IMG/VR virus record: IMGVR_UViG_3300032431_000003
Coordinates: 13,926-77,925 of that record
DNA from: a virus
DNA: 64,000 nucleotides
Direction: 5' to 3' (one strand)
Below are positions 1-64,000 of this stretch, one piece after another. Numbering within the stretch: the stretch's first letter is position 1; each line of letters starts with the position of its first letter. The notes beneath the pieces were generated by a model. It saw nothing but the letters and a program-made list of their open reading frames with translations, was not told the DNA's origin and made no database searches. The translations under genes were made by a program, and so were the position numbers.

Positions 1-188
1 ACTCTCCTAGTTCTGCTCGGCAAGATACGGAGGGAGGCAAGCCAACGATTTACCACGAAGATCACTGGCAGACACTGCGGCATCTTGAAGAAGGAGGCTG
101 GGATATTTCCTTGGTGGAATCGTCGAACTTCTTTTTCGGCTCGACAAGGTAAAAGCACTGAAGTTTAACTAGATTAGTAGGAGAGATT

Positions 189-875
189 ATGTTTGCAAAC
201 ATTAATGAGTGGAAAGAAGAGTTGAAGGAAAACAGCAAGCGCATCGCCTACGAAGTGGCAATGGAAAGACCCTCAAAGGACACCGGAAAGGCTGGCTGCT
301 CTTACTCAACTACAGAGGTTCTTTGGAGTAGAGAACTCGAAGAGAAGGCTGTTCAAAGGATATTCATTAAATCGCTGGGCAAGGAGATCGAGGTAATTTC
401 TCCCAAGGTTCTCAATGAGGGATTGCCCCTGGGCTACAAGATGCAGTGGCATGAGTCGTACAGGAAGTTGAGGAAGGAGGTTTACAATCCATATTTGCGT
501 AACTATTCTTTTGATGAATTCTTGGTCATTATCGAAGACGGCAAATTACTGGAAGATACAATGGATATCTGGCTGGAAATACCAAACAACCCCAATGATT
601 ACTATTCGGATGAAGATGGTAACAGCCCAGCAGTCTGCCACGAAGAGTACTGGGAAATCCTCTGGGGCATTGATGACTCTTGGGACAGTTGGCAAGAGGC
701 TGTCCGAGAGTTCTTCCATTCAAAGGTAGATGAGGCAATGAAGGCGAGGCTGTCCTCAAGGGGAGAGTTAGACCGACCTGAAGCTCTTGAAGTGGAGATT
801 GAGAAGCTGGCAAGGCTGATTTATACAGAAGCCCAGTCTAGATCGTCTTCCACCAAATCCCCCCGACTTGAGTAA
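189..875 (+). CDS. hypothetical protein, paralogue of 7635..8300
   Basis: 228-aa ORF with GGAGAG RBS; shares IxVIxPKxLN...MQ(W/F)HxS and HEE(Y/F)WE motifs with 7635..8300. Confidence 0.75.
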   Translation: MFANINEWKEELKENSKRIAYEVAMERPSKDTGKAGCSYSTTEVLWSRELEEKAVQRIFIKSLGKEIEVISPKVLNEGLPLGYKMQWHESYRKLRKEVYNPYLRNYSFDEFLVIIEDGKLLEDTMDIWLEIPNNPNDYYSDEDGNSPAVCHEEYWEILWGIDDSWDSWQEAVREFFHSKVDEAMKARLSSRGELDRPEALEVEIEKLARLIYTEAQSRSSSTKSPRLE

Positions 876-1833
876 ATTCGTCATCCAGAGGGTCAACCCA
901 AGTAGCAACAATACCCCCGCCCTTGAGCGTCCTTGCCCACACGAGGACATCTCTGGCGGGGTTATCTGTGATTAGAGCTTGAAAGAAGTTTGGGTAGTAT
1001 TCGTAATGTAATGGCAATTTGTCAACCGTGTCGCAGGTATCGCAGCCTACAGAGTGGATCAGTGTTCCTCCCAGCCATTCAGGGCAGTTGATCAGCATCG
1101 CCCGACCCCAGACACTCTCTTGGAGGAAAGCCATAGCACTCCAGTCCCACGCACTGCTTCCTGCGATAGCGTTGAACCCATCGGCTTGACGTTGACTCAA
1201 GATAGATTGGTGTTGATAAAGTAGATCGCCAATGACTGACTTAGCAAAAGGTAGAGACGACAACCGTGTAGAACTTGCTCGAAGTGTTGAACTACTGATT
1301 CTCGTAGAACACATTGGATAGTCAACGTGAGCCAAGGTGTCAAGGATTAACCATCGATCAGTTCCTCCTAGTAATCTCCGCCCCATCCTTGCTAGTCCTT
1401 GAGGAGCTTTGACAACCATCTGATAAAGTAAGTGCCGACTAAATAGAGCGGCATCAATAGTTACCGGACAGGCTCCCGTAGCAATCTCTTCAATAACCGT
1501 CCGGTTCGATTCACAGTTGATGACTACCTCCGTCTCTCCTTGTCGCTGAGAATCTAAGTACATTGGTCTCAGAGAAGCATTGAGACAGTCGAAGTTCTTC
1601 GTTGGATAAATCCGGCTCCCCGGTGTTATAAACTGAACGTAGTCGTCTCGAATGTCGGCAATAACTTCAGCCAAGGGCTTCTCAACGCAAACTTCGCCAT
1701 CAAAGCTTCCTTTGCCCCAATTGAGAACCAAGACGTTCACCGGAATCACTGACTCCTTGGCGTTAACAATGCGTGACTTCGTTTCTGCTTCGTTTTGCCA
1801 ATGTGGAATACAAACCGTAATACTGTAGCTCAT
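838..1833 (-). CDS. divergent glycosyltransferase family 2-like protein
   Basis: N-terminal GT-A strand SITVCIPHWQ and DYVQF motif; start placed at the second Met (1833); C-terminal LKGGGIV weakly resembles a methyltransferase tail. Confidence 0.55.
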   Translation of the reverse strand: MSYSITVCIPHWQNEAETKSRIVNAKESVIPVNVLVLNWGKGSFDGEVCVEKPLAEVIADIRDDYVQFITPGSRIYPTKNFDCLNASLRPMYLDSQRQGETEVVINCESNRTVIEEIATGACPVTIDAALFSRHLLYQMVVKAPQGLARMGRRLLGGTDRWLILDTLAHVDYPMCSTRISSSTLRASSTRLSSLPFAKSVIGDLLYQHQSILSQRQADGFNAIAGSSAWDWSAMAFLQESVWGRAMLINCPEWLGGTLIHSVGCDTCDTVDKLPLHYEYYPNFFQALITDNPARDVLVWARTLKGGGIVATWVDPLDDEFTQVGGIWWKTI

Positions 1834-2545
1834 GGATATCCCCGTAACAATCGTCATTCCCTGTCATAATAGCTCAGAGACAATAGCCAAGACTATATCC
1901 GCAGCGATAGGGCAGGGCTTCTCTGAGGTTATCTGCGTGAACAACAATAGCACCGACGATACTGTTATTAAGTTGGAAAAACTCCCAGTGCTTATCGTAG
2001 AGGAAAAGCGACAGGGAACTACCTGGGCAAGGAGAGCCGGAGTTGCTTGCGCCGAAACTCAGTGGGTTGCAGTGATTGACGATGACATCGTGTTGGAGAC
2101 TGGTTGGTTGAAATCTATGAGGGATTTCATTGAGAACGTGGCTCCTACTGCCGTGGCTGTTACTGGACACGTCTATACTCCATTGCCTCCTCATCTGCTT
2201 TGGGCGAGGTCTGTGCTGGCTTGTAATTGCTCAATAGATACCCAAGAATACTATCGACATTCACAACCTTTGGGGTCGGCTACGTTTGTTCGCCGTGACA
2301 TTTTTCTAAGGCACACTCAGAATCCAGTGCTGGTAGGCAGGGACGACATCAATGGCACTCTCATTGGCTGCGGTGAAGACATCGAAGTTTTTACAAAAAT
2401 AATGAGAGCCGGAGGCAGGATGTTCCATAACGCAGAAGCCAAAGCTCTCCATGAAATCGAAGAATGGCGCAAGGATTACAACTACTTGATGAGGCTAAAA
2501 ACAGCCTATTCAAACAGGAAATACCTTGACACTTATTGGACCTAA
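1832..2545 (+). CDS. glycosyltransferase family 2
   Basis: VTIVIPCHN, VNNNSTDDT, ARRAG, WVAVIDDD (DxD) and GEDIE motifs of GT-A/GT2. Confidence 0.9.
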   Translation: MDIPVTIVIPCHNSSETIAKTISAAIGQGFSEVICVNNNSTDDTVIKLEKLPVLIVEEKRQGTTWARRAGVACAETQWVAVIDDDIVLETGWLKSMRDFIENVAPTAVAVTGHVYTPLPPHLLWARSVLACNCSIDTQEYYRHSQPLGSATFVRRDIFLRHTQNPVLVGRDDINGTLIGCGEDIEVFTKIMRAGGRMFHNAEAKALHEIEEWRKDYNYLMRLKTAYSNRKYLDTYWT

Positions 2546-5034
2546 AACCATGCGGTCGTTGAATGAACAATAAAGGTTGAATCCCCTCGCTCCTTGCCTA
2601 ATGGGTGGATATCCCTCGTTTCAGGGTTATTCCACGAGAAGCTTCCTGATCCGGTAAATTTTCCCGAAAGAATGACCCCTATCCCTTCCCGATAGCAATA
2701 ACTTGCCTCGCTGCTGGGGAAGGCGGAAACAAGTATTCTCCCGTTGTCGTAAAAGCAGTACGCTGGATCACCCAAAGGTCTAATTACATTAAGGAATGGG
2801 GTTTGATATTTGTTGGCGGTATCAGGCTGTGGTTGCTGTATTGACATCGATCTAGTATATGGATCAGCTAAGTCAGCGTACCCCAGAGACGGCAAAGTTA
2901 AAAGCCCAGTAAAGCCGTTCAAAGAAAGAGCGAGTGAGGTTGCTCCAGTGTTGTCTATTTTCCCAGTGAAAACTGCCGAGCCAGTGAGAGGCTTTGGCTG
3001 CGCTGCCTCACTAAAAGACATGGATTGAATTGAGATAACGCCTGATGACTTGCCGCCTACTACCGCAGCAGAGGCAGCGGAAACAGAGTGAATCGTTCCC
3101 AGCGTAAATACCGAAGAAGGGACTCCCGGAACCGAGGAAGGATCGGGTAAGAAGGAGGCTGAAGGCATCTTAATTAACAAGGTTGGCAACCCGTTGAGTT
3201 CACCGATAGACCTGCTGTATTTTGGAGACTCAGGATACTCCCCTACTCCAGAGTATTCAGACTCAGCAGTAAAGAATGATGGGCTTGAGTAACTAGTTCC
3301 AACTTGACTTAGTACAGACACAAATCCTAGTGGAGTTTCAACGTTAACCCCATTCCAGTAAATTTCCTCTTTGCGATCATTGTCCATCTGAGTGTATCGG
3401 AAAGTTAGCCGATCTCCTCCGTTAATGCCGACGGCGAGGCACACTTCTCTACTTTCCCTTGCAGACAACGTTGGTGGATCGACATCAACTTGCGTTGAAA
3501 CGTCGGTAGAAGAGCAGGAAGCCGTTGCTCCACGGTCAACCCAAGACTCGCCTCGATAGCTGTAAGTAGATACAGTTGTCATTGTCAATCCAAGCGCACC
3601 ACTGGCGACTCCAGTACCAACAACCTTGAGACTGATAGTCCCCGGTCTGTCCGAGTATTCCCCATTGTTGACAAGGAACGACAAAGTGGTCAGATCGTAG
3701 CCACCAGAAATTGTTCTCGTGACTCCACCGGGGATTACAGTGTCGTAGGAAGGAACCGCACATGACACAATCACTCGCACAGGAGTTGCTGGCTGGCAAA
3801 TACGTGGTCCGGGTACGCTTTCCTCAGAGGGAGTCGATGGACTTCTCTGCCATCCCCATCCCGAAATGGCGTAGGTAGTACCGTAGTTAGTCAAAAAAGG
3901 GGCGGCATATTCTAAAGACCAAAGAGTATCCCCTACTTGCCACGACACAACCCCCGCATACAGGTTACTAACCTTGCTTGAACCCATGCTCGGAGAATTA
4001 AACCGTCCATCTCGAACTGTGGTTTCCCCAGTCACCGGAGGTATGTTCCCCAAAGGCAGCAATGAATCAATCTTTGATTGAGGGATGTCATCGATCCAAG
4101 ATCGTCCCCCTGCGCGAATAATTGCATCCCTGTAGTCCTTGACTTTTTGCCAAGCACCCTTGTCACCATGTAAGCCAAGGGATGTCTCCGAACTACGATG
4201 CACTGTCACCGTTGTCATGGGACCATTCACGCACTCACCAGAACGCATCCGAGTGTCGTAACAGACCTCCGCCTTCTTTATTGTCCGACTCTTTGAAATG
4301 TTTATATCCTTGACCTGCCCAGTTCCCAAAACGAAGCTAGGTCTATTTACCGTAAATGTAGATGTCTTTATTACGGACTCCCCTACCGACTCTACCACTT
4401 CAGACGTATCCATTGTTGGCGCAATGAACGTCCCCGCACTCCACATCCCGAACCCGTTGTAAGTTAATAAAGGGAATATCTCATCCGTTGTATCCGTCCA
4501 ACTCCTCTTTCCTGACTCTGTAGCGGTAATATGCCAGATGGTAACTGCCGTACCTGCCTGAAGAGCCAATGCTACCACCCACTTGTCTTCGCCTTCTCCG
4601 GTAGCACTGATATACGCTGCCTTGACTACGCTAGACTCGCTGGTTTCATGGACTTTCTTTGGCGACAATCGATCACCGCCAATATAAAATACTCGACTGC
4701 CGCCCACTATCTTAGAAAAAAGTACTTTTATGTACTTTCCACTCTTAGTGGGATTGTTTGCTCTTGATTGGCGGAAGGTCGTTGTTTGCTGGGAAATCAA
4801 TGTACTAGCGTTTCCCGACATGGCAATGTATGTGCCGTCCTCAAGTCGGAATAGAGAACACTGCCCACCAGAGCAGTCATTGCCAGCCTTGGCGGTCACT
4901 GTCTTGCCATTGGGTAACTTTGCTGTCACCGTTCCCCCGGTACTCGCTGAACTGGTTAGTTGCCCTAGCTGAAAGTTGCTTTGAGAATCAATGAGCTCTT
5001 GGAGCTTCCGGGCTACGCTATCTTTGCTTGTCAT
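2542..5034 (-). CDS. putative minor tail/structural protein
   Basis: 830-aa Ser/Thr/Gly/Val-rich ORF with beta-strand-like composition on the structural strand. Confidence 0.55.
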   Translation of the reverse strand: MTSKDSVARKLQELIDSQSNFQLGQLTSSASTGGTVTAKLPNGKTVTAKAGNDCSGGQCSLFRLEDGTYIAMSGNASTLISQQTTTFRQSRANNPTKSGKYIKVLFSKIVGGSRVFYIGGDRLSPKKVHETSESSVVKAAYISATGEGEDKWVVALALQAGTAVTIWHITATESGKRSWTDTTDEIFPLLTYNGFGMWSAGTFIAPTMDTSEVVESVGESVIKTSTFTVNRPSFVLGTGQVKDINISKSRTIKKAEVCYDTRMRSGECVNGPMTTVTVHRSSETSLGLHGDKGAWQKVKDYRDAIIRAGGRSWIDDIPQSKIDSLLPLGNIPPVTGETTVRDGRFNSPSMGSSKVSNLYAGVVSWQVGDTLWSLEYAAPFLTNYGTTYAISGWGWQRSPSTPSEESVPGPRICQPATPVRVIVSCAVPSYDTVIPGGVTRTISGGYDLTTLSFLVNNGEYSDRPGTISLKVVGTGVASGALGLTMTTVSTYSYRGESWVDRGATASCSSTDVSTQVDVDPPTLSARESREVCLAVGINGGDRLTFRYTQMDNDRKEEIYWNGVNVETPLGFVSVLSQVGTSYSSPSFFTAESEYSGVGEYPESPKYSRSIGELNGLPTLLIKMPSASFLPDPSSVPGVPSSVFTLGTIHSVSAASAAVVGGKSSGVISIQSMSFSEAAQPKPLTGSAVFTGKIDNTGATSLALSLNGFTGLLTLPSLGYADLADPYTRSMSIQQPQPDTANKYQTPFLNVIRPLGDPAYCFYDNGRILVSAFPSSEASYCYREGIGVILSGKFTGSGSFSWNNPETRDIHPLGKERGDSTFIVHSTTAWF

Positions 5035-5081
5035 AAATAGTTTAAGTTGTTCAATCCAAGAAGACGAAGGAATCGAAGATA

Positions 5082-5417
5082 TCAGTTTTCCAGATTCGAT
5101 ATCTGAATTGAGCCGGAAATCGAAACTTGAATATCTTCTTTTGGCTGATCACTTGCTTTCCATCCGCAAATCCTCAAGCCTTCGGCTGAATATTCGATCA
5201 TTCCCTTAGCTCTGAATTTGTCCAAAGCATAGTCCCAAGTCTCTGTCGATATTCTTATTCTCTCGCAGATAACACGAGGCTTTAAGTCAACCGTCCCTTC
5301 GGGTTGTCCTTGACTAGCTAGGCACAAAACCTTGAACCAGATAAGTTGTTCAGAATCGCTCATTGTATCCGTCACCGGATTATCAATGAATTCTAAGTAT
5401 AGCTGCGACCATCTCAT
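5082..5417 (-). CDS. phage replisome organizer N-terminal-like domain protein (short)
   Basis: WSQLYLEFIDNP..MSDSEQLIWFKVLCLAS followed by a winged-helix-like segment; only 111 aa. Confidence 0.55.
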   Translation of the reverse strand: MRWSQLYLEFIDNPVTDTMSDSEQLIWFKVLCLASQGQPEGTVDLKPRVICERIRISTETWDYALDKFRAKGMIEYSAEGLRICGWKASDQPKEDIQVSISGSIQISNLEN

Positions 5418-5463
5418 AGGAAAACCTTGTTAAATTAGAAGCCCCGCATCTTCAGATCGGGGA
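5415..5463. repeat. dispersed ~50-bp element with CCCCG/CGGGG hairpin, copy 1
   Basis: aligns by eye with 56875..56924; hairpin resembles IS200/IS605 subterminal hairpins. Confidence 0.7.
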
Positions 5464-5475
5464 GTGCCAAGGGCT

Positions 5476-5649
5476 TCATCTCCAAGTTGAACTTTGACTA
5501 GAGATTACTTGCCCTGAACCCAGTGGGATTTCTCGGACAACGTTGCCATCATAGAGTATCTGTACCTTGTTGCCGAGATCTTTGTAAGTAAACCTGTCTT
5601 TGGTTATATAGTCGAACTTCTTTATCAGTGAATCAGGGGTGATATTCAT
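5476..5649 (-). CDS. small hypothetical protein (57 aa, below ORF-track cutoff)
   Basis: ATG at 5649, MNITPDSLIKKFDY...STWR, TGA at 5476; preceded by GAGG. Confidence 0.45.
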   Translation of the reverse strand: MNITPDSLIKKFDYITKDRFTYKDLGNKVQILYDGNVVREIPLGSGQVISSQSSTWR

Positions 5650-5662
5650 TGGGAAACCTCGG

Positions 5663-5671
5663 TGGTATAAT
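5663..5671 (+). promoter_or_regulatory. extended -10 promoter (TGGTATAAT)
   Basis: perfect TGnTATAAT upstream of the 5761 ORF, followed by a hairpin at about 5685-5714. Confidence 0.6.
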
Positions 5672-5760
5672 TAAACCACTAGTCCGGCGAAGGATGTTTG
5701 ACTCATCCCTGCCGTTAATCAACTAGCAATATTTTCACCCGTAAGAGGCGGGTTACTTCT

Positions 5761-6501
5761 ATGACTAATATAGTACGCTTTGATGACTTTGTTGACCCTG
5801 AAATCGAAGTTAGCGATGCTGGTAATCTGGATAGTCGCTACTGGACCAAGGAAGAGTCTGACTTTTTGGAATCTTTAGTGGGAGAGTATCCCATAGAACT
5901 CTTGATGGGCAAGCTGCGGGAATACTGGCAAAAAAATGGAATGCGAACCCGAACGAGAGGTGCGATCAGGGTCAGGATTCATAATAAAAAACAGAGCACA
6001 AGGAGCCAATTAGACAACTACTCCCAGAGGCAACTAGGCGCACTGCTAGGAATAGGGCGCAAACGATTAAGCAGGATATTGGTTGAGGTGAAGGGTTTGG
6101 TTAAGCTCTCTAGCTGCTCCGCTATCTCTCGGAAGCAACTGAAGAAACTAATAATGGAACGTCCCGATTTGTTCGCTGAACTGGACGCTGACGCTCTCTA
6201 TTTCACGATAGGGGGAGAGAAAGAAAGCCCAACATTTTTTAATTACTGCAAGCAAGTATCTTCTCTTCTCTATACACGCCCCAACACCCCAAGGCGGGTG
6301 AGGCTCCTGAATACGGGGGAAATATTTGACAGCCTGAGTTTGGCATCCGCAGCTTCATTCTGCTCTAGACATTCCATTAGCAGGGTGTTAGCTAAGAAAG
6401 TAGAAAGTTCTTGTGGGCTGAGGTGGGAATATGTTGATCGCACCCAAGCGGACAAACCAAAGATTGATACAATCTCATCAGCAACCAAGGTCTCCTTATG
6501 A
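5761..6501 (+). CDS. putative DNA-binding protein with C-terminal NUMOD1-like domain
   Basis: N-terminal WTKEESDFL (Myb/HTH-like); C-terminal TGEIFDSLSLAS...SISRVL...GLRWEYV. Confidence 0.55.
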   Translation: MTNIVRFDDFVDPEIEVSDAGNLDSRYWTKEESDFLESLVGEYPIELLMGKLREYWQKNGMRTRTRGAIRVRIHNKKQSTRSQLDNYSQRQLGALLGIGRKRLSRILVEVKGLVKLSSCSAISRKQLKKLIMERPDLFAELDADALYFTIGGEKESPTFFNYCKQVSSLLYTRPNTPRRVRLLNTGEIFDSLSLASAASFCSRHSISRVLAKKVESSCGLRWEYVDRTQADKPKIDTISSATKVSL

Positions 6502-6755
6502 ATTTATTAGAGGTATTGATATTAATAAATTCAGGGCTTTCTAGTAACGACAAAAGCTCTTTGCTTATTTATCATAGTTGTGATCAATCCGTACCAGCAG
6601 GGGCAATTCCCTATGGGACTGGGTTCCCAAAGTTACCTTGGTACTGCCCTTTATGTAAAAAGTCTGTAGATAATTACGCTGAGTTGTCTTTTGATATTAC
6701 GGTCGAAACACTTGATCTAGAGGTGGGTGCGATTGTCCAAGAAAACAAAGACTAG
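6498..6755 (+). CDS. hypothetical protein with HxC/CxxC metal-binding motif
   Basis: ATGA coupling to the upstream gene; YHSC and YCPLC motifs. Confidence 0.55.
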   Translation: MNLLEVLILINSGLSSNDKSSLLIYHSCDQSVPAGAIPYGTGFPKLPWYCPLCKKSVDNYAELSFDITVETLDLEVGAIVQENKD

Positions 6756-6812
6756 CCTCGTTCCCCAAGGACAATTATCTCTTTCTTGGTTATGCTTTGG
6801 GGTCGTAAATTC

Positions 6813-6852
6813 TGGTAAAATATTAGAGCGCAGATGCCTGACAAGCATCTGC
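6813..6852 (+). promoter_or_regulatory. extended -10 promoter (TGGTAAAAT) followed by leader hairpin
   Basis: TGnTAAAAT at 6813-6821; GCAGATGC-N7-GCATCTGC at 6830-6852. Confidence 0.55.
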
Positions 6853-6880
6853 TAACCAATCAACCTAAAACACAGGTATC

Positions 6881-7579
6881 ATGGCTAAGAATAATTCTAC
6901 ATCAAGAGCAGTCGTAGCTCCAGTTAAGATTGGACACATCAAAATCAAAGGGTTGATGCTTCCAGATGGGAGCTTTGCGATTGGAGTTTCACAGGTTGCA
7001 AGCCTGTTTCTGATCGACAGCGAACAAGCCTCTAGACGATTCAAAGCCTTGCTGGGAGGGGATTTCCAGTTCGACAAGGCTGCTAGTGAACTGAATCCCA
7101 AGGCTGTTAATATCTTGACACTCCCTGAGTTTGAGTTACTCATCCAAAAGCTCGATCGGTCAGGGAATATCCCCGCACAAGAGTTTAGAGACTCACTAAC
7201 TGGTCTCGCTCTTCATCAACTTTACTGCGATGCTTTCGGCGTGAAGTTTGAACAGCAAGATCGACAGCTATGGCTAAAGGAGCGTCAAGATGGCAAGTTC
7301 TATCGCCGATCACTCACCGACGCTACGAAGTACCTCATCGATCAGGGTGAATCATTGAATTACGGCTACATTACCTTGCAGACCTATGAGGCGTGCCATC
7401 TCCTCCTTGAATACCGTGCTTACAGAAAGGAGATCAAGGACAGTCGCTTCCGAGATACCCTAGGTGATATTGATCTGCGGAAGATATCAAAATTCGAGGA
7501 ATTAACGGCTGACTATGTTTTGGTGGACAATCTACCGATTGATCAGTCAATGGCAAAAGCTGCCAGGTACATTCGTTGA
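6881..7579 (+). CDS. putative DNA-binding/antirepressor-like protein (P63C/KilA-type N-terminus)
   Basis: IGHIKIKGLMLPDGSFAIGVSQVA N-terminus and C-terminal RRSLTDA motif, recalled from cyanobacterial mobile-element proteins. Confidence 0.5.
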   Translation: MAKNNSTSRAVVAPVKIGHIKIKGLMLPDGSFAIGVSQVASLFLIDSEQASRRFKALLGGDFQFDKAASELNPKAVNILTLPEFELLIQKLDRSGNIPAQEFRDSLTGLALHQLYCDAFGVKFEQQDRQLWLKERQDGKFYRRSLTDATKYLIDQGESLNYGYITLQTYEACHLLLEYRAYRKEIKDSRFRDTLGDIDLRKISKFEELTADYVLVDNLPIDQSMAKAARYIR

Positions 7580-7634
7580 CACTACAACAGCAACGTAACC
7601 AAAGCAAAGGCTAAGAAAATACAGGAGCAAAAAA

Positions 7635-8300
7635 ATGACAGTAGTACAAGTAGTACGACATGAAGGCAGCCACTGGACAAAGACTTTTACAATAGTATCA
7701 ATGGAAGGGGCTGAAGATGTTATCCGCACTGACAGAGATGGGACATACAGGGTTAAGTGGACTGAACAATTAGAGCTAGACAACACCATCCAGATCGAGC
7801 TTCCCGGAATCCCTGAACCCATCTCTGTGATCGCACCAAAGATTTTAAACGCTCGATTCCCGTCCAGAATGAGAATGCAGTTTCACCCCTCTTGGCAAAA
7901 GCTCCGAGACAACTTCTACGACCGAACCAAGCCCGATTACACTAATCACGAACTTTACCAGATTAGTGGGTACAACTCACTTATTTGGGAGGCGACCGGA
8001 ATTCTCCTATATATGCCTAGCGGTGGTACGCCGGGAATGTGGGCGGGTGACTACAAGGAGATCGTTGTAGTCCCTGAACACGAAGAGTTCTGGGAAGAAG
8101 GCGGCGGAAGGTACTATGTTTGGGATAGATGGGGCGATCTTCTGCAAGACCTTATCTCAGGAGAGCTCAGAGACTTGATTGACGAAGAGAAACTCCCTAG
8201 GAGTTATGACGGCAAGCCCCCGGACATCGAGGCTACGTTTCAACTTTTGGCAGAGAGAGTTAAGGACAAGGTAGCCATGTTGGACGAGTGGGAAGACTAG
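7635..8300 (+). CDS. hypothetical protein, paralogue of 189..875
   Basis: AGGAG RBS; shared motifs with 189..875. Confidence 0.75.
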   Translation: MTVVQVVRHEGSHWTKTFTIVSMEGAEDVIRTDRDGTYRVKWTEQLELDNTIQIELPGIPEPISVIAPKILNARFPSRMRMQFHPSWQKLRDNFYDRTKPDYTNHELYQISGYNSLIWEATGILLYMPSGGTPGMWAGDYKEIVVVPEHEEFWEEGGGRYYVWDRWGDLLQDLISGELRDLIDEEKLPRSYDGKPPDIEATFQLLAERVKDKVAMLDEWED

Positions 8301-8391
8301 GGGGCAGATTCTGCATACCTCATATCTGAGTAATGTAGAATCCCTCGAAATCAAGGAATTCCCGCAACAGCTAAAACAAGGAGAGACGAAG

Positions 8392-8859
8392 ATGACCACT
8401 AACGAATTAATTCAAGAAATAACTTCCCGTTTCGCTGAACTCAAAACCCTTCCGGTGACTAATACATCCGCAGTAACTATACTACGAAGATGGCTAGGGC
8501 AACTCAATGCTTTGGATAACAATGCCGAAGCTAACAGTCTAAAGGCTGAGATTGACAGTAGAATTGCCTTGTATCTGTACGTTGGGCAGAAGGTTTCTCT
8601 CAGAGGACAGTTCAACTATGACGGCGAAGTCATAGATATCTTAGTCACTATCACTGAATTCAGGGAAGACCCAAGCAAGAGAGATCAGATGCTTGTTGAC
8701 TACCGAATGGATAAAAGAAGTGTCGGCTGCACCCTTCTCGATGGGGCGGAGACCATGCTCTCGCTGGGCAAGGGGTGGAAGATCGTTTATCACGTTGAAA
8801 CCGAAAGAGATGCTAACCCCGTCCTAACTGTAGAGCGAATAGTTCCACCTCAAAGTTAA
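8392..8859 (+). CDS. hypothetical protein
   Basis: AAGGAG RBS, 155-aa ORF. Confidence 0.7.
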   Translation: MTTNELIQEITSRFAELKTLPVTNTSAVTILRRWLGQLNALDNNAEANSLKAEIDSRIALYLYVGQKVSLRGQFNYDGEVIDILVTITEFREDPSKRDQMLVDYRMDKRSVGCTLLDGAETMLSLGKGWKIVYHVETERDANPVLTVERIVPPQS

Positions 8860-8861
8860 CT

Positions 8862-11800
8862 TCAAGGTAAATTCCGCCTCGTAATCACCCCGTCTCCAAT
8901 GATCTCGCCGAGGGGATAGCTCCCTGAGAACACCCTGCTTGTAATGACCTTCTCCTCCTTCTGCCCCTTCTCTGGAACTCTGACCTTGCGGAAGGTGTCC
9001 ATAGGGAAAGGTCTGTCTAAGCCAACGGATAACTGTGTAGCGGCATTGGGGACGGTGAGTACAACGCTTCCTCCGAAGCCATCAATGTTTACGGTGTTAC
9101 TGATTGAGAGTATCCTTCTTTGTCTAGAAGAATAATTGCAGGCATAAATCAACCTGTCTCCCGGTCGGTAGGTAGTAGAAAATGGGACGCTGAAGTTCTC
9201 CTTAGTCCCGCCATTCCAGTTTTCAATAGTTGCTTCAGTTCTGACCCCTACAAGAGCTTGCCCCAAATTCTTTGCATGGGGATAAGAAAGTGAGCCACCT
9301 TCAAGGTCTCTCTTGTTTCCATAGTAATCATCGATACCAGAGAAGACAAAGTGGTCGAAAGTATTCTTCTCCTTTTGAGCGGCAACCTTATCATCGCCAC
9401 CATTCTTCGCTTCCGACTCAACCTTCTCCCATAGCGGCGGCAACTTAGTGCCAATGGGTGGTCTTCCTTCCTTTAGGCTGAAAGTAGTGTCCTGAAGACT
9501 GTTAACAAATTGCGAGTCTTGGGAACTGAATTTAGCCATATACTCCCTGTACTTGTCGTCTTCTTTGCTGTTCAATGTATCCGGTGACTCTTGATGAAAG
9601 GACTTTGCTCCCAGTGCGGAAAACAGTCCCGGACTACGGAAGCCCTTGGGGAACTGAGTGTTCTTGCTCGTCAGGATAAGTAAGCTCCGCCGATGAAACT
9701 CTTCCTTTCCGCAAGTCAATGGAGGCAGTGGTCCTCCTTCTCCTCCTGTGAGTGGATTGCGAATCCATGCTAGAGAATTTGAGTGCATCGTCTCAAAGAG
9801 AACTATGTACGGCTCAACAAACATAGGATCAACAGCAAAACGCCATTCTGAACGACCACCAGGAAGGCAGACCTTGTAGTTGGTCTGGGTATTGATTTCA
9901 ATATCCTTGTAGTAATCCCGCATGGGTTCAAGGTAATTACGCTGCTGGACTCGGACTGGGTTCCGGAAGAAGATGTATAGGTTAAATTCCTCACTACCAG
10001 TGGTAGTGTCGCCTCCTAGCTCTATTGTTTCAGGTTTTGTGGCACTTTCTTGCTTGTAACGACTCAACTCCCAGCCATCGGTGTCATAGCCTAGTTGGTA
10101 GCCAGTGTCAGGGTCATAGATATATTTAGTGGTACTAGACCGAATCTGCTGCCAAAGAGGTGCACTATCGGCTCCGGTCAGCATTCCGGCAGCGTATATC
10201 TGCCAGCCATAAACCACGAAACCCCACTCTTCTACATAGTCTTCCAAGGGCAAACCGTCGAGAGTCGTAGTCTTTTTGTAGGTTTTCCGTGGACCCGACA
10301 GATCAAAGCACACGGAGATATCTTTGATGAAGCCACTGTTTGCTGGGGGTGCATTCACTGCGTCATCCCCTTCTTCTGTTATTGACTTAACTCGTGCTTT
10401 ACGTTTCCATCTGGGGACTGTGTACTCATCGCTTAATTGGGTATCTTCTTTCTTGGCTTCATCCCCAGAATCGGAGGTATCACCCCACTCCAACTTGTAA
10501 GGTGGATCGTAGAGTTTAGCCCACTTGTAAAGCTGAGTATTCTCGGCATTCGCTGTAGGCACAGGGGCAGGGATGGGAACGGCGGGGATGATCGATCCAT
10601 CTGGGTGGGGGTGAAACGACCCGCCTCCACTAAATGTTCTCGGTCCCATACTGCCAGCCAAGGTAGTCTGAATGTCCGAGAGTAGCCTTCCCTCACTCAG
10701 AAAATGTTGAGGAACAGAGTTGATACCTATAGCTTCCACGCAGCCGGGGTTGTTGTAATTAGCGAAGCAACCATTCCCAGTGATTCGTAGCCTTGAAGTG
10801 AATTCGCTGCTGAACGTTGTCATCGCAGTTGTCGGTGTGTCTCTGGGAATCTTGACTGCTAAACCTGGTCCACAATAAGCTCCTCTAGCAGAATTAGCTA
10901 TAGCCCCCAGCGATGTCTCCGAAGCTAAGCCTTGAGAGCTTCCTTGTCCACTTGAGTTGTTAAGCAGCAAGCAATTAGGATCAATGCCTGAGACAGATTC
11001 CGAACTCTGCATTTCCCCACCCCGAAGCCTTACTTGGCGATCCACCCATACCTCATGGCGACCACCTAGGGATACATTGACTTCAAGGAGTCTCTGAGGA
11101 CTATTGCTTGCCATCGTTTCCTTGAAAGACAATCCATTTACCCTGTAACCAATGCCAAACACAGTAAACTCTGTCCCTTCGCTAAGCTGCGCCATTGCTA
11201 AGTCACGGTACTGGGCGTAGGTAACAAAATTGAAACTTGCTGATGGATGCCCCTCGAAAGATAGGGTCCAGCTAAATTGACCCTTGACGGGGAAGCGATA
11301 AAACAAGTCGGGGTAAGGCGGACTTAAATAGTTGGTAGGTAAGAATGTCTGAGGCGGAATCACAACCAGAGCTTCTGGAGGCGGTAGATTCCCTGGAGGC
11401 AAAGCAATGGAGATCGAAGGAATCCCTGGAGTCGGAGATAGCCCTGAGCCAACGGGGTTATAGATGAAAGTCCGAGGTGGAATAACGGGGACTCCGCCAG
11501 AGATGACAACTTCTCCTCCGTAAAGAGTGTAGGTAATCCCTGCAATAGTGATTGAAGTTGGGCTGGGAGTATTGTCCGGTAGTGGGACAACAACCGTAGT
11601 TCCCACGTAAGGAGGCAACTCTACCACCAGAGGAATTGCCGGGACTTCTCCTGGGGGAATGTCTTGAATTATGTTTACGAGCAATCCAGTGAAGGGGCTT
11701 GGTAGTTGGCTATTTAGTGGGCTATTGCAAACTTGTACCTCTATCGGTAATGGTGGCTGCTCCATTCCGTTTGCATAGTGACCAACGGCTATCTCTGGGA

Positions 11801-12959
11801 GATTCGTTGTTACGGGGATACTCACGGCAGTATCAATGAGTTTCAATCCCCGATAGATTAGTCCATCACCGGAGAGTGTAACATCGAGAGTTGTTGCCCC
11901 AGTGACAGCTTGGAAGCCAGTGAATATTCCTGTAGAGCCATCACCAGCAATCCTAGCAAGAATACTTCCTGTCCCAGCCACGTAAGGTATCTGAACAAGA
12001 GTTCCTTGCCCTGAGATACCAATGGCAATAGCCCCAGTCCCAGCCACGTAGGGTATCTGAACTAGGGTTCCCTCGCCAGCTAGGATTAGGTCAATGTTTC
12101 CCGACCCAATAGCCGCTATCCCCAAGAGGATATTGCCAGTCCCATTTACCTGAGCAACTAGGCTCCCTGTTCCGTCCACGTAGGGTATCTGAGTCAGAGT
12201 TCCCTCGCCAACCAGGGCTAGGTCAATGTTTCCCGACCCAATAGCCGCTATCCCCAAGAGGATATTGCCATTCCCATCTATTTGAGCGGCTAGTTCCCCT
12301 GCTCCATTTGCGTAGGGTATTTGAACAATGCCACCAGACCCAGCTACGGAAGCATCGATCACCCCTGATCCAGCAATGACGTTCCCTAGGAATATTCCTC
12401 CAGTACCATCCGTTGTTAGATCAAGTACTCCAGAGCCAGTCAATTCAGGGACTAGGACTATCCCGCCGTTTCCATCAATCCGTAAATCAAAGACTCCTAT
12501 TCCATCTATCTGCGGTACGAAGGTTATGCCACCTTCTCCAGTAATTACGAGTTCACCAATCCCTGACGCTGAAGAGACAAGGACTAGTCCACCACTGCCT
12601 TCAATGATTACCTCGCCCGTGCCAAGGAGCCCGTTGCCAAGGAATATTCCGCCATCCCCCATCAGGGTTAATTGCCCCTCGCCGGAAACATTGACTCCAA
12701 CGAAAAGATTCCCTTCGCCTAGAATCGGAATGCTGGTAGTCCCACCAGACACCTGTAATCCCGTGAAAAGAACTCCTTCCCCTAGGGCAGTAACAAGAAT
12801 GTCAGCAGTTCCCCCGGATACCCGTAGTCCCGTAAAGAGAGTTCCTTCACCTGCCGCAAGAATCTCTCCACTACCTGAAACGGTGGAAGTGTCGTCTGAC
12901 AGCCACCAATTCTCAAATGGGTCAAGACCAAGACTGAATGGTGAAGCGAAGTTGAGCAT
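8862..12959 (-). CDS. large tail/baseplate-associated protein with N-terminal Gly-rich beta-repeat region
   Basis: ~1365 aa; about 350 N-terminal residues of GxG repeats, a Pro-rich linker, then a globular C-terminal region; lies in the tail-tip cluster. Confidence 0.6.
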   Translation of the reverse strand: MLNFASPFSLGLDPFENWWLSDDTSTVSGSGEILAAGEGTLFTGLRVSGGTADILVTALGEGVLFTGLQVSGGTTSIPILGEGNLFVGVNVSGEGQLTLMGDGGIFLGNGLLGTGEVIIEGSGGLVLVSSASGIGELVITGEGGITFVPQIDGIGVFDLRIDGNGGIVLVPELTGSGVLDLTTDGTGGIFLGNVIAGSGVIDASVAGSGGIVQIPYANGAGELAAQIDGNGNILLGIAAIGSGNIDLALVGEGTLTQIPYVDGTGSLVAQVNGTGNILLGIAAIGSGNIDLILAGEGTLVQIPYVAGTGAIAIGISGQGTLVQIPYVAGTGSILARIAGDGSTGIFTGFQAVTGATTLDVTLSGDGLIYRGLKLIDTAVSIPVTTNLPEIAVGHYANGMEQPPLPIEVQVCNSPLNSQLPSPFTGLLVNIIQDIPPGEVPAIPLVVELPPYVGTTVVVPLPDNTPSPTSITIAGITYTLYGGEVVISGGVPVIPPRTFIYNPVGSGLSPTPGIPSISIALPPGNLPPPEALVVIPPQTFLPTNYLSPPYPDLFYRFPVKGQFSWTLSFEGHPSASFNFVTYAQYRDLAMAQLSEGTEFTVFGIGYRVNGLSFKETMASNSPQRLLEVNVSLGGRHEVWVDRQVRLRGGEMQSSESVSGIDPNCLLLNNSSGQGSSQGLASETSLGAIANSARGAYCGPGLAVKIPRDTPTTAMTTFSSEFTSRLRITGNGCFANYNNPGCVEAIGINSVPQHFLSEGRLLSDIQTTLAGSMGPRTFSGGGSFHPHPDGSIIPAVPIPAPVPTANAENTQLYKWAKLYDPPYKLEWGDTSDSGDEAKKEDTQLSDEYTVPRWKRKARVKSITEEGDDAVNAPPANSGFIKDISVCFDLSGPRKTYKKTTTLDGLPLEDYVEEWGFVVYGWQIYAAGMLTGADSAPLWQQIRSSTTKYIYDPDTGYQLGYDTDGWELSRYKQESATKPETIELGGDTTTGSEEFNLYIFFRNPVRVQQRNYLEPMRDYYKDIEINTQTNYKVCLPGGRSEWRFAVDPMFVEPYIVLFETMHSNSLAWIRNPLTGGEGGPLPPLTCGKEEFHRRSLLILTSKNTQFPKGFRSPGLFSALGAKSFHQESPDTLNSKEDDKYREYMAKFSSQDSQFVNSLQDTTFSLKEGRPPIGTKLPPLWEKVESEAKNGGDDKVAAQKEKNTFDHFVFSGIDDYYGNKRDLEGGSLSYPHAKNLGQALVGVRTEATIENWNGGTKENFSVPFSTTYRPGDRLIYACNYSSRQRRILSISNTVNIDGFGGSVVLTVPNAATQLSVGLDRPFPMDTFRKVRVPEKGQKEEKVITSRVFSGSYPLGEIIGDGVITRRNLP
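12088..12270 (-). repeat. intragenic tandem repeat, 132-bp (44-aa) period
   Basis: ~50-bp identical block aggtcaatgtttcccgacccaatagccgctatccccaagaggatattgcca at 12088 and 12220. Confidence 0.85.
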
Positions 12960-12965
12960 CAAAAC

Positions 12966-13484
12966 CTAGGGGATAGGGGGAGTTGGAGGATTTACCTCAT
13001 TGCTGGCGTAAGTAAAGAAGTTGGGATTGAAGCCACAGGACTCAAGGAGAGCTTCGGCTTCTGTGATTTCGGCGGGAGTAATGGGAGCATTCATTTGATC
13101 TAGCGTTACTTGTAATCCGAAGATTGCAAAGCCCAGAGACCGCTGATCCTGTCCGATGCCGATTACTTCGGATATCTGCCCCATGATGCCATTAATTGCC
13201 AATGAAGTTACACGGAGCCCTTGCATTCTTTGAAACAACGAATTATCTTTCATTCGTTTTCCCAACTTGTCCCAGTAAGGAGGTGGATCATTTCTAATAA
13301 TCAATTGCCCATTAACGTATTCAATGTCGAATATCTGACCCCACCAGTCGGGGATAACACCTTTTACCCAGCCAAGAGAGTCTAACTCTACGCTGTTCAA
13401 GGCATCTGCATTGGGGAGGGTTTCCTTGATCGCCTCCGAGCCACGATGCAAACCTGTTGAGAGTTCGTAATAGATGGTAGCCAT
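12966..13484 (-). CDS. hypothetical protein, possible tail fibre assembly protein
   Basis: directly downstream of the Gly-rich fibre-like gene; tight spacing. Confidence 0.45.
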   Translation of the reverse strand: MATIYYELSTGLHRGSEAIKETLPNADALNSVELDSLGWVKGVIPDWWGQIFDIEYVNGQLIIRNDPPPYWDKLGKRMKDNSLFQRMQGLRVTSLAINGIMGQISEVIGIGQDQRSLGFAIFGLQVTLDQMNAPITPAEITEAEALLESCGFNPNFFTYASNEVNPPTPPIP

Positions 13485-13486
13485 AA

Positions 13487-14329
13487 TTAACCAAAGAATC
13501 TTAGATGAATAAACCCATGCCCAGCCTGATCGTTGTTTGTGTTGCTAGTTCCCACGCCACCGCCGGGGTATCGAGGATCGGTATTGAGAGGGGGTGTTGC
13601 TCCTACGCCTTGACTGGTAAGCGCAGAGGTTCCCCCGGCAAACCCAGAGCCGCCAGCACCGCCAGAGGAATTACCACCACCACCACCACCAAAGAGACCA
13701 CCGCCACCAGAGCCTCCATAGAGTGATCCGTTACCGCCTTGGAAAGCGGAGCCAGCAGTCCCACTCAGGGAACCTGCACCACCAGCAGACTGAGTGCCAC
13801 CACCGCTAGTTCCCTGCCCTACTCCACTTCCTCCAGTGGTTCCCCCGCCTACACCGCCCGTCGATCCTGCATTGTAACTAGCACCACCCCCACCACCCGC
13901 CGTAGCTAATTCGGTGGAGGTTCTACGAATTGCGCTTCGACCACCTCCTCTGCCGGAAAAGGAGCTACCATCCCCAGAGCAAGACCCAGAGCCGCCGTAG
14001 CCACCCGCTCTGCTTTGGATTGAGGCAGTTGTACTTAAGCCACCCTGCCCTATGATGGCAATCAGTGACTCCCCGCCAGTGACAGTAAGGATTCCCGTGG
14101 TCGCCCCGCCAGCCCCGCCTCTGATTGGGGTAATATTAGTTGCCCGACTCCCCGCCGCACCCCAAATAATATATTCACAAGAACTGTACCCAGCAGGAAC
14201 CAAGATATCCTGATCTGCCCCCGTGTAAGCATAAGTCTGAATAATCTCAGGTAAAGGGGGCAAGTCCTGACTGCTGAATAGCGAGACTGTCCGTGTGCCA
14301 CTCTGTTGTCCAAGGCTATGTCTAAACAT
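13487..14329 (-). CDS. glycine-rich domain tail fibre/receptor-binding protein
   Basis: YTGADQ..VPAG, WGAAG, GGAGG, GGGRSAIR, AGGGGG and GGGGGG motifs of the glycine-rich (polyglycine helix) domain; start chosen at MFRHS. Confidence 0.7.
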   Translation of the reverse strand: MFRHSLGQQSGTRTVSLFSSQDLPPLPEIIQTYAYTGADQDILVPAGYSSCEYIIWGAAGSRATNITPIRGGAGGATTGILTVTGGESLIAIIGQGGLSTTASIQSRAGGYGGSGSCSGDGSSFSGRGGGRSAIRRTSTELATAGGGGGASYNAGSTGGVGGGTTGGSGVGQGTSGGGTQSAGGAGSLSGTAGSAFQGGNGSLYGGSGGGGLFGGGGGGNSSGGAGGSGFAGGTSALTSQGVGATPPLNTDPRYPGGGVGTSNTNNDQAGHGFIHLRFFG

Positions 14330-15047
14330 AAATAGCCCCCACTGCATAAATATTCACTACGCTTGCCACGGAAGCCCTCGCCCTGATTGATCGAGCCAAG
14401 TCTTCATAGCAAACTTGGAACGGATAAGAGAAGTCAAGAACCGCCCCAGCCGCTAAAGTTATCTCTAGGAATTCTTCGGCAAGAGCAGGAGTCCCTGGGC
14501 TATTGCCACTGGGATTAACCAGATGCCAGATTTCTACAAGTACGGCTGCCGTGTGGGTATTTGAGATGGATATCCCAGTTATGAAAGTTTTCTGGGATGC
14601 AGGGTTTTGGAACACGATGGAGGTACTAGCTCCCGTTCCTGTGCCGAGCAAGATCGGTTCTGCTAATCGAGTGGAGAAAGTTAGTTGGGATGCTACCGTG
14701 GATTCGATTGACCCGCACACCGTAGCCGTTACCACGTTATTCACTGTTGCCGAGGCGATTAAGGCTCGATTGGTTTCGGGGTAGCAATTAACTTGAGGAA
14801 TTATCCAATTAAGAGTTGCCTTTGAAGCCAAGGTAAACTGAACTCGATAAGCCAGACTGGGGGAGCCAACATTCCCACTACTAGGAGGAATCCCATTCCA
14901 GAGGGTGACAGTCACGGGGGCTGTGTGGGAATTAAACAGAACCACCCCAATCACATAGCTAATCTGGCTGGCGGGGTTAGCCAATAGGGTCGTGTTGCTT
15001 GTCCCAATTAAGGCAGGTAAAACTAATTGTTTTTGGGCAATTGCCAT
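14322..15047 (-). CDS. structural protein with two tandem homologous domains
   Basis: NPASQ..(V/I)xGxxxxN(S/T)HTAxVxVxxW...P(S/A)LA...TLA occurs twice. Confidence 0.65.
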   Translation of the reverse strand: MAIAQKQLVLPALIGTSNTTLLANPASQISYVIGVVLFNSHTAPVTVTLWNGIPPSSGNVGSPSLAYRVQFTLASKATLNWIIPQVNCYPETNRALIASATVNNVVTATVCGSIESTVASQLTFSTRLAEPILLGTGTGASTSIVFQNPASQKTFITGISISNTHTAAVLVEIWHLVNPSGNSPGTPALAEEFLEITLAAGAVLDFSYPFQVCYEDLARSIRARASVASVVNIYAVGAIYV

Positions 15048-15055
15048 GAAAGACC

Positions 15056-15448
15056 CTAGATGTTTGCAATATTAAATACCAATAACCCAATCCCAATGGG
15101 TGCGCCGACAACTGCGACATTCGATGGGGTCATCACAAAGTCAATCCCCGCACCCGCAGCATTGGATACGTTGCATCGCCACTGCCCCGTCCCTGCCGCA
15201 TTAAAAAAGACTCCGTGGCTAATTGCCCCAGCATTAATAGCTGAAGCATTCAACCCAATTGCCGCCATTTGCACTTGCCCATTATTGGCTACGGTTCCCG
15301 CTGGTCCACCGAGAGCATGGGAGGAGACGTAGTTATTCGCTGAATTAGCGGAGTTGCTAAATAATCTGAATGTGCCGCCGGGGATTCTGCCAAGGAAGGC
15401 ATCTCCTAGGGCAACTCTGGCTCCGGGGTCTACTGCTGAAACTGCCAT
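15056..15448 (-). CDS. putative structural protein
   Basis: Ala/Gly/Asn-rich 130-aa ORF in the tail cluster. Confidence 0.55.
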   Translation of the reverse strand: MAVSAVDPGARVALGDAFLGRIPGGTFRLFSNSANSANNYVSSHALGGPAGTVANNGQVQMAAIGLNASAINAGAISHGVFFNAAGTGQWRCNVSNAAGAGIDFVMTPSNVAVVGAPIGIGLLVFNIANI

Positions 15449-15452
15449 ATAT

Positions 15453-15782
15453 TTAACAAATTCCTATAATAATTTGATTGCCCGTTTCATCCCAAAAGAA
15501 TTCTCCGGGCTGTAGATTTGACGGATTGGAACTAGCTCTGTAGCGAACCCCTGAGATATCTAGGGCTGCAACGTTTTTCAACGACAGTCCAGTCGTATCA
15601 ATTGTAGCTAAGTTTCCAGAAACTCCGTTAATAATGGTCTTAGTAATTAAGGCTTGAGAAAAACCAATCATACAAAGTAGTCCACCCCCACCTGATCCAT
15701 CTACCATAGCAAGAAGTCCGCCTCCATCTATAAAGGGGACAACTCTTGCTGCATATAGGATATCATTAGCAATAACAAACAT
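15453..15782 (-). CDS. hypothetical (structural?) protein
   Basis: TAATG coupling to the upstream gene; LQPGEFFWD motif. Confidence 0.55.
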   Translation of the reverse strand: MFVIANDILYAARVVPFIDGGGLLAMVDGSGGGGLLCMIGFSQALITKTIINGVSGNLATIDTTGLSLKNVAALDISGVRYRASSNPSNLQPGEFFWDETGNQIIIGIC

Positions 15783-16150
15783 TAACCGTAGAATCCATAA
15801 ATATTCAAATAGGTCTCGGCGTTAGGGTTGGTTGTATTCCAGTTTCCAGCGCAAAGGAACATAAGCTGTATTGCGTAGATACCCTTGAAGTCAAGGATAG
15901 ATACACCGCTTGTCCCCGGAGCCAGTGTTGCCAAAGCAGCACCTTCAGCCCTGACAAGCAAGCTTCCCGTCAAGGAACCATTCCACCACTCCCCCTGGGG
16001 ATGGTACTGAACCTTGAGAGTCGTTGAAGCCAAAGCCACGCTGCCCACATTCCTGATTTCTAGGCTAAGGAGCCGACCGCCAACTCCCAACTCAAATACC
16101 TCCGGGTAAGGAGTCGCCTTAACTAAAAGGTTTTCTTTTGTATATACCAT
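15782..16150 (-). CDS. hypothetical (structural?) protein
   Basis: only 5' ATG at 16150 (MVYTKEN); beta-rich; start overlaps the portal start. Confidence 0.6.
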   Translation of the reverse strand: MVYTKENLLVKATPYPEVFELGVGGRLLSLEIRNVGSVALASTTLKVQYHPQGEWWNGSLTGSLLVRAEGAALATLAPGTSGVSILDFKGIYAIQLMFLCAGNWNTTNPNAETYLNIYGFYG

Positions 16151-17609
16151 GCCAAATTTTCCTCGCAAGACTACTCCTTACTATAACTCAACCACCAACG
16201 CAGTATCACCCCCAATCGAGGGCAGTACAGCTTCTAAGTTGTCGTTCCTGACCAGTGAAGTGATCCAAGAGTTTCAGCGGAAAGGAAAGCACTCCATCTC
16301 TGAGCTACTAAAAACAAGGGAGTTGGATGAAGGAGTTGCCGCTTCCATTGCTTTGATGCAGTTAAGGGTAATGGCTAGGCTAGGGGATTACACTCATCCT
16401 ATTCCTGAGATAAAGAAGTGGGTCAGGGGTAACTTCACTGACATGGAGGGGACTCTAGCCGAAACAGTTCATCACCTAGCCTTGGCTCCTTGGATTGGTA
16501 GCACCGACGCCGAAATAAACCCAGTGGCAACAGTAAGGCAAGGAAGACCTGAATGGCGGCTACAAGGCTTGCAGCCAATCAGTCCCGACAAAGTAAAATA
16601 TGCGGGTTCGAGAAGGCTGGGGCTAACTCACGTCATTGACATGAGCCATCCGAATCCGTCAAACAGATGTAATTGGATACCAGTCAGCAAAGTGCTCCAC
16701 GTTGACCTCGGTAGCTTTGACGGTTCGCCCTATGGCTACGCTTTGGCAAGGAATATAATGCCCTACGTGAAGGCAAAGCAAGTATTGATGACTGAGTGGA
16801 TTGTTGCTGGCAGGAATCAATCGTCTGGCTTGCTCATTGGTAAAGCCGATTCTAACCAATCCGTGAGTCTCCTTGATCGGGCAGGGCAACCTCTCAAAAA
16901 CCCTGATGGAACTCCACGTATCGCCTCTGCCGTAGAGCAACTCACTAAGCAGTTGGAGCAATTGGATAGCACCAACTTCCTTGTTACCGATCCACAAAAT
17001 AACGTCATGTGGCAGCCAATGTCTGTAGATTCTGGATTCTTCCAGCAAGCTATTCAGTATGTTGATGGAGCTATTCTGCTGGGATTGGGAATACCCAAGT
17101 TAACTTTCAATGAAGGCAGTGGGCAATTTGGAAACACCTCGGTAGCGATGGTTCAGAAGACTATGCTTGATACCCGACTGGGGATTATTGCCGACAAGAT
17201 TGAAGATCAGATCATTGAGCGAGTAATTAGACCCTTGCTTGTCTTTAACTTTGGGTTGACAGCCGAAGATGGCTGGGGACACTTTGAATCCGACGTATCC
17301 AGTGACCCAATCATGGCTCAGTCTCAGCTTCAGATGCTCATGCAAGCTGTAGCCATGCAAGTCATTCCGGCAACCGATCCTGCTGTCATGGATTCTATTC
17401 GTCAACTCCTGAAACTCCCAGCAGTCACCGAAGAAGATGCGTTGGGCAATATTCGCAGGGCTGCGGATATCCAAGCTCTTCAACAGACAACAGTAATGAA
17501 GGCACAGATGGAAGTCCAAAACAAATCTCAGCTAGAGATGATGGAGAAACAATCTCAGATGCAGCAAGAGCAACAAGCCAAGGAACAACAGCAACCCCAG
17601 CAGCAATAA
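16149..17609 (+). CDS. portal protein (Mu gp29/DUF935-like)
   Basis: 486 aa; GSPYGYALARNI, FQQAIQYVDGAILLGLG and QIIERVIRPLLVFNFG motifs; poly-Gln C-terminus. Confidence 0.8.
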   Translation: MPNFPRKTTPYYNSTTNAVSPPIEGSTASKLSFLTSEVIQEFQRKGKHSISELLKTRELDEGVAASIALMQLRVMARLGDYTHPIPEIKKWVRGNFTDMEGTLAETVHHLALAPWIGSTDAEINPVATVRQGRPEWRLQGLQPISPDKVKYAGSRRLGLTHVIDMSHPNPSNRCNWIPVSKVLHVDLGSFDGSPYGYALARNIMPYVKAKQVLMTEWIVAGRNQSSGLLIGKADSNQSVSLLDRAGQPLKNPDGTPRIASAVEQLTKQLEQLDSTNFLVTDPQNNVMWQPMSVDSGFFQQAIQYVDGAILLGLGIPKLTFNEGSGQFGNTSVAMVQKTMLDTRLGIIADKIEDQIIERVIRPLLVFNFGLTAEDGWGHFESDVSSDPIMAQSQLQMLMQAVAMQVIPATDPAVMDSIRQLLKLPAVTEEDALGNIRRAADIQALQQTTVMKAQMEVQNKSQLEMMEKQSQMQQEQQAKEQQQPQQQ

Positions 17610-17626
17610 AATATATCCGCTTCACC

Positions 17627-17655
17627 TTGAGCATTTACGTTGTCAGTGTTAAACT
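17627..17655 (+). promoter_or_regulatory. sigma70-type promoter for the thyX operon
   Basis: TTGAGC-N17-TAAACT with extended TG. Confidence 0.5.
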
Positions 17656-17703
17656 GATTCTAACCAGACAAGTTAAGATTGCTTTTCCTTAAGCCCAAAA
17701 AAC

Positions 17704-19278
17704 ATGAACCAAGATCACCTCCTATCTCCGTTTTTAACCAACTTAGACAAGCCTGTATTCTGCTTGAAAAATCTCCCTGAAGTTGTCAAGGGAGCCCTTT
17801 TCTCTCGTTATAGCCGTAGCGAAAAGGGGCTTCGAGAAATATTGCTCGATGAATTTATCAACGCTCCCGAAGCGTATTTCCAAGAACTCTCTGGCGACGC
17901 TGAAATCCTCGTAAACAAAGAGCAAGCCGAAGCTTTCTATGACCGAGTACTCTTAGGTTACGGAGATGACTCCATCGCTGAGCTTGGCGGCGCACACATT
18001 GCTTGCGAAGGCATTAGCAACATTGCGGCAAAAGCCCTAGAGGACTGTCGAATTGGTATTTCACCACTAGAAAAATCAACTAGATATGTCCGGTTCGACC
18101 AGAAAAAGGATGGCAAGTATCTGTACTACCGAGAACTGCTGATAATGGCATCGATCCACTCCGATCTCTACGAAGAAACAATGGACTTGCTATTCAAGAC
18201 TTACTCAGACTTAATCGCTCCTCTTTCTGAGTGGCTGAAGACTAAGTACCCCAAGAATGAGTCAACGAAAGAGAAACCTTACCTCAATAGCATCAAAGCA
18301 AAAGCCCTTGATATTCTGCGAGGATTACTGCCAATGGCTACATTGACAAACGTGGGACTCTACGGCAATGGACGGTCTCTTGAGTACCTGCTGGTGAAAT
18401 TTGCAGCTTCACGCCATATCGAAGTTCGCCAGCTAGGGGTGGATATGCAAGAAGAACTAAAACAAGTTATTCCATCTTTTATCAAAGGAGCCACTACGGA
18501 GCGGGGGCAAAGGCAGTCTCAGCGAATCATAGATAGTCTAATCGCAACAAGGGAAACAGCCGAGGACTTGGTTGGTGGGCTGGCTCGTTGTGAAAGGACA
18601 GATACGGTTTGCTTGACTGATTACGAACCCTACGCTGTCACCCAAGTTATCACAGCTATCCTTTACCCACATAGTGACCTTTGCCTAAGTCGAATTGCCG
18701 AAGCCGTCATAGGTATGGCTCAGTGGGACAAAGAAGCTGTTATCAATGAATACGTGGGTGATCGACACTCTCGGTTTGACAAAGTAGGCAGGGCTTTCGA
18801 GGAGGTCTTCTATACCTTTGACATCCTTGCCGACATCGGAGCCTACCGAGACTTACAGAGACATCGCTTAATGAGCCAAGAGCACCAAGATTACACGGTT
18901 AAACATGGGTACGATGTTCCCGATGAACTTGTCGAAGCTACACTCGACGAACCGTATCGGAGGGCTATGAACGCCGCCTCCTTTGCCTTCGAGATCGTAG
19001 AATCAAGCTTGCCCATTGCCGCTCAATACATGGTTCCTTTTGGTTGCAAGATTCGATGGAAGATAAAGCTAAACTTGAGAGAGGCTTATCATTTCATCGA
19101 ATTACGCAGTCAGAGACAAGGGCATTCTTCGTACAGGGAAATTGCCCAGCAAATGTACCTTGCAATCAACGATGTTCACCCAGAGTTGGCAGCGCACATG
19201 ATCATCGACATGAAAGATTACGACCTAGAACGGCTTGCTGCCGAACAGAAAACCGAAGCAAAAAGAGGAGAAGCATGA
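17704..19278 (+). CDS. thyX: FAD-dependent thymidylate synthase, tandem double-domain type
   Basis: 524 aa; GALFSRYSRS, YGDDSIAELG, EKSTRY, RDLQRHR and HFIELRS motifs. Confidence 0.9.
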   Translation: MNQDHLLSPFLTNLDKPVFCLKNLPEVVKGALFSRYSRSEKGLREILLDEFINAPEAYFQELSGDAEILVNKEQAEAFYDRVLLGYGDDSIAELGGAHIACEGISNIAAKALEDCRIGISPLEKSTRYVRFDQKKDGKYLYYRELLIMASIHSDLYEETMDLLFKTYSDLIAPLSEWLKTKYPKNESTKEKPYLNSIKAKALDILRGLLPMATLTNVGLYGNGRSLEYLLVKFAASRHIEVRQLGVDMQEELKQVIPSFIKGATTERGQRQSQRIIDSLIATRETAEDLVGGLARCERTDTVCLTDYEPYAVTQVITAILYPHSDLCLSRIAEAVIGMAQWDKEAVINEYVGDRHSRFDKVGRAFEEVFYTFDILADIGAYRDLQRHRLMSQEHQDYTVKHGYDVPDELVEATLDEPYRRAMNAASFAFEIVESSLPIAAQYMVPFGCKIRWKIKLNLREAYHFIELRSQRQGHSSYREIAQQMYLAINDVHPELAAHMIIDMKDYDLERLAAEQKTEAKRGEA

Positions 19279-19760
19279 CAACTGAACAATTTGACCTATA
19301 TAGTAGCTTGAGAAGATACGCTAGCTACTATATAGGTTTTCCCTCCGACCTCGACTTTTACAGCAACGACTGCTTTGATGAGGTCGAAGGAAAAGACACC
19401 AAGCAACTTGTTAGAGAGCTATTGGAGGCTGTATACGAGAAGGGACTGATAAACCCATCCTTCCCTTCTCGTATATCGGAGCTACTAAAAGAGTGGGAAA
19501 AGCTAAATGATTTTCCGAGTAGCTTTAACCCGGTTGAACTCAGAGAATTGCTCTCGCCCTTGGTTGCAAGAATATTTCCTCCCGTGATAGAAATTTCGGG
19601 AGATGTTCGAGGTAGTTATGGATGCTTAGTTTCCCGATCTGAAGACACGCTAACCTTCAAGACTTTCAGTGGGGAAGAGGAATTCTCAATTAGAGAGTTC
19701 CTTCTTCGCATGAGAATCAACATTTCTGATTTTAATGAAGCAAAAACAGGAGAGACATGA
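19275..19760 (+). CDS. hypothetical protein, tandem copy 1
   Basis: GAGGAG RBS; ATGA overlap with the thyX stop; begins MTTEQFDL. Confidence 0.75.
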   Translation: MTTEQFDLYSSLRRYASYYIGFPSDLDFYSNDCFDEVEGKDTKQLVRELLEAVYEKGLINPSFPSRISELLKEWEKLNDFPSSFNPVELRELLSPLVARIFPPVIEISGDVRGSYGCLVSRSEDTLTFKTFSGEEEFSIREFLLRMRINISDFNEAKTGET

Positions 19761-20223
19761 CAACTGAACAATTTGATCTAGAGAGTAGCTTAAGAACATA
19801 TGTTGACCTCTATGTAGGGTTTCCCTTTGACCTCGACTATAGTAATGACTGCTTTGATGAGGTCAAAGGAAAAGACACTAATCAACTCGTCAGAGAGCTA
19901 TTGGAGGCTATAGAGGAAAAGGGTTAGTAGATTCATCCTTCCCTTCTCAGGTATCCGAGCTACTAAAGGAATGGGAGCCAACTTGGAGGGTTAACCAGGT
20001 TAAACTCAGAGAATTGCTCTCGCCCTTGGTTGCAAGAATATTTCCTCCCGTGATAGAGATTTGGGGCGATGTCCGAGGCAGCCATGGGTGTTCGGTTTCC
20101 CGATCTGGAGACACGCTAACCTTCAAGACTTTCGGTGGGGAAGAGGAATTCTCAATCAGGGAATTCCTTCTTCGCATGAGAATCGACATTTCTGATTTTA
20201 ATGAAGCAAAAAGAGGAGAGTAA
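19757..20223 (+). pseudogene. tandem copy 2, frameshifted (or -1 recoded)
   Basis: close paralogue of 19275..19760; TAG at 19925 after A-AAG-GGT; homology continues in the -1 frame to 20223. Confidence 0.7.
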
Positions 20224-20224
20224 G

Positions 20225-20800
20225 ATGTCAATTTTGAACGACAGAAGAATCATCGAAAATGAGTCAATGATCAGGGGCTTCAATGCTGGCAACGTAAACC
20301 CCGTTTCCTACGATGTAACCCTCCATCACGTCATCTTGAGGGAGAGGCATCAATGGCAGTCTTGGCTCATGGATTCGCTTTGCCGACAAAAGCACTGGGG
20401 CAGAATGGACTCCCCCAATAGGTTTCAGAGAATTGATATTTCCAAGCACTCCAGAAAAGACCCGTTCTGGATGAAGCAAGGAGACTTCATTCTCGCTGCT
20501 ACCCAAGAAATCTTTGACTTGCCCTTGAATATCTCCGCTGAGTTTGTCTTGAAGTCTAATTCAGGAAGGCTGGGTTTTGGGCATCAACTAGCTGGACTTT
20601 GCGACCCCGGCTGGCATAACTCTCGGCTAACCTTGGAATTATTCAATGTATGCCGATTTGGCTTGCCACTCTACCCCGGACTGAAGATTGGGCAGATGGT
20701 GTTCCAGTTCGTTGAAGAACCATCGAAAGGCTATGGAATCACTGGGCATTACAACGGAGACAAAGAAGTTCAGCCGTCTCGTGTTGCTATTATTGACTAA
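20225..20800 (+). CDS. dcd: dCTP deaminase
   Basis: VNPVSYDVTL, GDFILAATQE, KSNSGRLG, AGLCDPGW, LTLEL, KIGQMVF and GHYNG motifs. Confidence 0.9.
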   Translation: MSILNDRRIIENESMIRGFNAGNVNPVSYDVTLHHVILRERHQWQSWLMDSLCRQKHWGRMDSPNRFQRIDISKHSRKDPFWMKQGDFILAATQEIFDLPLNISAEFVLKSNSGRLGFGHQLAGLCDPGWHNSRLTLELFNVCRFGLPLYPGLKIGQMVFQFVEEPSKGYGITGHYNGDKEVQPSRVAIID

Positions 20801-20826
20801 TTATTACAAATGGAGAGGTACAGCTA

Positions 20827-21078
20827 ATGGATTCGCCTGACAAAATATTCTTACTGGCTAGAGAATTGGCTAATGGAAGCGATACAGATAAATTTGCTTC
20901 TAGCATCCTAATGATTGTAGGGGGAGCCCTTCTATCTAGCAACGAGCTAGGATTCGACCACATAGAAAGACTAACTATGGCAGTGATTGCTACTTCAAAT
21001 GAATTCCGGGCTGAATTAATCCCTGAAGAGGAACGAGGTTCACTCGAAGAGTTTAAGCGCAAACTATTCGGAAACTAG
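20827..21078 (+). CDS. hypothetical protein
   Basis: GGAGAGG RBS; 83 aa; stop overlaps the convergent stop in CTAG. Confidence 0.6.
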   Translation: MDSPDKIFLLARELANGSDTDKFASSILMIVGGALLSSNELGFDHIERLTMAVIATSNEFRAELIPEEERGSLEEFKRKLFGN

Positions 21079-21659
21079 TAAATCTCACTCCGAATATATT
21101 CAAGGAATTTCACCGAGAACCCCGTGCTAAATCGTTGGTACGGGGTATTTATTGGGACTTCAGTGATTGTCGGTGGGTTCGTTGATTCGTTACAATTCAT
21201 GCGTCCTGAGCGTACCGTACCGCCGACTCCATCGAAGACTTTGATTTTACCGACTCTTTGAGTAAAGCCTTGTTGATATGCTTGCCAAAGACTACCAGTA
21301 CCACAATCTACTCGGTGATAGTCAAAGCAGGTAATCGTGGCATAGTTTGCGTAGCCAGTAGAAGTAGAGAGCGTAGCAAGTTCCTTGAGAGCTAAGTAGA
21401 TTTCTTCTCGCTGATCCTTGATTTTCAATGTAAATCCATAGCGACGAGTATTCAACGTGACCCCAGCAAGATTCGGCGAGAAGTAGTCATAGTAGTCTGA
21501 TTCAGAGCCTTCACTGACAGCAGAGTAGTCTTCGGCGGGAGTGCGGATTACGAGGTGTCCCTGGGCATTGAACATCGGGGCAATCTGAGTCGTTGCCCAC
21601 GTTGTCATAAAATGCGGTGGGCAAACAAAAACTACTTTATTAGGGATTAATCTAGTCAA
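21075..21659 (-). CDS. putative distal tail protein
   Basis: immediately downstream of the tape measure gene; 194 aa; TTG start with GGAGG RBS. Confidence 0.5.
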   Translation of the reverse strand: MTRLIPNKVVFVCPPHFMTTWATTQIAPMFNAQGHLVIRTPAEDYSAVSEGSESDYYDYFSPNLAGVTLNTRRYGFTLKIKDQREEIYLALKELATLSTSTGYANYATITCFDYHRVDCGTGSLWQAYQQGFTQRVGKIKVFDGVGGTVRSGRMNCNESTNPPTITEVPINTPYQRFSTGFSVKFLEYIRSEIY

Positions 21660-21660
21660 G

Positions 21661-24600
21661 CTACCTCCTCTGATTCAGCGTTGTCAGCACCCCATCTAGG
21701 GACTGAAGCACCTGTTGCTCTACATTCTGCCCTATTTCGCCATTTTGGTCAGCCTGTAGAGTTATGTTAATTGTATTCTGCATAGAGACATCGTTAGTGG
21801 GTCTATTGGCTTGAGCTTGAAGCCCATCCCTAATCTCTGCCATTGCTGGATCATTGGCTTGTCGCTGTCCGGCAACTCCTCCCGGAGCTTGGGGAACTCC
21901 AAATTCTTGCATCTGAGCTTGGAAGTTTCGGCGAATGTAGTCCAAGTCAGGCGGAGTGATCTGGGGCATGACTCCCTGCGTATTGGTGTTTAGGTTGAGT
22001 CCTTGCAGTTCTCTAAAGTTATTCCGGGTAAGCCCATAATCAAGTGCACCTCCACTACTTAATCCCAAATCAGCGAGGACTTGATTCCTGACACTGGCAA
22101 CCAATCTAGCTTGCTCCTGCCCTTCAGGGAGGGTCTCTGCAACTTCTAGGAGAGCATGTCCCCTCGCTGTGGACTGAGAAGCCACTATTGCTTGCCGTTC
22201 TTGGACGTTGAGCATCTCTGTGAGTTTGGCTTGATTGGATTGAATCTCAGTAGCATATTGAAGATAAGTTCCTTGCTCTACCTTGGCTGAGAGGGCATCT
22301 AGTCGAGCTTGAACCATCTCAGGAGAATCACCCTTAGCAATGGACTCACTGACCTTTGCCTTGGCATCGGCAATGTCAGCCTTGTTCTGGGCTTGCTGCA
22401 TTCGTAGCCGAATTCGCTCTTGCTCCATCGTTGCCTTTTGTTGAGCTTGATTGAGATCAAGAAGCTTCAACTCCATCTCTTGTTGGCTCAATAAGGACTG
22501 GTACTTGATCCGAGCAGTAGCTTTAGCGATAGCATGTTTTTCCGCCTCCCCGTGAAGAGTTTTGGAAAGTAGATCAAGTTGTCCAGCAACTTGACTGCTC
22601 CTAGATTCCATCAACCGCTTTTGTTTTTCAAGAATGTCTTTCTGGAAGTTCATCTTCTCAGTAATTAAGGCAGTTTGTTCAGCTTGCTTTGCCAAGAGTA
22701 CATTTAGTCGAGCTTCAGACTTCTCTTGGTCTTGGCGGATTTCAAGCTCAACAGCAGCCCGAACATTCATCTCTTGCTGTTTACCAATCATGGAAGTCTG
22801 ACCAGCTAGAAATTCTCGCTGTTTCTGGAGTGAAGTAATTCGAGACTGAGCCATTCCCTGCTCTTCTTTGCTAGATGCCCTAGTCAGGTCAAGGTTAGCT
22901 TGGTTGATCAGTCGCTCATTCTCTTTAAGCTGCAAAACGTTGGCATATTCTTGCCCTTCAAGAGCCAAAGCATTAATCCTTTCCTGATCTTTAGCCGACT
23001 CCTTTTCTAGTTCTTGTTTTCTTTCCAAGAACCGCAAGGAAGCTTGCTGACTCTTAGATTCAACGGTAGCCTTAACCAACTCGCTATTGGTCAACTTCGT
23101 AACCATGTTGATCTGCTGCTGGTAATACCCCAGCATTTGTTGACCCAACTTAATCTCTTGGTTTCTCTTAGCTTCGCTCTCAGCTTGTTCGGCAAGTAAT
23201 AAGTTAATCCTAGATTCAACAAGAGCCATAGATTGCTTAATCTTTAGCTCTTCTATGGCACTCTGCATAATCATCTCTTGTCCACGAAGCTGTAGCCGCT
23301 GATTCTGGAGTTGTTCTTGTTGAATCTTCAAGGCATCTACCCTGAGTTCACCGGAACGGACATCTTCCTCGGTCAACTTGGCATTCACTTGTTGCTTGGC
23401 TATATCCGCCTCAGCGTCAGCAATGGCTCTTTGGTTTTCCTTGAGCGCAATGTCCGATTCGGTTTGTTGTTTCTCATTGGCTATTCTTTGCTGAGCCTGA
23501 GACATGTTTAAGCTCTCAACCTCGGCTTCTTGAGTTCTTTCCAAGATTGACAACTGTTGACTTGCTGAACGGGTCTGAATTTCCGCCTTGATAGTTTCGT
23601 CCTTGATCTGGCGGCTGAGATTGGTCAAGGAAGCCTGAGACTGAGTTTCAACAAGGCTGAGTAGTGAATTCCTTGCCTCCAACACTTTCTGCTGCCGACC
23701 TAGTTCGTCACCAATCTTAGTTAGAGCATTAATCTGTATCCTTAAGCCTTGGTTTTCTGCCTCAATTTGATTGGAAAAAATCTTCTGACTTTTTTCAATG
23801 GCAATAACCTTCCGCTTAATCTCTCGATTTTCTTTTTGGGATTCCAACTCCATCTCTAGCTTGTTTACTTCAAGCTGGGCATCCATATAAGCCCTAGAAC
23901 TTTTCCCTTGGAGCTTGGCAATCTTCTCCAGGGTTTCCTTGGCATCCTTAAGACGCTTATTATTCATCTCAATATCAATACCCGCCATCTGATCCGCAGC
24001 TTCTTGAGCCGTAATCAACCCTTTCGTTTGGAGTAACTGAACTTGACGATTGGACTGCTCATCTAAACGTAGCTTCTGATCTAAGACATTTTTGCGAACA
24101 GCGATTTCTTGGTTTCCCATCTCAATCTGCTGCCCCTTCAAGTCCTGCTCCATCTTCACGATTTCAGCCTGCTTGTCCCTGTACTCTTGGGAGTCCTTGC
24201 CCTTCCCAACTTCCTCAATGAGTGCTAAGGTCTCTTTGGCGTTAGCTAGACGCTTTTTGTTTTGCTCAAACTGTATTTGGGTGATCTGCAAAGCCGACGC
24301 TTCAGCACTGATAACTGTCTGCTTCTCCCTCAGTCGCACCTCCCCAATAGCTTTCTCGTCCATTGCAAAAGACCGCTCCAGAGCAGTCTTCTTCATTTCA
24401 ATGATCATCGCCACGTTTTCTTGAATCTGACTAGCAGAAAGAATAGATTCAGCTATCCCGTTCTGCCCAATCGGTCCTTTCTGGCTCTGAAGTCCCTCAA
24501 GTAGCTCCGTGGCAAACTCTACTCCAATAGCCCCTCCATCAAAGGACTTCTTAATCTGATCCATTGCCGAATCAGCGTTAGAGCGAAGTATGGATAGATC

Positions 24601-27600
24601 AACAGTCCCAACATTAGCCATGTCTTGAGAGAGCTTGTCGTAAGTGCTAGACAAAGCTAGAAGCTGCCTTCTTTGTGATCCAGAAGCAGCGTTTGCCATC
24701 GTTGAGCTAAACACCCCAAACTTGGTCATCGATTCCTCATAGACCTTCTGGGCAGTCTCTGAATCAACTTGAGCCTGAGCGATTATTTCCTGAGACTGCC
24801 CATCTCGCCCCATCTTGGCGATTCTTTCTGCGTCTAATTCCTGAATCTTTTTCAGCCCTTCTTCGGTTTTCTGATTGAGAGAATCAAGGAATTTCTCGGT
24901 CGATTTAGCCGCTTGGTTACTAGCTTGAGCATTGGCAATAGCCGCTATATTTGTCTGATACAGTGTCTCCGCCTTTGCTACTTCAGCCAGCAATGACGTT
25001 TGCTTGGTTAGATCGTCAATCTGGCTCTGCCTAGCCTTTTTTCTACCTGGATCATTTTCATTCTTGTTTGCCTCAGTCAAGTCGGCAATTGTCTGATCGT
25101 TTGTAGCCTTCAACGCATCAATGGCTTTCTTTTCTGCCGCTAAGACCTTGGCTAAATCCTCAGAACTCAACGCCTTTCCTTGGTTTGCCTTGACAATTGC
25201 CTTGGCTTCATCGGTGATATAGTCGTGGTTCTTTAGCTTCTGTCTATACTGGAGGGTCTTCTCGTAAAGACGTTGAGTTTCAGCTTCGGCAGCATTTCTG
25301 GCAGAGATAAGCCCCTCGGAAGTCGTTGCTGCTTCAGTGAGTTCTTGAATAATCTCAACACTCTGCCCAGCCCGATCTTTTACCCAGTTGAAAGCATTAC
25401 CTACAGAGTTCATTAAATCTCCAATGGAACCAAAGATAGCCTTAAACATGGGACCAAGAACGGGAACGTTGCTTAGTAACCAAGGGATGAAGCTGGTAAT
25501 CCCTCCCATCACCCAGAGGACTCCCTTGCCCAAATCCCAGATATTACTGATAGTGCCAGCTAAAAGCCAGATTAACCCTTGCATATTTCCCTTGTATGCC
25601 TTGCCCTCCTTTGTTCCCTCCTTCTGTTTCTCTGTCAACTCCGAAGTTGCCCCCGCCGCTTTAAGTAAAGCCTTCTCCATCTTTTCGCTTTCAGCAGCCG
25701 CTCCACCAAGGGCGGGAATGAAATCCTGGAGAACGAGGAGCACCGATCCTAGAACTGCTACCACCCCAATGACTGACCCAATTAAAACAACCCAGAAAAG
25801 TGCTGCGGCTGAAGTTGCCCATGTCAACGCCGCCGTAATTCCGTTAATTGAGAGCGTGTACACTGCATTCGCAAGTGCCCCCAACTTCGTAGCAAAAGTT
25901 GTCCGCCCTGTTGCTACGAGATGGAACTCGGTGAGAACGGCGTTTGTCGCAAGGGCAGCAGTGTCGGCGTTCTTAGCTGCGGTAGAAGCTCCAATCTCGG
26001 CAATCTCTCCTATAGCTCTCTTCCCCTCGGCTTCTTTCAGGGCTAGCAATTTCGCTCTAGCTGCCAGATTAAATTCTATGGCAGCAGTTTCCGCCGCCAT
26101 TTGCTTCGTCATGGGTCGAGGGAGGTCTATGTTTGCTAATTTAGTCTGAGCTTCCTGTACCGAAGACAAGGTTCCCTTCACATCGCCCAAGCCTAGCAGT
26201 TCAGCCATTAGCCCCTTAGTTTTCTCACTCTTATTGCCTATCGCAATCTGCTTGGTTAATTTCTCAGCTTCCGCCTTGACTGAGGGGGTGGCATTGGCAA
26301 AGCCTTCTTTTATCTTCGATCTAATTTCATCTTGGTTTCCACCAAGAAATATTTCCTCTATGCCCTGAAAATTCTGCACCCGTTTTTTCTTGCTAGCTAT
26401 TGCGGATTGCTTATCTAAATCAACAAGCATTTCCGCATTCATTACAGCCAAAGCTTTTCTTGAAGTTAAATTGCTCTTAATAGCCTTGACTTCCGACTCC
26501 ATTGCAATCTTTAGTGGAGTATCGTCAGGATACTTAGCCAGCACAGTGTCTTTGAAGTTCTTAAGCCGATCTTCAGCCTTTCCAATGCTCTCCAAGGATG
26601 ATCCCGCCTGATCTAACCCCATAGCCTTAGCCACGTTCCCCTTAGCGATAGCGGGATCAAGTCCTCTAAGGTTCGTAGTGATTCTGCTAATTCTATCCTG
26701 GACTTCAGGGGAAGTTATTGAGTAGATGCTTTTGAACAAGTTCTCTGACTGCAAGGTAAACTTTGATAAGTCAAGCTGATCAACTTTCCTAATTGCCGCA
26801 CCCAGGGTTTCGTAAGAGCCAATCATCCTGTCAAAAGCCTTTGCGGGAAGCAATGTTTTCTGCTGGGCGGACAAGAGCATGGGAGCAAAATCCTCAGCCC
26901 ATCCATTTAGAGCTTTTCGGCTATTGGCAAAACTATTCATCAGTCCATCATTGATGTTCTTAAGCCCCTCCAGCCCCATGATTTGCCCTGCCCTAGCTTT
27001 TTGCACCACCTGTTCAACGCCAAGCACTCCCATCAGAGCCTTCTGGTAGCCCTGCTTCGCCATTATTGCTTGTCTTATCGCCTCAACGTGAGTGCGTATC
27101 TCCCCAGTCATGATCAGTTGACTGCCACGAGTAATAAGGTAAGCTTTACCCAGTCCCAGCACAATATTCGTCAGACTCTGACCTGCCTCGGTAACTCGCC
27201 CAAACTGCATGGAAAGCATTGCCGTTCCAGCGATAACATCCTTAAGTGGTTCTGGCAAGTTTTGGAAGTACTTGAGTAATCCTTCCAACGACTTCAACCC
27301 CGGCTCAATGGCTGGCAGAGTTCTCTTGCCCAAGTCAGTCATTACTTCGTTGAACCCATTGGTTACTGCGGTCATTCTTTGAGTTGCAGACTGTCTTCTA
27401 TTGTCAAACAAGGTGTCCAAGCTCTCCGAGCCGACCGTGCCCATGTCTTCCATGTTTTGCTTTGCATCCTTAGAAGCCGTAGTCATTAAACTCAGAGCCG
27501 TACTGAAGGCTAGGGAGTCGGGAATAATCTCTTTAAGTTTATTGGTACTACCACCAGTCGCTTTCCACAAGTCCTGCAATGAAGCAAGCAGTCCCTTCGT

Positions 27601-29475
27601 TTTAATTGTATTTGTGTCAAATTTAATTCCCAATTCTTCAATCGCCTTGGCTGACTGGGCTCCCTGTCCGGCGATGCTACTCAATAGAGATGCGTAACCT
27701 GTCATGGCATCGTCGGCACTCAAGGTCTGGGTTAGGGCTGAGATAGAACCATAGAGTTCGTCGATACCCACGCCGGAAGCCTTGGCAGACTCAGAAACCC
27801 TAGCAATACCTCCTGCTAACTGAGGAAAGGTGACAATACCTCTTTCAACCACTTGGTTCATCTTGGCAGCAACCAAAGCTGAATCCCGATTCTCAATCTT
27901 GTAAACCTTCATTGATTTGGCGAGGGCTTCAATGGTCGTCCCGGCATCGGTTCCCGTAGCTGAACTGAGCTTCGTGGCTGCTTCCATGAAATTCGTTGTT
28001 TCGGCGATGGAACCTACGCCAGCCGAGAGAGCATTGTACATGCCCTTTGCTGCTTCAACAGAGCTAATAGCATTTTGAAGTGGACCATTAACTAAGTTAG
28101 TCAGAGCGTCTCCTAACTTGTCTTGCCCAGCGGCTGCCCCGACACTCAAGGTAGCCAAGTTAGCTAACTGATCTTGGAATCCTGCAAACCTCTGAAAAGA
28201 TACGTTGACAAACTTCTCTGCTGCTTGAGAACTGAGCAAGAGTCCTTCCCCCATCATGCCAAGAGAGACCGCCATCTCCGAAGTGGTGGAGTCAATCCCT
28301 ATCGACTGCATTGCTTGAAAAGCTGTATTCAATCCCTGCATCTTCATGTAGGCATCCATAGCAGCCACACCAAGAGCATTTAGCATATCTAGAGATTGCT
28401 TTAGCGCAAGAATTCCCAGGAATTTTCCTGCGACATCGTTCAGTCCAGCCTTTTTGAAATTCTCTCCAACTCCCTCAAGAGAGCGACCCGCTTTAGAGGA
28501 CTTGTCCGTCAAGTTCTCTAATCCGTCCGCAAGTTTCTCGGTCTGCTTAGTTAATCCTTCAGGTAGGTTGACCTTTGACATTCCTTGACCGAGAAGCCTT
28601 ATAGCCGAAGCACCCTTTGAGCCAAGGGCATCAAGGGTCTCCTTAAGTAGGTTGGCATTCTTGGTTAAAGCTCCGTAAGAGATCGTAATTGCTCTGGCAG
28701 AGGTCGTAGCAAGAGCCATAGGCGTACTGATCATTGGTATGACTTTTTGAGATACCGTAGTCAAGGCAGTCCCCGTTGATTCCAAGACTCCTGACAAGTC
28801 TTCTTCGGCAAACCTTTGAATTCCTTCACTAAGCCGATGGATATCTCCTACTTGATCGGCAAGATTTACTGCATTCGAGAATTTAATCAGTCCACCAGAT
28901 AGTTGGTTGACTACCTTTGCTGCTCCTTCGCCGACAATTCCCATCTGCTCTAGTCGTTCCGCAAAATCAGAGGTTGCCTTTGCGGCAGTCCTCAAGCCCG
29001 AAGACAGCGGCTTCTGTGCTATATCGAGAGTTTTGAATATTTTCCCTGCAACAGTACCTTGTTCCATTACTGAAGAGAAGGAATCAGCGACTGGTCCCAA
29101 TGTTGAGTTTAGAAAATCAACTTGCTTTCCCATTCCCAAGAATTTAGAACCAAGTTGGACAGCCCAGTTCCCTGTAACATCCGTAACTTTCACTGTTGTT
29201 TTCAGTGCAGAGTTTGTTCCTTCGATGGTATCGGAAACATCACCAAAAGCTCCACTAAGCCCACTGACAGCCTTTCGTGAATTACTAGCAGTTCCGCTAA
29301 GTTTCCCTAGTAGCTTCTCAGCGATGCCCGACTGCTTACCCATCTCGGTGATGTGTTCAGAGCCATCGGAGACCCCTTCGTTAAGCTTTGAGAAACCTAC
29401 GCCCAGTTTCTTGAGAGTGGACTCTAGCTCACTCCCGTCTCCTCTAAAATTAATAACTGCATCAGTATTTAGCAT
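21661..29475 (-). CDS. tail tape measure protein
   Basis: ~2600 aa, helical and Ala-rich; TP901-type core (EAAKGMYNALSAG, TFPQLAGGI, GIDELYGSISALT); hydrophobic TM region; long coiled coils. Confidence 0.92.
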   Translation of the reverse strand: MLNTDAVINFRGDGSELESTLKKLGVGFSKLNEGVSDGSEHITEMGKQSGIAEKLLGKLSGTASNSRKAVSGLSGAFGDVSDTIEGTNSALKTTVKVTDVTGNWAVQLGSKFLGMGKQVDFLNSTLGPVADSFSSVMEQGTVAGKIFKTLDIAQKPLSSGLRTAAKATSDFAERLEQMGIVGEGAAKVVNQLSGGLIKFSNAVNLADQVGDIHRLSEGIQRFAEEDLSGVLESTGTALTTVSQKVIPMISTPMALATTSARAITISYGALTKNANLLKETLDALGSKGASAIRLLGQGMSKVNLPEGLTKQTEKLADGLENLTDKSSKAGRSLEGVGENFKKAGLNDVAGKFLGILALKQSLDMLNALGVAAMDAYMKMQGLNTAFQAMQSIGIDSTTSEMAVSLGMMGEGLLLSSQAAEKFVNVSFQRFAGFQDQLANLATLSVGAAAGQDKLGDALTNLVNGPLQNAISSVEAAKGMYNALSAGVGSIAETTNFMEAATKLSSATGTDAGTTIEALAKSMKVYKIENRDSALVAAKMNQVVERGIVTFPQLAGGIARVSESAKASGVGIDELYGSISALTQTLSADDAMTGYASLLSSIAGQGAQSAKAIEELGIKFDTNTIKTKGLLASLQDLWKATGGSTNKLKEIIPDSLAFSTALSLMTTASKDAKQNMEDMGTVGSESLDTLFDNRRQSATQRMTAVTNGFNEVMTDLGKRTLPAIEPGLKSLEGLLKYFQNLPEPLKDVIAGTAMLSMQFGRVTEAGQSLTNIVLGLGKAYLITRGSQLIMTGEIRTHVEAIRQAIMAKQGYQKALMGVLGVEQVVQKARAGQIMGLEGLKNINDGLMNSFANSRKALNGWAEDFAPMLLSAQQKTLLPAKAFDRMIGSYETLGAAIRKVDQLDLSKFTLQSENLFKSIYSITSPEVQDRISRITTNLRGLDPAIAKGNVAKAMGLDQAGSSLESIGKAEDRLKNFKDTVLAKYPDDTPLKIAMESEVKAIKSNLTSRKALAVMNAEMLVDLDKQSAIASKKKRVQNFQGIEEIFLGGNQDEIRSKIKEGFANATPSVKAEAEKLTKQIAIGNKSEKTKGLMAELLGLGDVKGTLSSVQEAQTKLANIDLPRPMTKQMAAETAAIEFNLAARAKLLALKEAEGKRAIGEIAEIGASTAAKNADTAALATNAVLTEFHLVATGRTTFATKLGALANAVYTLSINGITAALTWATSAAALFWVVLIGSVIGVVAVLGSVLLVLQDFIPALGGAAAESEKMEKALLKAAGATSELTEKQKEGTKEGKAYKGNMQGLIWLLAGTISNIWDLGKGVLWVMGGITSFIPWLLSNVPVLGPMFKAIFGSIGDLMNSVGNAFNWVKDRAGQSVEIIQELTEAATTSEGLISARNAAEAETQRLYEKTLQYRQKLKNHDYITDEAKAIVKANQGKALSSEDLAKVLAAEKKAIDALKATNDQTIADLTEANKNENDPGRKKARQSQIDDLTKQTSLLAEVAKAETLYQTNIAAIANAQASNQAAKSTEKFLDSLNQKTEEGLKKIQELDAERIAKMGRDGQSQEIIAQAQVDSETAQKVYEESMTKFGVFSSTMANAASGSQRRQLLALSSTYDKLSQDMANVGTVDLSILRSNADSAMDQIKKSFDGGAIGVEFATELLEGLQSQKGPIGQNGIAESILSASQIQENVAMIIEMKKTALERSFAMDEKAIGEVRLREKQTVISAEASALQITQIQFEQNKKRLANAKETLALIEEVGKGKDSQEYRDKQAEIVKMEQDLKGQQIEMGNQEIAVRKNVLDQKLRLDEQSNRQVQLLQTKGLITAQEAADQMAGIDIEMNNKRLKDAKETLEKIAKLQGKSSRAYMDAQLEVNKLEMELESQKENREIKRKVIAIEKSQKIFSNQIEAENQGLRIQINALTKIGDELGRQQKVLEARNSLLSLVETQSQASLTNLSRQIKDETIKAEIQTRSASQQLSILERTQEAEVESLNMSQAQQRIANEKQQTESDIALKENQRAIADAEADIAKQQVNAKLTEEDVRSGELRVDALKIQQEQLQNQRLQLRGQEMIMQSAIEELKIKQSMALVESRINLLLAEQAESEAKRNQEIKLGQQMLGYYQQQINMVTKLTNSELVKATVESKSQQASLRFLERKQELEKESAKDQERINALALEGQEYANVLQLKENERLINQANLDLTRASSKEEQGMAQSRITSLQKQREFLAGQTSMIGKQQEMNVRAAVELEIRQDQEKSEARLNVLLAKQAEQTALITEKMNFQKDILEKQKRLMESRSSQVAGQLDLLSKTLHGEAEKHAIAKATARIKYQSLLSQQEMELKLLDLNQAQQKATMEQERIRLRMQQAQNKADIADAKAKVSESIAKGDSPEMVQARLDALSAKVEQGTYLQYATEIQSNQAKLTEMLNVQERQAIVASQSTARGHALLEVAETLPEGQEQARLVASVRNQVLADLGLSSGGALDYGLTRNNFRELQGLNLNTNTQGVMPQITPPDLDYIRRNFQAQMQEFGVPQAPGGVAGQRQANDPAMAEIRDGLQAQANRPTNDVSMQNTINITLQADQNGEIGQNVEQQVLQSLDGVLTTLNQRR

Positions 29476-29520
29476 GGTCAATTAGGGGGTGTTGAATGTG
29501 CAAGCCATTTCCGTTCTCCA

Positions 29521-29973
29521 TTATTCAGGCATTTGTTTTAAGATGAAACTAACCAATTGAACAAAGGCATCGTCGTTCAACGCTTCGGGCTCAGTGAGAT
29601 CAGGGAAGCTAAGTCGAATAGCTTCCAGCAATAGTTTGTTTGCGCTAGGGTTGAGAAACATTTTACCCATAGCTGTATTGCGTTCCTGAGTCAACTCGTC
29701 GTCTTCGCTGAGTTCCCCCATCGCCTTCAGGTGGGCAAAGACTTTCTCGTAAAGTTGATCCGCAGTGAGCTTCTGCTGCTCTTCAGGGGTGACAATTAAG
29801 TCTTTCACCACTGCGACCAAGAAGGTGTAAACAAGTCCATTAACAGGAATGTTAGGTGGACGATAGCGAAGATTTTTTCCCAGGATAGTAACGCCTTGCT
29901 CGATTTGGTACAAACCAGTCAAGTCAGTGTCGAAGATCGTTCCAGGGATTACGTTTCTTTTCGTTGTTGCCAT
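29521..29973 (-). CDS. putative tail assembly chaperone-like protein
   Basis: helical acidic 150-aa ORF directly upstream of the tape measure gene. Confidence 0.5.
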   Translation of the reverse strand: MATTKRNVIPGTIFDTDLTGLYQIEQGVTILGKNLRYRPPNIPVNGLVYTFLVAVVKDLIVTPEEQQKLTADQLYEKVFAHLKAMGELSEDDELTQERNTAMGKMFLNPSANKLLLEAIRLSFPDLTEPEALNDDAFVQLVSFILKQMPE

Positions 29974-29979
29974 AGTTAA

Positions 29980-30315
29980 TTAAAAGTCATTAAGGAAGTT
30001 CTCTAGTTCAGGGTGGCTTGCCATGTGATCCTCTAAGCCCTTGCTTGCTACTTCAAGTCTCCTTTCTTCTGGGTCTCTTCTTATTTCGACCGTGGAATTA
30101 ATTAAGTCTTGAATAGCTTGCCCATCCCAGTTTTGCCAAATAATCCAAGGCATTTGGGACTTGGGATAGAGTTCCATCAGTAAAGCTAAGGTGTCGGCAT
30201 CGGGGTTTGTTTCTTTTCGATCTCTTTCTTGAGAACTTTCTGCTTGCCCTTGATCTCCTGGATGAAGCTCTCCCTGGCTTTGTCCATCAACCCCTGACCG
30301 TCGTAAAGAAAAAAA
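29980..30315 (-). CDS. tail assembly chaperone -1 frameshift extension (gpT-like)
   Basis: the -1 frame is open from the T-TTT-TTT site (30315-30309) to the stop at 29980 and includes the 65-aa ORF. Confidence 0.7.
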   Translation of the reverse strand, partial: FFSLRRSGVDGQSQGELHPGDQGQAESSQERDRKETNPDADTLALLMELYPKSQMPWIIWQNWDGQAIQDLINSTVEIRRDPEERRLEVASKGLEDHMASHPELENFLNDF

Positions 30316-30689
30316 GCGAAACCATGCAACTTAGCTATTCGAGAGGGTAGATGACTCTCTTCCTTGCTCTCAGGGACAATGGCTCCATCCTCGTCTTGGT
30401 GAGTCGTTCCAGTAAAGAAGACCTGCATAATCTCATCGCTGTCCATTTCATCAAGTTCAAGGGGTTCCCCTGAGATCGTGGGCAAGAGAGTCACCGCTTG
30501 CTGAAGCAAACTCCAAGCTTTCTTGTTAGAAGGAACAAGTAGAGTTCCCGCCATTAACCCAGAAAGGAAGAATTGCTCCAGCAAGGATTGTTGTAATTCC
30601 ATCATATCAGCCCACTTAGCGCGGGGTAATGGCTTAACCTTAACCACTGCCCCGTCTAAGTAAGTAACGTCAAAATAACGTTCAGCCAT
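30186..30689 (-). CDS. tail assembly chaperone (gpG-like)
   Basis: between major tail and tape measure genes; TAATG coupling; contains a slippery heptamer. Confidence 0.7.
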   Translation of the reverse strand: MAERYFDVTYLDGAVVKVKPLPRAKWADMMELQQSLLEQFFLSGLMAGTLLVPSNKKAWSLLQQAVTLLPTISGEPLELDEMDSDEIMQVFFTGTTHQDEDGAIVPESKEESHLPSRIAKLHGFAFFLYDGQGLMDKARESFIQEIKGKQKVLKKEIEKKQTPMPTP

Positions 30690-31486
30690 TAGCAAGCCAC
30701 CTTTCTTCCTGTGTATTTAATCTTGTAGGTAGAGCAACCGCCAAGGGACTGGTCTAGTCGGAACTTGATGGGTACATCGGCTGCGCTTGGATCAAAGGAG
30801 TTCCCGGAGATCGTTGGCGATACGTTGTCAGCTTCAAAGGTCACGATGGTATTATCCACTGAGTGAACAAGGATAGCTTTAAGCCTGTAAGCTCCGACGG
30901 GTAAGTCGCCTAGTTGCAGTCCTGCTACAATAGGCTCCTCAGTGATAACAGTAACAGTTTCGCCAGCCAAGGCAACAGGGAATCTAAGAGCCCCAGCCGC
31001 CCCTATCATCCAAGAATTTACGGCAACTGCCCCAGAAGCAGTCCAAGGAACTCGTATTAGCTGCTGGGAGACCCCAAAGGTTCCCTTGACAGCAGCCTTG
31101 GCATTGGGTTCATCGACAACAACACCGAAACCCTCAATGTCAATGAGTACGGGGGGAACTTCTCCGGTGGCGGGAATTGTCAACTCTCTAATGACCGGGG
31201 CAACCAAGCCCGTAGCTTGGAATTTGCGTCCAAAAAGTAGCTCCAAAGCCTCCGGTTGGCGATGCCCAAAGGAGATAGACAAGGTAGGCTTCTCTGAGGA
31301 CTGATAGGAACCCATTGTTACCATCTTAGCCAAGGGGTTCATCCCTTCTTGGATTACTTCTTCAACTCCTAGATCAAGCTGCATCGACTTTGGAGTGGGA
31401 ATGTGAAGAATGTTTCCGGTGGCTAATTCTTGGAGGCGAATTTTACCAGCCCCTTTGATAGTGTTCTGAAACTTAGCTAGAGTCAT
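30689..31486 (-). CDS. major tail (tube) protein
   Basis: 265 aa, beta-rich, N-terminal KGAGKIRL; canonical position before the chaperones. Confidence 0.7.
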   Translation of the reverse strand: MTLAKFQNTIKGAGKIRLQELATGNILHIPTPKSMQLDLGVEEVIQEGMNPLAKMVTMGSYQSSEKPTLSISFGHRQPEALELLFGRKFQATGLVAPVIRELTIPATGEVPPVLIDIEGFGVVVDEPNAKAAVKGTFGVSQQLIRVPWTASGAVAVNSWMIGAAGALRFPVALAGETVTVITEEPIVAGLQLGDLPVGAYRLKAILVHSVDNTIVTFEADNVSPTISGNSFDPSAADVPIKFRLDQSLGGCSTYKIKYTGRKVAC

Positions 31487-31689
31487 GGATTTTTACCTTT
31501 TGGTTTTGGTTGAATCGATTCACCCTCTGTCCCTTGGGGTGGCTCGGACTTGGGAGAGTCAGGGGGGACATATACAAACCCAAGAATGAAAGCTGCTGGA
31601 GGAATTTCCTCTCTGTCGTACCAGCCAGGGGGCAGGACAGACCCGTTGGCGTGTTCAGTTGGATATAGTAAGTTAACTTTTTTGCTCAT
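31483..31689 (-). CDS. small hypothetical protein
   Basis: 68 aa, coupled on both sides. Confidence 0.55.
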   Translation of the reverse strand: MSKKVNLLYPTEHANGSVLPPGWYDREEIPPAAFILGFVYVPPDSPKSEPPQGTEGESIQPKPKGKNP

Positions 31690-32121
31690 TTAACCGCTTT
31701 GTTTTATGTTGAAACTAAAATCTGCTTGGTATATTAATTCGCCCAACTGAAACATCGGACGATACCGACTACTGACTCTCCCCGTAAACTCGACACATCC
31801 TGCTTTCGCAATAGCCATCTCTCTCAAAGCGTTTGCTATATTCAGCGCAAGGAAATTATTTATCCCCGGTAGCTCATCCATCGACACATTGGCTAAGGCA
31901 TGGGTGAGCTTGATGTCTGACTGCCGAGCAGCCGTCTGAAGATCAAGGTAGTCAGACTCACGAAAACCTTTAAGTAATGGGTAGTCGGAAATAGGGATAT
32001 TGAAAGCGTCATAGTAAGCCACTCGCCGAACAACCGTGACCCCATCGCCAGCCTTGTTTAAGAAAGTAGCCACCGTGTCTGTAATTTCCTTAATTAATGG
32101 GTCGTGGAATAAGCTGGTCAT
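31690..32121 (-). CDS. putative tail terminator/completion protein
   Basis: 143 aa, DYPLL motif, position before the tail tube gene. Confidence 0.55.
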   Translation of the reverse strand: MTSLFHDPLIKEITDTVATFLNKAGDGVTVVRRVAYYDAFNIPISDYPLLKGFRESDYLDLQTAARQSDIKLTHALANVSMDELPGINNFLALNIANALREMAIAKAGCVEFTGRVSSRYRPMFQLGELIYQADFSFNIKQSG

Positions 32122-32534
32122 TTGTTGAGTGATCCCAATGTTCGTTTGGTAGTGTTGATTAGTGGTGGTGCTGATACCTTGGGTTGAGCCATCTTTGCAG
32201 CCATTTTAGGGTTCCACTCAACAATCTTTACCTTGCGCCCTATAGTTCGTGCTGGCGGAGGACTCCTGACTCCCTTGAGGGAAGACAAGACTTGTTTCTT
32301 ACCCTGTGTCAGTGCAGGAAGTACTTTTGTTTTGGCCTTTCTGTACGCTCCAACTATCTCTGACTTATTTTTGGTATTCATCCAGCCAACCTCACGGGTA
32401 TTCACAGCTTTCCCGGAGGTCGAAGGCACTCCCATCGCTTTGTTATATTTGGCTCTAGCCTTATTTGCCTTGGCTACCTTCTTTTTGAGTCGATAGTTTT
32501 TGGCTACTTTTGTTAATTTTGCTGTGATCGCCAT
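32118..32534 (-). CDS. highly basic (Lys-rich) hypothetical protein
   Basis: 138 aa with almost no acidic residues. Confidence 0.65.
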   Translation of the reverse strand: MAITAKLTKVAKNYRLKKKVAKANKARAKYNKAMGVPSTSGKAVNTREVGWMNTKNKSEIVGAYRKAKTKVLPALTQGKKQVLSSLKGVRSPPPARTIGRKVKIVEWNPKMAAKMAQPKVSAPPLINTTKRTLGSLNK

Positions 32535-32538
32535 GTGC

Positions 32539-33021
32539 CTACCTAGCTGGTCGTGGAATAGGATTCCGATTATCTTGCAGTAAGGATTCTTGAATTAGTT
32601 TTGCTATCTTTTCAAGAAGTTCATTGTGCCAAAATACGATAGGTCGTAGCTTCTGAAGTTCGTCAACGTTTTTGGCGGTCAGTTCAAAGAAGAAGGTATC
32701 GCCGTCAACGTGGTAAACATTCTGAGCTCCTGGGGTAATAGCTCCTCTCCAGAGAGTTCCAGAGTCTATATGTATCTGCCCAGAGAGTCGGCGAGGATTT
32801 TGGCGAAAAGCCATGTTGGATAGCTTGCGATATTCAATCCCTCCGTGAGCCATGCCACCCGTAGTTGTCACTGGAGATAACAAGAAACGAGTGTTGATGT
32901 CATCTCGAATCAATTGAGCCACTTGATCGGAGATCGGGGTTAAATCACCGATCCTGTCCTGAGCCGTCTCGATCCGATCCGTCATCTGACTCAAGCCAGT
33001 AGTCGTAATCTTTATTTCCAT
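32539..33021 (-). CDS. virion morphogenesis/tail completion protein (Mu gpG / P2 gpS-like)
   Basis: MEIKI...DLTPISDQVAQLIRDDINTRF...DSGTL...RP pattern. Confidence 0.65.
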   Translation of the reverse strand: MEIKITTTGLSQMTDRIETAQDRIGDLTPISDQVAQLIRDDINTRFLLSPVTTTGGMAHGGIEYRKLSNMAFRQNPRRLSGQIHIDSGTLWRGAITPGAQNVYHVDGDTFFFELTAKNVDELQKLRPIVFWHNELLEKIAKLIQESLLQDNRNPIPRPAR

Positions 33022-33088
33022 AACGAATCTCGTACCAGATGGTATAGCGGTTAATAGCCTTTCTCAGTAATTCCTTAGTTAGAACCAT
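32945..33088 (-). CDS. small ORF (47 aa) with strong RBS overlapping the next gene
   Basis: AAGGAGACAC-ATG; MVLTKELLRKAINRYTIWYEIRYG...; below ORF-track cutoff. Confidence 0.4.
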   Translation of the reverse strand: MVLTKELLRKAINRYTIWYEIRYGNKDYDYWLESDDGSDRDGSGQDR

Positions 33089-33102
33089 GTGTCTCCTTGT
33101 AT

Positions 33103-33615
33103 TTATCTAGGTCGTCTAGGTGGTCTTCGAGGAGTCGTGCTGCCTCTACGAACTCGTTGACCTCTGGGTTTTGCCTTGGGTAGAGACTGAAGCCTCTTCT
33201 CGGCTGCATTCCGCTTGAGTCGGTTTGCCTCAAGCTGGGTTCTGTACTTGGGAACCTCTACTGCATCTTTTGCACTTCTGATCTTCTTGCCTGCTCTAGC
33301 GGCTAAACCCCAACGACCAGAATCTTCCTTGTTAATATGATGGATGACTGCTTTATTCAAAGGTTTAGCAAGTCGCTTATTAGTAGCCTGAACCCTTTGG
33401 TAGTAGGATTTTGGCTTTCTAGCAGGAGTGCTCTTTGCCGAAGAAAGTAACTCTGGTGCAGAAACCTGAGAGTCAAAAGTGCTACTTCCAGGAGTCCTTC
33501 TTCGGGAAGCCAAGTATCCTCCCCCTCCAAGGACTCCCGCCAAAGCTGCGGCTCTAACAATTCGCCCCTTCCTTGTTTTTCCTAGCAACTTTCGCCGCAA
33601 GTTACCCTTTGCCAT
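33103..33615 (-). CDS. Arg/Lys-rich basic protein (cargo-like, no leader)
   Basis: LLGKTRKG..RAAALAG..GGYL resembles the N-terminal core of 42846..43904. Confidence 0.65.
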   Translation of the reverse strand: MAKGNLRRKLLGKTRKGRIVRAAALAGVLGGGGYLASRRRTPGSSTFDSQVSAPELLSSAKSTPARKPKSYYQRVQATNKRLAKPLNKAVIHHINKEDSGRWGLAARAGKKIRSAKDAVEVPKYRTQLEANRLKRNAAEKRLQSLPKAKPRGQRVRRGSTTPRRPPRRPR

Positions 33616-34533
33616 TTAAGACCCCCTAACTCCGCCCATTAATGTGAAACTTCCCGGCTCAAAGGTAAACCGTTCGCTGAGTGGATCAATCAGTTCTAGC
33701 TCGTAGTAAACAGAGCCTCCGGCAACATCACGAGTATCGCTAGGATAGATGCGTATTTGTGCCTTCAACTCTTGGAGAATCCCATGAGTAGTTGTTGTAA
33801 TATCCGTAGTAGAAATCACCCCGATACCCGAATAGGGCTGAATGGTTGATTTCTTAAACAGAGTTGATACATCGGAATCACTGGGATTCTTCTTGACCGT
33901 GAATAGCAAGGATGGACCAACGCCTTCAGTGAGAGCATCAAGGCGATAGCCCCTCACCGTTAGATTGATTCGGAAACTGTCTCCCGCATAAATCTTGGCT
34001 CCATGAAGAGGTATCTCTTCGTAGGAAGTGACCAAAAACAGGGAAGCCATTGGGGGCGGGGGCAAGAACTCTCGGTGTACCGTAGTAACCACGAGCTTGG
34101 AGACATCGAGTTGCCCAGCAGTTTTCACTGCCAAAGCAATCCGGGGAGCCGCTTTAGACTTTGGGCTAGGGAATAACCCACTGGTGTCAATCGCCTTGAC
34201 TGCTCCCGGTCTTCCTACGGCAGGTACATGGGAGACAAAAGCATTGACGGACAGGCTGGTATGTTGCCTTGGGGAGGCTGTAACTCTCGACCTGTCTAGG
34301 GTTCCGCTAGCAACTAGTCCCCTGGCAATGATTACCTCCGCAGTCGGAGGAGTCGAGGGGAGGTCGGGGCTAGCAACTAAAGCTCTGACAAAAGAAGGGG
34401 CTAGACCCACCGCCATTGATTGATCTAGCTTGCTACTAACGTCAAGGCTCCGAGAGTAGCGAAACTCAACGATCTTCATTGCTGAAGCGTCAAGGTGTCC
34501 ATTGGTTTCAATTGAGATCGAAGGATTAGCCAT
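33616..34533 (-). CDS. structural protein with C-terminal BppU-like domain
   Basis: IYAGDSFRINLTV...LFTVKK...IYPSDT...YYELEL...GSFTL; N-terminal repeat TxGxLDxS. Confidence 0.55.
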   Translation of the reverse strand: MANPSISIETNGHLDASAMKIVEFRYSRSLDVSSKLDQSMAVGLAPSFVRALVASPDLPSTPPTAEVIIARGLVASGTLDRSRVTASPRQHTSLSVNAFVSHVPAVGRPGAVKAIDTSGLFPSPKSKAAPRIALAVKTAGQLDVSKLVVTTVHREFLPPPPMASLFLVTSYEEIPLHGAKIYAGDSFRINLTVRGYRLDALTEGVGPSLLFTVKKNPSDSDVSTLFKKSTIQPYSGIGVISTTDITTTTHGILQELKAQIRIYPSDTRDVAGGSVYYELELIDPLSERFTFEPGSFTLMGGVRGS

Positions 34534-34540
34534 TTATCTC

Positions 34541-35389
34541 CTACTCGTAAACTTCTAAGCCAGCAATGGGGATGATGATGTTATCATCTCGACGAATCAA
34601 GATGTTGCGCTCAGGAGGGAATCCACCAAAGTACCAAGGAGTCCCACCACTCGCCGTAGTGTAAATCCCAAATGACTTAGCCAACTCCCAGTTAGCTGTA
34701 GCATCTGCAAATTTAATCTCAACCAAGTTAGAGATTTTGCGATTTACACCGGGAGGCGTAAAGGTTCCTGCGGCTGCGGGAAGTTGAACCCGTGCATAGC
34801 CAGGGGCGTTAGCACTAGTTAGTTCTCCAATGTCTCCAACCCCTAGCTGAGAAGTAGGCTTTGTACCCAATCCAATGTAGATACTGTTTCCGGGGAGGCT
34901 ATAGGATTGCCCAAGAAGTAGCGACAGTTGTTTTCCTGCCAACTCATCGGACTTCCCTGTATTCCCAGAATCCAAAGTAAGCATCAGGCGGTTAGGCGGG
35001 AACTTAACATAGTTACCTTGAGGGCAATTCTGTCCAGTCACCAAGTGCATGAAGAACCAAGGAATCGTGCCAGCCAGAGTAGGAAAGATGCCAGCAGACT
35101 TAACTTCTTCATCCCAGTTGACCGTTGCGGGACCAAAAAGTTGAGTCTGAGTGTTGAAAGCACTCCGACCGCTGACTACCCATGCAGATGCGGCGGAAGC
35201 ACTGTTGATATTGAAACGAGCATAGCCGTCTCCGACAAACTCAATGCCAGCGAAGTCTCCAGTGTTAGGCGGTAAGTTTTTACCTAGCCCAATATGGAAG
35301 CTGCCAGTCCCGTAAGGAGAGTCACAGGCTTGTCCACGGAGGACATTCAAGAAATTAGCTGCAAGTGGTTGAGAGATACCTTCTGCCAT
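34541..35389 (-). CDS. structural protein with two tandem domains (fibre/whisker-like)
   Basis: IGLG...GYAR...N...F..AT.NW...KS.GI...G..PW(F/Y) occurs twice. Confidence 0.7.
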   Translation of the reverse strand: MAEGISQPLAANFLNVLRGQACDSPYGTGSFHIGLGKNLPPNTGDFAGIEFVGDGYARFNINSASAASAWVVSGRSAFNTQTQLFGPATVNWDEEVKSAGIFPTLAGTIPWFFMHLVTGQNCPQGNYVKFPPNRLMLTLDSGNTGKSDELAGKQLSLLLGQSYSLPGNSIYIGLGTKPTSQLGVGDIGELTSANAPGYARVQLPAAAGTFTPPGVNRKISNLVEIKFADATANWELAKSFGIYTTASGGTPWYFGGFPPERNILIRRDDNIIIPIAGLEVYE

Positions 35390-35406
35390 AAAAGCTCCTT
35401 ATATTT

Positions 35407-36015
35407 TTAGTAATCTATGGACTCTCTTTGATCAGAAAGTCTTCGTCTTTCTCGAATAGTGCCAATACCAAAATCGATATCGGCAAGCTCTCCTGAAACT
35501 CTTCGCCGCCCAATGATTGCCTGGTTTCGACTCAGGGTATCTGGCGGTCGTAATTGAAGTTGCTCCCCCGGAAGGACAACTGCTTCCATCCCCGGCTGTT
35601 GAGCATTAACTCCTGGAATAGCAAGATTGTGTCCGGCACAGTACATACCAAGCAATTGGCTAGCTCTACTGGCGGAATTCGTTCCCATCCCTGAGACATC
35701 ATTGCCTAGTTGAGGGGAAGGACTTGACTGGTAATAAACGCCCATGAGATCAGCGACAATCAAGTTTTCAATGATCTCAGAGAGGATAGCCCTAGTGTCT
35801 TGCTCAACGAGAGCAAGGGGAAACACGTAGATTCTTCGGAGAATCGAGTTGACATAGGCTTCTTTCTGTTCGCCAATCTGTCCAATCAACTCTTCATTGG
35901 CAACCATCTCCCCTAAGTTCTTAGCCCAAGGTTCACTGAAACCATTGGTAGGCACATTGAGCCGACCTTGGAGTCTTCGAGCTATTGCGTGGGTGGTTGT
36001 GTAAATCAGGGGCAT
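35407..36015 (-). CDS. head-tail adaptor (Mu gp36/SPP1 gp15-like)
   Basis: YTT..., EAYVNSILRRIYVFPL, LSEIIENL pattern; follows the capsid genes. Confidence 0.65.
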   Translation of the reverse strand: MPLIYTTTHAIARRLQGRLNVPTNGFSEPWAKNLGEMVANEELIGQIGEQKEAYVNSILRRIYVFPLALVEQDTRAILSEIIENLIVADLMGVYYQSSPSPQLGNDVSGMGTNSASRASQLLGMYCAGHNLAIPGVNAQQPGMEAVVLPGEQLQLRPPDTLSRNQAIIGRRRVSGELADIDFGIGTIRERRRLSDQRESIDY

Positions 36016-36030
36016 TGATTATCCTCTTGG

Positions 36031-36537
36031 CTATTTAGATGATCTAGCTTTTCTAAGTTGAAGTGCTTGAGCCGTTAGTTCGAGCCCTCTCTCCCTAAGT
36101 CCCAGTCCTCGATCTCTGATGTCCAGTCCCCTGTTGGCAGAGGCAATCCGACCGAGTACGCCCATCCTTCCCGTCCTACTTTTGCTTATTCGTGATCCAA
36201 TTCGAGAGGTTATATCCCCTCTCCTGAGTCCAGAATCGAGGAACCCTCCGACTAGACTTAGCCGACTTGATGACGGCACAGGTCTAGAGGCAATCTCACG
36301 AGCCATTCTGTATTTCTTGACCAGTTGAAAGTCCTTAGCTCCCCTAGCTACGTTGTAGTAAGCCTTGGTCAAATTGTTAGCCGAATTAGCCAGGTGAGTG
36401 GTTCTCAATACCGCCTTGTCAAGGGCTTCGCCAGCATTGAAGGGCACTGCGTTCCGCTTCCTCAAGGAGTTGCTAATCTTCCGCTTGTGAGCAGCCGATA
36501 GCTTCTTCCTGAATTCTGCGATGTAAGGAGTGTTCAT
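36031..36537 (-). CDS. basic protein with AEF leader and NUMOD3-like motif
   Basis: MNTPYIAEF|RKKLSAAHKRKISNSLRK. Confidence 0.7.
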   Translation of the reverse strand: MNTPYIAEFRKKLSAAHKRKISNSLRKRNAVPFNAGEALDKAVLRTTHLANSANNLTKAYYNVARGAKDFQLVKKYRMAREIASRPVPSSSRLSLVGGFLDSGLRRGDITSRIGSRISKSRTGRMGVLGRIASANRGLDIRDRGLGLRERGLELTAQALQLRKARSSK

Positions 36538-36896
36538 CTTTGCCTTGCTTTTTTATACCTTTGGAGCAGTCGAGTTCCCTTGTTAGCAATGACTCTGGCT
36601 TGAGCTTCTGTTCTAGGAACAGGCTCTCCCCAAGCCTTTGCCGTCAGAGCTAGACGTGTAGGGCGACCCTTTTTATCTACGAGAGGAGGTAGAACCTTTC
36701 TCCCATAGAATCGCCTAGCCCAAGAACCCTTTCTTCTCAGATCGGAGACCGTCATCTTCTTACCATGTCGCATAACCCCAGGGCGGAGTTTGCTGCCAGT
36801 CTTCTGTGCATAGTATTTTCGACCTGCGGGAGTTAGACCTCCATTCGGGCTGTGATACTTTGCGGCAAAATTAGCTAGCGACAGGTGCTGAGGCAT
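36534..36896 (-). CDS. basic protein (DUF6321-like) with ANF leader
   Basis: MPQHLSLANF|; GGLTPAGRKY..GSKLRPGV..RRKGSWARRF..D.KGRPTRLAL..KAWG motif recalled from phage proteins. Confidence 0.65.
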   Translation of the reverse strand: MPQHLSLANFAAKYHSPNGGLTPAGRKYYAQKTGSKLRPGVMRHGKKMTVSDLRRKGSWARRFYGRKVLPPLVDKKGRPTRLALTAKAWGEPVPRTEAQARVIANKGTRLLQRYKKARQR

Positions 36897-37149
36897 TGGC
36901 TTTCTTTGTAGGCGTAGATGCAGGAGTCGAAGTGTCGATGATTACCGCTTCAGCAGGGGGAACAACAACTTCGGGGAAAGCAAAGGACTGCTTTCTGCCG
37001 TTGTCATTGGTCAGGTATTCATCATTACGAAACTTCTCTGGGATTGCCTCTGCTCTGTAATAGCGATCCATGTCGATAGGGAACATGCACTGAGTAGCCA
37101 TATCCAATATCTGTTTCTTGACATAGACGGGTTTTGTTAAATCAAACAT
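36871..37149 (-). CDS. small head-associated hypothetical protein
   Basis: directly after the major capsid gene; GGAGG RBS. Confidence 0.6.
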   Translation of the reverse strand: MFDLTKPVYVKKQILDMATQCMFPIDMDRYYRAEAIPEKFRNDEYLTNDNGRKQSFAFPEVVVPPAEAVIIDTSTPASTPTKKANASAPVAS

Positions 37150-38295
37150 CTAAGCAGCCCTCCGTGCAAATAACAATTTAGGATTAGGGATTACTGGCAA
37201 CATTGTCGCAACGCCTTGAGTGGCATCACGAGGAGGGAACTTAGTAACTTCTCTAGTGACCACAAAGGGACCAGGGGCTCCTTCGTTTTCTAGGGTTGGA
37301 CCCATAGCTTGTTCGCCCATGCCTTGAGTCAAGAAGACGTAACGATCTGGGTTGAAGAAGCGCATTTTCCCACCACCATTAGGCAGGTTGTACATTTCAT
37401 CACAGATAATAATTGGGGGTAAGCCCATGTCTTCAAAGAGACGATCAAGCATGAGGTTGGAAACCACTCCCACATTGGAGACAACGACAGACGCTGCGGA
37501 GTTGGAGATCGAAGAGAATGAACGCTTCGTGGACTCTTGATTTCGCAAGTGAAGCCGCAACTTGTGGGACATGAGAATTGCCGTAGGCATGTAGCCGTTA
37601 GTGTCTCGGAAGACCTCTACGTCATTCTCTAAGTTTTGCAATCCATCGGCAGTGACGTATTGATTCCACGCTTGAGGAGTCGCAGTCAGATCGGGTGGAA
37701 AGTGAGCAAATTTGCCATTAGGGGCATAGCCATAGGTGGCATCGGCATCACGGTAGTCCAAGGGCAATCGAACACTGGTTCGAGTATCTTCGTAATTGAC
37801 GAAGCCAAACTGGACTGCTTGAGCCGCAATTAGATAATTAAGGTCAGTCAAGGCTCGTGCCATGTCAGCAATAGTGCCAAACAAGTAATCAGCCAAGGTG
37901 GAGTTAGCACCGGGGATGACTGCTCCATTGGGCAATACTTGTGACTGAACAGTTAGCCCTTTAGCCGAAGCCTTCTCAAGGGCTTCACGCATTTGCCATT
38001 GACGTTCTTCGGGGTAGTCAAAGGAAAGCCCAGCCTTGAATAGATCACCAGTAATCTTGTTGAATTTACCAACTTGAGTGGTTGGTAGTTCCGCACCATA
38101 GGCAACTAAGGAAGCCACTGGGCTTACCTTGTCCACCACGTAGGCGAGGAAGTCCCGCGTATCATACATTCGTGGAGGTAAGAAAGCATCAAGAGCCCGT
38201 TTTCGCTGATTAAGATAGTGGAGAGTGTCGTCCACCATAATGTTCGCTTCGGCAGCTTGTTGCTGTTCACTTAACCAGCTTGCAATTTGTCCCAT
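37150..38295 (-). CDS. major capsid protein (lambda gpE-like, HK97 fold)
   Basis: 381 aa; FLPP, ASLVAYGAE, PTAILMS, FFNPDRYVFL and ATMLPVIPNP motifs; GGAGG RBS. Confidence 0.85.
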   Translation of the reverse strand: MGQIASWLSEQQQAAEANIMVDDTLHYLNQRKRALDAFLPPRMYDTRDFLAYVVDKVSPVASLVAYGAELPTTQVGKFNKITGDLFKAGLSFDYPEERQWQMREALEKASAKGLTVQSQVLPNGAVIPGANSTLADYLFGTIADMARALTDLNYLIAAQAVQFGFVNYEDTRTSVRLPLDYRDADATYGYAPNGKFAHFPPDLTATPQAWNQYVTADGLQNLENDVEVFRDTNGYMPTAILMSHKLRLHLRNQESTKRSFSSISNSAASVVVSNVGVVSNLMLDRLFEDMGLPPIIICDEMYNLPNGGGKMRFFNPDRYVFLTQGMGEQAMGPTLENEGAPGPFVVTREVTKFPPRDATQGVATMLPVIPNPKLLFARRAA

Positions 38296-38303
38296 TTATC
38301 CTC

Positions 38304-39161
38304 CTAGAACCGTGTTCCGTATGTAATATTAGGGGTTGCGCGCTTGATACCCCCGTCAATATAGGGAAGGTTTTGTTCCCAAACGCCCTTAGCTCCAGTA
38401 ACTAAAGCCAAGGTCTTTTCAGGGTCCACAGTCCAGTCGGTTCCGAAGGGATGTAAACCACCAATCTGATCAACGTAAACCCCGACCTTGCCACCGACCG
38501 GAACGGGGTTCGTTGCCGAAGCCGTCAAGGTAATTAGGCTAGGATCAACCTCGTCAAACATAGAGATGGTTCCCACTGGGGTCTGAGCAGTCATGATTCC
38601 GTTAGCTGGGCTTCGAGTAACCGTGCCCCCAACCAAGGTAATAGTGTGGCAAGTAACTCCATCGCTGGAGAACAAGTGAACATTGGAGCCACTTGCTACA
38701 GCCCGAATCATGGAACTCAGGATGCCGCTTGCATTAATGAAAGCAGCCATTTCAGTTGCGGCATTCTGAACTGTGCTACCAAGAGTTCCCAAGAAGGTGA
38801 AGACGTGAGTGTTGCCAGCTACGGTAATGGCTACTGTAGCGTTGACCGCCAAGGCAGTAACTCCGAGCATCAGGTAGGGCTCAACAATTGTTAAGATATC
38901 GCCCACTTTGAATAGCTGATAGTTCTTCAGTTTTCCAGTAGTTCCCGTGATTGCCTGAGTAAGCTCAGTCCGAGGCAGGGGATGCCATAGATTGCCGATT
39001 CGAGCGAAGAATAACCCTGCGGGTAAGCTCCATTTTTTCCGTTCATTTAACTTAATTCGATCCCGGACAGCCGTGATCGACATCGTGGTGTCAACGCCAT
39101 CTACAAAGGCTAAAATTGGCAAGCCTTCGCCATAACGATCTGAGTGACGAACCCAAGACAT
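38304..39161 (-). CDS. head decoration/cement protein with internal insertion domain
   Basis: just upstream of the major capsid gene; LPAG near the N-terminus and EQNLP near the C-terminus; beta-rich insert. Confidence 0.6.
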   Translation of the reverse strand: MSWVRHSDRYGEGLPILAFVDGVDTTMSITAVRDRIKLNERKKWSLPAGLFFARIGNLWHPLPRTELTQAITGTTGKLKNYQLFKVGDILTIVEPYLMLGVTALAVNATVAITVAGNTHVFTFLGTLGSTVQNAATEMAAFINASGILSSMIRAVASGSNVHLFSSDGVTCHTITLVGGTVTRSPANGIMTAQTPVGTISMFDEVDPSLITLTASATNPVPVGGKVGVYVDQIGGLHPFGTDWTVDPEKTLALVTGAKGVWEQNLPYIDGGIKRATPNITYGTRF

Positions 39162-39166
39162 ACTTT

Positions 39167-40234
39167 CTACCTTCCAATGTTTTGTAGTCTCAATTCGGCA
39201 TTGCGCCGAGCTTGAGCTTGAATAGCATTTTCTTCAGCTTCCTCGTTGGGATTCAAGGGTTCATCGTAAGCGAAGGAATTGAAACTAATCATTCCCCCAC
39301 ATTTTTGAAACATTTCAAGGGTCTTCTGCATGGCATATAGCTCAGTGTCTAAACTGGAGCCATTTGATTGACATACAGAAGAAAATGCAGCCAACTGATC
39401 GTCTTGGCTCTCGAAGTTACCTAGGAGCTCACGGTGAACCACTGGAGGTAGCCATCCCTGATTGAACCCAGCATCGGCTAAACGATTTAGTTCGTTCAAG
39501 CGACTAGAGACCTCTTGCTGAACTTGAGCTTCAGTAAACTGAGCTTCTAATTCTTGCAAGCGGAAGTCCTTGTCTTGAATGGCTCTGGCGTAGCTTTCAA
39601 GGACTTCCTCGGTTTCGCCCTCGTCACCTTCGTCCTCTTCGTAATCGCCTTCTTCCATCGCATCATCCTCAGCCAAGACAAGCATCCCATTGAGGACTTC
39701 TTCGTCATTAGCCGAATCAAAGGCTTGAGCCAGTTCTAGTACGAGGTCTTGGTCTGGGATGTATTGCCCAACAAGGATTCCGGCAATAGATTCTGCATCG
39801 TAACCAGTGACTTCACAAAGAGCCGCAATGCCTTCTTCAAGGTCGCCGTAGTCTTCATTGATCAACTCCATCAGAGCTTGTCCAATCCCACTCTCAGAAG
39901 AACCACGAAAGAAGTTAGCAGTGTTTCCACCACGGGAATAATCCTCTTCGTCATCCTCTTCGTCGTCTTCGTCATCTTCATCGCCTTCTTCGAGTTCTAC
40001 GATTTGTTCGTATTCGTCGTAAGCTTGGGCACGAAGTTCTTGGGCTTCTTCGTAAGTCAGAAGTCCCTCTTCTTCGCCGTCATCAATGCTGTTGATGGTC
40101 GCTTCGTAAACTTCGTCGATGTTTTCAATGGCAGTGGCAAGAATCTCTTCTTCGGAGAGTTCTTCCTCTTGGTTGTCATCGTACTCATCGGCATATTGGT
40201 TTGCGTAGCGAGTTGGTCTTTCTTTTGTGTACAT
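39167..40234 (-). CDS. acidic scaffolding/prohead core protein
   Basis: 355 aa, extremely Glu/Asp-rich with coiled coil; upstream of decoration and capsid genes; AAGGAG RBS. Confidence 0.7.
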   Translation of the reverse strand: MYTKERPTRYANQYADEYDDNQEEELSEEEILATAIENIDEVYEATINSIDDGEEEGLLTYEEAQELRAQAYDEYEQIVELEEGDEDDEDDEEDDEEDYSRGGNTANFFRGSSESGIGQALMELINEDYGDLEEGIAALCEVTGYDAESIAGILVGQYIPDQDLVLELAQAFDSANDEEVLNGMLVLAEDDAMEEGDYEEDEGDEGETEEVLESYARAIQDKDFRLQELEAQFTEAQVQQEVSSRLNELNRLADAGFNQGWLPPVVHRELLGNFESQDDQLAAFSSVCQSNGSSLDTELYAMQKTLEMFQKCGGMISFNSFAYDEPLNPNEEAEENAIQAQARRNAELRLQNIGR

Positions 40235-40269
40235 TATTTACTCCTTATTTAGTAAGTTCAAAAACGGGC

Positions 40270-40653
40270 TTATCTGTATTTCCGCTTCTTAGACCTCCGA
40301 ATCTTTCTACCAAGAGCCTTGGCTCCTCGGTAGGCTCCATAGCCAAGAGCAACGGTTCCCGCAGCTTTCAAGGCATTACTCGTACCACTCAAAACGCCCC
40401 CACCAACGGCTCCAGCAGCACCGCCTGCAACAGGGTTAAACCCCATCCCTTTTGCTGCGGCAGCACTCGCTGTTCCACCGATTATTCCACCCCTAAGCAG
40501 TCCCAGTCCTCCACCAGCGAGAGCCCCGTACTTGACTGCCTTACCTAGTCGGATACCTTTTCGGCTTTTCTTGCCACCCAAGGGAGAGGCAAATTCAGCC
40601 CGAAGAGGCTCGTCGTAATACATTGAGAAAGCTGCGTCCAGCATTGTGTACAT
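40270..40653 (-). CDS. leader-bearing cationic Gly-rich protein (cargo array member)
   Basis: MYTMLDAAFSMYYDEPLRAEF| followed by a K/R-rich core with a Gly-zipper segment. Confidence 0.8.
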   Translation of the reverse strand: MYTMLDAAFSMYYDEPLRAEFASPLGGKKSRKGIRLGKAVKYGALAGGGLGLLRGGIIGGTASAAAAKGMGFNPVAGGAAGAVGGGVLSGTSNALKAAGTVALGYGAYRGAKALGRKIRRSKKRKYR

Positions 40654-40665
40654 TGTTTACTCCTA

Positions 40666-41043
40666 TTAACCTTTAGTGCCTCTACGTCGTTTCAAGCCAA
40701 TCTTTCGACGAGCTCGATGTCCAGTAGCTTTGATAGAGCGAACAGCCCTGTAGGCTCCGTAGCCAGCAAGTCCTCCTGCTAGACCAGTTGCGGCTCCCTT
40801 TAGACTCTCCGAAGCTATTGGTCTGACCATTCCCTTCGCTACATCCGTTGGGCTCCGTCCAGCCTTTCTGCTGATGTATTGACGAGAAGCTTCACCGAGC
40901 CCAAGTCCAACGGCTCCCCCAAGGACACTATTGCGAATACCCTGCTTTAGAGCCCTTTTATTTTTCTTTGACATACCAAACTCAGCTTGGAGAGGCTCGT
41001 CGTAATACATTGAGAAAGCTGCGTCTAACATCGAATATTCCAT
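40666..41043 (-). CDS. leader-bearing cationic protein (cargo array member)
   Basis: MEYSMLDAAFSMYYDEPLQAEF|; start reassigned to 41043; 35 bp identical to the neighbouring leader (40604-40638 vs 40991-41025). Confidence 0.8.
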   Translation of the reverse strand: MEYSMLDAAFSMYYDEPLQAEFGMSKKNKRALKQGIRNSVLGGAVGLGLGEASRQYISRKAGRSPTDVAKGMVRPIASESLKGAATGLAGGLAGYGAYRAVRSIKATGHRARRKIGLKRRRGTKG

Positions 41044-41047
41044 GTCT

Positions 41048-41449
41048 TTATATCTTGGGGAATTTGAGTGCATTCTGGGCGGCAGTAACGTTGGCAGAGG
41101 CTCCAGCCTTGGCTCCAGCAAAGACTGGCTTGACTAGTCTAGTTCCCCTAGCCCCAGAAGCATAGGCTGTCTTGCCAGCACCGTAGCCACCCTTGCCTGC
41201 CCCGTGAAGCCCAGCCCCAATGACTGATGCCTTTATTGGGTTCTTGGCAACAAAGGCTCCGACTTTTTTGAGTTGCGTATTGGCAGCCCCAGCTAGCCGA
41301 CCAGCCCCTCGCCTAGCCAAGAGAGCGGCGCGTTTCGCCTTCCTCCCTGCCCGACGAAGAAATCCTCGCTTACCAGGGGGAGCAGCGCCTTCGTTGAAAT
41401 TGGCGGAAGCGTAGAGTTCGTGGGCTGAGTCGATTAGTGTGTATGCCAT
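41048..41449 (-). CDS. leader-bearing cationic protein (cargo array member)
   Basis: MAYTLIDSAHELYASANF|; start reassigned to 41449 with AAGGA RBS. Confidence 0.8.
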   Translation of the reverse strand: MAYTLIDSAHELYASANFNEGAAPPGKRGFLRRAGRKAKRAALLARRGAGRLAGAANTQLKKVGAFVAKNPIKASVIGAGLHGAGKGGYGAGKTAYASGARGTRLVKPVFAGAKAGASANVTAAQNALKFPKI

Positions 41450-41462
41450 GTTGATCCTTGAT

Positions 41463-41822
41463 TTATCGGGGCATTCTTTGACTATTTCTGAAGTTCTTGG
41501 CAGATTGAACGGCTTGAGCCCTATTGGTGGACTTTGGACTGTTGGCAACTCGCTTAGCTACAGAACCCGCATAAAGTCCACCAGCCCCAAGAGCTAAAGC
41601 CCCGCCAGCCCCAAGAGCCACCTTACCCTTGTTTCGCATGGCAACTCCGCCAGCCCTTCGAGCTAAAGACCCTGCGCCTCTACCTGCTCGTCCAGCCATC
41701 TGTCCAGCCCGTCCTGCAAAAACTTTAGCTTTTCGCCCTGCCTTACGAAGCATTCCTGCCTTAGAGAATTCTGCTTCGGGGTAGTACATTTCGTAAGCGG
41801 CATCTAATAATGTGTAAGCCAT
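41463..41822 (-). CDS. leader-bearing cationic protein (cargo array member)
   Basis: MAYTLLDAAYEMYYPEAEF|SKAGMLRKAGRK. Confidence 0.8.
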   Translation of the reverse strand: MAYTLLDAAYEMYYPEAEFSKAGMLRKAGRKAKVFAGRAGQMAGRAGRGAGSLARRAGGVAMRNKGKVALGAGGALALGAGGLYAGSVAKRVANSPKSTNRAQAVQSAKNFRNSQRMPR

Positions 41823-41843
41823 CTGCGGTTTCCTCTGTTTCGT

Positions 41844-42119
41844 TTATTTTTTGCGGAAGGGGTTCATTCGTCGAAGCCCACCGCCAATGTCCTTTTTAAT
41901 CCGTTGACCAACTCCGTAGGCAAAGGCTTCATCGGGAGCACGGGGTTGTCGTTTTCGAGGCTTTGTTTCTCGGTGCATCGCTCTTTCCCCAGCGTTGAGG
42001 TATCGATACTTTGCTGCCTTGAGCCTCGTCTTAACTTTCTTGAATGTCCGCTTACCCATTGCAAACTCAGCTTTCTGGGGGCGAAATTCAAGTGCAGATT
42101 CTAGTAGTGTGTATGCCAC
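41844..42119 (-). CDS. leader-bearing cationic protein (cargo array member)
   Basis: GTG start with GGAGG RBS; MAYTLLESALEFRPQKAEF|AMGKR. Confidence 0.8.
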   Translation of the reverse strand: MAYTLLESALEFRPQKAEFAMGKRTFKKVKTRLKAAKYRYLNAGERAMHRETKPRKRQPRAPDEAFAYGVGQRIKKDIGGGLRRMNPFRKK

Positions 42120-42134
42120 TTGTTTCCTCCCTGA

Positions 42135-42452
42135 CTATCTTCTTCGTGGAAGAGCTCTTCGTGCAACCTTGTCAGTGCTCATCTCTCTCATCAGCCCTCT
42201 CATTTCGGGGGTTTGGCGAAGCATTGCTCCTCCACCCTTATTCCACCGCTTAGCCGCCGCTTCCGTTCTGCCTGTCTTGTACCCTAGCCTGAAGTTTTTC
42301 TTATATTTCTTAGCCTTCATTCCACCTAGCCGGGCGTAACTCTTGGCTTTCCGACCAACTCCGCTAAGCGCAGCCCTACCTCTGTCTAGCAATCCGAATT
42401 CTGCTTCGGGGTAATACATTTCGTAAGCTGCATCTAATAATGTGTAAGCCAT
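42135..42452 (-). CDS. leader-bearing cationic protein (tandem duplicate of 42502..42819)
   Basis: MAYTLLDAAYEMYYPEAEF|GLLDRGRAA; AAGGAG RBS. Confidence 0.85.
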   Translation of the reverse strand: MAYTLLDAAYEMYYPEAEFGLLDRGRAALSGVGRKAKSYARLGGMKAKKYKKNFRLGYKTGRTEAAAKRWNKGGGAMLRQTPEMRGLMREMSTDKVARRALPRRR

Positions 42453-42501
42453 CTGTGGTCTCCTTAGTCGTGTTTATTTTTGCGGGTTAGTTTCTCTCTG
42501 G

Positions 42502-42819
42502 CTATCTTCTTCGTGGAAGGGCTTTTCGCCCAACCTTGTCGCTGCTCATCCCTCTCACAGCCGCCCTAACGTCGGGGTCTATCCGAAGTATTGGTCCCCC
42601 AGTCCGATTCCACCGCTTAGCCGCCGCTTGCGTTGCACCTGTCTTATACCCTTTCTTAAAGTCTTTCTTAGCTTTCCTAGCCTTCATCCCGGCTAGACGG
42701 GCGTAACTCTTGGCTTTTCGACCAACTCCGCTAAGCGCAGCCCTACCTCTGTCTAGCAATCCGAATTCCGCTTCGGGGTAATACATTTCGTAAGCTGCAT
42801 CTAATAATGTGTAAGCCAT
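42502..42819 (-). CDS. leader-bearing cationic protein (tandem duplicate of 42135..42452)
   Basis: same leader and length; 367-bp duplication period. Confidence 0.85.
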   Translation of the reverse strand: MAYTLLDAAYEMYYPEAEFGLLDRGRAALSGVGRKAKSYARLAGMKARKAKKDFKKGYKTGATQAAAKRWNRTGGPILRIDPDVRAAVRGMSSDKVGRKALPRRR

Positions 42820-42845
42820 TCGTGGTCTCCTTTGTTTTGTACTTA

Positions 42846-43904
42846 TTAACGTTTGCCAGGTCGAAATGTCGAAAGAGAAGACGAACCCAGGGTTCTTGCC
42901 GTTACATCGACAGTTTTCTTGCCAGCGGGAACGCTAGATTCCTTCTTCCTCAGTGCATCTCGATACCTTGCACCTTGAATTAAATTGTGTCCTGTCTTGT
43001 ACAGTCCCAACGCAAGTACCGTAGAGCGGATGGGGTTTTGAGCCATAGTCTTGAGTTCTCGCCCTATCACCCGACCAGCGGCTCCGGCTCCCCTTCTCAG
43101 TCCTCGACCAGCTCTTCTTCCCCCAATCTTCGCTTTCCTCAAGACTCTAGATTCCGATCTCTTGAAGTCAATTACTGAAGATCGGGATCGAAGTCTTCGT
43201 TGATTAAATCGAACGACTCCTCCTCTACTAGCTCGAAAACCAAGCCATCTTTTCCGAGTGGCTATATCTCTAGCAGCCTTCTCTTTAGCCCAGTTCTTGC
43301 CCTTCTCGATTGCACTACCTGCCACCTGGGAAGCCTTACTAGTCAACTCTCTTCTTTTTGCTATGTCCTCTTCGGCAATTCCCTTGAGTGCTTGCTTGAC
43401 ATTCTTTAGAACAGGCTTCGCTTTTCTTCTCACCAGTCGAACACCAGCTTCAACTCTCTTGCTTTTCTTTTGAGTCCAAATCCCGACATTCTTCTTGACT
43501 CCTTTGACGGTCTGAACAGCCTGCCCTGTTAGCTCTTTTCTCTTCGCAATGTCCTTGGTAGCTCTGTTGTTGCCCCAGTCTTTTGCCTTTTGGATTTGCT
43601 GATTGGTTTGCTTCTGGACTTGTTGATTGGCTCCCACAGGGATACCCTTGCCGAATTCCTCTCCAGCAGTATTAAACCCCTGCTTTACCCTTTTCCCCGA
43701 TTCATTCTTGATGGCGGAAATAGTTGCCCCAATTTTCTTGCGGTTCAAGTAAAGCCCAGCGGCTCCAGCGGCAGCAAGGCGAGTCCCCATCCCTTTCTTT
43801 GTCCTGCCTATAGCAAGCCTGCCTATCCGCTTTAGTCCAGCCCTAACTTTGCCGGACTTAAATTCAATTCTGTCGGGGGTAATGTCACCCATTACTACTA
43901 GCAT
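42846..43904 (-). CDS. long cationic protein with IEF leader, possible polyprotein
   Basis: MLVVMGDITPDRIEF|KSGK; internal VVRF and VIDF motifs; DIA(K/T)R(K/R) repeated three times. Confidence 0.75.
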   Translation of the reverse strand: MLVVMGDITPDRIEFKSGKVRAGLKRIGRLAIGRTKKGMGTRLAAAGAAGLYLNRKKIGATISAIKNESGKRVKQGFNTAGEEFGKGIPVGANQQVQKQTNQQIQKAKDWGNNRATKDIAKRKELTGQAVQTVKGVKKNVGIWTQKKSKRVEAGVRLVRRKAKPVLKNVKQALKGIAEEDIAKRRELTSKASQVAGSAIEKGKNWAKEKAARDIATRKRWLGFRASRGGVVRFNQRRLRSRSSVIDFKRSESRVLRKAKIGGRRAGRGLRRGAGAAGRVIGRELKTMAQNPIRSTVLALGLYKTGHNLIQGARYRDALRKKESSVPAGKKTVDVTARTLGSSSLSTFRPGKR

Positions 43905-44837
43905 TTATCTAGCCCTCCGTCCCGAAGCCCTCTTCAGTATTTTGGCAAAATTAGCCAATTTACCTGCATTGGCGGACATCTTTGCTTGAGACAAGTCTTG
44001 CTGCCTTGTGACGTAGCTAGGGTCTTGCATCCCACTCATTCCTGGGTAGCCATCGGGGGCATCTTCGCCACCATCTAATCCCAAGAGTTCAGCGAGACGA
44101 TCCGAGAGACCACCAATGGCATCTTCGACAAGCATCGCTGGGTCTTCGCCCATCAAGGTTGATTCGTCTGCCTGAGAAATACAGGTAACAATCTCCCAGA
44201 ATTTCTCAGTGATTTCTTCGTACTGTTCCTTGAGTTCGTCGATTTGGGTTTGCTCCTCTTCTGCATCATCCCAAGTCAGCGAAAAACGAGCATCACTGTT
44301 GTGCTGCCTGAAAATACTCAGTCCAACAATGGCTGGCTGAGGAGTTGCCGAGATTTCCTTGATAGTATTCGTAGCTACATCGATACCGGGAGAAAGAGTC
44401 TTGATTCTTCCCGACATTACCTGAGCTACAATATCTTCGCCCTTGGCTACTAACTGCCCAAAAGCTCCCAACTTACCGACCAGCTTTCTTAGTCGGGGAT
44501 TAGGAAGGTCATTTTCAGTAATGATGCGGATTTCCAACTCGCCTTCTAAGTCACCAATGTTGGCACTCTGAGTCTTGTCGTGGTCTTTTTGCCAAGGGAT
44601 TCTGCCGCCAGCCCGAAGGAAGGCATTGGTTTTCTCAACTAAATCACGAAGTCTTTCTTGGGAGAAGGTGTGGGGTCGCTTCTGGGAGTCGTGGTGATTG
44701 CCTTCAATCATCAGCAAGGCTTCCTTGATTAGAACACCGTCTTCTTGGTCTTCTTCGGCAAAGCTGGCGGGAGTAAGCCCCAGTCCAAATGGGGAAAGAA
44801 ATTCTAGTCGTTTTGACCGAGGTTTTGGTTTGGGCAT
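43905..44837 (-). CDS. prohead maturation protease (Mu gpI-like) with acidic C-terminal domain
   Basis: IPWQKDHD..ANIG (His), IKTLSPGI (Ser) and ISATPQPAIVGL motifs of herpes/U35-fold phage proteases. Confidence 0.75.
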   Translation of the reverse strand: MPKPKPRSKRLEFLSPFGLGLTPASFAEEDQEDGVLIKEALLMIEGNHHDSQKRPHTFSQERLRDLVEKTNAFLRAGGRIPWQKDHDKTQSANIGDLEGELEIRIITENDLPNPRLRKLVGKLGAFGQLVAKGEDIVAQVMSGRIKTLSPGIDVATNTIKEISATPQPAIVGLSIFRQHNSDARFSLTWDDAEEEQTQIDELKEQYEEITEKFWEIVTCISQADESTLMGEDPAMLVEDAIGGLSDRLAELLGLDGGEDAPDGYPGMSGMQDPSYVTRQQDLSQAKMSANAGKLANFAKILKRASGRRAR

Positions 44838-44949
44838 TTTGGACAGAATAGAAGGTGCTCATTCCAGACTAATGGAGCTTAACTACCTTTTTCTTTAAGC
44901 CAAAATCCCTAGCATTACATTTTCGTTGTTAACTCTAGCTTTGTAATAA

Positions 44950-45180
44950 CTACTTCATCCGAGGTTTGGAAAGGTGCTTGAGAGTGCCTAGCCGAGGAAT
45001 AACTCGACGATAGGAATTGGGTATCTTGGGCAAAGTATTCTTCGCTCTCGTCGCTGCCTTGCCTAGTTTCCTGAGACGACCTCGAATATGCCCTGTCTTT
45101 TGGAGCTTTGTCATCCCCGTTGGCATCTGAAGCTCTGCGTATTTCGTTGCAAACTCAATGAGACTATTGTAGTGATTCAT
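44950..45180 (-). CDS. small basic protein with IEF leader
   Basis: MNHYNSLIEF|ATKY..., K/R-rich remainder. Confidence 0.65.
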   Translation of the reverse strand: MNHYNSLIEFATKYAELQMPTGMTKLQKTGHIRGRLRKLGKAATRAKNTLPKIPNSYRRVIPRLGTLKHLSKPRMK

Positions 45181-45239
45181 GGCTAAGCCCTTGCAGAGCG
45201 TATATTATGATAGTTGATATAAAAAACCCTTGATTTTCC

Positions 45240-45707
45240 ATGACACAGAAAACTGCAACTCGACGAGGTAAATTTGGACGACCCAACGGGATTAGTCATA
45301 ACAGCTTTCTTGCCCTACTTCGACTTGAATCGAGGATTAGTCAGAAAGAAGTTGCCATAGCAACCCACGTCTCGCAGCCCCTGGTTAGCAATATCGAGAA
45401 AGGGAAAACCCCAGCAGACATATTATACTTATACAGACTAGCTGAACTTTATGCCGTTCCATCCTTCGGTGAATTTTGTGAGAAGTACCTCCAAGACCTC
45501 ATTAGCCACCTTTCGCCGCAGTCTATCAAGGCAGCATCGGCGAAATATCAGTCAATCTCTCCGGCGCAGGGGAATCATGAGCAGCAAAAACCCAGCCCGA
45601 CCCCATCTGAGACCGAGGGCAGTCAGATTGACGAACGGCTCAATTCTGATAATCAAGCCCAGACCCCTTTAATAAAGAATGAAGACCTTCACCCCGCTAT
45701 TTTCTAA
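45240..45707 (+). CDS. XRE-family HTH transcriptional regulator
   Basis: LRLESRISQKEVAIATHVSQPLVSNIEKGKTP...LAELY. Confidence 0.85.
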   Translation: MTQKTATRRGKFGRPNGISHNSFLALLRLESRISQKEVAIATHVSQPLVSNIEKGKTPADILYLYRLAELYAVPSFGEFCEKYLQDLISHLSPQSIKAASAKYQSISPAQGNHEQQKPSPTPSETEGSQIDERLNSDNQAQTPLIKNEDLHPAIF

Positions 45708-46665
45708 GCTACCAATTCCTTGCGCCCTGATTAACGAAGACAACGTAGTCACTATGGCTTCCGAAGCAGCTATAGAAATAGGATATTGTATTGGCAAAAA
45801 GATTGAGTCAGACTGGCTCGACAACTTTAACAACTTAAAAGAGACTAAAGGGAGGCTAGAGGTCTTTTGCAGCCAAAACTGGTGGCTCGTTCAATTAGAA
45901 AGAGTCGAAAAGGGGGTGGTGCTTATTGCCACGAACATCTCAAAGGAGAAGTCGTTAATCGAGGTACTAGAGTCGAGGAATCAAAAGCAGACCGATCTGG
46001 GTCGTCAAATATTCCATCACGATGCCATTACATTCCTTAACGGTATTGACTTTTGGGTAGAAGAGGCATCTGACTCATCCCCCGACAATAATGCAATAAA
46101 AAGAATAGGCAGCATATCCCTAGAGCTTCGGAATTTGATGGAAGGAAGTTCATATCTTTATGGGGCAGGAAAAACTCCTCTGAGAGCATTGGTTCTCAAG
46201 GAGTTGGTTGAGCATGTACTGGAAATACTGGAACCTCGCATCAAGGAGAAGGAAGCAATTGTAACAGTGGAAGGTAATGGAACTATTGTTTGGGGTGATA
46301 CGAATCGACTAGGGCGAGTACTGATGAATCTGATCTCTAATGCACTTAATTATCAACCTCTCAGGAAATCTCATATCCCAGTCGTAAAAATATCAATAAA
46401 GCCAGAGTCAGAGCAGGGGCTTGTTACCTTAGAGGTGGAGGACAACGGAATTGGTGTGTCAGCAGAGTATCAAGAGCGGATATTCTCTCCGCTATCAAGG
46501 CTGCACGGGAGTCAGGATTACCCAGGTTCAGGGCTGGGGCTGGCTATTGTGGAACGGATTATATTGGAACACAATGGAAGTGTAGGAGTATCCAGTGAAG
46601 GAGACGGATCAACATTTTGGATTAAAATACCAGGGCATCAGGCACGTTCTGCTAGTAGAGGATGA
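45679..46665 (+). CDS. sensor histidine kinase (degenerate PAS-like N-terminus, HisKA-like, HATPase_c)
   Basis: H box FHHD; N box VLMNLISNALNY; G1 VEDNGIGV; F box RIFSPLSRLH; G2 YPGSGLGLAIV. Confidence 0.9.
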   Translation: MKTFTPLFSKLPIPCALINEDNVVTMASEAAIEIGYCIGKKIESDWLDNFNNLKETKGRLEVFCSQNWWLVQLERVEKGVVLIATNISKEKSLIEVLESRNQKQTDLGRQIFHHDAITFLNGIDFWVEEASDSSPDNNAIKRIGSISLELRNLMEGSSYLYGAGKTPLRALVLKELVEHVLEILEPRIKEKEAIVTVEGNGTIVWGDTNRLGRVLMNLISNALNYQPLRKSHIPVVKISIKPESEQGLVTLEVEDNGIGVSAEYQERIFSPLSRLHGSQDYPGSGLGLAIVERIILEHNGSVGVSSEGDGSTFWIKIPGHQARSASRG

Positions 46666-47062
46666 CTTGAGTGCAACTGAGATGGTTCGAGTTATTTTTG
46701 CAAGAATGCAGAATAGTTCAACGATCAACACCGTTCAACACTATGCACTCTGGGAAATAAACAATGGGAAAAGTGCCGTGCAGACTCTCAGGGAGATGCC
46801 TTTCGATCTAATACTTCTAGACATCTCGCTACCCATTATGTCTGGGTTTGAGGTCTTAACTCTTGTTAGGGCAATGCACATTTATACTCCAATATTTATG
46901 TTTTCCTCGTCAAGCAATACCTTGGATGTTCACAAGGCATACGATCTGGGAGCCAATGGATTCATATTAAAATCCGAAGGAAGAAGGCAAATAGAACTTC
47001 GCATAAGGGCTGTTTGTGACTGTTATTTTAATTACTTACTACTGCCATGCCCTCTATATTGA
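46595..47062 (+). CDS. single-domain response regulator (Rcp1-like)
   Basis: VLLVEDD, DLILLDISLP..SGFEVL, FSSS and AYDLGANGFILK; GTG start with AGGAG RBS. Confidence 0.9.
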   Translation: MKETDQHFGLKYQGIRHVLLVEDDLSATEMVRVIFARMQNSSTINTVQHYALWEINNGKSAVQTLREMPFDLILLDISLPIMSGFEVLTLVRAMHIYTPIFMFSSSSNTLDVHKAYDLGANGFILKSEGRRQIELRIRAVCDCYFNYLLLPCPLY

Positions 47063-48147
47063 TTATCGATGACACCCCCGAAAACTGTGAAGCTCTAGCG
47101 ATGAATCTCGATGCCCTGGGTATGTCCAGTGAATCAAGGATAGTCGCTTACTCAATAGACAAAGGGCTGGAAGCCATTCAAGAGTTCCCCAGTATTCGGA
47201 CTATTTTGCTTGATCTTCGATTGCCGGGGATAAAGATGGGCGAAGTAGTCGGCAAGGTGCAGGAAGTGTTGGAATTGTGTGGAAATACTAAGGCAGTCAT
47301 CATTCCCATCTCAGTAGGATCAACGAACCCTTCCGTTGTCAATACCACGGAAATCGCTAATTCTATAACAGGCCCAAAAGCGTTGTCGAAAGTGCTGCAA
47401 ATAGCCGACAACCATGTAGAGCAGAACATATCAAGGGAAGATAGGGAGGACATTCGAGGTGGGGCAACAAGGCTAGAGGGAAAGGTTGAGAAGATAGAAG
47501 CAATGCTCTTGGCTTTCAAGGAAGAAAACAGGGAGTTAAAACTTGAATTAAAGGAAGTCAAGTCCGTCTTGCTTGCGCTCAAGATGGTAGTAGATGATCC
47601 CCTACTTCTATGGAAGCTAATCCTTCGACACCCCGCAATTCAAGTAGCCGTAATAGCAATTGTTATCAGCAATATGGATTCAATGTTCGAGGCGTGGCAG
47701 AAAGCCAAGAAACTTTGGGACTCAGGGGCAGAAAACACTAGCCATCTGTCTCGCAATGTTGTCGCCCAGTCCTTCAAAGAGCCTACCGTCGTCGAGTCCA
47801 ATGACCAAAAACCCAACCTCGCAATTTACCGCAGCAACTCCACTTTCTTGCAGGGCTCCATCAACAATGGTGATTGGCGCAATCCGACTTCCCCGCTCTC
47901 CAGTTGTAATCTTGGCTGGATCGACAAGGATAAAGCGAGTGTCGGACAGAAATATCCGAACCTCGCCACTACCCTGAGCACACGATGCCATGTATTCATT
48001 GGGTACTTGGGAGCCAACAAGAGAAAGCAGCCTACCTCGATAACCTACGAGTCTTGCTTCCGAGCTTGGGGCGACCCTCCGCATCTGATCTACGATACCG
48101 ACGGCTCCTGTCCAGTTTTGGGAGCAAACGGCGACCTGAAGGCGTGA
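47047..48147 (+). CDS. receiver-domain protein with coiled coil and hydrophobic helix; C-terminal ~140 aa antisense to another gene
   Basis: ILIIDD and ILLDLRLPG motifs; coiled coil; IQVAVIAIVIS segment. Confidence 0.7.
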   Translation: MPSILIIDDTPENCEALAMNLDALGMSSESRIVAYSIDKGLEAIQEFPSIRTILLDLRLPGIKMGEVVGKVQEVLELCGNTKAVIIPISVGSTNPSVVNTTEIANSITGPKALSKVLQIADNHVEQNISREDREDIRGGATRLEGKVEKIEAMLLAFKEENRELKLELKEVKSVLLALKMVVDDPLLLWKLILRHPAIQVAVIAIVISNMDSMFEAWQKAKKLWDSGAENTSHLSRNVVAQSFKEPTVVESNDQKPNLAIYRSNSTFLQGSINNGDWRNPTSPLSSCNLGWIDKDKASVGQKYPNLATTLSTRCHVFIGYLGANKRKQPTSITYESCFRAWGDPPHLIYDTDGSCPVLGANGDLKA

Positions 48148-48198
48148 ATTTAGATTCGACGTGTTGATCGATGCGAGTAAAACTAGCTCTGGAATCAT
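47722..48198 (-). CDS. hypothetical protein of cyanobacterial type
   Basis: LQVAVCSQNW..AVGIVDQM...P....L.GYRGRL helical motif recalled from cyanobacterial hypothetical proteins. Confidence 0.55.
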   Translation of the reverse strand: MIPELVLLASINTSNLNSRLQVAVCSQNWTGAVGIVDQMRRVAPSSEARLVGYRGRLLSLVGSQVPNEYMASCAQGSGEVRIFLSDTRFILVDPAKITTGERGSRIAPITIVDGALQESGVAAVNCEVGFLVIGLDDGRLFEGLGDNIARQMASVFCP

Positions 48199-51100
48199 GG
48201 GGAATGGTGAATGTGGCTAAGGTTTTTCTGACCAAGAACTGAGAGAGTCGATCACTTTGGGAGAATCCGATCTGGAGTAACCCAAGCTCTATTGATTCTA
48301 ACTCAGTCCGCCGCCGACCAAGGAGAACTCGGACACCAGAGTAGTTCTTCTCCGAAACGTTGAGTGGACTATCCACTTCGTCAATGCCCAGTATCCCTCT
48401 TAGCTCCGCCAAGGGCTTGCCCAACCTCGCTTCCGCCGCAGGGATTCCTCCTCGAAAACGATCAGGGTTGTCAACGTAGCGGGGATTCGACAAGGTGATT
48501 CTAGAGGGAAAGGATAGTCCAGCCGCAGTGTCTTCGGTTACGGACACGTCAACTTGGAAGCCCGTCTTTACTCGAATGTCTTCAACCTTGCTCAAGACTT
48601 TACCCCAAGCCTTGCCTCGAAGTCCTTCAAGTCTATTAACTTCGGCTATGGCTTTGTTTCGAGCAAAGAACAGTTCCAGTCCACCGCTTCTTTGAGCCGC
48701 AACGACAACATCGATCTCTCCTTGAGTTAACCTCTGAATATATTCATGCTCCGCAGAAGTAAGTTGACCACCCGATACGTGCTTATTGATAATTCCAAGG
48801 GCGGACTTTTGATTCACAGAAGTCAATAATCCCCTATGAGCCAAGGAGGTAACTGTGTTTCGGTCTTGGCTAACCAGGCTACTTGCCTTTGTAGCCGACC
48901 TTGCCTGAGCTATGTTTTCCTTGAGTTCCGCCGTAGTCTTCGCTACCCCGCCAATGCTGACGGGCTTGGCTATCTCTGCTTCAATCAACCGTTTAGCCTC
49001 TTGAAGCTCAGTAATAGTCTGGCTTGATTTAGCCAAGTAAGTAGCTTGCTTCTTCTTGATCTCATTGCGAATCTCTGGCGCAACTTCGGTGTAGTAGTTC
49101 AGATGAGCGTCCCTCAGTCCCGTGGTCTGAATTGTCCCATCAGGTCTCCTGACTCCTTCGAGCCCTTTCTCAATCTTGGCAGCGTAATCATCGAAAGCTT
49201 TTAGTCCTGCCTGCTGGTTAGCAATCTCTTGAGCAAGAGCGGTGTCTGCCTTCTCTAGTAGTGGAGCAAGGTTCCTAGTCTTGGTGTCGTAATCAATGAC
49301 CCTTTCTAAAGTAGGGATTGCCCCGACCTTTGTGACAACTCCATTGACTACTACTTCTTTTTCCAGCTTGTTTCTGACGCTCTCGAAGATGCGCCTACGA
49401 AAGGCGGCGGCACTCTCCGCACCGATAGCAGACTTACCTGCCGAGCCAAGTCCAGCAATGATTTCTGGATCGTTGATCGTATCAATGACTCTTTGCATGT
49501 TACGAAACACGTAGTCAGCCCCTTCTGGTCCAGAGACAAGACTGAGCAAAGAAAGATTGTCGTTAACGGTTTTCTGGGCTGAAGACAAACCCATCGTTGC
49601 GGTTCTCTCAATGCCGGACAATTCCTCCTGGAATAAAGTCGTCCCATCCGTTCGGGGACGAAACTTGTCAAGAACTGTCTCAGCGTTGGAATTAACTCGA
49701 ACCCCTTCACTCTTCGCTAGCTCCCGGAGATTCTCTAGCGGCGGACTGATCCTCTGAAGAGCAACGTTTCTTTGCTTGTCATCCCCAAAAGTCTGCTTGT
49801 ACCTCTTGGACTGGAGGGCAGACAAGTCACCTTTTTTCTTTGGCAATTTCTGTAAATCTTTCAGCATTGCCTTTAGTTGATCTCTCGAATTAGCTAAACG
49901 AGCCAATGTATCTGGCTGATTTGCTCTAGCCAAGCGAGAAATAGCTGCCTCAGTGGCCGCTAATTGAGAGTTGATACTTTGAACTAATGGAACGTCATCT
50001 AGCGAGGGAATACCGAAATCATTATTGCCAGAAGCCCTGATCTGCGCCCTGACCTCGCCAAGCTGAGAGTTCATTGCTCTCTGTTGCTCAGGGGTAAATT
50101 TAGCCAATTCCGCAGAAGTTAGCCCAAAAGCGGGTAACTCTAGCTGGCTTCCCGCCTCACCCAACTGGGTCTTGAGTCGATGAACTCGTCCCTGGACTTC
50201 TGGCGTGTTGATCAGTTCAGAGTATTCTTTGACCACCCCGTTACGGATAGCCAATAACTGATCCCTTTTTACTTCCATCTCTCTTTGCCTTACCGATGCT
50301 GCCGACTCAGGAATTCCGCCTCGTCCGGGTCTAGGATCGGGAACGAAGGAGTCTTTGAGTTGCTTGTCAATATCGGAGATTTCCTTGGACAACCGAGCAA
50401 TATCTTTTTGGTAGGCGGGGGAGAGTACGTCCACGGGCACAAGGTCTCCGGTCTGCGAACCCAATGCTTCGGCGTAGCTAGCCTTAATTTTCTCCGCTTT
50501 CGTTGCCAATTCAACGACCGTATCTTGAGTAGTGTTAGCTAACCTACTAAGCCTCTCGGCAATAGCCTGTTGTCCTCGTGCAACTTTGATAGCAGCGTTT
50601 GCCTTGGTCTGAGCAGGTCGAGTATTTAATCTACTTCCGGGAACGCTCACCGCACTACCAAAGACTCTGGATTGTAAATCGGTCTTAAGCTGATCCACCT
50701 CCGTCAATACTTGCTGTTGAGCAGAAAGAGCTTGCCGAGTCTTTACGGGGAGCATTCTACTGATATCAGCCCTTTTTAGATCGCTTTGGGGAGTGATGGC
50801 TCCAATAGCAGCTTCCCCTAGGAGACCTGAAACATTGCTGACGATGGTTCCGGGGTCGGCAATCTTTGACCTTAGAGTCGATTCAAAGATTTGCTGTACC
50901 GTGCGCTGAGGAACTGTAACAGCCTTAGATGGCTCAAGGAATGACAGTTCTCTTGGGTCTAAAAGGATAGGTTTTACGGGCAGGGATATCGATGATTCTG
51001 TTTTTGGTGTTTCGGATACTTTCTCTACAAAAGCTCGGACTAAAGCATCGAAAGCTGGGTTCCCGATATCTTTTCCCGTAGCAGCTAAACGATCCCGCAT

Positions 51101-53380
51101 TACTTGCATCCCTTCCCACTCCCCGTCTTTGTGGGCTTCCACGATTCTCCGAGCAATAGCCATCGAAACCCCTGCTCGATCAGAGATTTCCTTGGCGGCT
51201 CTCTCTGTGGGACCTTCGACAGCGATGAGTTCGTTGATGTTGATCCGAGCTAGTTGCCCACCCTTGACAATCCGGTCAACCGTCTTCGGTCCAACCCCCT
51301 TGATGGATCGAAGCATTTCAGTCAGTTCTTCCTTGGTCTTTGGTGGAGTCCGTGATATTAGTTGGACAATGCTTTGAGCCAAGGATTCTTTATTGGTACT
51401 CCCTGCTGGAAGTAGTCCAAGCCAATCGGATTGCCCCATCTGGCTTACTTCAAGTCCGCCAATCTCGACCTCTCCTCGCTCAGGGATGGCTAGTTTTGCT
51501 CGAAGTTGTCTTCTAATGTAATCATCTAAAGCATTCCCCTTCTCCCTTGACCCAGTGATTCCAATGAGTTGATCAAGGGAGAGTTGGCGGACATCGGGGT
51601 ACTGCATTAGTTCTGGATACAGTCGAAGCAAGCTGTCGGGAAGGAGCCTTTGGGCTGGAGCTACCTGAGACAAGGGTGCTGTCATTCGCTGCTGAAAAGC
51701 CTTCATCTCCTTTCTCAAGGTTTGAACTTGCCATTGAGTCAGTCCGTGAACTTTCTGTAACTGACCGTCAGTTACTCCATTCAGGTTCACGTTCTGAGTG
51801 GCTAGTCGGTAGAAAGAAGGCTGCTCTTGTAGCTTCAAGGAGATGACGCTGGAGGACATCGGGGGAATCTTTGCTGCCACTGATGCTCTTTCGGACTGAG
51901 TTTCCTTCTCTCTGAGGTATTCAACTGCCTTGCTCAATGCTTCGGACTCAATGCCCTGAGCAACATTGCTACCTATGTCAGAGATACCGGGGATACCGGA
52001 GCCCTGGGGTTCCCCGGACGACCTTGACTTCATCTCTTTGCTGAACTCATTGAGTAACAAGTAAAGCCCACCTAGCCCCAAGGTAACTCCGGCTCCTATG
52101 GTGAGTGCCTTGATTAGCATTGCTCTCCGAGACCTCGCTGCCAACATCTCGGCTCGTCTAGCTTGGACTGCGGCAACTCCAGCTTGAATCCCTGCGTTAA
52201 TTCCGCCTCTTATCCCAGCCTGAATGCCAAGACCAATACCCACTCCTAGAAGTGCCCTGCTTTTAGTCCATGCCTGAGCGATAGGAGATACCTTGGCTCT
52301 TGCGGGGTCTAAGTTGGGGTCTTTGTCGTCCTCACGATCTCGGTTGTCGTTGTCATCAACGGGTTCAAAGTGGCATCGACAATGGGGATGAGCGGGAATG
52401 ATGAACTGGCTAGCATCGAAGCGATTGTTGCCTTGAGCTAAGAGTTCATTAATATTTAAGATCATTCCATTCCTGTCGCCACAGATAGCGCAAGCTCCTC
52501 TATCCAAGTTCACCCAGCGAACTTTTCTGACATCGGCTTGAAGATAAGTATTGAGTCGCCCCATTGAATAAGCTGCCGATAATTCAGTCGAAGCAATTCT
52601 TCGGGCTGCGGAGGAAGCACGGAACTGTCGATCAGATATCTCCTTGGAAGTCTCAGGATCGATCTTCTCCTTGCTTCTCTCCATGTTCCCGTAATCTCTC
52701 ATGCCAATGGGATCGACGGCGTATCTAATCTCATCGAATAACTGCTTCTTGGCAAGCTCCGGCATCCCCTTGTCTGTTCGATGTCTCTGGATCGACTTAT
52801 TTATAGAGGTGATGACTTGGGATTGGACACCGCCCTCGTAGCCCCTTGCTACAGCCTGTCCTCTGGCTATAACGGCTTCACTAAGCACAGAGCGAGACAA
52901 GGGCATCCCGTAGTTTGGTGGATAAACTACCATGAAAGGATTACTCTTTGCCTTGACAGTTCGAGCCGATACAGGGTCTTTCTCTTCTAGAGTAGAACTG
53001 TCTTCTCCGGCAAATTCTGCTCTTGACCTTTGCTTCGAGACTCTCTGTTGCAAAGTGTTCAACTCCCGTGTGGCATCCGATGAACCCACACTCCACATTT
53101 CTCTCCATCCCGCATAGATAAGCTCCTCCACTCCACTCCCCACTCGCCAAGGAACAGCAGCAATAGCTTCAGGAGTAGCCTTGTCTAACATTGGAGCGAT
53201 CTTCTTGAGATAAGCCTTGGTTTCTTTACCAGCCAATTCATCGACACTCCGAGATAGCCAGTTCTCCCAGTAGTCGTGCTGCTCATGGATGGTTTGAGAT
53301 GGCAAAATTGTTCTGGGTAAAGAATTGTCTTTCGTGGCAAAGTTAGAGATAATAGGAGAGAAAACGGAATCAAAAGCCAT
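48032..53380 (-). CDS. giant MuF/SPP1 gp7-family minor head protein with TM, helix-hairpin-helix and coiled-coil extension
   Basis: RRIASTELSAAYSMGR...VRW...ACAIC..RNG...PAHPHCRC (MuF); hydrophobic segments; LRSIKGVGPKTVDRIV (HhH); start uncertain (53380, 53416 or 53443). Confidence 0.8.
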   Translation of the reverse strand: MAFDSVFSPIISNFATKDNSLPRTILPSQTIHEQHDYWENWLSRSVDELAGKETKAYLKKIAPMLDKATPEAIAAVPWRVGSGVEELIYAGWREMWSVGSSDATRELNTLQQRVSKQRSRAEFAGEDSSTLEEKDPVSARTVKAKSNPFMVVYPPNYGMPLSRSVLSEAVIARGQAVARGYEGGVQSQVITSINKSIQRHRTDKGMPELAKKQLFDEIRYAVDPIGMRDYGNMERSKEKIDPETSKEISDRQFRASSAARRIASTELSAAYSMGRLNTYLQADVRKVRWVNLDRGACAICGDRNGMILNINELLAQGNNRFDASQFIIPAHPHCRCHFEPVDDNDNRDREDDKDPNLDPARAKVSPIAQAWTKSRALLGVGIGLGIQAGIRGGINAGIQAGVAAVQARRAEMLAARSRRAMLIKALTIGAGVTLGLGGLYLLLNEFSKEMKSRSSGEPQGSGIPGISDIGSNVAQGIESEALSKAVEYLREKETQSERASVAAKIPPMSSSVISLKLQEQPSFYRLATQNVNLNGVTDGQLQKVHGLTQWQVQTLRKEMKAFQQRMTAPLSQVAPAQRLLPDSLLRLYPELMQYPDVRQLSLDQLIGITGSREKGNALDDYIRRQLRAKLAIPERGEVEIGGLEVSQMGQSDWLGLLPAGSTNKESLAQSIVQLISRTPPKTKEELTEMLRSIKGVGPKTVDRIVKGGQLARININELIAVEGPTERAAKEISDRAGVSMAIARRIVEAHKDGEWEGMQVMRDRLAATGKDIGNPAFDALVRAFVEKVSETPKTESSISLPVKPILLDPRELSFLEPSKAVTVPQRTVQQIFESTLRSKIADPGTIVSNVSGLLGEAAIGAITPQSDLKRADISRMLPVKTRQALSAQQQVLTEVDQLKTDLQSRVFGSAVSVPGSRLNTRPAQTKANAAIKVARGQQAIAERLSRLANTTQDTVVELATKAEKIKASYAEALGSQTGDLVPVDVLSPAYQKDIARLSKEISDIDKQLKDSFVPDPRPGRGGIPESAASVRQREMEVKRDQLLAIRNGVVKEYSELINTPEVQGRVHRLKTQLGEAGSQLELPAFGLTSAELAKFTPEQQRAMNSQLGEVRAQIRASGNNDFGIPSLDDVPLVQSINSQLAATEAAISRLARANQPDTLARLANSRDQLKAMLKDLQKLPKKKGDLSALQSKRYKQTFGDDKQRNVALQRISPPLENLRELAKSEGVRVNSNAETVLDKFRPRTDGTTLFQEELSGIERTATMGLSSAQKTVNDNLSLLSLVSGPEGADYVFRNMQRVIDTINDPEIIAGLGSAGKSAIGAESAAAFRRRIFESVRNKLEKEVVVNGVVTKVGAIPTLERVIDYDTKTRNLAPLLEKADTALAQEIANQQAGLKAFDDYAAKIEKGLEGVRRPDGTIQTTGLRDAHLNYYTEVAPEIRNEIKKKQATYLAKSSQTITELQEAKRLIEAEIAKPVSIGGVAKTTAELKENIAQARSATKASSLVSQDRNTVTSLAHRGLLTSVNQKSALGIINKHVSGGQLTSAEHEYIQRLTQGEIDVVVAAQRSGGLELFFARNKAIAEVNRLEGLRGKAWGKVLSKVEDIRVKTGFQVDVSVTEDTAAGLSFPSRITLSNPRYVDNPDRFRGGIPAAEARLGKPLAELRGILGIDEVDSPLNVSEKNYSGVRVLLGRRRTELESIELGLLQIGFSQSDRLSQFLVRKTLATFTIPHDSRASFTRIDQHVESKFTPSGRRLLPKLDRSRRYRRSDAEGRPKLGSKTRRLSR

Positions 53381-53837
53381 GACCATAAAATCTGCTACCG
53401 GGACTCCTAGCCGCATGAGTAGTACGGGGATTGCTACAAACATAACAACTACCCACAGTTATCTTAACGAGATTATGGAACTACTGATAAACAACGAGTT
53501 CTATCGCAATGAAGACATTCCTTGCCGAACAACGACAACAACTTCTAGTTACGATGCCAGCGATCCAACAACTTCGATCAATGGCACAATCTTGCAACTA
53601 ATTATCGTTGATGGGACAACGGGAACTCCGGCTCCCTTGGTAACAAGAACAATGACTATTACTTATAATTCCGACTCTGAAGTTCGAGGATTTGCAAAGC
53701 TGGCTATAGCTGACCTTGCCACTCTACCAGTCAACTCCACTGTCACCCTAGAATACCGAGTGTGGGCTACCTTTCCCGGATCAGTCCGTAATCTTGTAGA
53801 GCGAGGCACGTTTAAGTCTAAGCCAGCATTGCTCTAA
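53379..53837 (+). CDS. BppU-like beta-rich hypothetical protein
   Basis: EFYRNED...LEYRVWATFP...LVERGTF; start either 53379 or 53475. Confidence 0.55.
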   Translation: MTIKSATGTPSRMSSTGIATNITTTHSYLNEIMELLINNEFYRNEDIPCRTTTTTSSYDASDPTTSINGTILQLIIVDGTTGTPAPLVTRTMTITYNSDSEVRGFAKLAIADLATLPVNSTVTLEYRVWATFPGSVRNLVERGTFKSKPALL

Positions 53838-54286
53838 ACAACGAATAGATCAACTCCCCGTACCGACTCTGTGCCAGCAACTTCCTGAAGGAGTCCCTGA
53901 GTCACCCGAAGTGTCCTTCCTTTTAGGTGGAATATTGCCATCTTCCACTCGTCGTTAGCTTCGCTGTGTAACTTGTCGATAGCAAAAGGCACATTGACTA
54001 TCTTTGGCTTTAGCCTTGTCCTGTCGGCAATTACGGTGAATTCCGATGCCGACAGTAGGCATAAGCACTCTCCAATCAAAGAGTAAAGCTCAATGGTCTC
54101 TGGGAGGAGCTGAGTTCTCCACGCTAGATCAATGATTTGAGGCAACAAATGAAGCCTGCCTTCGATCTGGACAAGGAGAGTTAGCGCAGAAAAGTCAAGG
54201 ATTGTCACGGATCGAGCGGTGTTAATCAATGCCAATTCTTCAAAGCTGATAGCTGTCTGATCTGGAGCTAGAACGAACTGCCTCAT
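53834..54286 (-). CDS. hypothetical protein
   Basis: ATGA coupling to the FtsK-like gene. Confidence 0.6.
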   Translation of the reverse strand: MRQFVLAPDQTAISFEELALINTARSVTILDFSALTLLVQIEGRLHLLPQIIDLAWRTQLLPETIELYSLIGECLCLLSASEFTVIADRTRLKPKIVNVPFAIDKLHSEANDEWKMAIFHLKGRTLRVTQGLLQEVAGTESVRGVDLFVV

Positions 54287-55767
54287 GATTTCTCTCTCTT
54301 TGTATTTATGTCTTTAGTATAATTAATTGCTTGTTCTGCGTTGACAAACAGCGACTGACAGCGTTGATCCTCTCCGGCAGCACGGAATACCAAGTCCCCC
54401 TTGCCTAGTAACTTGTGAGCGGGGAAGTCGTTGTCACCCAAGATAATCTTTGTATTTACTATGTCTCTCATCTTTAGGGCAACAATAGCCGGAAGATTAT
54501 TGCGAAGCAAGCCGGAGACAACATCTACTGAAGGTCGCTGAGTGCATAGAATCAACGTAATTCCAGCAGCCCTTCCCTTAGCGGCAATACTGGTTACTAA
54601 GCTATTGATACGAGCAGCTTCGGCTTTGTAGGCTTTTTGGTCTTCTTCATCGCCTTCTTCGAGGATCATCAGGTCTGCGTATTCATCAATGATAACGATG
54701 TCCCAAGGCAATGGCTCGTCATCATTACTCTCGTTATAGATAGCGACACTTGCCCGTCTAGCTTCGGCACAGATTGTCATCTTCTCTGGATAAGTATTTG
54801 ATACAGTCTTCTCCAAGAAAGTCAGAGCTTCCGGCTTGTTTGTAATAACTCGTGCATTGATCGGACTTTGACTAAGCCAACCAAAATCAGGAGACTGCCC
54901 AGCAACCTTGAAGTCAATGACGGTTAATCGATACTGAGCGGGATTGTATCTAGAGAGAGAAGCAACGGCTTGAGTTAGCCAAACGCTCTTACCCCCACCA
55001 GTAGTGGCTCCTACTAGCCAGTGGCAATATCTCTCGTCGGTGACAGGCACGGAAATCAACTTACCATCGACTCCAATGCCTACGGGGATTTCAATGTGTC
55101 CATCCTTGGGCTTGTCGCAGTAATCTTTGAGTAATGGAATTGTCCATTGATCTTCGGGGAGCGTTATGTCAATAGCTAAGTGACCCGGATGAGTCGTAAT
55201 TATAGGCAGCTTGACATTCAAACGAATCATAAAATCTTCGTCATAGTGGGATATTGTCTTGACCCTAGTTCCGATAGTTGCTGGGGCAAATTTAAGCCGA
55301 ACAAACTTCGGTGACTGAGCATAGTCAATGAAGTCTAGGCTATTCTTGCCTTCTCTGGCAACAATGAGTTGGATATCCACCACCCAGTCTTCAATGCAAG
55401 CGGGGGTTTCTTTTTCCTTGATAGTAAAGGGCTTCCATCCTTTCTTTCGGGCTAGAGCCACTAATTCTGTTCTGAAGCTGGGATTCTTTGAGATCGTTGA
55501 AAGACCAAAGAGACTTGCCCCGTCAAGGTGTCCCACAGAAGCTCTCAGAGCCTCAAGGTCTTCTTCGGTGGGTTGATAAGTTGTGCTTTCTTGCTTAACT
55601 ACAAACATAAATAAATCGTTAATATCTTCAATGGCATTAATTACTTCTTTCTGGGTAAATTGTCTTTTCAAAGTTGGACGAATCTGAAGAGACTTTTGAT
55701 CGAGTAAAGCCCTGGCAAATTGCCGGAGCCAAGGGAATGTTGTTAGCAGAAGTCTAGAGGTCATCAT
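54283..55767 (-). CDS. FtsK/SpoIIIE-family DNA translocase ATPase
   Basis: Walker A HWLVGATTGGGKS, IDFK, Walker B IVIIDEYADL, GRAAGITLILCTQRPS, LLGKGD; start reassigned to MMTSR. Confidence 0.9.
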   Translation of the reverse strand: MMTSRLLLTTFPWLRQFARALLDQKSLQIRPTLKRQFTQKEVINAIEDINDLFMFVVKQESTTYQPTEEDLEALRASVGHLDGASLFGLSTISKNPSFRTELVALARKKGWKPFTIKEKETPACIEDWVVDIQLIVAREGKNSLDFIDYAQSPKFVRLKFAPATIGTRVKTISHYDEDFMIRLNVKLPIITTHPGHLAIDITLPEDQWTIPLLKDYCDKPKDGHIEIPVGIGVDGKLISVPVTDERYCHWLVGATTGGGKSVWLTQAVASLSRYNPAQYRLTVIDFKVAGQSPDFGWLSQSPINARVITNKPEALTFLEKTVSNTYPEKMTICAEARRASVAIYNESNDDEPLPWDIVIIDEYADLMILEEGDEEDQKAYKAEAARINSLVTSIAAKGRAAGITLILCTQRPSVDVVSGLLRNNLPAIVALKMRDIVNTKIILGDNDFPAHKLLGKGDLVFRAAGEDQRCQSLFVNAEQAINYTKDINTKREKS

Positions 55768-56081
55768 TTTTGTCTCCAGTTCCTCTTGAAGAACATGATG
55801 GTGGGATAAAGCAAGACAATAGTTCCCCACACAATGAGCATCAAGCATTGTAAGGCGTAATAAAAGAACAAAGCAGTAGCTCTGAACCACCAGTAGTTTC
55901 CTTTGATCGGATGCCAGTGTTGCTGGTTTTTGGCGATGGTCTCTTGGCAGTGACGACACAGAGTTACCGCATTGACCCCCAAGATAGGCTTTGCCCCCGG
56001 AGTGAAGCAATGAGTCACTTGGGGGCGATGAGTCGGGTCAAGGGCGCAGACATCGAAGATACTATTTCGTCTGTTGTTCAT
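55764..56081 (-). CDS. degenerate HNH/Zn-like domain fused to a membrane segment
   Basis: C...H...GVNAVTLCRHC, then a hydrophobic C-terminus; start at MNNRR. Confidence 0.5.
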   Translation of the reverse strand: MNNRRNSIFDVCALDPTHRPQVTHCFTPGAKPILGVNAVTLCRHCQETIAKNQQHWHPIKGNYWWFRATALFFYYALQCLMLIVWGTIVLLYPTIMFFKRNWRQK

Positions 56082-56877
56082 AGAAAGCTCTGAGGGTTTG
56101 GATAGGCTTAATTGGCTGGGAATAATGCTTCCCGTTCTGGGCGTTCTTGGGGAAGGAAGCCCAAGTCTTTGAGGACTTGAAGATTGCTTCCTCGAAGTTC
56201 CCAGCATCAACTAGGGGCAAGACACCAATCTGTTTGAGTAAGGCAATGGCGGCTTTGTCTTGATCGTCTGCACAGAATGTCTTGATTTCTGGGAAAGCCT
56301 TCTGGATGCCAGCAAAAGTGGTGGAAAGAAACTGATACTTTCCAGCAGCATCTGAGCCGTTGCGAACCCCATTGGACTGGGTAAAGCCAACGAGTCGCTC
56401 AGGGTGCTTATTGCAGTCCTGGAACTTCCCACCCCCAAAGTTAATGAAGTAACCATCTTTGCTGTAAGTTCCTTCGGCAAAGGCGATTGTGTTCAAGAAG
56501 GCTTTTCTTCTTGGAGTAACTTCGAGCCCAGAGGGTGACACTGAGGTCGCAGTAGCCGGAGCTTGGGTTTGCCAGTTGGTAGCAAACAAGACTACTAAGA
56601 TAGCCGTGGAAACAAGAGTCAGGTGATCAGACTTCAGCTTCTTGGATATAAATAGCAAGTAGAATGCCGAGAACACAATAGCCCCAGGTAATGCCCCGTA
56701 AGTCATCGCCTTGCCGCTGTCACCCTTGAGGTTCCATGCTTGGCATATTTGGGAGGCTACAGGAGGTAGCTTGCCGCATTCGTCCGAAGTTTTCCGCAAG
56801 TTAATCCCGCCAGCATAAACTCCTCCTGTTATCCCGCCCACCAATGCTGCTGTCAGTAATCCATAAAATTTATTCAT
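56062..56877 (-). CDS. membrane-anchored lambda R-like lysozyme/lytic transglycosylase
   Basis: AFLNTIAFAEGT, AAGKYQFL, QDKAAIALL and WASFP motifs; three N-terminal hydrophobic segments. Confidence 0.85.
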   Translation of the reverse strand: MNKFYGLLTAALVGGITGGVYAGGINLRKTSDECGKLPPVASQICQAWNLKGDSGKAMTYGALPGAIVFSAFYLLFISKKLKSDHLTLVSTAILVVLFATNWQTQAPATATSVSPSGLEVTPRRKAFLNTIAFAEGTYSKDGYFINFGGGKFQDCNKHPERLVGFTQSNGVRNGSDAAGKYQFLSTTFAGIQKAFPEIKTFCADDQDKAAIALLKQIGVLPLVDAGNFEEAIFKSSKTWASFPKNAQNGKHYSQPIKPIQTLRAFYEQQTK

Positions 56878-56924
56878 AAGGAAACCTTGGTAAGTTTGGA
56901 AACCCCGTCTCTTTAGAGCGGGGA
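56875..56924. repeat. dispersed ~50-bp element with CCCCG/CGGGG hairpin, copy 2
   Basis: aligns with 5415..5463. Confidence 0.7.
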
Positions 56925-56928
56925 TTCC

Positions 56929-57609
56929 TTACCTTTTTGGTAAATATTTTTCGGGGTCTTTGGGAATCGTGTTAACGAGGATTTCAAAATGCAAATGTGG
57001 ACCAGTTGAGTGTCCCGTAGAACCCACTTTGCCAATCACGTCAGACTGGCTGACTTCTTTACCAACAGAAGTAGTGATCTGAGACAGGTGGGCATACAGG
57101 GAACTGTAACCACCACCGTGATCAACAACAACCGTGAGTCCATAGCCACCCTGGGTTCCGACAAAAGTAACCTTGCCAGACTTTGTTGCCTTCACTGGAG
57201 TCCCGATGTCTGCTGGATAATCAAGCCCTGCATGGAGCTTCATCACGTTCTCAATAGGATGTAGCCTCATCCCAAACTTGCTATCTGATGGATCATCAAC
57301 TGGATGAATGAATCCTTGAGAACTCGCTGGAGCAGAGCTTGCCGTAGCTGCCGTGGCTGTCGAGGTGTTTCCGTGGATAAAAGACTTGATAGGCATTGAG
57401 ATCACTGGAACGGCTACGACAACAAGGGTAGCTAAGGCAATTCCAGAATGTACTCTTCGCTCCCACTTGCTTGAGGTCGTTGATTCCTTTGCTTGCTTTG
57501 GACTCTCCGCCTTCTCTGTCTTCTCTGTGATGCTGGGAGCTAGAACTCCTTTTATCTTCTCAACAATCTCTTCGGCTGCTGCTGAGTTTAAGTCAATCTT
57601 GATCTGCAT
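56929..57609 (-). CDS. membrane-anchored M23 family peptidase
   Basis: HAGLD, YAHLS and STGPHLHFE motifs; N-terminal TM helix; start at MQIKID. Confidence 0.9.
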   Translation of the reverse strand: MQIKIDLNSAAAEEIVEKIKGVLAPSITEKTEKAESPKQAKESTTSSKWERRVHSGIALATLVVVAVPVISMPIKSFIHGNTSTATAATASSAPASSQGFIHPVDDPSDSKFGMRLHPIENVMKLHAGLDYPADIGTPVKATKSGKVTFVGTQGGYGLTVVVDHGGGYSSLYAHLSQITTSVGKEVSQSDVIGKVGSTGHSTGPHLHFEILVNTIPKDPEKYLPKR

Positions 57610-57619
57610 ACGAACCCCG

Positions 57620-57835
57620 CTAGATGCACAAAGGATTTTTTCCGGTCTTGTCTGTAATAGTCTTGGCAAGGCTACCATCGGGAGGCGGTGGACAAGACTT
57701 TTCTTTTGGAGCTTCCTTGCTTGCCATGTCAGGAAACTTCGGCAGAGAGAATCGAAGAAAATCGGGGCTACTCAAGTTAAGTAACAGTATTGTTAACCCC
57801 AATAACGAGCAACCCCGAAGTACCCAGATGTTCAT
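57620..57835 (-). CDS. small membrane/exported protein
   Basis: hydrophobic N-terminus, 71 aa. Confidence 0.55.
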   Translation of the reverse strand: MNIWVLRGCSLLGLTILLLNLSSPDFLRFSLPKFPDMASKEAPKEKSCPPPPDGSLAKTITDKTGKNPLCI

Positions 57836-57843
57836 GGTCTTTC

Positions 57844-58200
57844 CTATTTCCCAAAGTAACCAGCTTCAATATAGGCAGGAGGAGCGGAAGAACCGCCAGA
57901 AGCCCCGATGCCTCGAACACCAGCCCTTACTTGAACTCCGTTAGTAAGAGTGCCAACAAACATCCCCCAGATTATAGGGATACCCACCGCACCAACGAAA
58001 AGAATTACCGCAGTGTTCACCCAATTCCGATAAACAAACACTCGCTGAACCGTATGTAGGGCTGACCAAGCTACGGCGTTGGGTCCGTAAAGCTTTTCAA
58101 CGTCATGGTATTTGGTTTCTGCAATTAGAATCTCCTTTCTAGAAGATTCAACGGAACCTCCGCTGGTAACAATGCTGATTTCGGAATTTCGAGTAGTCAT
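57844..58200 (-). CDS. membrane protein
   Basis: AGGAG RBS; one long hydrophobic segment. Confidence 0.65.
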   Translation of the reverse strand: MTTRNSEISIVTSGGSVESSRKEILIAETKYHDVEKLYGPNAVAWSALHTVQRVFVYRNWVNTAVILFVGAVGIPIIWGMFVGTLTNGVQVRAGVRGIGASGGSSAPPAYIEAGYFGK

Positions 58201-58210
58201 TTTTCTCTCC

Positions 58211-58576
58211 TTAACTTAGTTGGGCTAATGAACCAAAGTCAGTATCACTACTGTCTTCACCTTCTTTCTCCGTTTCTTCCTCCGTGTCTTCCTTCGAGGC
58301 TTGAGGTAAGCCACTCGCCTGAGACTGTAGCTGAGGAAGTTCTATTCCCTCTTCCGGGATTACCGTTTCTGCTAGGGACAAGACTCCTCCCACTAAACTA
58401 GCTGCTCCCAAGAAGAACAATAACTTGGCGTGAGGGTTGGGCTGGATGACTGTCTGAATGTAATTGATCTGTGGGCTCGGAGCTACATTCATCGTGTAAC
58501 TCTGAGAGCCAATGGCAATCAATGTAAACCCAGAAAGAATGCTGAACCCGCTAAAAAGTAGCTGGATAATTCTCAT
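58211..58576 (-). CDS. two-TM membrane protein with acidic tail
   Basis: two hydrophobic helices; GGAGG RBS. Confidence 0.65.
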   Translation of the reverse strand: MRIIQLLFSGFSILSGFTLIAIGSQSYTMNVAPSPQINYIQTVIQPNPHAKLLFFLGAASLVGGVLSLAETVIPEEGIELPQLQSQASGLPQASKEDTEEETEKEGEDSSDTDFGSLAQLS

Positions 58577-59269
58577 CTACTTACCTCCCTTGACTAAGTT
58601 GTCTATATTAATCTGCTGAATCTGTCGAACTGCATCGGTGTTCCCTTGGCGATCCAGCATGATAGCAAGGGAGTCATTGACAGCTTGCTGGGCTACCAGG
58701 GCTTGCTGAACTTGAGATTCATTGACCATCAATGTCGTCTCAAGGGACAGCATCTGAATGGCTACGGCTTCAAGAGCAGCTTCACTGAGCAACTGAGTAG
58801 CGGTGGGTACAACGGGAATCTTGTCGCCAGTGGCGGTCGTGTACACCTTCGTGTGACTCACAACCCCTCTAGTCGCAGCGACCATCTTGGTGTCATTGGT
58901 TTGCTGGTACTTGTACACGGCGGTTTCAAAGGTATCACCAAAATACACGCCGTCCTTAGTTGTTCGCTGAATATTGATCCACTCACGAAGTTCAGCGGCT
59001 CTCTGAATTGCTACGGTCTGAAGCAATCCGGCACTGCCAGCCGACACGTTTCTCGGATCGAAGTTGAAGGTAACTACCCCCTTGAGGAATTGATCTCTAG
59101 AACCTGCTAAGTCTGCTTTTGCATTGTCAACGGCAGTCGGTGGTGACGGTGGAAGCTCGGCGGGAGGTCGGCTCATGAGGATCAGTATCCAAGCTCCTCC
59201 AGTAGCCAAAAGAGCTACAGCAGGAAGTAGCACCGCTCTAGGAATCTTAATCTTGTTAACTCTAACCAT
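58577..59269 (-). CDS. membrane-anchored protein
   Basis: N-terminal TM helix, Pro linker, helical ectodomain. Confidence 0.7.
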   Translation of the reverse strand: MVRVNKIKIPRAVLLPAVALLATGGAWILILMSRPPAELPPSPPTAVDNAKADLAGSRDQFLKGVVTFNFDPRNVSAGSAGLLQTVAIQRAAELREWINIQRTTKDGVYFGDTFETAVYKYQQTNDTKMVAATRGVVSHTKVYTTATGDKIPVVPTATQLLSEAALEAVAIQMLSLETTLMVNESQVQQALVAQQAVNDSLAIMLDRQGNTDAVRQIQQINIDNLVKGGK

Positions 59270-59477
59270 AGTTCCCCTCGTAAGCTTCGTTGATTAATAC
59301 GTGCTGAGCAATACACAGAACTGTCAACCCCACAACCAATGGAAGGCTGAGATTCATTCCGGCAATACCAACGACGGAGTACAAGACGCTCATATGACCA
59401 ACGGCTGTAGCGGCTCCAGTCCAGATGTGAAGATGCTCGGTCAATTCACTTTTAATTATTTTGAATAGTTTCTTCAT
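59262..59477 (-). CDS. small membrane protein
   Basis: hydrophobic 71 aa; coupled on both sides. Confidence 0.6.
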   Translation of the reverse strand: MKKLFKIIKSELTEHLHIWTGAATAVGHMSVLYSVVGIAGMNLSLPLVVGLTVLCIAQHVLINEAYEGNYG

Positions 59478-59697
59478 TATTTTTGGTAGAAGCAGTTGTG
59501 AGTAAGTAAACCAGTGATTAACACCGAGAGAAACACGAGGGGAAAGAAAACTAGGTCTGGAGCGTTAAACAGCTTGCATCCGGCAGATGCTGTCATTCCA
59601 GCAAAGGAGCCAATGACAATCGATGTCTTTACTGCTACCTGCTCCTGCTCCTTCGCCTTTACTAGTAACTGGAGATACTGACCTTCGATGGGGTCTA
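59477..59697 (-). CDS. two-TM reading frame lacking a canonical upstream start
   Basis: LDPIEGQYLQLL...FFPLVFLSVLITGLL..QK*; stop overlaps the next ATG (TAATG). Confidence 0.4.
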
Positions 59698-60240
59698 GTT
59701 GCCTCCGCCTAACAGTAACTGACTCTCCTTGCGAGGCTGCAAGGCTAGTAGCTGCCTCGGTTCCTTGGGCATGAAAGCTAGCATTGATGCCACTGAGTTT
59801 GACTGGATACCGTTTCCCAATCCTAGGGCAGCTACTTGTTCTGTTAAACCAGCGGATTCAATGAGTTCGTCGAAGGGCAACTCAATGCTTTTTTGGAAAG
59901 CAACGGTTTCTAGCACTCTGTACATTGCTCCTATCTGCCGACCAGAAATAGCTGCTGCAATAGCCAAGTCTTCACTATTGCCTAAAGACATCTGCCTCGT
60001 CTGGGCTGAATGCTCAGAGCCAAAGTTCTCAACAGCGTCAGCTTCTTTCTGTCCTTGAATTGCATTTTTGATTTGGACTTGGGTTAGTCCGGTAATGTAA
60101 GACTTTGCAACCGGGGCTTCCAAGGTGATGCAGCTTCCTAGTTTCTCGGCAGATTCCAGATATGCAGTTTCTGTATGAGGTAGTCCGAGCTTGGTGTGGA
60201 CTTGACTTAAATAGACTTTTTTTGTGGTAGGGGTAGGCAT
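59695..60240 (-). CDS. hypothetical protein
   Basis: start at MPTPTT with GGAG RBS. Confidence 0.65.
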   Translation of the reverse strand: MPTPTTKKVYLSQVHTKLGLPHTETAYLESAEKLGSCITLEAPVAKSYITGLTQVQIKNAIQGQKEADAVENFGSEHSAQTRQMSLGNSEDLAIAAAISGRQIGAMYRVLETVAFQKSIELPFDELIESAGLTEQVAALGLGNGIQSNSVASMLAFMPKEPRQLLALQPRKESQLLLGGGN

Positions 60241-60241
60241 T

Positions 60242-60604
60242 TTAATCTCCAAACGGGTTGATGTTGTTTTCTTTGAGCTTTTGTAAGTGCTGCTCGACAC
60301 TGTAGTTCAAGGTAGATCGAAGGTAACTATCTAGGCGTTCCCAGAGGGTCAAGGATTGCTCCCCGCAGAAGACCTCCTCAATGAAGACGTTCCCTGTTAG
60401 TCTTAGTCCCCATCGCCTGTTCGTTGCAAGATGATAACAATCAAGTTGAGCGATCTGGTCTTGAGTAAAATAACTGTCCTTTCTTTCTGTTGGGAGTCCC
60501 AGCGCAACCCTCCATCTATATATGGTTGATCGATTGACCTTGTATCTTTTTTCTGAGAGTTCCTTGAGACTAAACTCAAGATTAATAACTGGTAGCTCTT
60601 TCAT
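60242..60604 (-). CDS. HTH DNA-binding protein (MerR/excisionase-like)
   Basis: SLKELSEKRYKVNRSTIYRW...FTQDQIAQL; start at MKELP. Confidence 0.65.
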   Translation of the reverse strand: MKELPVINLEFSLKELSEKRYKVNRSTIYRWRVALGLPTERKDSYFTQDQIAQLDCYHLATNRRWGLRLTGNVFIEEVFCGEQSLTLWERLDSYLRSTLNYSVEQHLQKLKENNINPFGD

Positions 60605-60667
60605 TTTGTTTCGGCATCGATTTCTCCTAACGAATTTGCGTGGTTTCAGCCTGTTTTTCGTAATTCG

Positions 60668-60775
60668 TGCAACATACAGAGGACATCCTCGCACTGTGCA
60701 ACGTAGATGCAACATGAATGCGCTCTCGTTGCATCTACTGAAATTAATATAAAGCCACCCCTCATGGGATGGCAA
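60668..60775 (-). promoter_or_regulatory. promoter with downstream TGCAAC operator-like repeats
   Basis: TTGCCA-N18-TATATT on the minus strand; TGCAAC at 60668, 60697 and 60708; inverted repeat GTAGATGCAAC/GTTGCATCTAC at 60703-60738. Confidence 0.5.
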
Positions 60776-60822
60776 TAGATGGACTACATTTTTGGAATAC
60801 ATAACTATTACACCTGTAATAG

Positions 60823-61227
60823 TTAACCTGAACTCTCCTGCCGTCTCTTCTTCTGGGGAGGAGGAACTCGGTAACGAGGAACGCTATCAGACACCAGCAG
60901 AAAACGAAGGATAATGTCGAGGGAACCCAAGAATGCTTCGAGAACCAATGGGTACTTACCTTCAAAAGAGTTAGGATTGCCCTCTCGATTAGTCCATCTC
61001 CATTTCTGGTATGCAGTCTCTGAGTCCGTTGCAGTCCAACGAACGTTCATTACTCCTTTGTCTATAACCAAGTCAATGCAGCAAGCCTTGTAGAATGGGT
61101 CGCCACAGTAAACTCCGTAGATCAAGGGAATCCACTTCTCAAAGAAAACTTGGGGATGCAGTGTTCCTGTCGCTGGGCTCTGGGCTAAAACTTCTTGATA
61201 GGTTGGTCTCTTCCTTGTCTCTAGCAT
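60823..61227 (-). CDS. hypothetical protein
   Basis: ATG at 61227 (MLETRK); start uncertain. Confidence 0.5.
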   Translation of the reverse strand: MLETRKRPTYQEVLAQSPATGTLHPQVFFEKWIPLIYGVYCGDPFYKACCIDLVIDKGVMNVRWTATDSETAYQKWRWTNREGNPNSFEGKYPLVLEAFLGSLDIILRFLLVSDSVPRYRVPPPQKKRRQESSG

Positions 61228-61295
61228 ATTTGGAACTACGGTAAGGTGGTCGGGACAATGGTAGCACAACCCAACCTCGAATAGCATTCTCAACG

Positions 61296-61331
61296 CAAGA
61301 TACCCCGACTATTTCTAATCAGGGTATCTTG
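61296..61331. terminator. stem-loop directly 3' of the tRNA-like element
   Basis: CAAGATACCC / GGGTATCTTG inverted repeat. Confidence 0.5.
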
Positions 61332-61333
61332 TT

Positions 61334-61458
61334 TGCGTGGACAGGATTCGAACTCTGCGGCAGGCGTACTTCTAGGTATCCGTCCCCATTACGCCCAACT
61401 AGACGGTGGTATCCTTACTCATTCGGATTTCAGCTTTAATCCAGACTCGGCAACACGC
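61334..61458 (-). ncRNA. tRNA-like structured RNA with non-canonical central domain
   Basis: GCGTG/CACGC acceptor-like stem, D-loop-like CCGAGTCTGGATTAA and T-loop GTTCGAATC; promoter TTAACA-N18-TAAGAT upstream. Confidence 0.55.
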
Positions 61459-61521
61459 TATCCCACATCTTATCATTAACCGAGAGTTTCTGTTAAAATT
61501 AGCAAAAAAAGGAGCGAAGAA

Positions 61522-61848
61522 ATGCTTACCCTTGGAGACTTTTCAATTTCAGAATTCCGCCAGTTCGGGGCTAAGAACAAGCACAAAAAAATACCTGCCG
61601 TTCCGTTAAAGAAGACAGGCATCTTGGACAAGTGGAGAAAGAGGCTAAAAGGAAAACCAATGAAGGTGTACCTAAAAGGAACTGGAGGAAACAAAAGAAA
61701 GCTGTACTCCGTTGGTGGGCACTTGCGTAAAAGCCATTATGTTGTTGGCAGAACGGGATGGTATGGCAGTGGGGGAATGAATGAACTCAAAGGTACAGCT
61801 AAGCGTAGAGCAAGGAGAGTCCTTCGATCTCAGGGTGGAATACTTTAA
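61522..61848 (+). CDS. basic protein with ISEF leader
   Basis: AAGGAG RBS; MLTLGDFSISEF|RQFGAKNKHKK; TGTTAAAAT promoter at 61491. Confidence 0.7.
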   Translation: MLTLGDFSISEFRQFGAKNKHKKIPAVPLKKTGILDKWRKRLKGKPMKVYLKGTGGNKRKLYSVGGHLRKSHYVVGRTGWYGSGGMNELKGTAKRRARRVLRSQGGIL

Positions 61849-62471
61849 TGCGCCCATCTTGCCCTATAGTCTCGTGCATCAAGGTGGCACAGGTATGGGT
61901 GTCGAGAATACCTACCCAGCCCACCTGCCCAGATAGGATCAAGGAGAGCGTAGAGTTCATCGCCAGTCATTCCTTCAACCCAGAAGTCCATAGCATCGCC
62001 AGAGAGATGCCTGCTGTTGCTAGAACCCCCGGCATTGGCATTGGCTGATGGATTGCGATACCAACTGGTAATCACGAAGGGTTGTTTAATCAAGTCCCTT
62101 GCTTTTTGCGCTTCCGTAGCAATGCGAATCATCCCATCGTAAACTTCTCTCGTCTGAGGTAGTCTCTTCCCATCACGGGTAGCTTCAGCCCAAGTGAAAG
62201 CCCCGCCCTTGATGATCGAAGAAGCTAAGTCTACCTGGGAAAAGTCGGGGACAGCTTCGACTACCAACTGCTCGGAAGCATAGAGCTTAGACAGAGTTAG
62301 GGCTCCTACGATTCCATCGTTGTCAAGTCCATTACTTGACTGGAATCGCTTAACCGCCAACTCAGTGAGTAGTCCAAAGTCACCATCGTCAGAACCTCCT
62401 GGCAAAAGATTGAGTTCTATAAGTTTTGCTTGTAATTTTGTGACTGACAAGCCAACTGATCCTTTTCTCAT
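61845..62471 (-). CDS. endolysin: PG-binding domain + peptidase M15
   Basis: DGDFG..TELAVKRFQ..NGL..DGIVG; ITSWYR..N...GG...SRHLSGDAMD...HLDAR. Confidence 0.88.
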   Translation of the reverse strand: MRKGSVGLSVTKLQAKLIELNLLPGGSDDGDFGLLTELAVKRFQSSNGLDNDGIVGALTLSKLYASEQLVVEAVPDFSQVDLASSIIKGGAFTWAEATRDGKRLPQTREVYDGMIRIATEAQKARDLIKQPFVITSWYRNPSANANAGGSSNSRHLSGDAMDFWVEGMTGDELYALLDPIWAGGLGRYSRHPYLCHLDARDYRARWAH

Positions 62472-62644
62472 AAAAAACCCTCGGTTAGTTTAATTGAAAT
62501 AGCCAGAGCAACTGCTCCAAGCACAACCACGAAGAAACAAAGTATTCCTGCCATGAATACCCTGCCAGCATTGATCGCCTCTTGGATACACTCCGCCAGG
62601 ACGACCAACACTAGCAGTGCAACTAATAGCTGGAATTTATTCAT
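62468..62644 (-). CDS. putative holin (two TM helices)
   Basis: 58 aa with two hydrophobic helices, between two endolysin genes. Confidence 0.5.
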   Translation of the reverse strand: MNKFQLLVALLVLVVLAECIQEAINAGRVFMAGILCFFVVVLGAVALAISIKLTEGFL

Positions 62645-63389
62645 GGATGACTTCGCAGGCAATGGCATAATATTCTTCCCTTTCGGCTAAGCCCAAGGCT
62701 GGATCGGTTCCATTAACTCTACGGGAAACTTGTCGGCAGGTCGCCCCGGAATCAATGAAAGCGTTGATTTCGTTGTCATGCCACCAGAACCCCGACGGGA
62801 TAAATCGAGGTACGTCTTTCTTCACATACTCAATACCTTCCATTACCCTGGGGTCTTTAAGATAGTTGGAGAGCCTTCGGTAGTTATATCTGCCCGTAGT
62901 CTGAATTGGATCAAAACCCTTGAATCGCATCCCATCGCCTTCTTCAACGTTTCCTAGGTCTTCTCGTCCTTCGTAGGCAGAGCCGTCGGCTATCTCTTCA
63001 AAGTATCTCAAGCCACCGGACTCGTGGGCTATTTGGGCAAGGAAATGGCGTATCTGTGCCGGGGTGGAGATATTGAATACCTCCATTGAGCCGTTCAGCA
63101 TTACCAAGTCCTCTGGAGCTATTCTATTGTTGCAGATGAATTCAACTTGAAACTGAGTTAAAGGTAAGCAAGAAGTCTCTGCTCGACTTTTAATCAACGA
63201 CTGCAATGTCTTCGGTCCAACAATGCCATCTACGACTAATTCGTTGGACTCTTGGAAGCTTTTGACGGCGGAATCGGTGATTGCGCCAAAGTGTCCGTCG
63301 GGAAGACTAAGCAGTCCGGCAGAAGAAAGAGCTTGCTGAAGGAGGAATACTCTCCTCCCTGAATCGCCTCGTTTAAGAGTAAAGGGCAT
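62637..63389 (-). CDS. endolysin: PG-binding domain + glycoside hydrolase family 19
   Basis: LKRGDSG..V..LQ PG-binding domain; HFLAQIAHESGG, LGN, QTTGRYNY, SGFWW and RRVNG motifs. Confidence 0.88.
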   Translation of the reverse strand: MPFTLKRGDSGRRVFLLQQALSSAGLLSLPDGHFGAITDSAVKSFQESNELVVDGIVGPKTLQSLIKSRAETSCLPLTQFQVEFICNNRIAPEDLVMLNGSMEVFNISTPAQIRHFLAQIAHESGGLRYFEEIADGSAYEGREDLGNVEEGDGMRFKGFDPIQTTGRYNYRRLSNYLKDPRVMEGIEYVKKDVPRFIPSGFWWHDNEINAFIDSGATCRQVSRRVNGTDPALGLAEREEYYAIACEVIHE

Positions 63390-63444
63390 AATTATCTTGT
63401 TTAGAGGGTGTTCCTCTATTGTACCCAAAAAAATCGTTGCTCAT

Positions 63445-63663
63445 CTAGCTTAGGAACTTCCTGGAAGTGAACGGAGAGTTTATATTCTCCCTGGGGACAA
63501 TGAAGGGCTTTGGAGGGACATCGTGACCTGAGTGGGCGTTGAATTCTGTGTTGGGTCGAGGGATTGCCTTGGGTTTCTTGTTGCCCTTCGTGGGTGCATT
63601 CTTCTTGTCTATCCAACCTATTGCTTTCTTTTCTTTGTTGGTCAGCCGCTTAACTTTTTTCAT
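63445..63663 (-). CDS. small basic hypothetical protein
   Basis: ATG at 63663 (MKKVKRL), 72 aa. Confidence 0.5.
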   Translation of the reverse strand: MKKVKRLTNKEKKAIGWIDKKNAPTKGNKKPKAIPRPNTEFNAHSGHDVPPKPFIVPRENINSPFTSRKFLS

Positions 63664-63710
63664 GATTCTCTCGCTTTGATATTCGGATAGCAGTATATCA
63701 AAGTTGACCG

Positions 63711-63831
63711 CAAAAAGTAAAGCCCTCAACTTTTTACAGTCAAGAGCTTTACTTTTTGGTCGGGGAGGCGGTATAATCCGAGTATCAAAGCAGAGAAACC
63801 TGCCAACCCAATTTCTTTGTTCTTTGATACT
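63711..63831 (+). promoter_or_regulatory. promoter overlapped by a palindrome and followed by a hairpin
   Basis: TTTACT-N18-TATAAT (63748-63777); 13-bp inverted repeat arms at 63711-63723 and 63746-63758; AGTATCAAAG/CTTTGATACT at 63781-63831. Confidence 0.5.
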
Positions 63832-64000
63832 AGCACTCCCTTAACCAGAATGCAAGTATTTAAGCCAAATTTGGGGAGCTTTGATTGTCGCAGGATAGTG
63901 GGCAGCTGTATTCCTGTATGGTGAAGACTTGCACAACTCAGGGCAAGACTGAACTTACTCCGAGTTAGGCGGGGTTAAAACGCCCTCCCAATGACGTAGG

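Follow-up and report, generated by a model that had tools for sequence, protein, structure and literature searches.

Results

A four-gene cassette antisense to the head genes

The window analysed here is a stretch of 64,000 nucleotides from an IMG/VR virus record (77,925 bp, 71%-complete) of an uncultured freshwater phage. Four of its plus-strand ORFs lie in tandem overlap and encode an XRE-family regulator, a histidine kinase, a stand-alone receiver and a receiver-coiled-coil protein, REC2 (Table 1); the overlaps measure 29 nt (XRE/kinase), 71 nt (kinase/receiver) and 16 nt (receiver/REC2). The cassette runs antisense to head genes, with a MuF-type gene on one side, convergent with REC2 and sharing 116 nt with it, and on the other side a weakly protease-like gene, whose 310-aa product found no match in Pfam. 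The ORFs and domain matches bear out what an earlier note on this DNA had described as four overlapping genes placed on the opposite strand within the head module. Of the span which that note gave, 45240-47720, the start is right and the end falls short of the fourth ORF, which reaches 48147.

Table 1. Features of the cassette and its surroundings (positions in the window)
Feature	Position	Strand	Length	Assignment
Major capsid gene	37150-38295			phrog_29
Head-module protein	43905-44837	-	310 aa	weak head-maturation-protease likeness: phrog_976, E 0.003, 17.9 bits
Divergent intergenic region	45181-45239		59 nt	between XRE gene and minus-strand gene for a 76-aa basic protein
XRE-family helix-turn-helix regulator	45240-45707	+	155 aa	HTH_3, 34.9 bits
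Soluble histidine kinase	45679-46665	+	328 aa	HATPase_c, 89.3 bits
Stand-alone receiver (CheY-like)	46595-47062	+	155 aa	Response_reg, 69.1 bits
REC2	47047-48147	+	366 aa	Response_reg, 18.8 bits (below cut-off 30.2), first half of model
MuF/SPP1-gp7 minor-head domain protein	48032-53443	-	1803 aa	phrog_115, 53.2 bits, aa 264-373

The GC content of the cassette (43-46%) is slightly lower than that of its flanks (48-50%). The capsid protein is nearest to those of Pseudanabaena phages, at 30% identity, and the stretch is present in three metagenome sequencing runs, two from fresh water and one from sand. Neither an integrase or resolvase nor a sigma factor was found in the 71%-complete record. 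A blastn search of GenBank phages gave no match, and IMG/VR scans with the kinase, the 310-aa flank protein and the capsid protein as single queries found nothing. Few phage records contain kinase-like genes: 23 of 50,697 matched the kinase in tblastn, every one of them within the ATPase domain only.

The XRE protein carries its helix-turn-helix at aa 22-74, followed by a low-complexity C-terminal tail, and also matches phrog_3 and phrog_8 (repressor/regulator). It is retained in L003, an 88% relative, with a dN/dS of 0.26 between the two. The 59-nt divergent region upstream, which differs from L003 at one position, presumably holds the promoter and operator of the cassette; we infer the promoter role, because no sigma-70-like plus-strand promoter was called. 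The scan of the cassette returned neither a plus-strand promoter nor a plus-strand terminator, and a repeat search of the 59 nt gave no convincing operator.

A soluble kinase with a minimal PAS-like sensor

The kinase is predicted to have a PAS-DHp-CA architecture with a sensor of about 80 residues: a PAS-like fold at aa 8-86 (AlphaFold2 pLDDT 85-89, against 78.8 for the entire model), DHp helices at aa 88-133 and 138-158, and a CA domain at aa 169-319. Its hydropathy profile contains no hydrophobic segment. Foldseek aligned the full length of the kinase with WalK and with the LOV-kinases YF1 and SB2F1. The likeness to the cytoplasmic part of WalK and to YF1 (PDB 9a5d, 4gcz; Foldseek E 1e-21 to 1e-22) extends over the PAS domain, the long DHp helix and the CA domain; unlike these proteins, to which it is 15-18% identical, the phage kinase has a minimal PAS-like domain with no LOV-type, flavin or haem motif and an H box that lacks Pro. 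Pfam gave no GAF or PHY match, so the absence of a GAF-PHY sensor that had been reported for the kinase stands, whereas the idea that it has no sensor is wrong, since the PAS-like domain is present. The start at 45679 is supported because a motif, PLxxKLPIP, is conserved at the N-terminus.

We then compared the catalytic residues across 11 family members. The Pfam HisKA model did not match the kinase; its H box, HHDAITFL, nevertheless aligns with the canonical SHDLRTPL, which places the putative phospho-acceptor at H114 within the motif HDAIT. H114 is invariant in all 11 members, D115 is present in most (Glu in two), and T118 (H+4) is conserved within the subclade to which the window's kinase belongs. 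The H box had been called atypical, which holds for the replacement of Pro by Phe; otherwise His114 and the HDxxT motif are kept, and distant family members keep the Pro as well (RHDLxxPLAT). In the ATP-binding part, N217, N221, D255, G257, G259, F269, G283, G285 and G287 are invariant among the 11. Judged by these residues, the protein carries a HisKA-type H box and the N, G1, F and G2 boxes of the GHKL type. Among solved structures, the kinase core is closest to the histidine-kinase domain of the bacteriophytochrome RpBphP2 (8f71; 92.8 bits, 34% identity), with which it shares the signature RLH...Y(P)GSGLGLAI.

One canonical and one degenerate receiver

The stand-alone receiver begins with GTG, with AGGAG 6 nt before the start, and its Pfam Response_reg (PF00072) score lies well above the cut-off of 30.2 bits. 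Its key residues are the acidic E22, D23 and D24, the predicted phospho-acceptor D76, S104 and K126; the last three are invariant in the family alignment, and the acidic residues are present in the five members having an intact N-terminus. By score and residues alike, it belongs to the PF00072 receivers. The nearest solved structures are of the OmpR family (AdeR, 49.4 bits; MtrA, 47.3 bits), while RcpA reaches only 32.9 bits. P0278, a 36% relative with an extra insertion and a tail ending in LP, is one that we take to be Rcp-like, going by these two features.

REC2 starts with a degenerate receiver (aa 1 to about 130) that keeps D8, D9, D56 and S89. The Lys at the beta5 position is missing from REC2 of the window and from its homologue in a second phage (L002, see below), which likewise matches only the first half of the Response_reg model and stays under the cut-off (25.5 bits). 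With a score below the threshold and an incomplete residue quintet, REC2 would not be counted within PF00072. AlphaFold2 modelled four beta-alpha units within aa 1-90 (pLDDT 65-86) and the remainder at low confidence, and in the ESM Atlas model aa 1-133 align to receivers. A coiled coil, read from the sequence, follows at aa 143-182 as an unbroken 40-residue 3-4 heptad pattern with a single Asn161. The hydrophobic helix at aa 191-212 is borderline as a putative membrane span: its Kyte-Doolittle 19-residue mean is 1.63, compared with 1.8 for a core strand of the receiver. The helix is also short, and with a score no better than that of this buried strand, membrane insertion of REC2 is uncertain. 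Of the receiver, coiled coil and TM helix that had been assigned to this gene, the coiled coil is borne out by the heptad pattern, the receiver is below cut-off and lacks Lys, and the TM helix is borderline.

An extension of 150 aa, whose fold is not recognised, follows the helix. The homologue in L002 (200 aa) ends just past the hydrophobic helix, and two near relatives have 362 and 327 aa. Codon usage gives clear coding support for aa 1-198 and is ambiguous over the extension, where a minus-strand ORF (47722-48198) scores slightly higher; on this measure the coding status of the last 150 codons is ambiguous. An ESM Atlas search with aa 136-366 gave nothing usable, and the domain searches found no recognised effector domain (PNP, nuclease, hydrolase) in REC2 and no DNA-binding domain in either REC2 or the stand-alone receiver. 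A predicted complex of two copies of the kinase DHp-CA with REC2 aa 1-135 scored 0.00, which is informative neither way.

The trio recurs in an unrelated phage and is under selection

Profile scans of IMG/VR retrieved one true relative contig, the 38-kb L002, which was recovered by the kinase, receiver and REC2 profiles alike; two other scans gave only generic kinases or nothing. L002 encodes the kinase, the receiver and the receiver-coil protein in identical order, at 29-49% identity to the proteins of the window. The receivers are the most similar pair (49%) and share the C-terminal LLPCPLY, and the 16-nt overlap of the receiver and REC2 genes is identical in both phages (LLPCPLY* over MPSILIIDD). 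In an all-against-all blastp, the two records have almost nothing else in common. In L002 the trio follows a terminase gene and is itself directly followed by the gene of a Sigma70_r2 (sigma-70-type) protein; upstream of it there is no XRE equivalent. Since the second phage lacks it, the XRE gene lies outside the conserved core, and we regard it, from these two genomic contexts, as a lineage-specific addition to the module. This recurrence in an otherwise unrelated phage gives the trio the appearance of a mobile signalling module maintained by selection.

Comparison with L003 gave a dN/dS of 0.14 for the kinase (328 codons, dS 0.43) and 0.23 for the receiver (69 codons). Together with the value for XRE, these ratios indicate that the cassette is under purifying selection. 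Over the part of the cassette ahead of REC2, the only indels in variants from three metagenome studies are of 3 nt or come as compensated pairs of 1 nt, so that the reading frame is preserved.

The wider family is small. Among 1.84 billion representatives, about 8 clusters at 50% identity match the kinase over its full length. In a search of 185,579 species genomes, no full-length relative stands among the 80 best matches; all of these are partial or generic kinases, 27-46% identical, mostly over the ATP-binding end only, and come from many phyla. In 401 Cyanobacteriota genomes no kinase match covered the sensor domain, and cyanobacterial kinases reached 162 bits against a DHp-CA profile. No cellular donor can be named because the nearest kinases are partial, weakly identical and spread over many phyla, and a donor tree would name none for the same reason. 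By these searches, the kinase is an orphan lineage without a full-length cellular relative in the genomes covered.

Discussion

Taken together, the evidence supports a phage-borne, apparently functional two-component system rather than decaying host debris. Our preferred reading, which we hold to be probable though well short of certain, is that kinase, receiver and REC2 form a self-contained, mobile accessory module of phages, a branched phosphorelay without a DNA-binding output. We infer the following route. The minimal PAS-like domain of the soluble kinase would sense a cytoplasmic cue, upon which the kinase would autophosphorylate on His114; its HDxxT motif suggests that it may double as a phosphatase. 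The phosphoryl group would pass to Asp76 of the stand-alone receiver and probably also to Asp56 of REC2. In that protein the receiver-like head would be joined to a coiled coil that dimerises and to a hydrophobic helix C-terminal of it, so that the output may be an altered assembly or membrane association of REC2. The stand-alone receiver could then act as a diffusible partner or as a phosphate buffer. In the phage lineage of the window, a repressor-type XRE gene seems to have joined the operon as its first gene, and it probably governs the transcription of the operon separately from that of the antisense late head genes.

Candidate purposes for the module are the tuning of the infection programme and a conflict system like Detocs, a defensive two-component system in which the kinase DtcA, the stand-alone 'buffer' receiver DtcB and the receiver-effector DtcC act together (10.1101/2023.01.24.525353). 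In the same study, a minority of the effectors are transmembrane and DtcA has an N-terminal TPR sensor (10.1101/2023.01.24.525353). The phage trio has the same parts, a sensor kinase, a stand-alone receiver and a receiver fused to a C-terminal part that does not bind DNA, in two phages, and both systems are modular and mobile. Unlike Detocs, the trio is carried by phages, its kinase has an 80-residue PAS-like sensor in place of TPR, and REC2 has no recognised killing domain; what it has instead is the coiled coil, a single hydrophobic helix of borderline score and a tail that varies. PADLOC matched neither the kinase nor REC2 and the receiver weakly (PDC-M60B, 23.5 bits; PDC-M60C, 12.3 bits), in a library that may lack Dtc profiles. 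As a tentative possibility, to which we give perhaps a quarter of our belief, the trio would be a conflict module of the Detocs kind carried by phages. Through its PAS-like domain the kinase would perceive a change in the cytoplasm that accompanies infection, such as the arrival of a competing phage or a late stage of infection, and the stand-alone receiver would buffer leaky signal. Once phosphorylated, the coiled-coil, tail-anchored REC2 would assemble in the membrane and thereby exclude superinfecting phages, abort the infection or switch the timing of lysis. If this is true, the effector would be of a new type, and the trio would be the first system of its kind shown to travel between unrelated phages.

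Somewhat less likely still is a classical transcriptional two-component system, in which the phosphorylated receiver or REC2 modulates XRE, with a sigma factor as the target in other phages, so that the phage programme (early/late timing, or a choice resembling lysis-lysogeny) follows host physiology. PAS kinases commonly report intracellular state. The position of XRE as first gene of the operon, overlapping the kinase start, its retention in L003 and the Sigma70_r2 protein directly after the trio in L002 all speak for this arrangement. However, XRE is missing beside the trio of L002 and a sigma factor is missing from the record of the window; therefore, the regulator partner is not conserved. 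The 59-nt control region has no operator-like repeats that stand out, and the lack of an integrase or resolvase in the 71%-complete record, with XRE outside the conserved core, leaves the timing of lysis versus latency, as the earlier note had supposed, without supporting evidence.

We consider it distinctly improbable that the cassette is a host-derived Cph1/Rcp1-type system which intercepts cyanobacterial light or nutrient signalling, by phosphorylating host regulators or by draining host kinases through its receivers. The Cph1/Rcp1 likeness that had been noted is partly borne out, in the kinase core, with RpBphP2 as its best solved relative, and a single-domain partner receiver is also found in Rcp-type systems (RcpA, 1k68). 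The presumed Rcp-like character of P0278, the capsid affinity to Pseudanabaena phages, the freshwater and sand sources and the cyanobacterial matches to the DHp-CA profile point the same way. However, unlike the phytochrome/Rcp pair, the trio has neither a PAS-GAF-PHY core, lacking the bilin-binding GAF-PHY part, nor a receiver that is closest to Rcp, since AdeR and MtrA score above RcpA; no LOV-type motif occurs in the PAS-like domain, and the cellular matches from many phyla name no donor. We found no evidence here for an interception of host light or nutrient signals. That the genes are inactive or decaying passengers acquired from a host is very improbable: the missing Pfam HisKA match, the sub-threshold receiver of REC2 and the lower GC content would fit decay, but every catalytic motif is intact, the dN/dS values are low and variation keeps the reading frame, codon usage of the annotated frames fits the phage, and the trio with its overlaps is kept in unrelated L002.

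Two-component systems are the main sensing device of bacteria. To our knowledge, a kinase together with its own receivers has rarely been seen in phage genomes. The Clostridioides phage phiCDHM1 reportedly carries an AgrC kinase gene and no cognate receiver gene. In pelagiphages, a histidine kinase gene lies beside curli secretion genes (PMC9599517). As in these phages, the kinase of the window is an accessory gene; unlike theirs, it shares an operon of overlapping genes with two receivers dedicated to it, and we found no characterised phage case of a kinase with its own receivers. Given the purifying selection, the occurrence in unrelated phages and the lack of a full-length cellular relative among the genomes searched, phages therefore appear to maintain a sensing pathway of their own, whose output appears to be something other than a transcription factor. 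Given their small size and solubility, the proteins of the trio should be amenable to direct assays of phosphotransfer and toxicity. Should the output prove to lie at the membrane, the module could represent a new way in which a perceived state governs when the cell is lysed, whether rival phages are kept out or whether the infection is aborted, and it would extend the logic of Detocs to viruses.

A plus-strand signalling cassette among head genes

The source IMG/VR record is linear, 77,925 bp long and an estimated 71% complete; the window covers its bases 13926-77925. From ~21 kb to 63 kb nearly every long ORF lies on the minus strand, and four overlapping ORFs form the sole plus-strand island of this block. 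ORFs, Pfam matches and codon usage confirm the earlier note's description of an overlapping cassette of an XRE regulator, a kinase and two receiver proteins among minus-strand head genes. A codon-usage model trained on the phage's own long genes chose the annotated frame for XRE, kinase, receiver and residues 1-198 of the 366-aa fourth protein, REC2. The long kinase start is backed by the family-conserved N-terminal motif PLxxKLPIP; the receiver starts with GTG, with AGGAG 6 nt before it. The fourth ORF ends at 48147, not at 47720 as first read, and shares 116 nt with the convergent MuF gene at their 3' ends (48032-48147). The 327-aa REC2 of a close relative stops almost exactly at the would-be start of this overlap.

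Features of the cassette, the neighbouring head genes and the related trio (window coordinates)
Feature	Position	Strand	Length	Match
XRE	45240-45707	+		HTH_3, 34.9 bits (Pfam)
Kinase	45679-46665	+		HATPase_c, 89.3 bits (Pfam)
Receiver	46595-47062	+		Response_reg, 69.1 bits (Pfam)
REC2	47047-48147	+	366 aa	Response_reg, 18.8 bits, sub-threshold, half-length (Pfam)
Major capsid gene	37150-38295	-		phrog_29, 82.8 bits
Weak head-maturation-protease resemblance	43905-44837	-	310 aa	phrog_976, E 0.003
Giant protein with MuF/SPP1-gp7 minor-head domain	48032-53443	-	1803 aa	phrog_115
L002 kinase			316 aa	38% identical to window kinase
L002 receiver			135 aa	49% identical to window receiver
L002 REC2			200 aa	29% identical to window REC2

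The MuF-domain protein is unusually long, its recognisable minor-head domain covering residues 264-378 only. The capsid protein is nearest to those of Pseudanabaena phages Pam2 and PA-SR01 (30% identity), and of the metagenome runs that contain the cassette DNA, two are from freshwater and one is from sand; a cyanobacterium is a possible host. A suggested role in lysis versus latency is without support, because no integrase or resolvase was found in the record, itself incomplete (71%).

Elsewhere in the window, the gene for a Mu-type portal protein (Portal_Mu, 50.9 bits) lies within 16149-19278, distant from the MuF and capsid genes; the 524-aa protein after it is ThyX in its C-terminal half, its N-terminal ~300 aa having no assigned function. 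On the minus strand, 54283-57678 encodes an FtsK/SpoIIIE-like ATPase (phrog_1358, 157 bits) and, after it, two proteins that match endolysins and metallo-endopeptidases; this set is distinct from the endolysins at 61845-63428.

A soluble PAS kinase

In an AlphaFold2 model of the kinase, built from 11 family sequences (mean pLDDT 78.8), residues 8-86 (pLDDT 85-89) take a PAS-like fold, 88-133 and 138-158 are the DHp helices, and 169-319 form the catalytic domain. The top whole-length Foldseek matches, WalK and the LOV-kinases YF1 and SB2F1, share this PAS-DHp-CA order. Since hydropathy revealed no hydrophobic segment, the kinase is soluble. The H box, HHDAITFL, lines up with SHDLxxPL; H114 is invariant (11/11 family members), Thr at H+4 is conserved within the subclade of the window's kinase, and more distant members retain the canonical RHDLxxPLAT. 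In HisKA kinases, Thr at this position is associated with phosphatase activity. Across the family, the N, G1, F and G2 boxes do not vary. Because of the PAS-like fold and the conserved H-box alignment, the descriptions "no sensor" and "atypical H box" need softening, although a GAF-PHY core is indeed absent from the kinase.

The proposed likeness to Cph1/Rcp1 is partial. Resemblance in the RLH...YPGSGLGLAI region of the kinase is real, because the best solved relative of its core is the histidine-kinase domain of the bacteriophytochrome RpBphP2 (8f71: 92.8 bits, 34% identity). The receiver, however, reaches 32.9 bits with RcpA, below its scores for the OmpR-family proteins AdeR (49.4 bits) and MtrA (47.3 bits); with this and no GAF-PHY core, membership in the Cph1/Rcp1 pair is not supported. 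P0278, a protein 36% identical to the receiver, has one additional insertion, and its tail ends in LP; both look Rcp-like and may hint at distant ancestry.

Two receiver proteins and a probable branched relay

Every canonical residue is present in the stand-alone receiver (E22, D23, D24, D76, S104, K126). REC2 keeps D8, D9, D56 and S89, and lacks the Lys at the beta5 position both here and in L002, a second, unrelated 38 kb IMG/VR contig. AlphaFold2 modelled only its first four beta-alpha units with confidence, and residues 1-133 of an ESM Atlas model align to receivers. Over residues 143-182 a 3-4 hydrophobic repeat runs without a break (L, V, I, L, F, N, L, L, V, L, L, V) and includes one Asn, a pattern typical of a dimeric coiled coil. 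The transmembrane helix claimed for this protein is plausible, if putative, at the hydrophobic residues 191-212, but a buried receiver strand scores no lower than their 1.63. The last 150 residues gave no recognisable fold or family in Pfam, AlphaFold2 or an ESM Atlas search. Near relatives, 362 and 327 aa long, also keep the ORF of this putative tail open; antisense to it, a minus-strand 158-aa ORF (47722-48198) has a slightly better codon-usage score, 0.133 vs 0.062 for the REC2 frame.

These parts probably form a branched phosphorelay, in which the soluble PAS kinase would phosphorylate both the stand-alone receiver and the coiled-coil receiver protein with its hydrophobic tail. Pfam found no DNA-binding domain in either receiver protein; the output would be altered assembly or membrane association of REC2, and the small receiver would serve as a diffusible partner or phosphate buffer. 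The same three-part logic of kinase, stand-alone receiver and receiver fused to a further part is found in Detocs, where DtcA is the kinase, DtcB a stand-alone receiver buffering leaky signal and DtcC a receiver-effector, sometimes transmembrane (10.1101/2023.01.24.525353). DtcC carries an effector, whereas REC2 has no recognised killing domain; in PADLOC the kinase and REC2 were unmatched and the receiver weakly matched PDC-M60B/C. By this analogy, a Detocs-like role of the phage trio is a tentative possibility.

The trio in unrelated phages

L002 is the key relative. In its trio, kinase, receiver and REC2 keep their order, receiver and REC2 overlap by the identical 16 nt (LLPCPLY-stop over MPSILIIDD), and REC2 ends 15 residues past the hydrophobic helix. 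A large terminase gene and a sigma-70-type gene flank the trio on the same strand, and there is no XRE upstream; the trio is therefore the conserved unit and the XRE a lineage-specific addition. Since all-against-all blastp found almost nothing else common to the two phages, the trio appears to have moved between unrelated phages. Action through the XRE or a sigma factor, that is, a transcriptional role, is the main rival reading, of rather low probability.

The protein directly downstream of the L002 trio (11958-12755) belongs to the sigma-70 family (Sigma70_r2, 34 bits). Almost the sole other thing common to both phages is a 180-240-aa protein family without Pfam match, present in several copies in each and up to 56% identical (window 7635-8300 and 189-875; 13544-14077 in the separate G000 coordinates; L002 contig 10145-11558).

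Searched against 5.8 billion protein clusters, the kinase yielded just three other close relatives of full length (88%, 48% and 42% identity), none matched by the Pfam HisKA model; HMMER, run exhaustively over 1.84 billion representatives, gave ~8 full-length clusters. The receiver family is as small, and REC2 has two close relatives only. When 185,579 species genomes were scanned by pattern, the best 80 kinase matches were 27-46% identical, came from many phyla and mostly covered the ATP-binding end alone. In 401 Cyanobacteriota genomes, searched by profile, kinase matches scored up to 162 bits, none reaching the sensor domain. Interception of host signalling by the cassette is judged improbable.

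Selection and variation

The JGI relative L003, 88% identical, has the same XRE-kinase-receiver layout. Against it, the kinase has a dN/dS of 0.14 (328 codons, dS 0.43); XRE has 0.26 and the first 69 codons of the receiver have 0.23. Variants on contigs of three metagenome studies are 88-92% identical to the cassette, and their indels are one 3-nt insertion or compensated 1-nt pairs. Such frame-keeping indels and dN/dS values of 0.14-0.26 contradict decaying fragments, so that inactivity of the cassette genes is very unlikely. Identity to L003 is 93-99% over the left flank and XRE and 83-89% from ~45780 on in the kinase (window 45032-46816), which suggests a recombination boundary inside the cassette.

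Comparison with known phage kinases

Kinase genes have been described in phages, though rarely. The kinase matched 23 of 50,697 GenBank phage records, in the ATP-binding domain only, and several of these resemble host contigs; some IMG/VR contigs likewise carry generic receivers and kinases. An AgrC kinase gene has been reported in phage phiCDHM1 (PMC3901668), and pelagiphages have kinases adjoining curli genes (PMC9599517). The present trio differs from the known cases in being a dedicated operon of a kinase and two receivers, in its orphan lineage, in being shared by unrelated phages, and in a putative output that is not a transcription factor. The feature is real, and its first interpretation partly right. 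Its interest lies in a compact and testable module and in the Detocs-like reading of the trio, which would be notable if true.

Follow-up and report, generated by a model that had tools for sequence, protein, structure and literature searches.

We provide evidence that an uncultured tailed phage carries a 13-gene operon that is colinear with a conserved cluster of cyanobacterial plasmids and chromosomal copies, a relationship that is new. The operon occupies positions 53834-60604, on the minus strand, of the window (the whole 64,000-nucleotide stretch that was analysed, part of a 78-kb IMG/VR record from a freshwater metagenome). Sequence comparison leads us to propose, tentatively, that the phage has here a strongly diverged version of the All7666-type operon found on mobile elements of filamentous cyanobacteria and that its products pump DNA through the cell envelope; this is the best explanation that we can offer, but one to which we cannot give even half of our confidence.

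The capsid and portal of the phage have their closest matches in phages of the filamentous cyanobacterium Pseudanabaena, and the backbone is distantly related to Pseudanabaena siphophages. As the operon is absent from both of the nearest phages, Pam2 and PA-SR01, we regard it as an acquired accessory module. It lies between the endolysin and the head genes and, as the first-pass annotation had claimed, is distinct from the lysis cassette, then placed at 61.8-63.4 kb; this cassette (61845-63428) has its own genes, encoding an M15 peptidase with a peptidoglycan-binding domain, a 66-aa transmembrane (TM) protein and a GH19-type endolysin. The statement that no relaxase or VirB4 is visible was also upheld, neither family being matched among the phage proteins scanned. 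The upstream boundary of the operon is likely marked at 60746-60775, where a minus-strand hairpin resembling a terminator (60773-60754; 8 pairs, G-C in 6, with a T-rich run after) overlaps a promoter-like site on the same strand, TTGCCA-18-TATATT; these were called by a consensus scan only, in which overall site counts were not above those of shuffles.

The coupled minus-strand operon that had been described, with an HTH protein, TM proteins, an anchored M23 peptidase and lysozyme and an FtsK ATPase, was recovered in full at the same positions. Its genes overlap by ATGA at two junctions (the 105-aa gene with FtsK, and FtsK with the 150-aa gene), and most of the other intergenic gaps are 0-10 nt. 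The first gene encodes a 120-aa HTH-like protein (60242-60604), which had no match in a Pfam search but is homologous to the product of the first plasmid-operon gene (~130 aa; hhalign P = 9e-5 and 6e-5, 83 columns); in a tblastn search, the Calothrix protein matched 60422-60598 at 4e-5. A soluble protein of 181 aa follows (59695-60240; 201 aa with an alternative GTG start at 60300). It has no family match and is the positional counterpart of a 206-aa plasmid protein, to which no homology was detected.

A string of about six small TM proteins had been reported; the string is present, but its members number seven, a 39-aa ORF with one hydrophobic helix (59477-59596) having been overlooked. This ORF, whose stop overlaps the start of the next gene (TAATG), sits where the plasmid operon has an 82-aa membrane protein. 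After it come a 71-aa protein with one TM helix (59262-59477), a 230-aa bitopic protein that has a TM helix at its N-terminus and a periplasmic part that is mostly helical (58577-59269), a 121-aa protein that has two TM helices and an acidic tail (58211-58576), a 118-aa protein with a single TM helix at residues 64-82 and a tail rich in Gly (57844-58200), and a second 71-aa protein with an N-terminal hydrophobic helix that is a signal or an anchor (57620-57835). The 230-aa protein is homologous to a 281-aa plasmid protein in the same position (hhalign profile-profile probability 96.6%, E = 5.9e-10, 179 columns; P >= 0.03 for 17 other plasmid groups used as the comparison set). The seventh member, a 105-aa protein (55764-56081) directly ahead of the ATPase gene, was previously termed HNH-like, a label that is not supported: the protein is rich in Cys and His at its N-terminus and has a pair of TM helices near its C-terminus, but it matched no family, and it has no counterpart in the plasmid operon.

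Both wall hydrolases are membrane anchored and have intact catalytic motifs. The M23 endopeptidase (56929-57609; 226 aa from the ATG at 57609, or 249 aa with an alternative start at 57678; Pfam PF01551, 1.9e-32) has one TM helix, HxxxD and HxH motifs and a catalytic domain that is predicted to be periplasmic. It is 35% identical to the plasmid M23 protein over 193 aa (E = 5e-34; hhalign 3e-30). The lambda-type (GH104) lysozyme or lytic transglycosylase (56062-56877; 271 aa) has about three N-terminal hydrophobic helices and its catalytic Glu in an AFAEGT context, and matches lambda lysozyme (PDB 3d3d/1am7, 3.6e-16), phrog_90 (1e-30) and, over the full length, the plasmid-operon lysozyme (1.5e-23). 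In the plasmid collection, hits that span 80% or more of the query, with the membrane part, came only from 11 Nostocales plasmids, and no phage record gave such a hit; the other matches were to the catalytic domain only.

The FtsK/SpoIIIE-type motor ATPase (54283-55767; Pfam 2e-12, phrog_1358 1e-45) most likely starts at 55767, giving 494 aa. It has a Walker A motif (GATTGGGKS), a Walker B motif (IIDEYAD) and a TQRP motif, and no TM helix or gamma domain. It differs from chromosomal FtsK/SpoIIIE in having no 4TM anchor, linker or gamma domain and in being encoded in a mobile-element operon. Its closest relatives are cyanobacterial chromosomal FtsK proteins (33-37% identity, 150-163 bits) and its best PDB match is FtsK 2iuu (4.7e-25), with TcpA (structures 6o1w-6o1z) scoring lower at 75 bits and 3e-15. 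With the NCBIfam TraB model the score was 26.8 bits (cut-off 800), and a plasmid homologue from Streptomyces gave 50 bits over 13% of the query. The proposed comparison with TraB, TcpA and FtsK hence places the ATPase nearest to cyanobacterial FtsK and reveals no specific TraB or TcpA kinship, so that the suggestion of TraB-like cell-to-cell spread stays a plausible analogy only. A search for a clt-like repeat array found none, and no DNA-recognition domain was found. Translationally coupled to the ATPase gene is that of a 150-aa soluble protein (53834-54286), with no detectable RusA similarity; in a 94%-identical relative, this gene still accompanies the ATPase gene while the downstream genes differ.

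All7666 of Anabaena PCC 7120 (plasmid pCC7120beta) belongs to a conserved cluster of 14-16 genes on megaplasmids of heterocystous filamentous cyanobacteria, which is annotated but uncharacterised; a literature search found no description of this operon type. In a synteny search this operon, colinear and in part homologous, turned up on 11 or more plasmids of heterocystous filamentous cyanobacteria and in copies on chromosomal islands, which supports the term 'plasmid-like' used by the first-pass annotation. Carriers include pCC7120beta, plasmid C of Trichormus variabilis ATCC 29413 and plasmids of Fremyella/Tolypothrix (PCC 7601-7712 and NIES-3275), Nostoc linckia NIES-25, Scytonema NIES-4073, Brasilonema (pBOCT1) and Calothrix PCC 7716 / NIES-4105. 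A 6.8-Mb cyanobacterial contig has two copies of the operon, as would be expected of a mobile-element module. In seven Nostocales plasmids, 16 ortholog groups occur in one order. The order common to plasmids and phage is HTH protein, ~200-aa soluble protein, two small TM proteins, N-anchored 230-280-aa protein, two-TM protein, one-TM protein, protein with an N-terminal TM helix, M23, lysozyme, FtsK and ~150-aa protein. Other replicons keep the operon together as a unit, which shows that its genes are not grouped merely by chance.

The phage and plasmid operons are alike in gene order, orientation and the number, size and topology of their small proteins. Homology is detectable, in the same order, for five genes (HTH, 230-aa, M23, lysozyme and FtsK, the last at 2e-26), with identities of only 28-35%; for seven phage proteins no homology to the positional plasmid counterpart was detected, and the likeness is one of size and membrane topology only. 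The ATPases differ in length (494 aa in the phage, ~725 aa in the plasmids), and neither has the gamma domain or the 4TM domain that division FtsK has. An AU test borderline-rejected a single clade of the two (p = 0.040), and the phage ATPase may therefore not be the direct ortholog of the plasmid one. The 105-aa membrane protein is extra in the phage, which in turn lacks the downstream P-loop, 3-TM, 168-aa and ParB-like genes of the plasmids. The gene after FtsK encodes an unrelated 150-aa protein in the phage, whereas in the plasmids it is RusA-like (7e-18), overlaps FtsK and is followed by a gene with a ParB-like N-domain. These RusA-like and ParB-like genes suit a role in DNA segregation or processing no less than one in transfer. 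A relaxase is encoded elsewhere on four of five operon-carrying plasmids and a VirD4-like protein elsewhere on all five, and no VirB4 or HK97 capsid match was found on them.

Anchored wall hydrolases next to an FtsK-like motor are the pattern seen in known DNA-transfer loci. The pCW3 record of Clostridium perfringens has a TcpA gene and a glucosaminidase-domain gene, not named there, which we take to be TcpG, in one locus. In this Tcp locus, of the Firmicute conjugation type, as in the phage, a single operon unites an ATPase of the FtsK family with wall hydrolases and small membrane proteins; the phage operon differs in its hydrolase families (GH104 and M23) and in the absence of a VirB4-like TcpF and a relaxase. 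In Streptomyces, TraB and Spd proteins make up a complex for DNA translocation (PMC4447253). In common with this system (pSVH1; conjugation of double-stranded DNA and intramycelial spreading), the phage operon has an FtsK-like motor, coupled small membrane proteins, an HTH regulator, no VirB4 and, putatively, a multicellular filamentous host. However, its ATPase has no C-terminal winged helix and no specific sequence kinship, no clt repeats were found, the putative host is a diderm cyanobacterium, and two catalytic wall hydrolases are added that the abstract of that paper does not list for pSVH1. FtsK-family ATPases are also borne by Cylindrospermopsis phages Cr-LKS4 and RM-2018a, Mycobacterium Omegavirus, Bacillus phages and Planktothrix PaV-LD. 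In Cr-LKS4 the gene comes after an HTH gene and small membrane proteins, but these lack similarity to those of the operon and there are no hydrolases; the PaV-LD module (ORF122L-129L) has a peptidase and an endolysin nearby, but its ATPase is TM-anchored.

The main rival to envelope transfer is DNA segregation at septa, which fits several of the facts equally well but which we consider unlikely. The motor would clear plasmid or phage genome copies from the closing septum of a filament cell, tethered there by the membrane proteins, while the hydrolases remodelled the septal wall and, on plasmids, the RusA-like resolvase and ParB-like protein processed and partitioned the DNA. The kinship of the ATPase with chromosomal FtsK, its best sequence match, and the two plasmid genes just named are consistent with such a role, as are the treatment of All7666 as a putative divisome FtsK in the Anabaena field (PMC7766704, PMC9426583) and the discussion of Bacillus phage FtsK genes as segregating phage genomes into spores (PMC8597652). 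However, phage and plasmid ATPases alike are without the gamma domain, which gives FtsK its direction and activates Xer, and without the membrane domain, which brings it to the divisome. Segregation has no obvious need for two anchored, catalytically intact hydrolases and some eight dedicated membrane proteins, no RusA or ParB partner was detected for the phage copy, and many, though not all, of the cyanobacterial genomes searched have a separate long chromosomal FtsK-like frame.

It is improbable that the hydrolases and membrane proteins form a second lysis or entry kit or act in superinfection exclusion, with FtsK as an unrelated passenger. Judging by PHROG matches, endolysins and tail lysins of phages commonly contain M23 or lambda-type lysozyme domains, lysozyme-M23 fusions occur in metagenomes, and we read the Gly/Ala-rich first hydrophobic helix of the lysozyme as resembling a signal-anchor-release segment. 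By annotation, the thematically similar PaV-LD module ends in lysis genes, but it has only the M23 domain in common with the operon and a different gene order. A complete lysis cassette already adjoins the operon, and the same block, with FtsK, is kept on plasmids and a chromosome where, in the absence of a capsid gene, lysis or entry makes no sense. Still less probable is a type VII-like apparatus, in which an FtsK/EssC-class ATPase, membrane partners and a wall hydrolase export protein or another polymer. The ATPase weakly matches EssC/EccC models (5.7e-12, 6.3e-11) and YukB in the PDB (2.3e-7), but DNA-translocating FtsK matches are far stronger, the ATPase has one P-loop domain against three in EssC, and no WXG100-like gene was recognised. 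In favour of this reading, T7SSb is reported to recruit a wall hydrolase of its own (PMC13059805). Use of the ATPase in place of terminase as the genome-packaging motor is suggested by its position upstream of a MuF head gene and by the failure to find a terminase (in the 78-kb record there was no match to TerL in Pfam and none to Pam2 TerL), but we give this idea almost no weight. The record is only ~71% complete, the Pam2 TerL gene lies ~13 kb upstream of the endolysin, a place beyond the contig end here, and capsid-less plasmids carry the same ATPase operon. Other tailed phages with FtsK-like genes presumably keep their terminases.

In summary, the operon probably moves DNA through the cell envelope. 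We infer a single machine built from these proteins, DNA as its substrate, and the direction and purpose of the transport. The two hydrolases, with catalytic domains in the periplasm, would make local openings in the peptidoglycan; an inner-membrane platform or conduit would be built from the bitopic 230-aa protein together with the small membrane proteins; and a soluble, gamma-less FtsK hexamer would dock on this platform and pump the element's double-stranded DNA across the envelope. If the cells of a filament share outer membrane and periplasm, the barrier would consist of two cytoplasmic membranes and the septal wall. The architecture of the operon suggests that the phage genome would thereby enter neighbouring cells without virions.

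Sequence comparison points firmly to the phage operon as a diverged member of the All7666-type operon, a mobile-element gene cluster of cyanobacteria named here after its FtsK in Anabaena PCC 7120. The phage version comprises 13 minus-strand genes between 60604 and 53834, most of them tightly coupled (two ATGA overlaps, otherwise gaps of 0 to 10 nt); immediately upstream are a strong hairpin and a site resembling a promoter. Genes for a 120-aa HTH-like protein and a 181-aa soluble protein are followed by genes for membrane proteins of 39, 71, 230, 121, 118 and 71 aa, in that order. Next come a single-TM M23 peptidase that has the HxxxD and HxH motifs (Pfam, 1.9e-32), a GH104 lysozyme of the lambda type with about three N-terminal hydrophobic helices (PDB 3d3d at 3.6e-16; catalytic Glu in AFAEGT), a 105-aa protein with two TM helices whose N-terminus is rich in Cys and His, an FtsK/SpoIIIE ATPase of 494 aa and, last, a 150-aa protein. 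By the positive-inside rule, both the M23 and the lysozyme domains are predicted to face the periplasm. The first-pass annotation had counted about six small TM proteins; these are present, but the total is seven, as the 39-aa ORF (59477-59596, minus strand), which has one hydrophobic helix and a stop overlapping the start of the next gene, had gone unlisted. Its label of 'HNH-like' for the 105-aa protein found no support, and our guess is that this protein may anchor the ATPase motor. An NCBIfam scan of the operon returned M23 and FtsK matches and nothing further, and PADLOC returned motor-domain matches alone, to SspH, mad8 and HerA. The protein atlas gave no usable match for the 230-aa or the 150-aa protein. 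Structure prediction for the 230-aa protein was poor (pLDDT 43 with 3 sequences, 53.7 with 6), and a fold search with this model gave generic helical matches within noise (Z ≤ 7.6), with no fold assigned. Lambda-type lysozyme and M23 domains are also found fused in metagenomic proteins of 384 to 470 aa (our entries P0126, P0128, P0132 and P0134); the two activities, encoded by adjacent genes in the operon, exist there in a single polypeptide.

On plasmid01 of Fremyella (Microchaete) diplosiphon NIES-3275, whose FtsK came up among the weaker plasmid matches of the phage ATPase, an M23 gene and a 275-aa gene lie ahead of FtsK, with a run of small genes further upstream. The block also occurs on Brasilonema pBOCT1, on pCC7120beta (where the ATPase is All7666), in Nostoc linckia, and on a Scytonema plasmid, two Calothrix plasmids and Trichormus variabilis plasmid C, and all-against-all clustering gave 16 ortholog groups in a single order on seven plasmids. 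From position 1 to position 16 these are a 130-aa HTH-like protein, a 206-aa soluble protein, proteins of 82 aa (2 TM), 72 aa (TM), 281 aa (N-terminal TM), 188 aa (2 TM), 162 aa (1 TM) and 113 aa (N-terminal TM), M23, lysozyme, an FtsK of about 725 aa, a 154-aa RusA-like protein, a 159-aa P-loop protein, a 421-aa protein with 3 TM, a 168-aa TM protein and a 394-aa protein with a ParB-like N-domain (35069-36253 in locus L048 of Fremyella plasmid01). In the plasmid collection, lysozyme matches with at least 80% query coverage came solely from 11 plasmids of Nostocales; no phage record gave one. A third subtype of the operon is present in two copies 114 kb apart (at about 2.90 and 3.02 Mb) on one 6.8-Mb cyanobacterial contig, one copy being detected from M23 onward only. 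A relaxase is encoded by 4 of 5 operon plasmids and a VirD4-like gene by all five, both distant from the operon, the relaxase by 25 to 35 kb. There was no HK97 capsid match on the operon plasmids and no VirB4/AAA_10 match on five of them (PF03135, PF12846), although divergent VirB4 forms could escape these models. In the two best-known model strains the lysozyme-FtsK junction is split: on pCC7120beta of PCC 7120 by an ISNsp5 transposase gene and two further genes on the reverse strand (locus L049, 11565-13867), and on plasmid C of T. variabilis ATCC 29413 by a single 381-aa reverse-strand gene (locus L070, 8732-9877). In Tolypothrix/Fremyella PCC 7601 and Nostoc linckia the operon is uninterrupted. 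PGAP names the plasmid 280-aa protein a 'phage terminase large subunit family protein' (L049 7799-8641, L070 4970-5812 and a third locus, L047 3743-4585); this name looks wrong, because the protein is bitopic, lies in the membrane and matched nothing in Pfam, NCBIfam or PHROG. No description of the operon was found in the literature searched, where two-hybrid screens and tables mention All7666 only as Anabaena's 'putative FtsK'.

The first-pass annotation had called the phage operon plasmid-like, and the synteny search bore this out with a colinear, partly homologous block on cyanobacterial plasmids. The phage operon tracks the plasmid order slot by slot as far as the 154-aa position, with the 39-aa ORF in the slot of the 82-aa protein. 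In phage and plasmids alike, genes for an M23 peptidase and a GH104 lysozyme, both membrane-anchored, and for an FtsK that lacks the gamma domain are adjacent and in the same order. The M23 pair shares 35% identity over 193 aa (BLASTP, 5e-34; hhalign, 3e-30), the lysozyme pair 29% over 278 aa, an alignment of the whole protein with its membrane part (1.5e-23; 1e-19), and the FtsK pair 28% over 354 aa (2e-26; 6e-22). The HTH proteins encoded by the first genes align convincingly over 83 columns (hhalign, 9e-5 and 6e-5; tblastn, 4e-5). Once a profile had been built from its own relatives, the 230-aa protein matched the 281-aa group (profile-profile hhalign, probability 96.6%, E = 5.9e-10), and this was the only match among 18 plasmid groups, the other 17 being at P ≥ 0.03. 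At positions B, C, D, F, G and H (letters A to L denoting plasmid positions 1 to 12), the small proteins agree in size and TM pattern, and single-sequence hhalign gave diagonal P values of 0.02 to 0.5; a rough Fisher combination of seven diagonal values, these six and L, gave about 0.007, which is suggestive only. In the All7666-type operon, a gene for a RusA-like Holliday-junction resolvase (the 154-aa gene; phrog_1682 at 7e-18; L048 30720-31184 on Fremyella plasmid01) overlaps the end of FtsK, whereas no such gene was detected in the phage operon; neither PHROG nor Pfam gave a match for its 150-aa protein, which reached P of about 0.1 in hhalign against the plasmid protein. Phage regions outside the operon gave no match to plasmid genes.

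The ATPase retains an alpha-beta motor (PF01580, 2e-12; PDB 2iuu, 4.7e-25 across residues 150-475) whose Walker A, Walker B and TQRP motifs are invariant in six relatives, and the protein ends about 20 residues past it. No 4TM domain (PF13491), gamma domain (PF09397) or hydrophobic helix was detected, whereas its cellular FtsK matches have both domains; they are absent from the plasmid-operon FtsK too. Among 5.8 billion clusters there were only five close relatives (45 to 62% identity), two of them (P0003 and P0005; 58% and 47%) on contigs of 27.7 and 41.5 kb, and the next matches were cellular FtsK. By score, cyanobacterial chromosomal FtsK ranks at the top (33 to 37% identity, 150 to 163 bits), with the FtsK of Cylindrospermopsis phage Cr-LKS4 at 154 bits, other FtsK at about 110 to 130, an Enterococcus plasmid protein at 88, Clostridium perfringens TcpA at 75 and a Streptomyces plasmid FtsK/SpoIIIE protein at 50 with 13% of the query covered; PDB searches gave FtsK at 4.7e-25, TcpA at 3.2e-15 and YukB at 2.3e-7. 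By maximum likelihood, the phage family forms its own long branch, apart from the TcpA and TraB-like rows, in a tree that does not resolve where this branch attaches. A single clade of phage and All7666-type ATPases was rejected at the borderline (AU test, p = 0.040).

The window is the final 64 kb of a 77,925-bp IMG/VR virus record from a freshwater metagenome, with an estimated completeness of about 71%. Its products include a portal of the Mu type, a major head protein (phrog_29), a tape-measure protein of 2,606 aa, a fibre protein resembling GP4 gp80, a giant MuF protein and ThyX, and the closest capsid and portal are those of the Pseudanabaena siphophages Pam2 and PA-SR01 (30% and 26% identity). 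The first 13.9 kb of the record have hardly any family matches. No host pointer came from the HIP1 motif (0 copies) or from the phage histidine kinase, whose relatives come from mixed phyla. In Pam2 (locus L064, 13173-14984) the endolysin gene lies immediately before the gene that matches the window ORF at 43905-44837, whereas in this phage about 18 kb (44.8-62.6 kb) separate the two, with the giant MuF gene, a two-component cassette, our operon and the gene for the M15 peptidase in between. Since Pam2 has no FtsK-family gene and the operon lies inside this insertion, we take it to be an accessory acquisition within a variable region of the phage genome. A search for related loci found no relative among viral and genome contigs, and blastn of the operon against phage records gave no match. 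Metagenome contigs yielded one near-identical relative, the 2.8-kb Ga0335395_10053049 (locus L004, 1208-2816), in which FtsK and the 150-aa gene are kept together at 94% identity, followed by genes for a 149-aa protein that is basic and rich in Gly and for a kinase-like protein of 226 aa where the phage has the MuF giant; a mosaic breakpoint thus lies directly after the operon.

Among known DNA-crossing systems, the operon has been likened to TraB/Spd of Streptomyces (PMC4447253). The likeness consists of translationally coupled small membrane proteins and an HTH regulator and is one of architecture alone, there being no family models of Spd proteins for a homology comparison. An ATPase of the TraB type is not supported: NCBIfam NF041214 (plasmid_TraB), whose cut-off is 800 bits, aligned with 57 residues and scored 26.8. 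Moreover, Streptomyces TraB has a C-terminal winged helix that recognizes the 8-bp repeats of clt, whereas the phage ATPase has no gamma or wHTH Pfam match, and a scan of the 53-62 kb region showed no repeat array, whether clt-like or of another kind. Conjugation systems, including the firmicute Tcp type, share an envelope-anchored peptidoglycan hydrolase, of which the phage operon has two, M23 and GH104. Family scans of the operon proteins gave no relaxase and, extended to the large ORFs, no VirB4 family member, in agreement with the first reading, although divergent VirB4 forms could escape. Chromosomal FtsK/SpoIIIE shares the alpha-beta motor with Walker A and B, but its 4TM and gamma domains are missing from the phage ATPase. 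Phage Cr-LKS4 has a like layout (g48-g55; locus L001, 6611-11503), in which the gene for a 692-aa FtsK whose N-terminus bears a hydrophobic helix follows a Cro-like HTH gene and six small ones (TM helices in three), but it lacks the hydrolases, and its small proteins show no sequence similarity to those of the operon. The PaV-LD module is a different operon, which has no more than the M23 domain in common with this one, another gene order and a membrane-anchored ATPase.

What, then, may the operon do? It would combine a motor for double-stranded DNA in the cytoplasm, several proteins of the inner membrane and a pair of wall hydrolases that face the periplasm and have intact motifs, a parts set such as a machine passing DNA across membrane and wall would need. 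The outer membrane of filamentous cyanobacteria stays out of the septum, and two membranes and the septal wall would be the sole barrier between neighbouring cells. The layers to be crossed would therefore be only those crossed by the Streptomyces TraB/Spd system or by firmicute systems (PMC4447253; the pCW3 locus). On the mechanism that we infer, we tentatively favour cell-to-cell or trans-envelope DNA translocation, at somewhat less than even confidence. The more specific proposal, that the phage genome, like the plasmids and islands with the sister operon, would be pumped as double-stranded DNA, without virions, out of an infected cell into neighbouring filament cells through a locally opened septal wall, is unlikely on present analysis.

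Several observations count against translocation: the motor shows no kinship with TraB or TcpA, neither a DNA-recognition domain nor repeats were found, the AU test (p = 0.040) borderline-rejected orthology with All7666, and the RusA-like and ParB-like genes of the plasmid version point to segregation or processing. It is from the parts list and these four cautions together that we arrive at our estimates. Septal DNA segregation, the main rival, we consider doubtful. An accessory role in lysis or entry is distinctly improbable, since the phage has a separate lysis cassette at 61845-63428, encoding an M15 peptidase and a GH19-type endolysin, each with a peptidoglycan-binding domain; the operon had been described as distinct from such a cassette, and so it is, although its hydrolases could also contribute to lysis. 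Protein secretion by this set of parts seems very improbable. That the FtsK-like ATPase serves as the genome-packaging motor is scarcely credible; no large terminase was matched in the whole record (three Pfam models; Pam2 TerL), but by Pam2 synteny its gene should fall past the contig end, and replacement of the terminase by the ATPase was rejected.

To our knowledge, double-stranded DNA transfer by an FtsK-type motor without type IV secretion is confined to mycelial actinomycetes. Here, an operon of the same logic appears to be conserved on plasmids, in chromosomal islands and in at least this phage, all of filamentous cyanobacteria. Published work treats All7666 as the putative FtsK of cell division, an assignment that merits re-examination because the gene lies inside a mobile-element operon and its product has no gamma or membrane domains. 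The sister operon is present on plasmids of genetically tractable strains (Anabaena PCC 7120, A. variabilis ATCC 29413 and Fremyella/Tolypothrix PCC 7601). If DNA translocation proves to be its function, the operon would suggest a second, independent invention of FtsK-driven DNA transfer in another multicellular bacterial lineage and a VirB4-free, FtsK-driven route in a diderm phylum, and a tailed phage could spread within a filament without particles.
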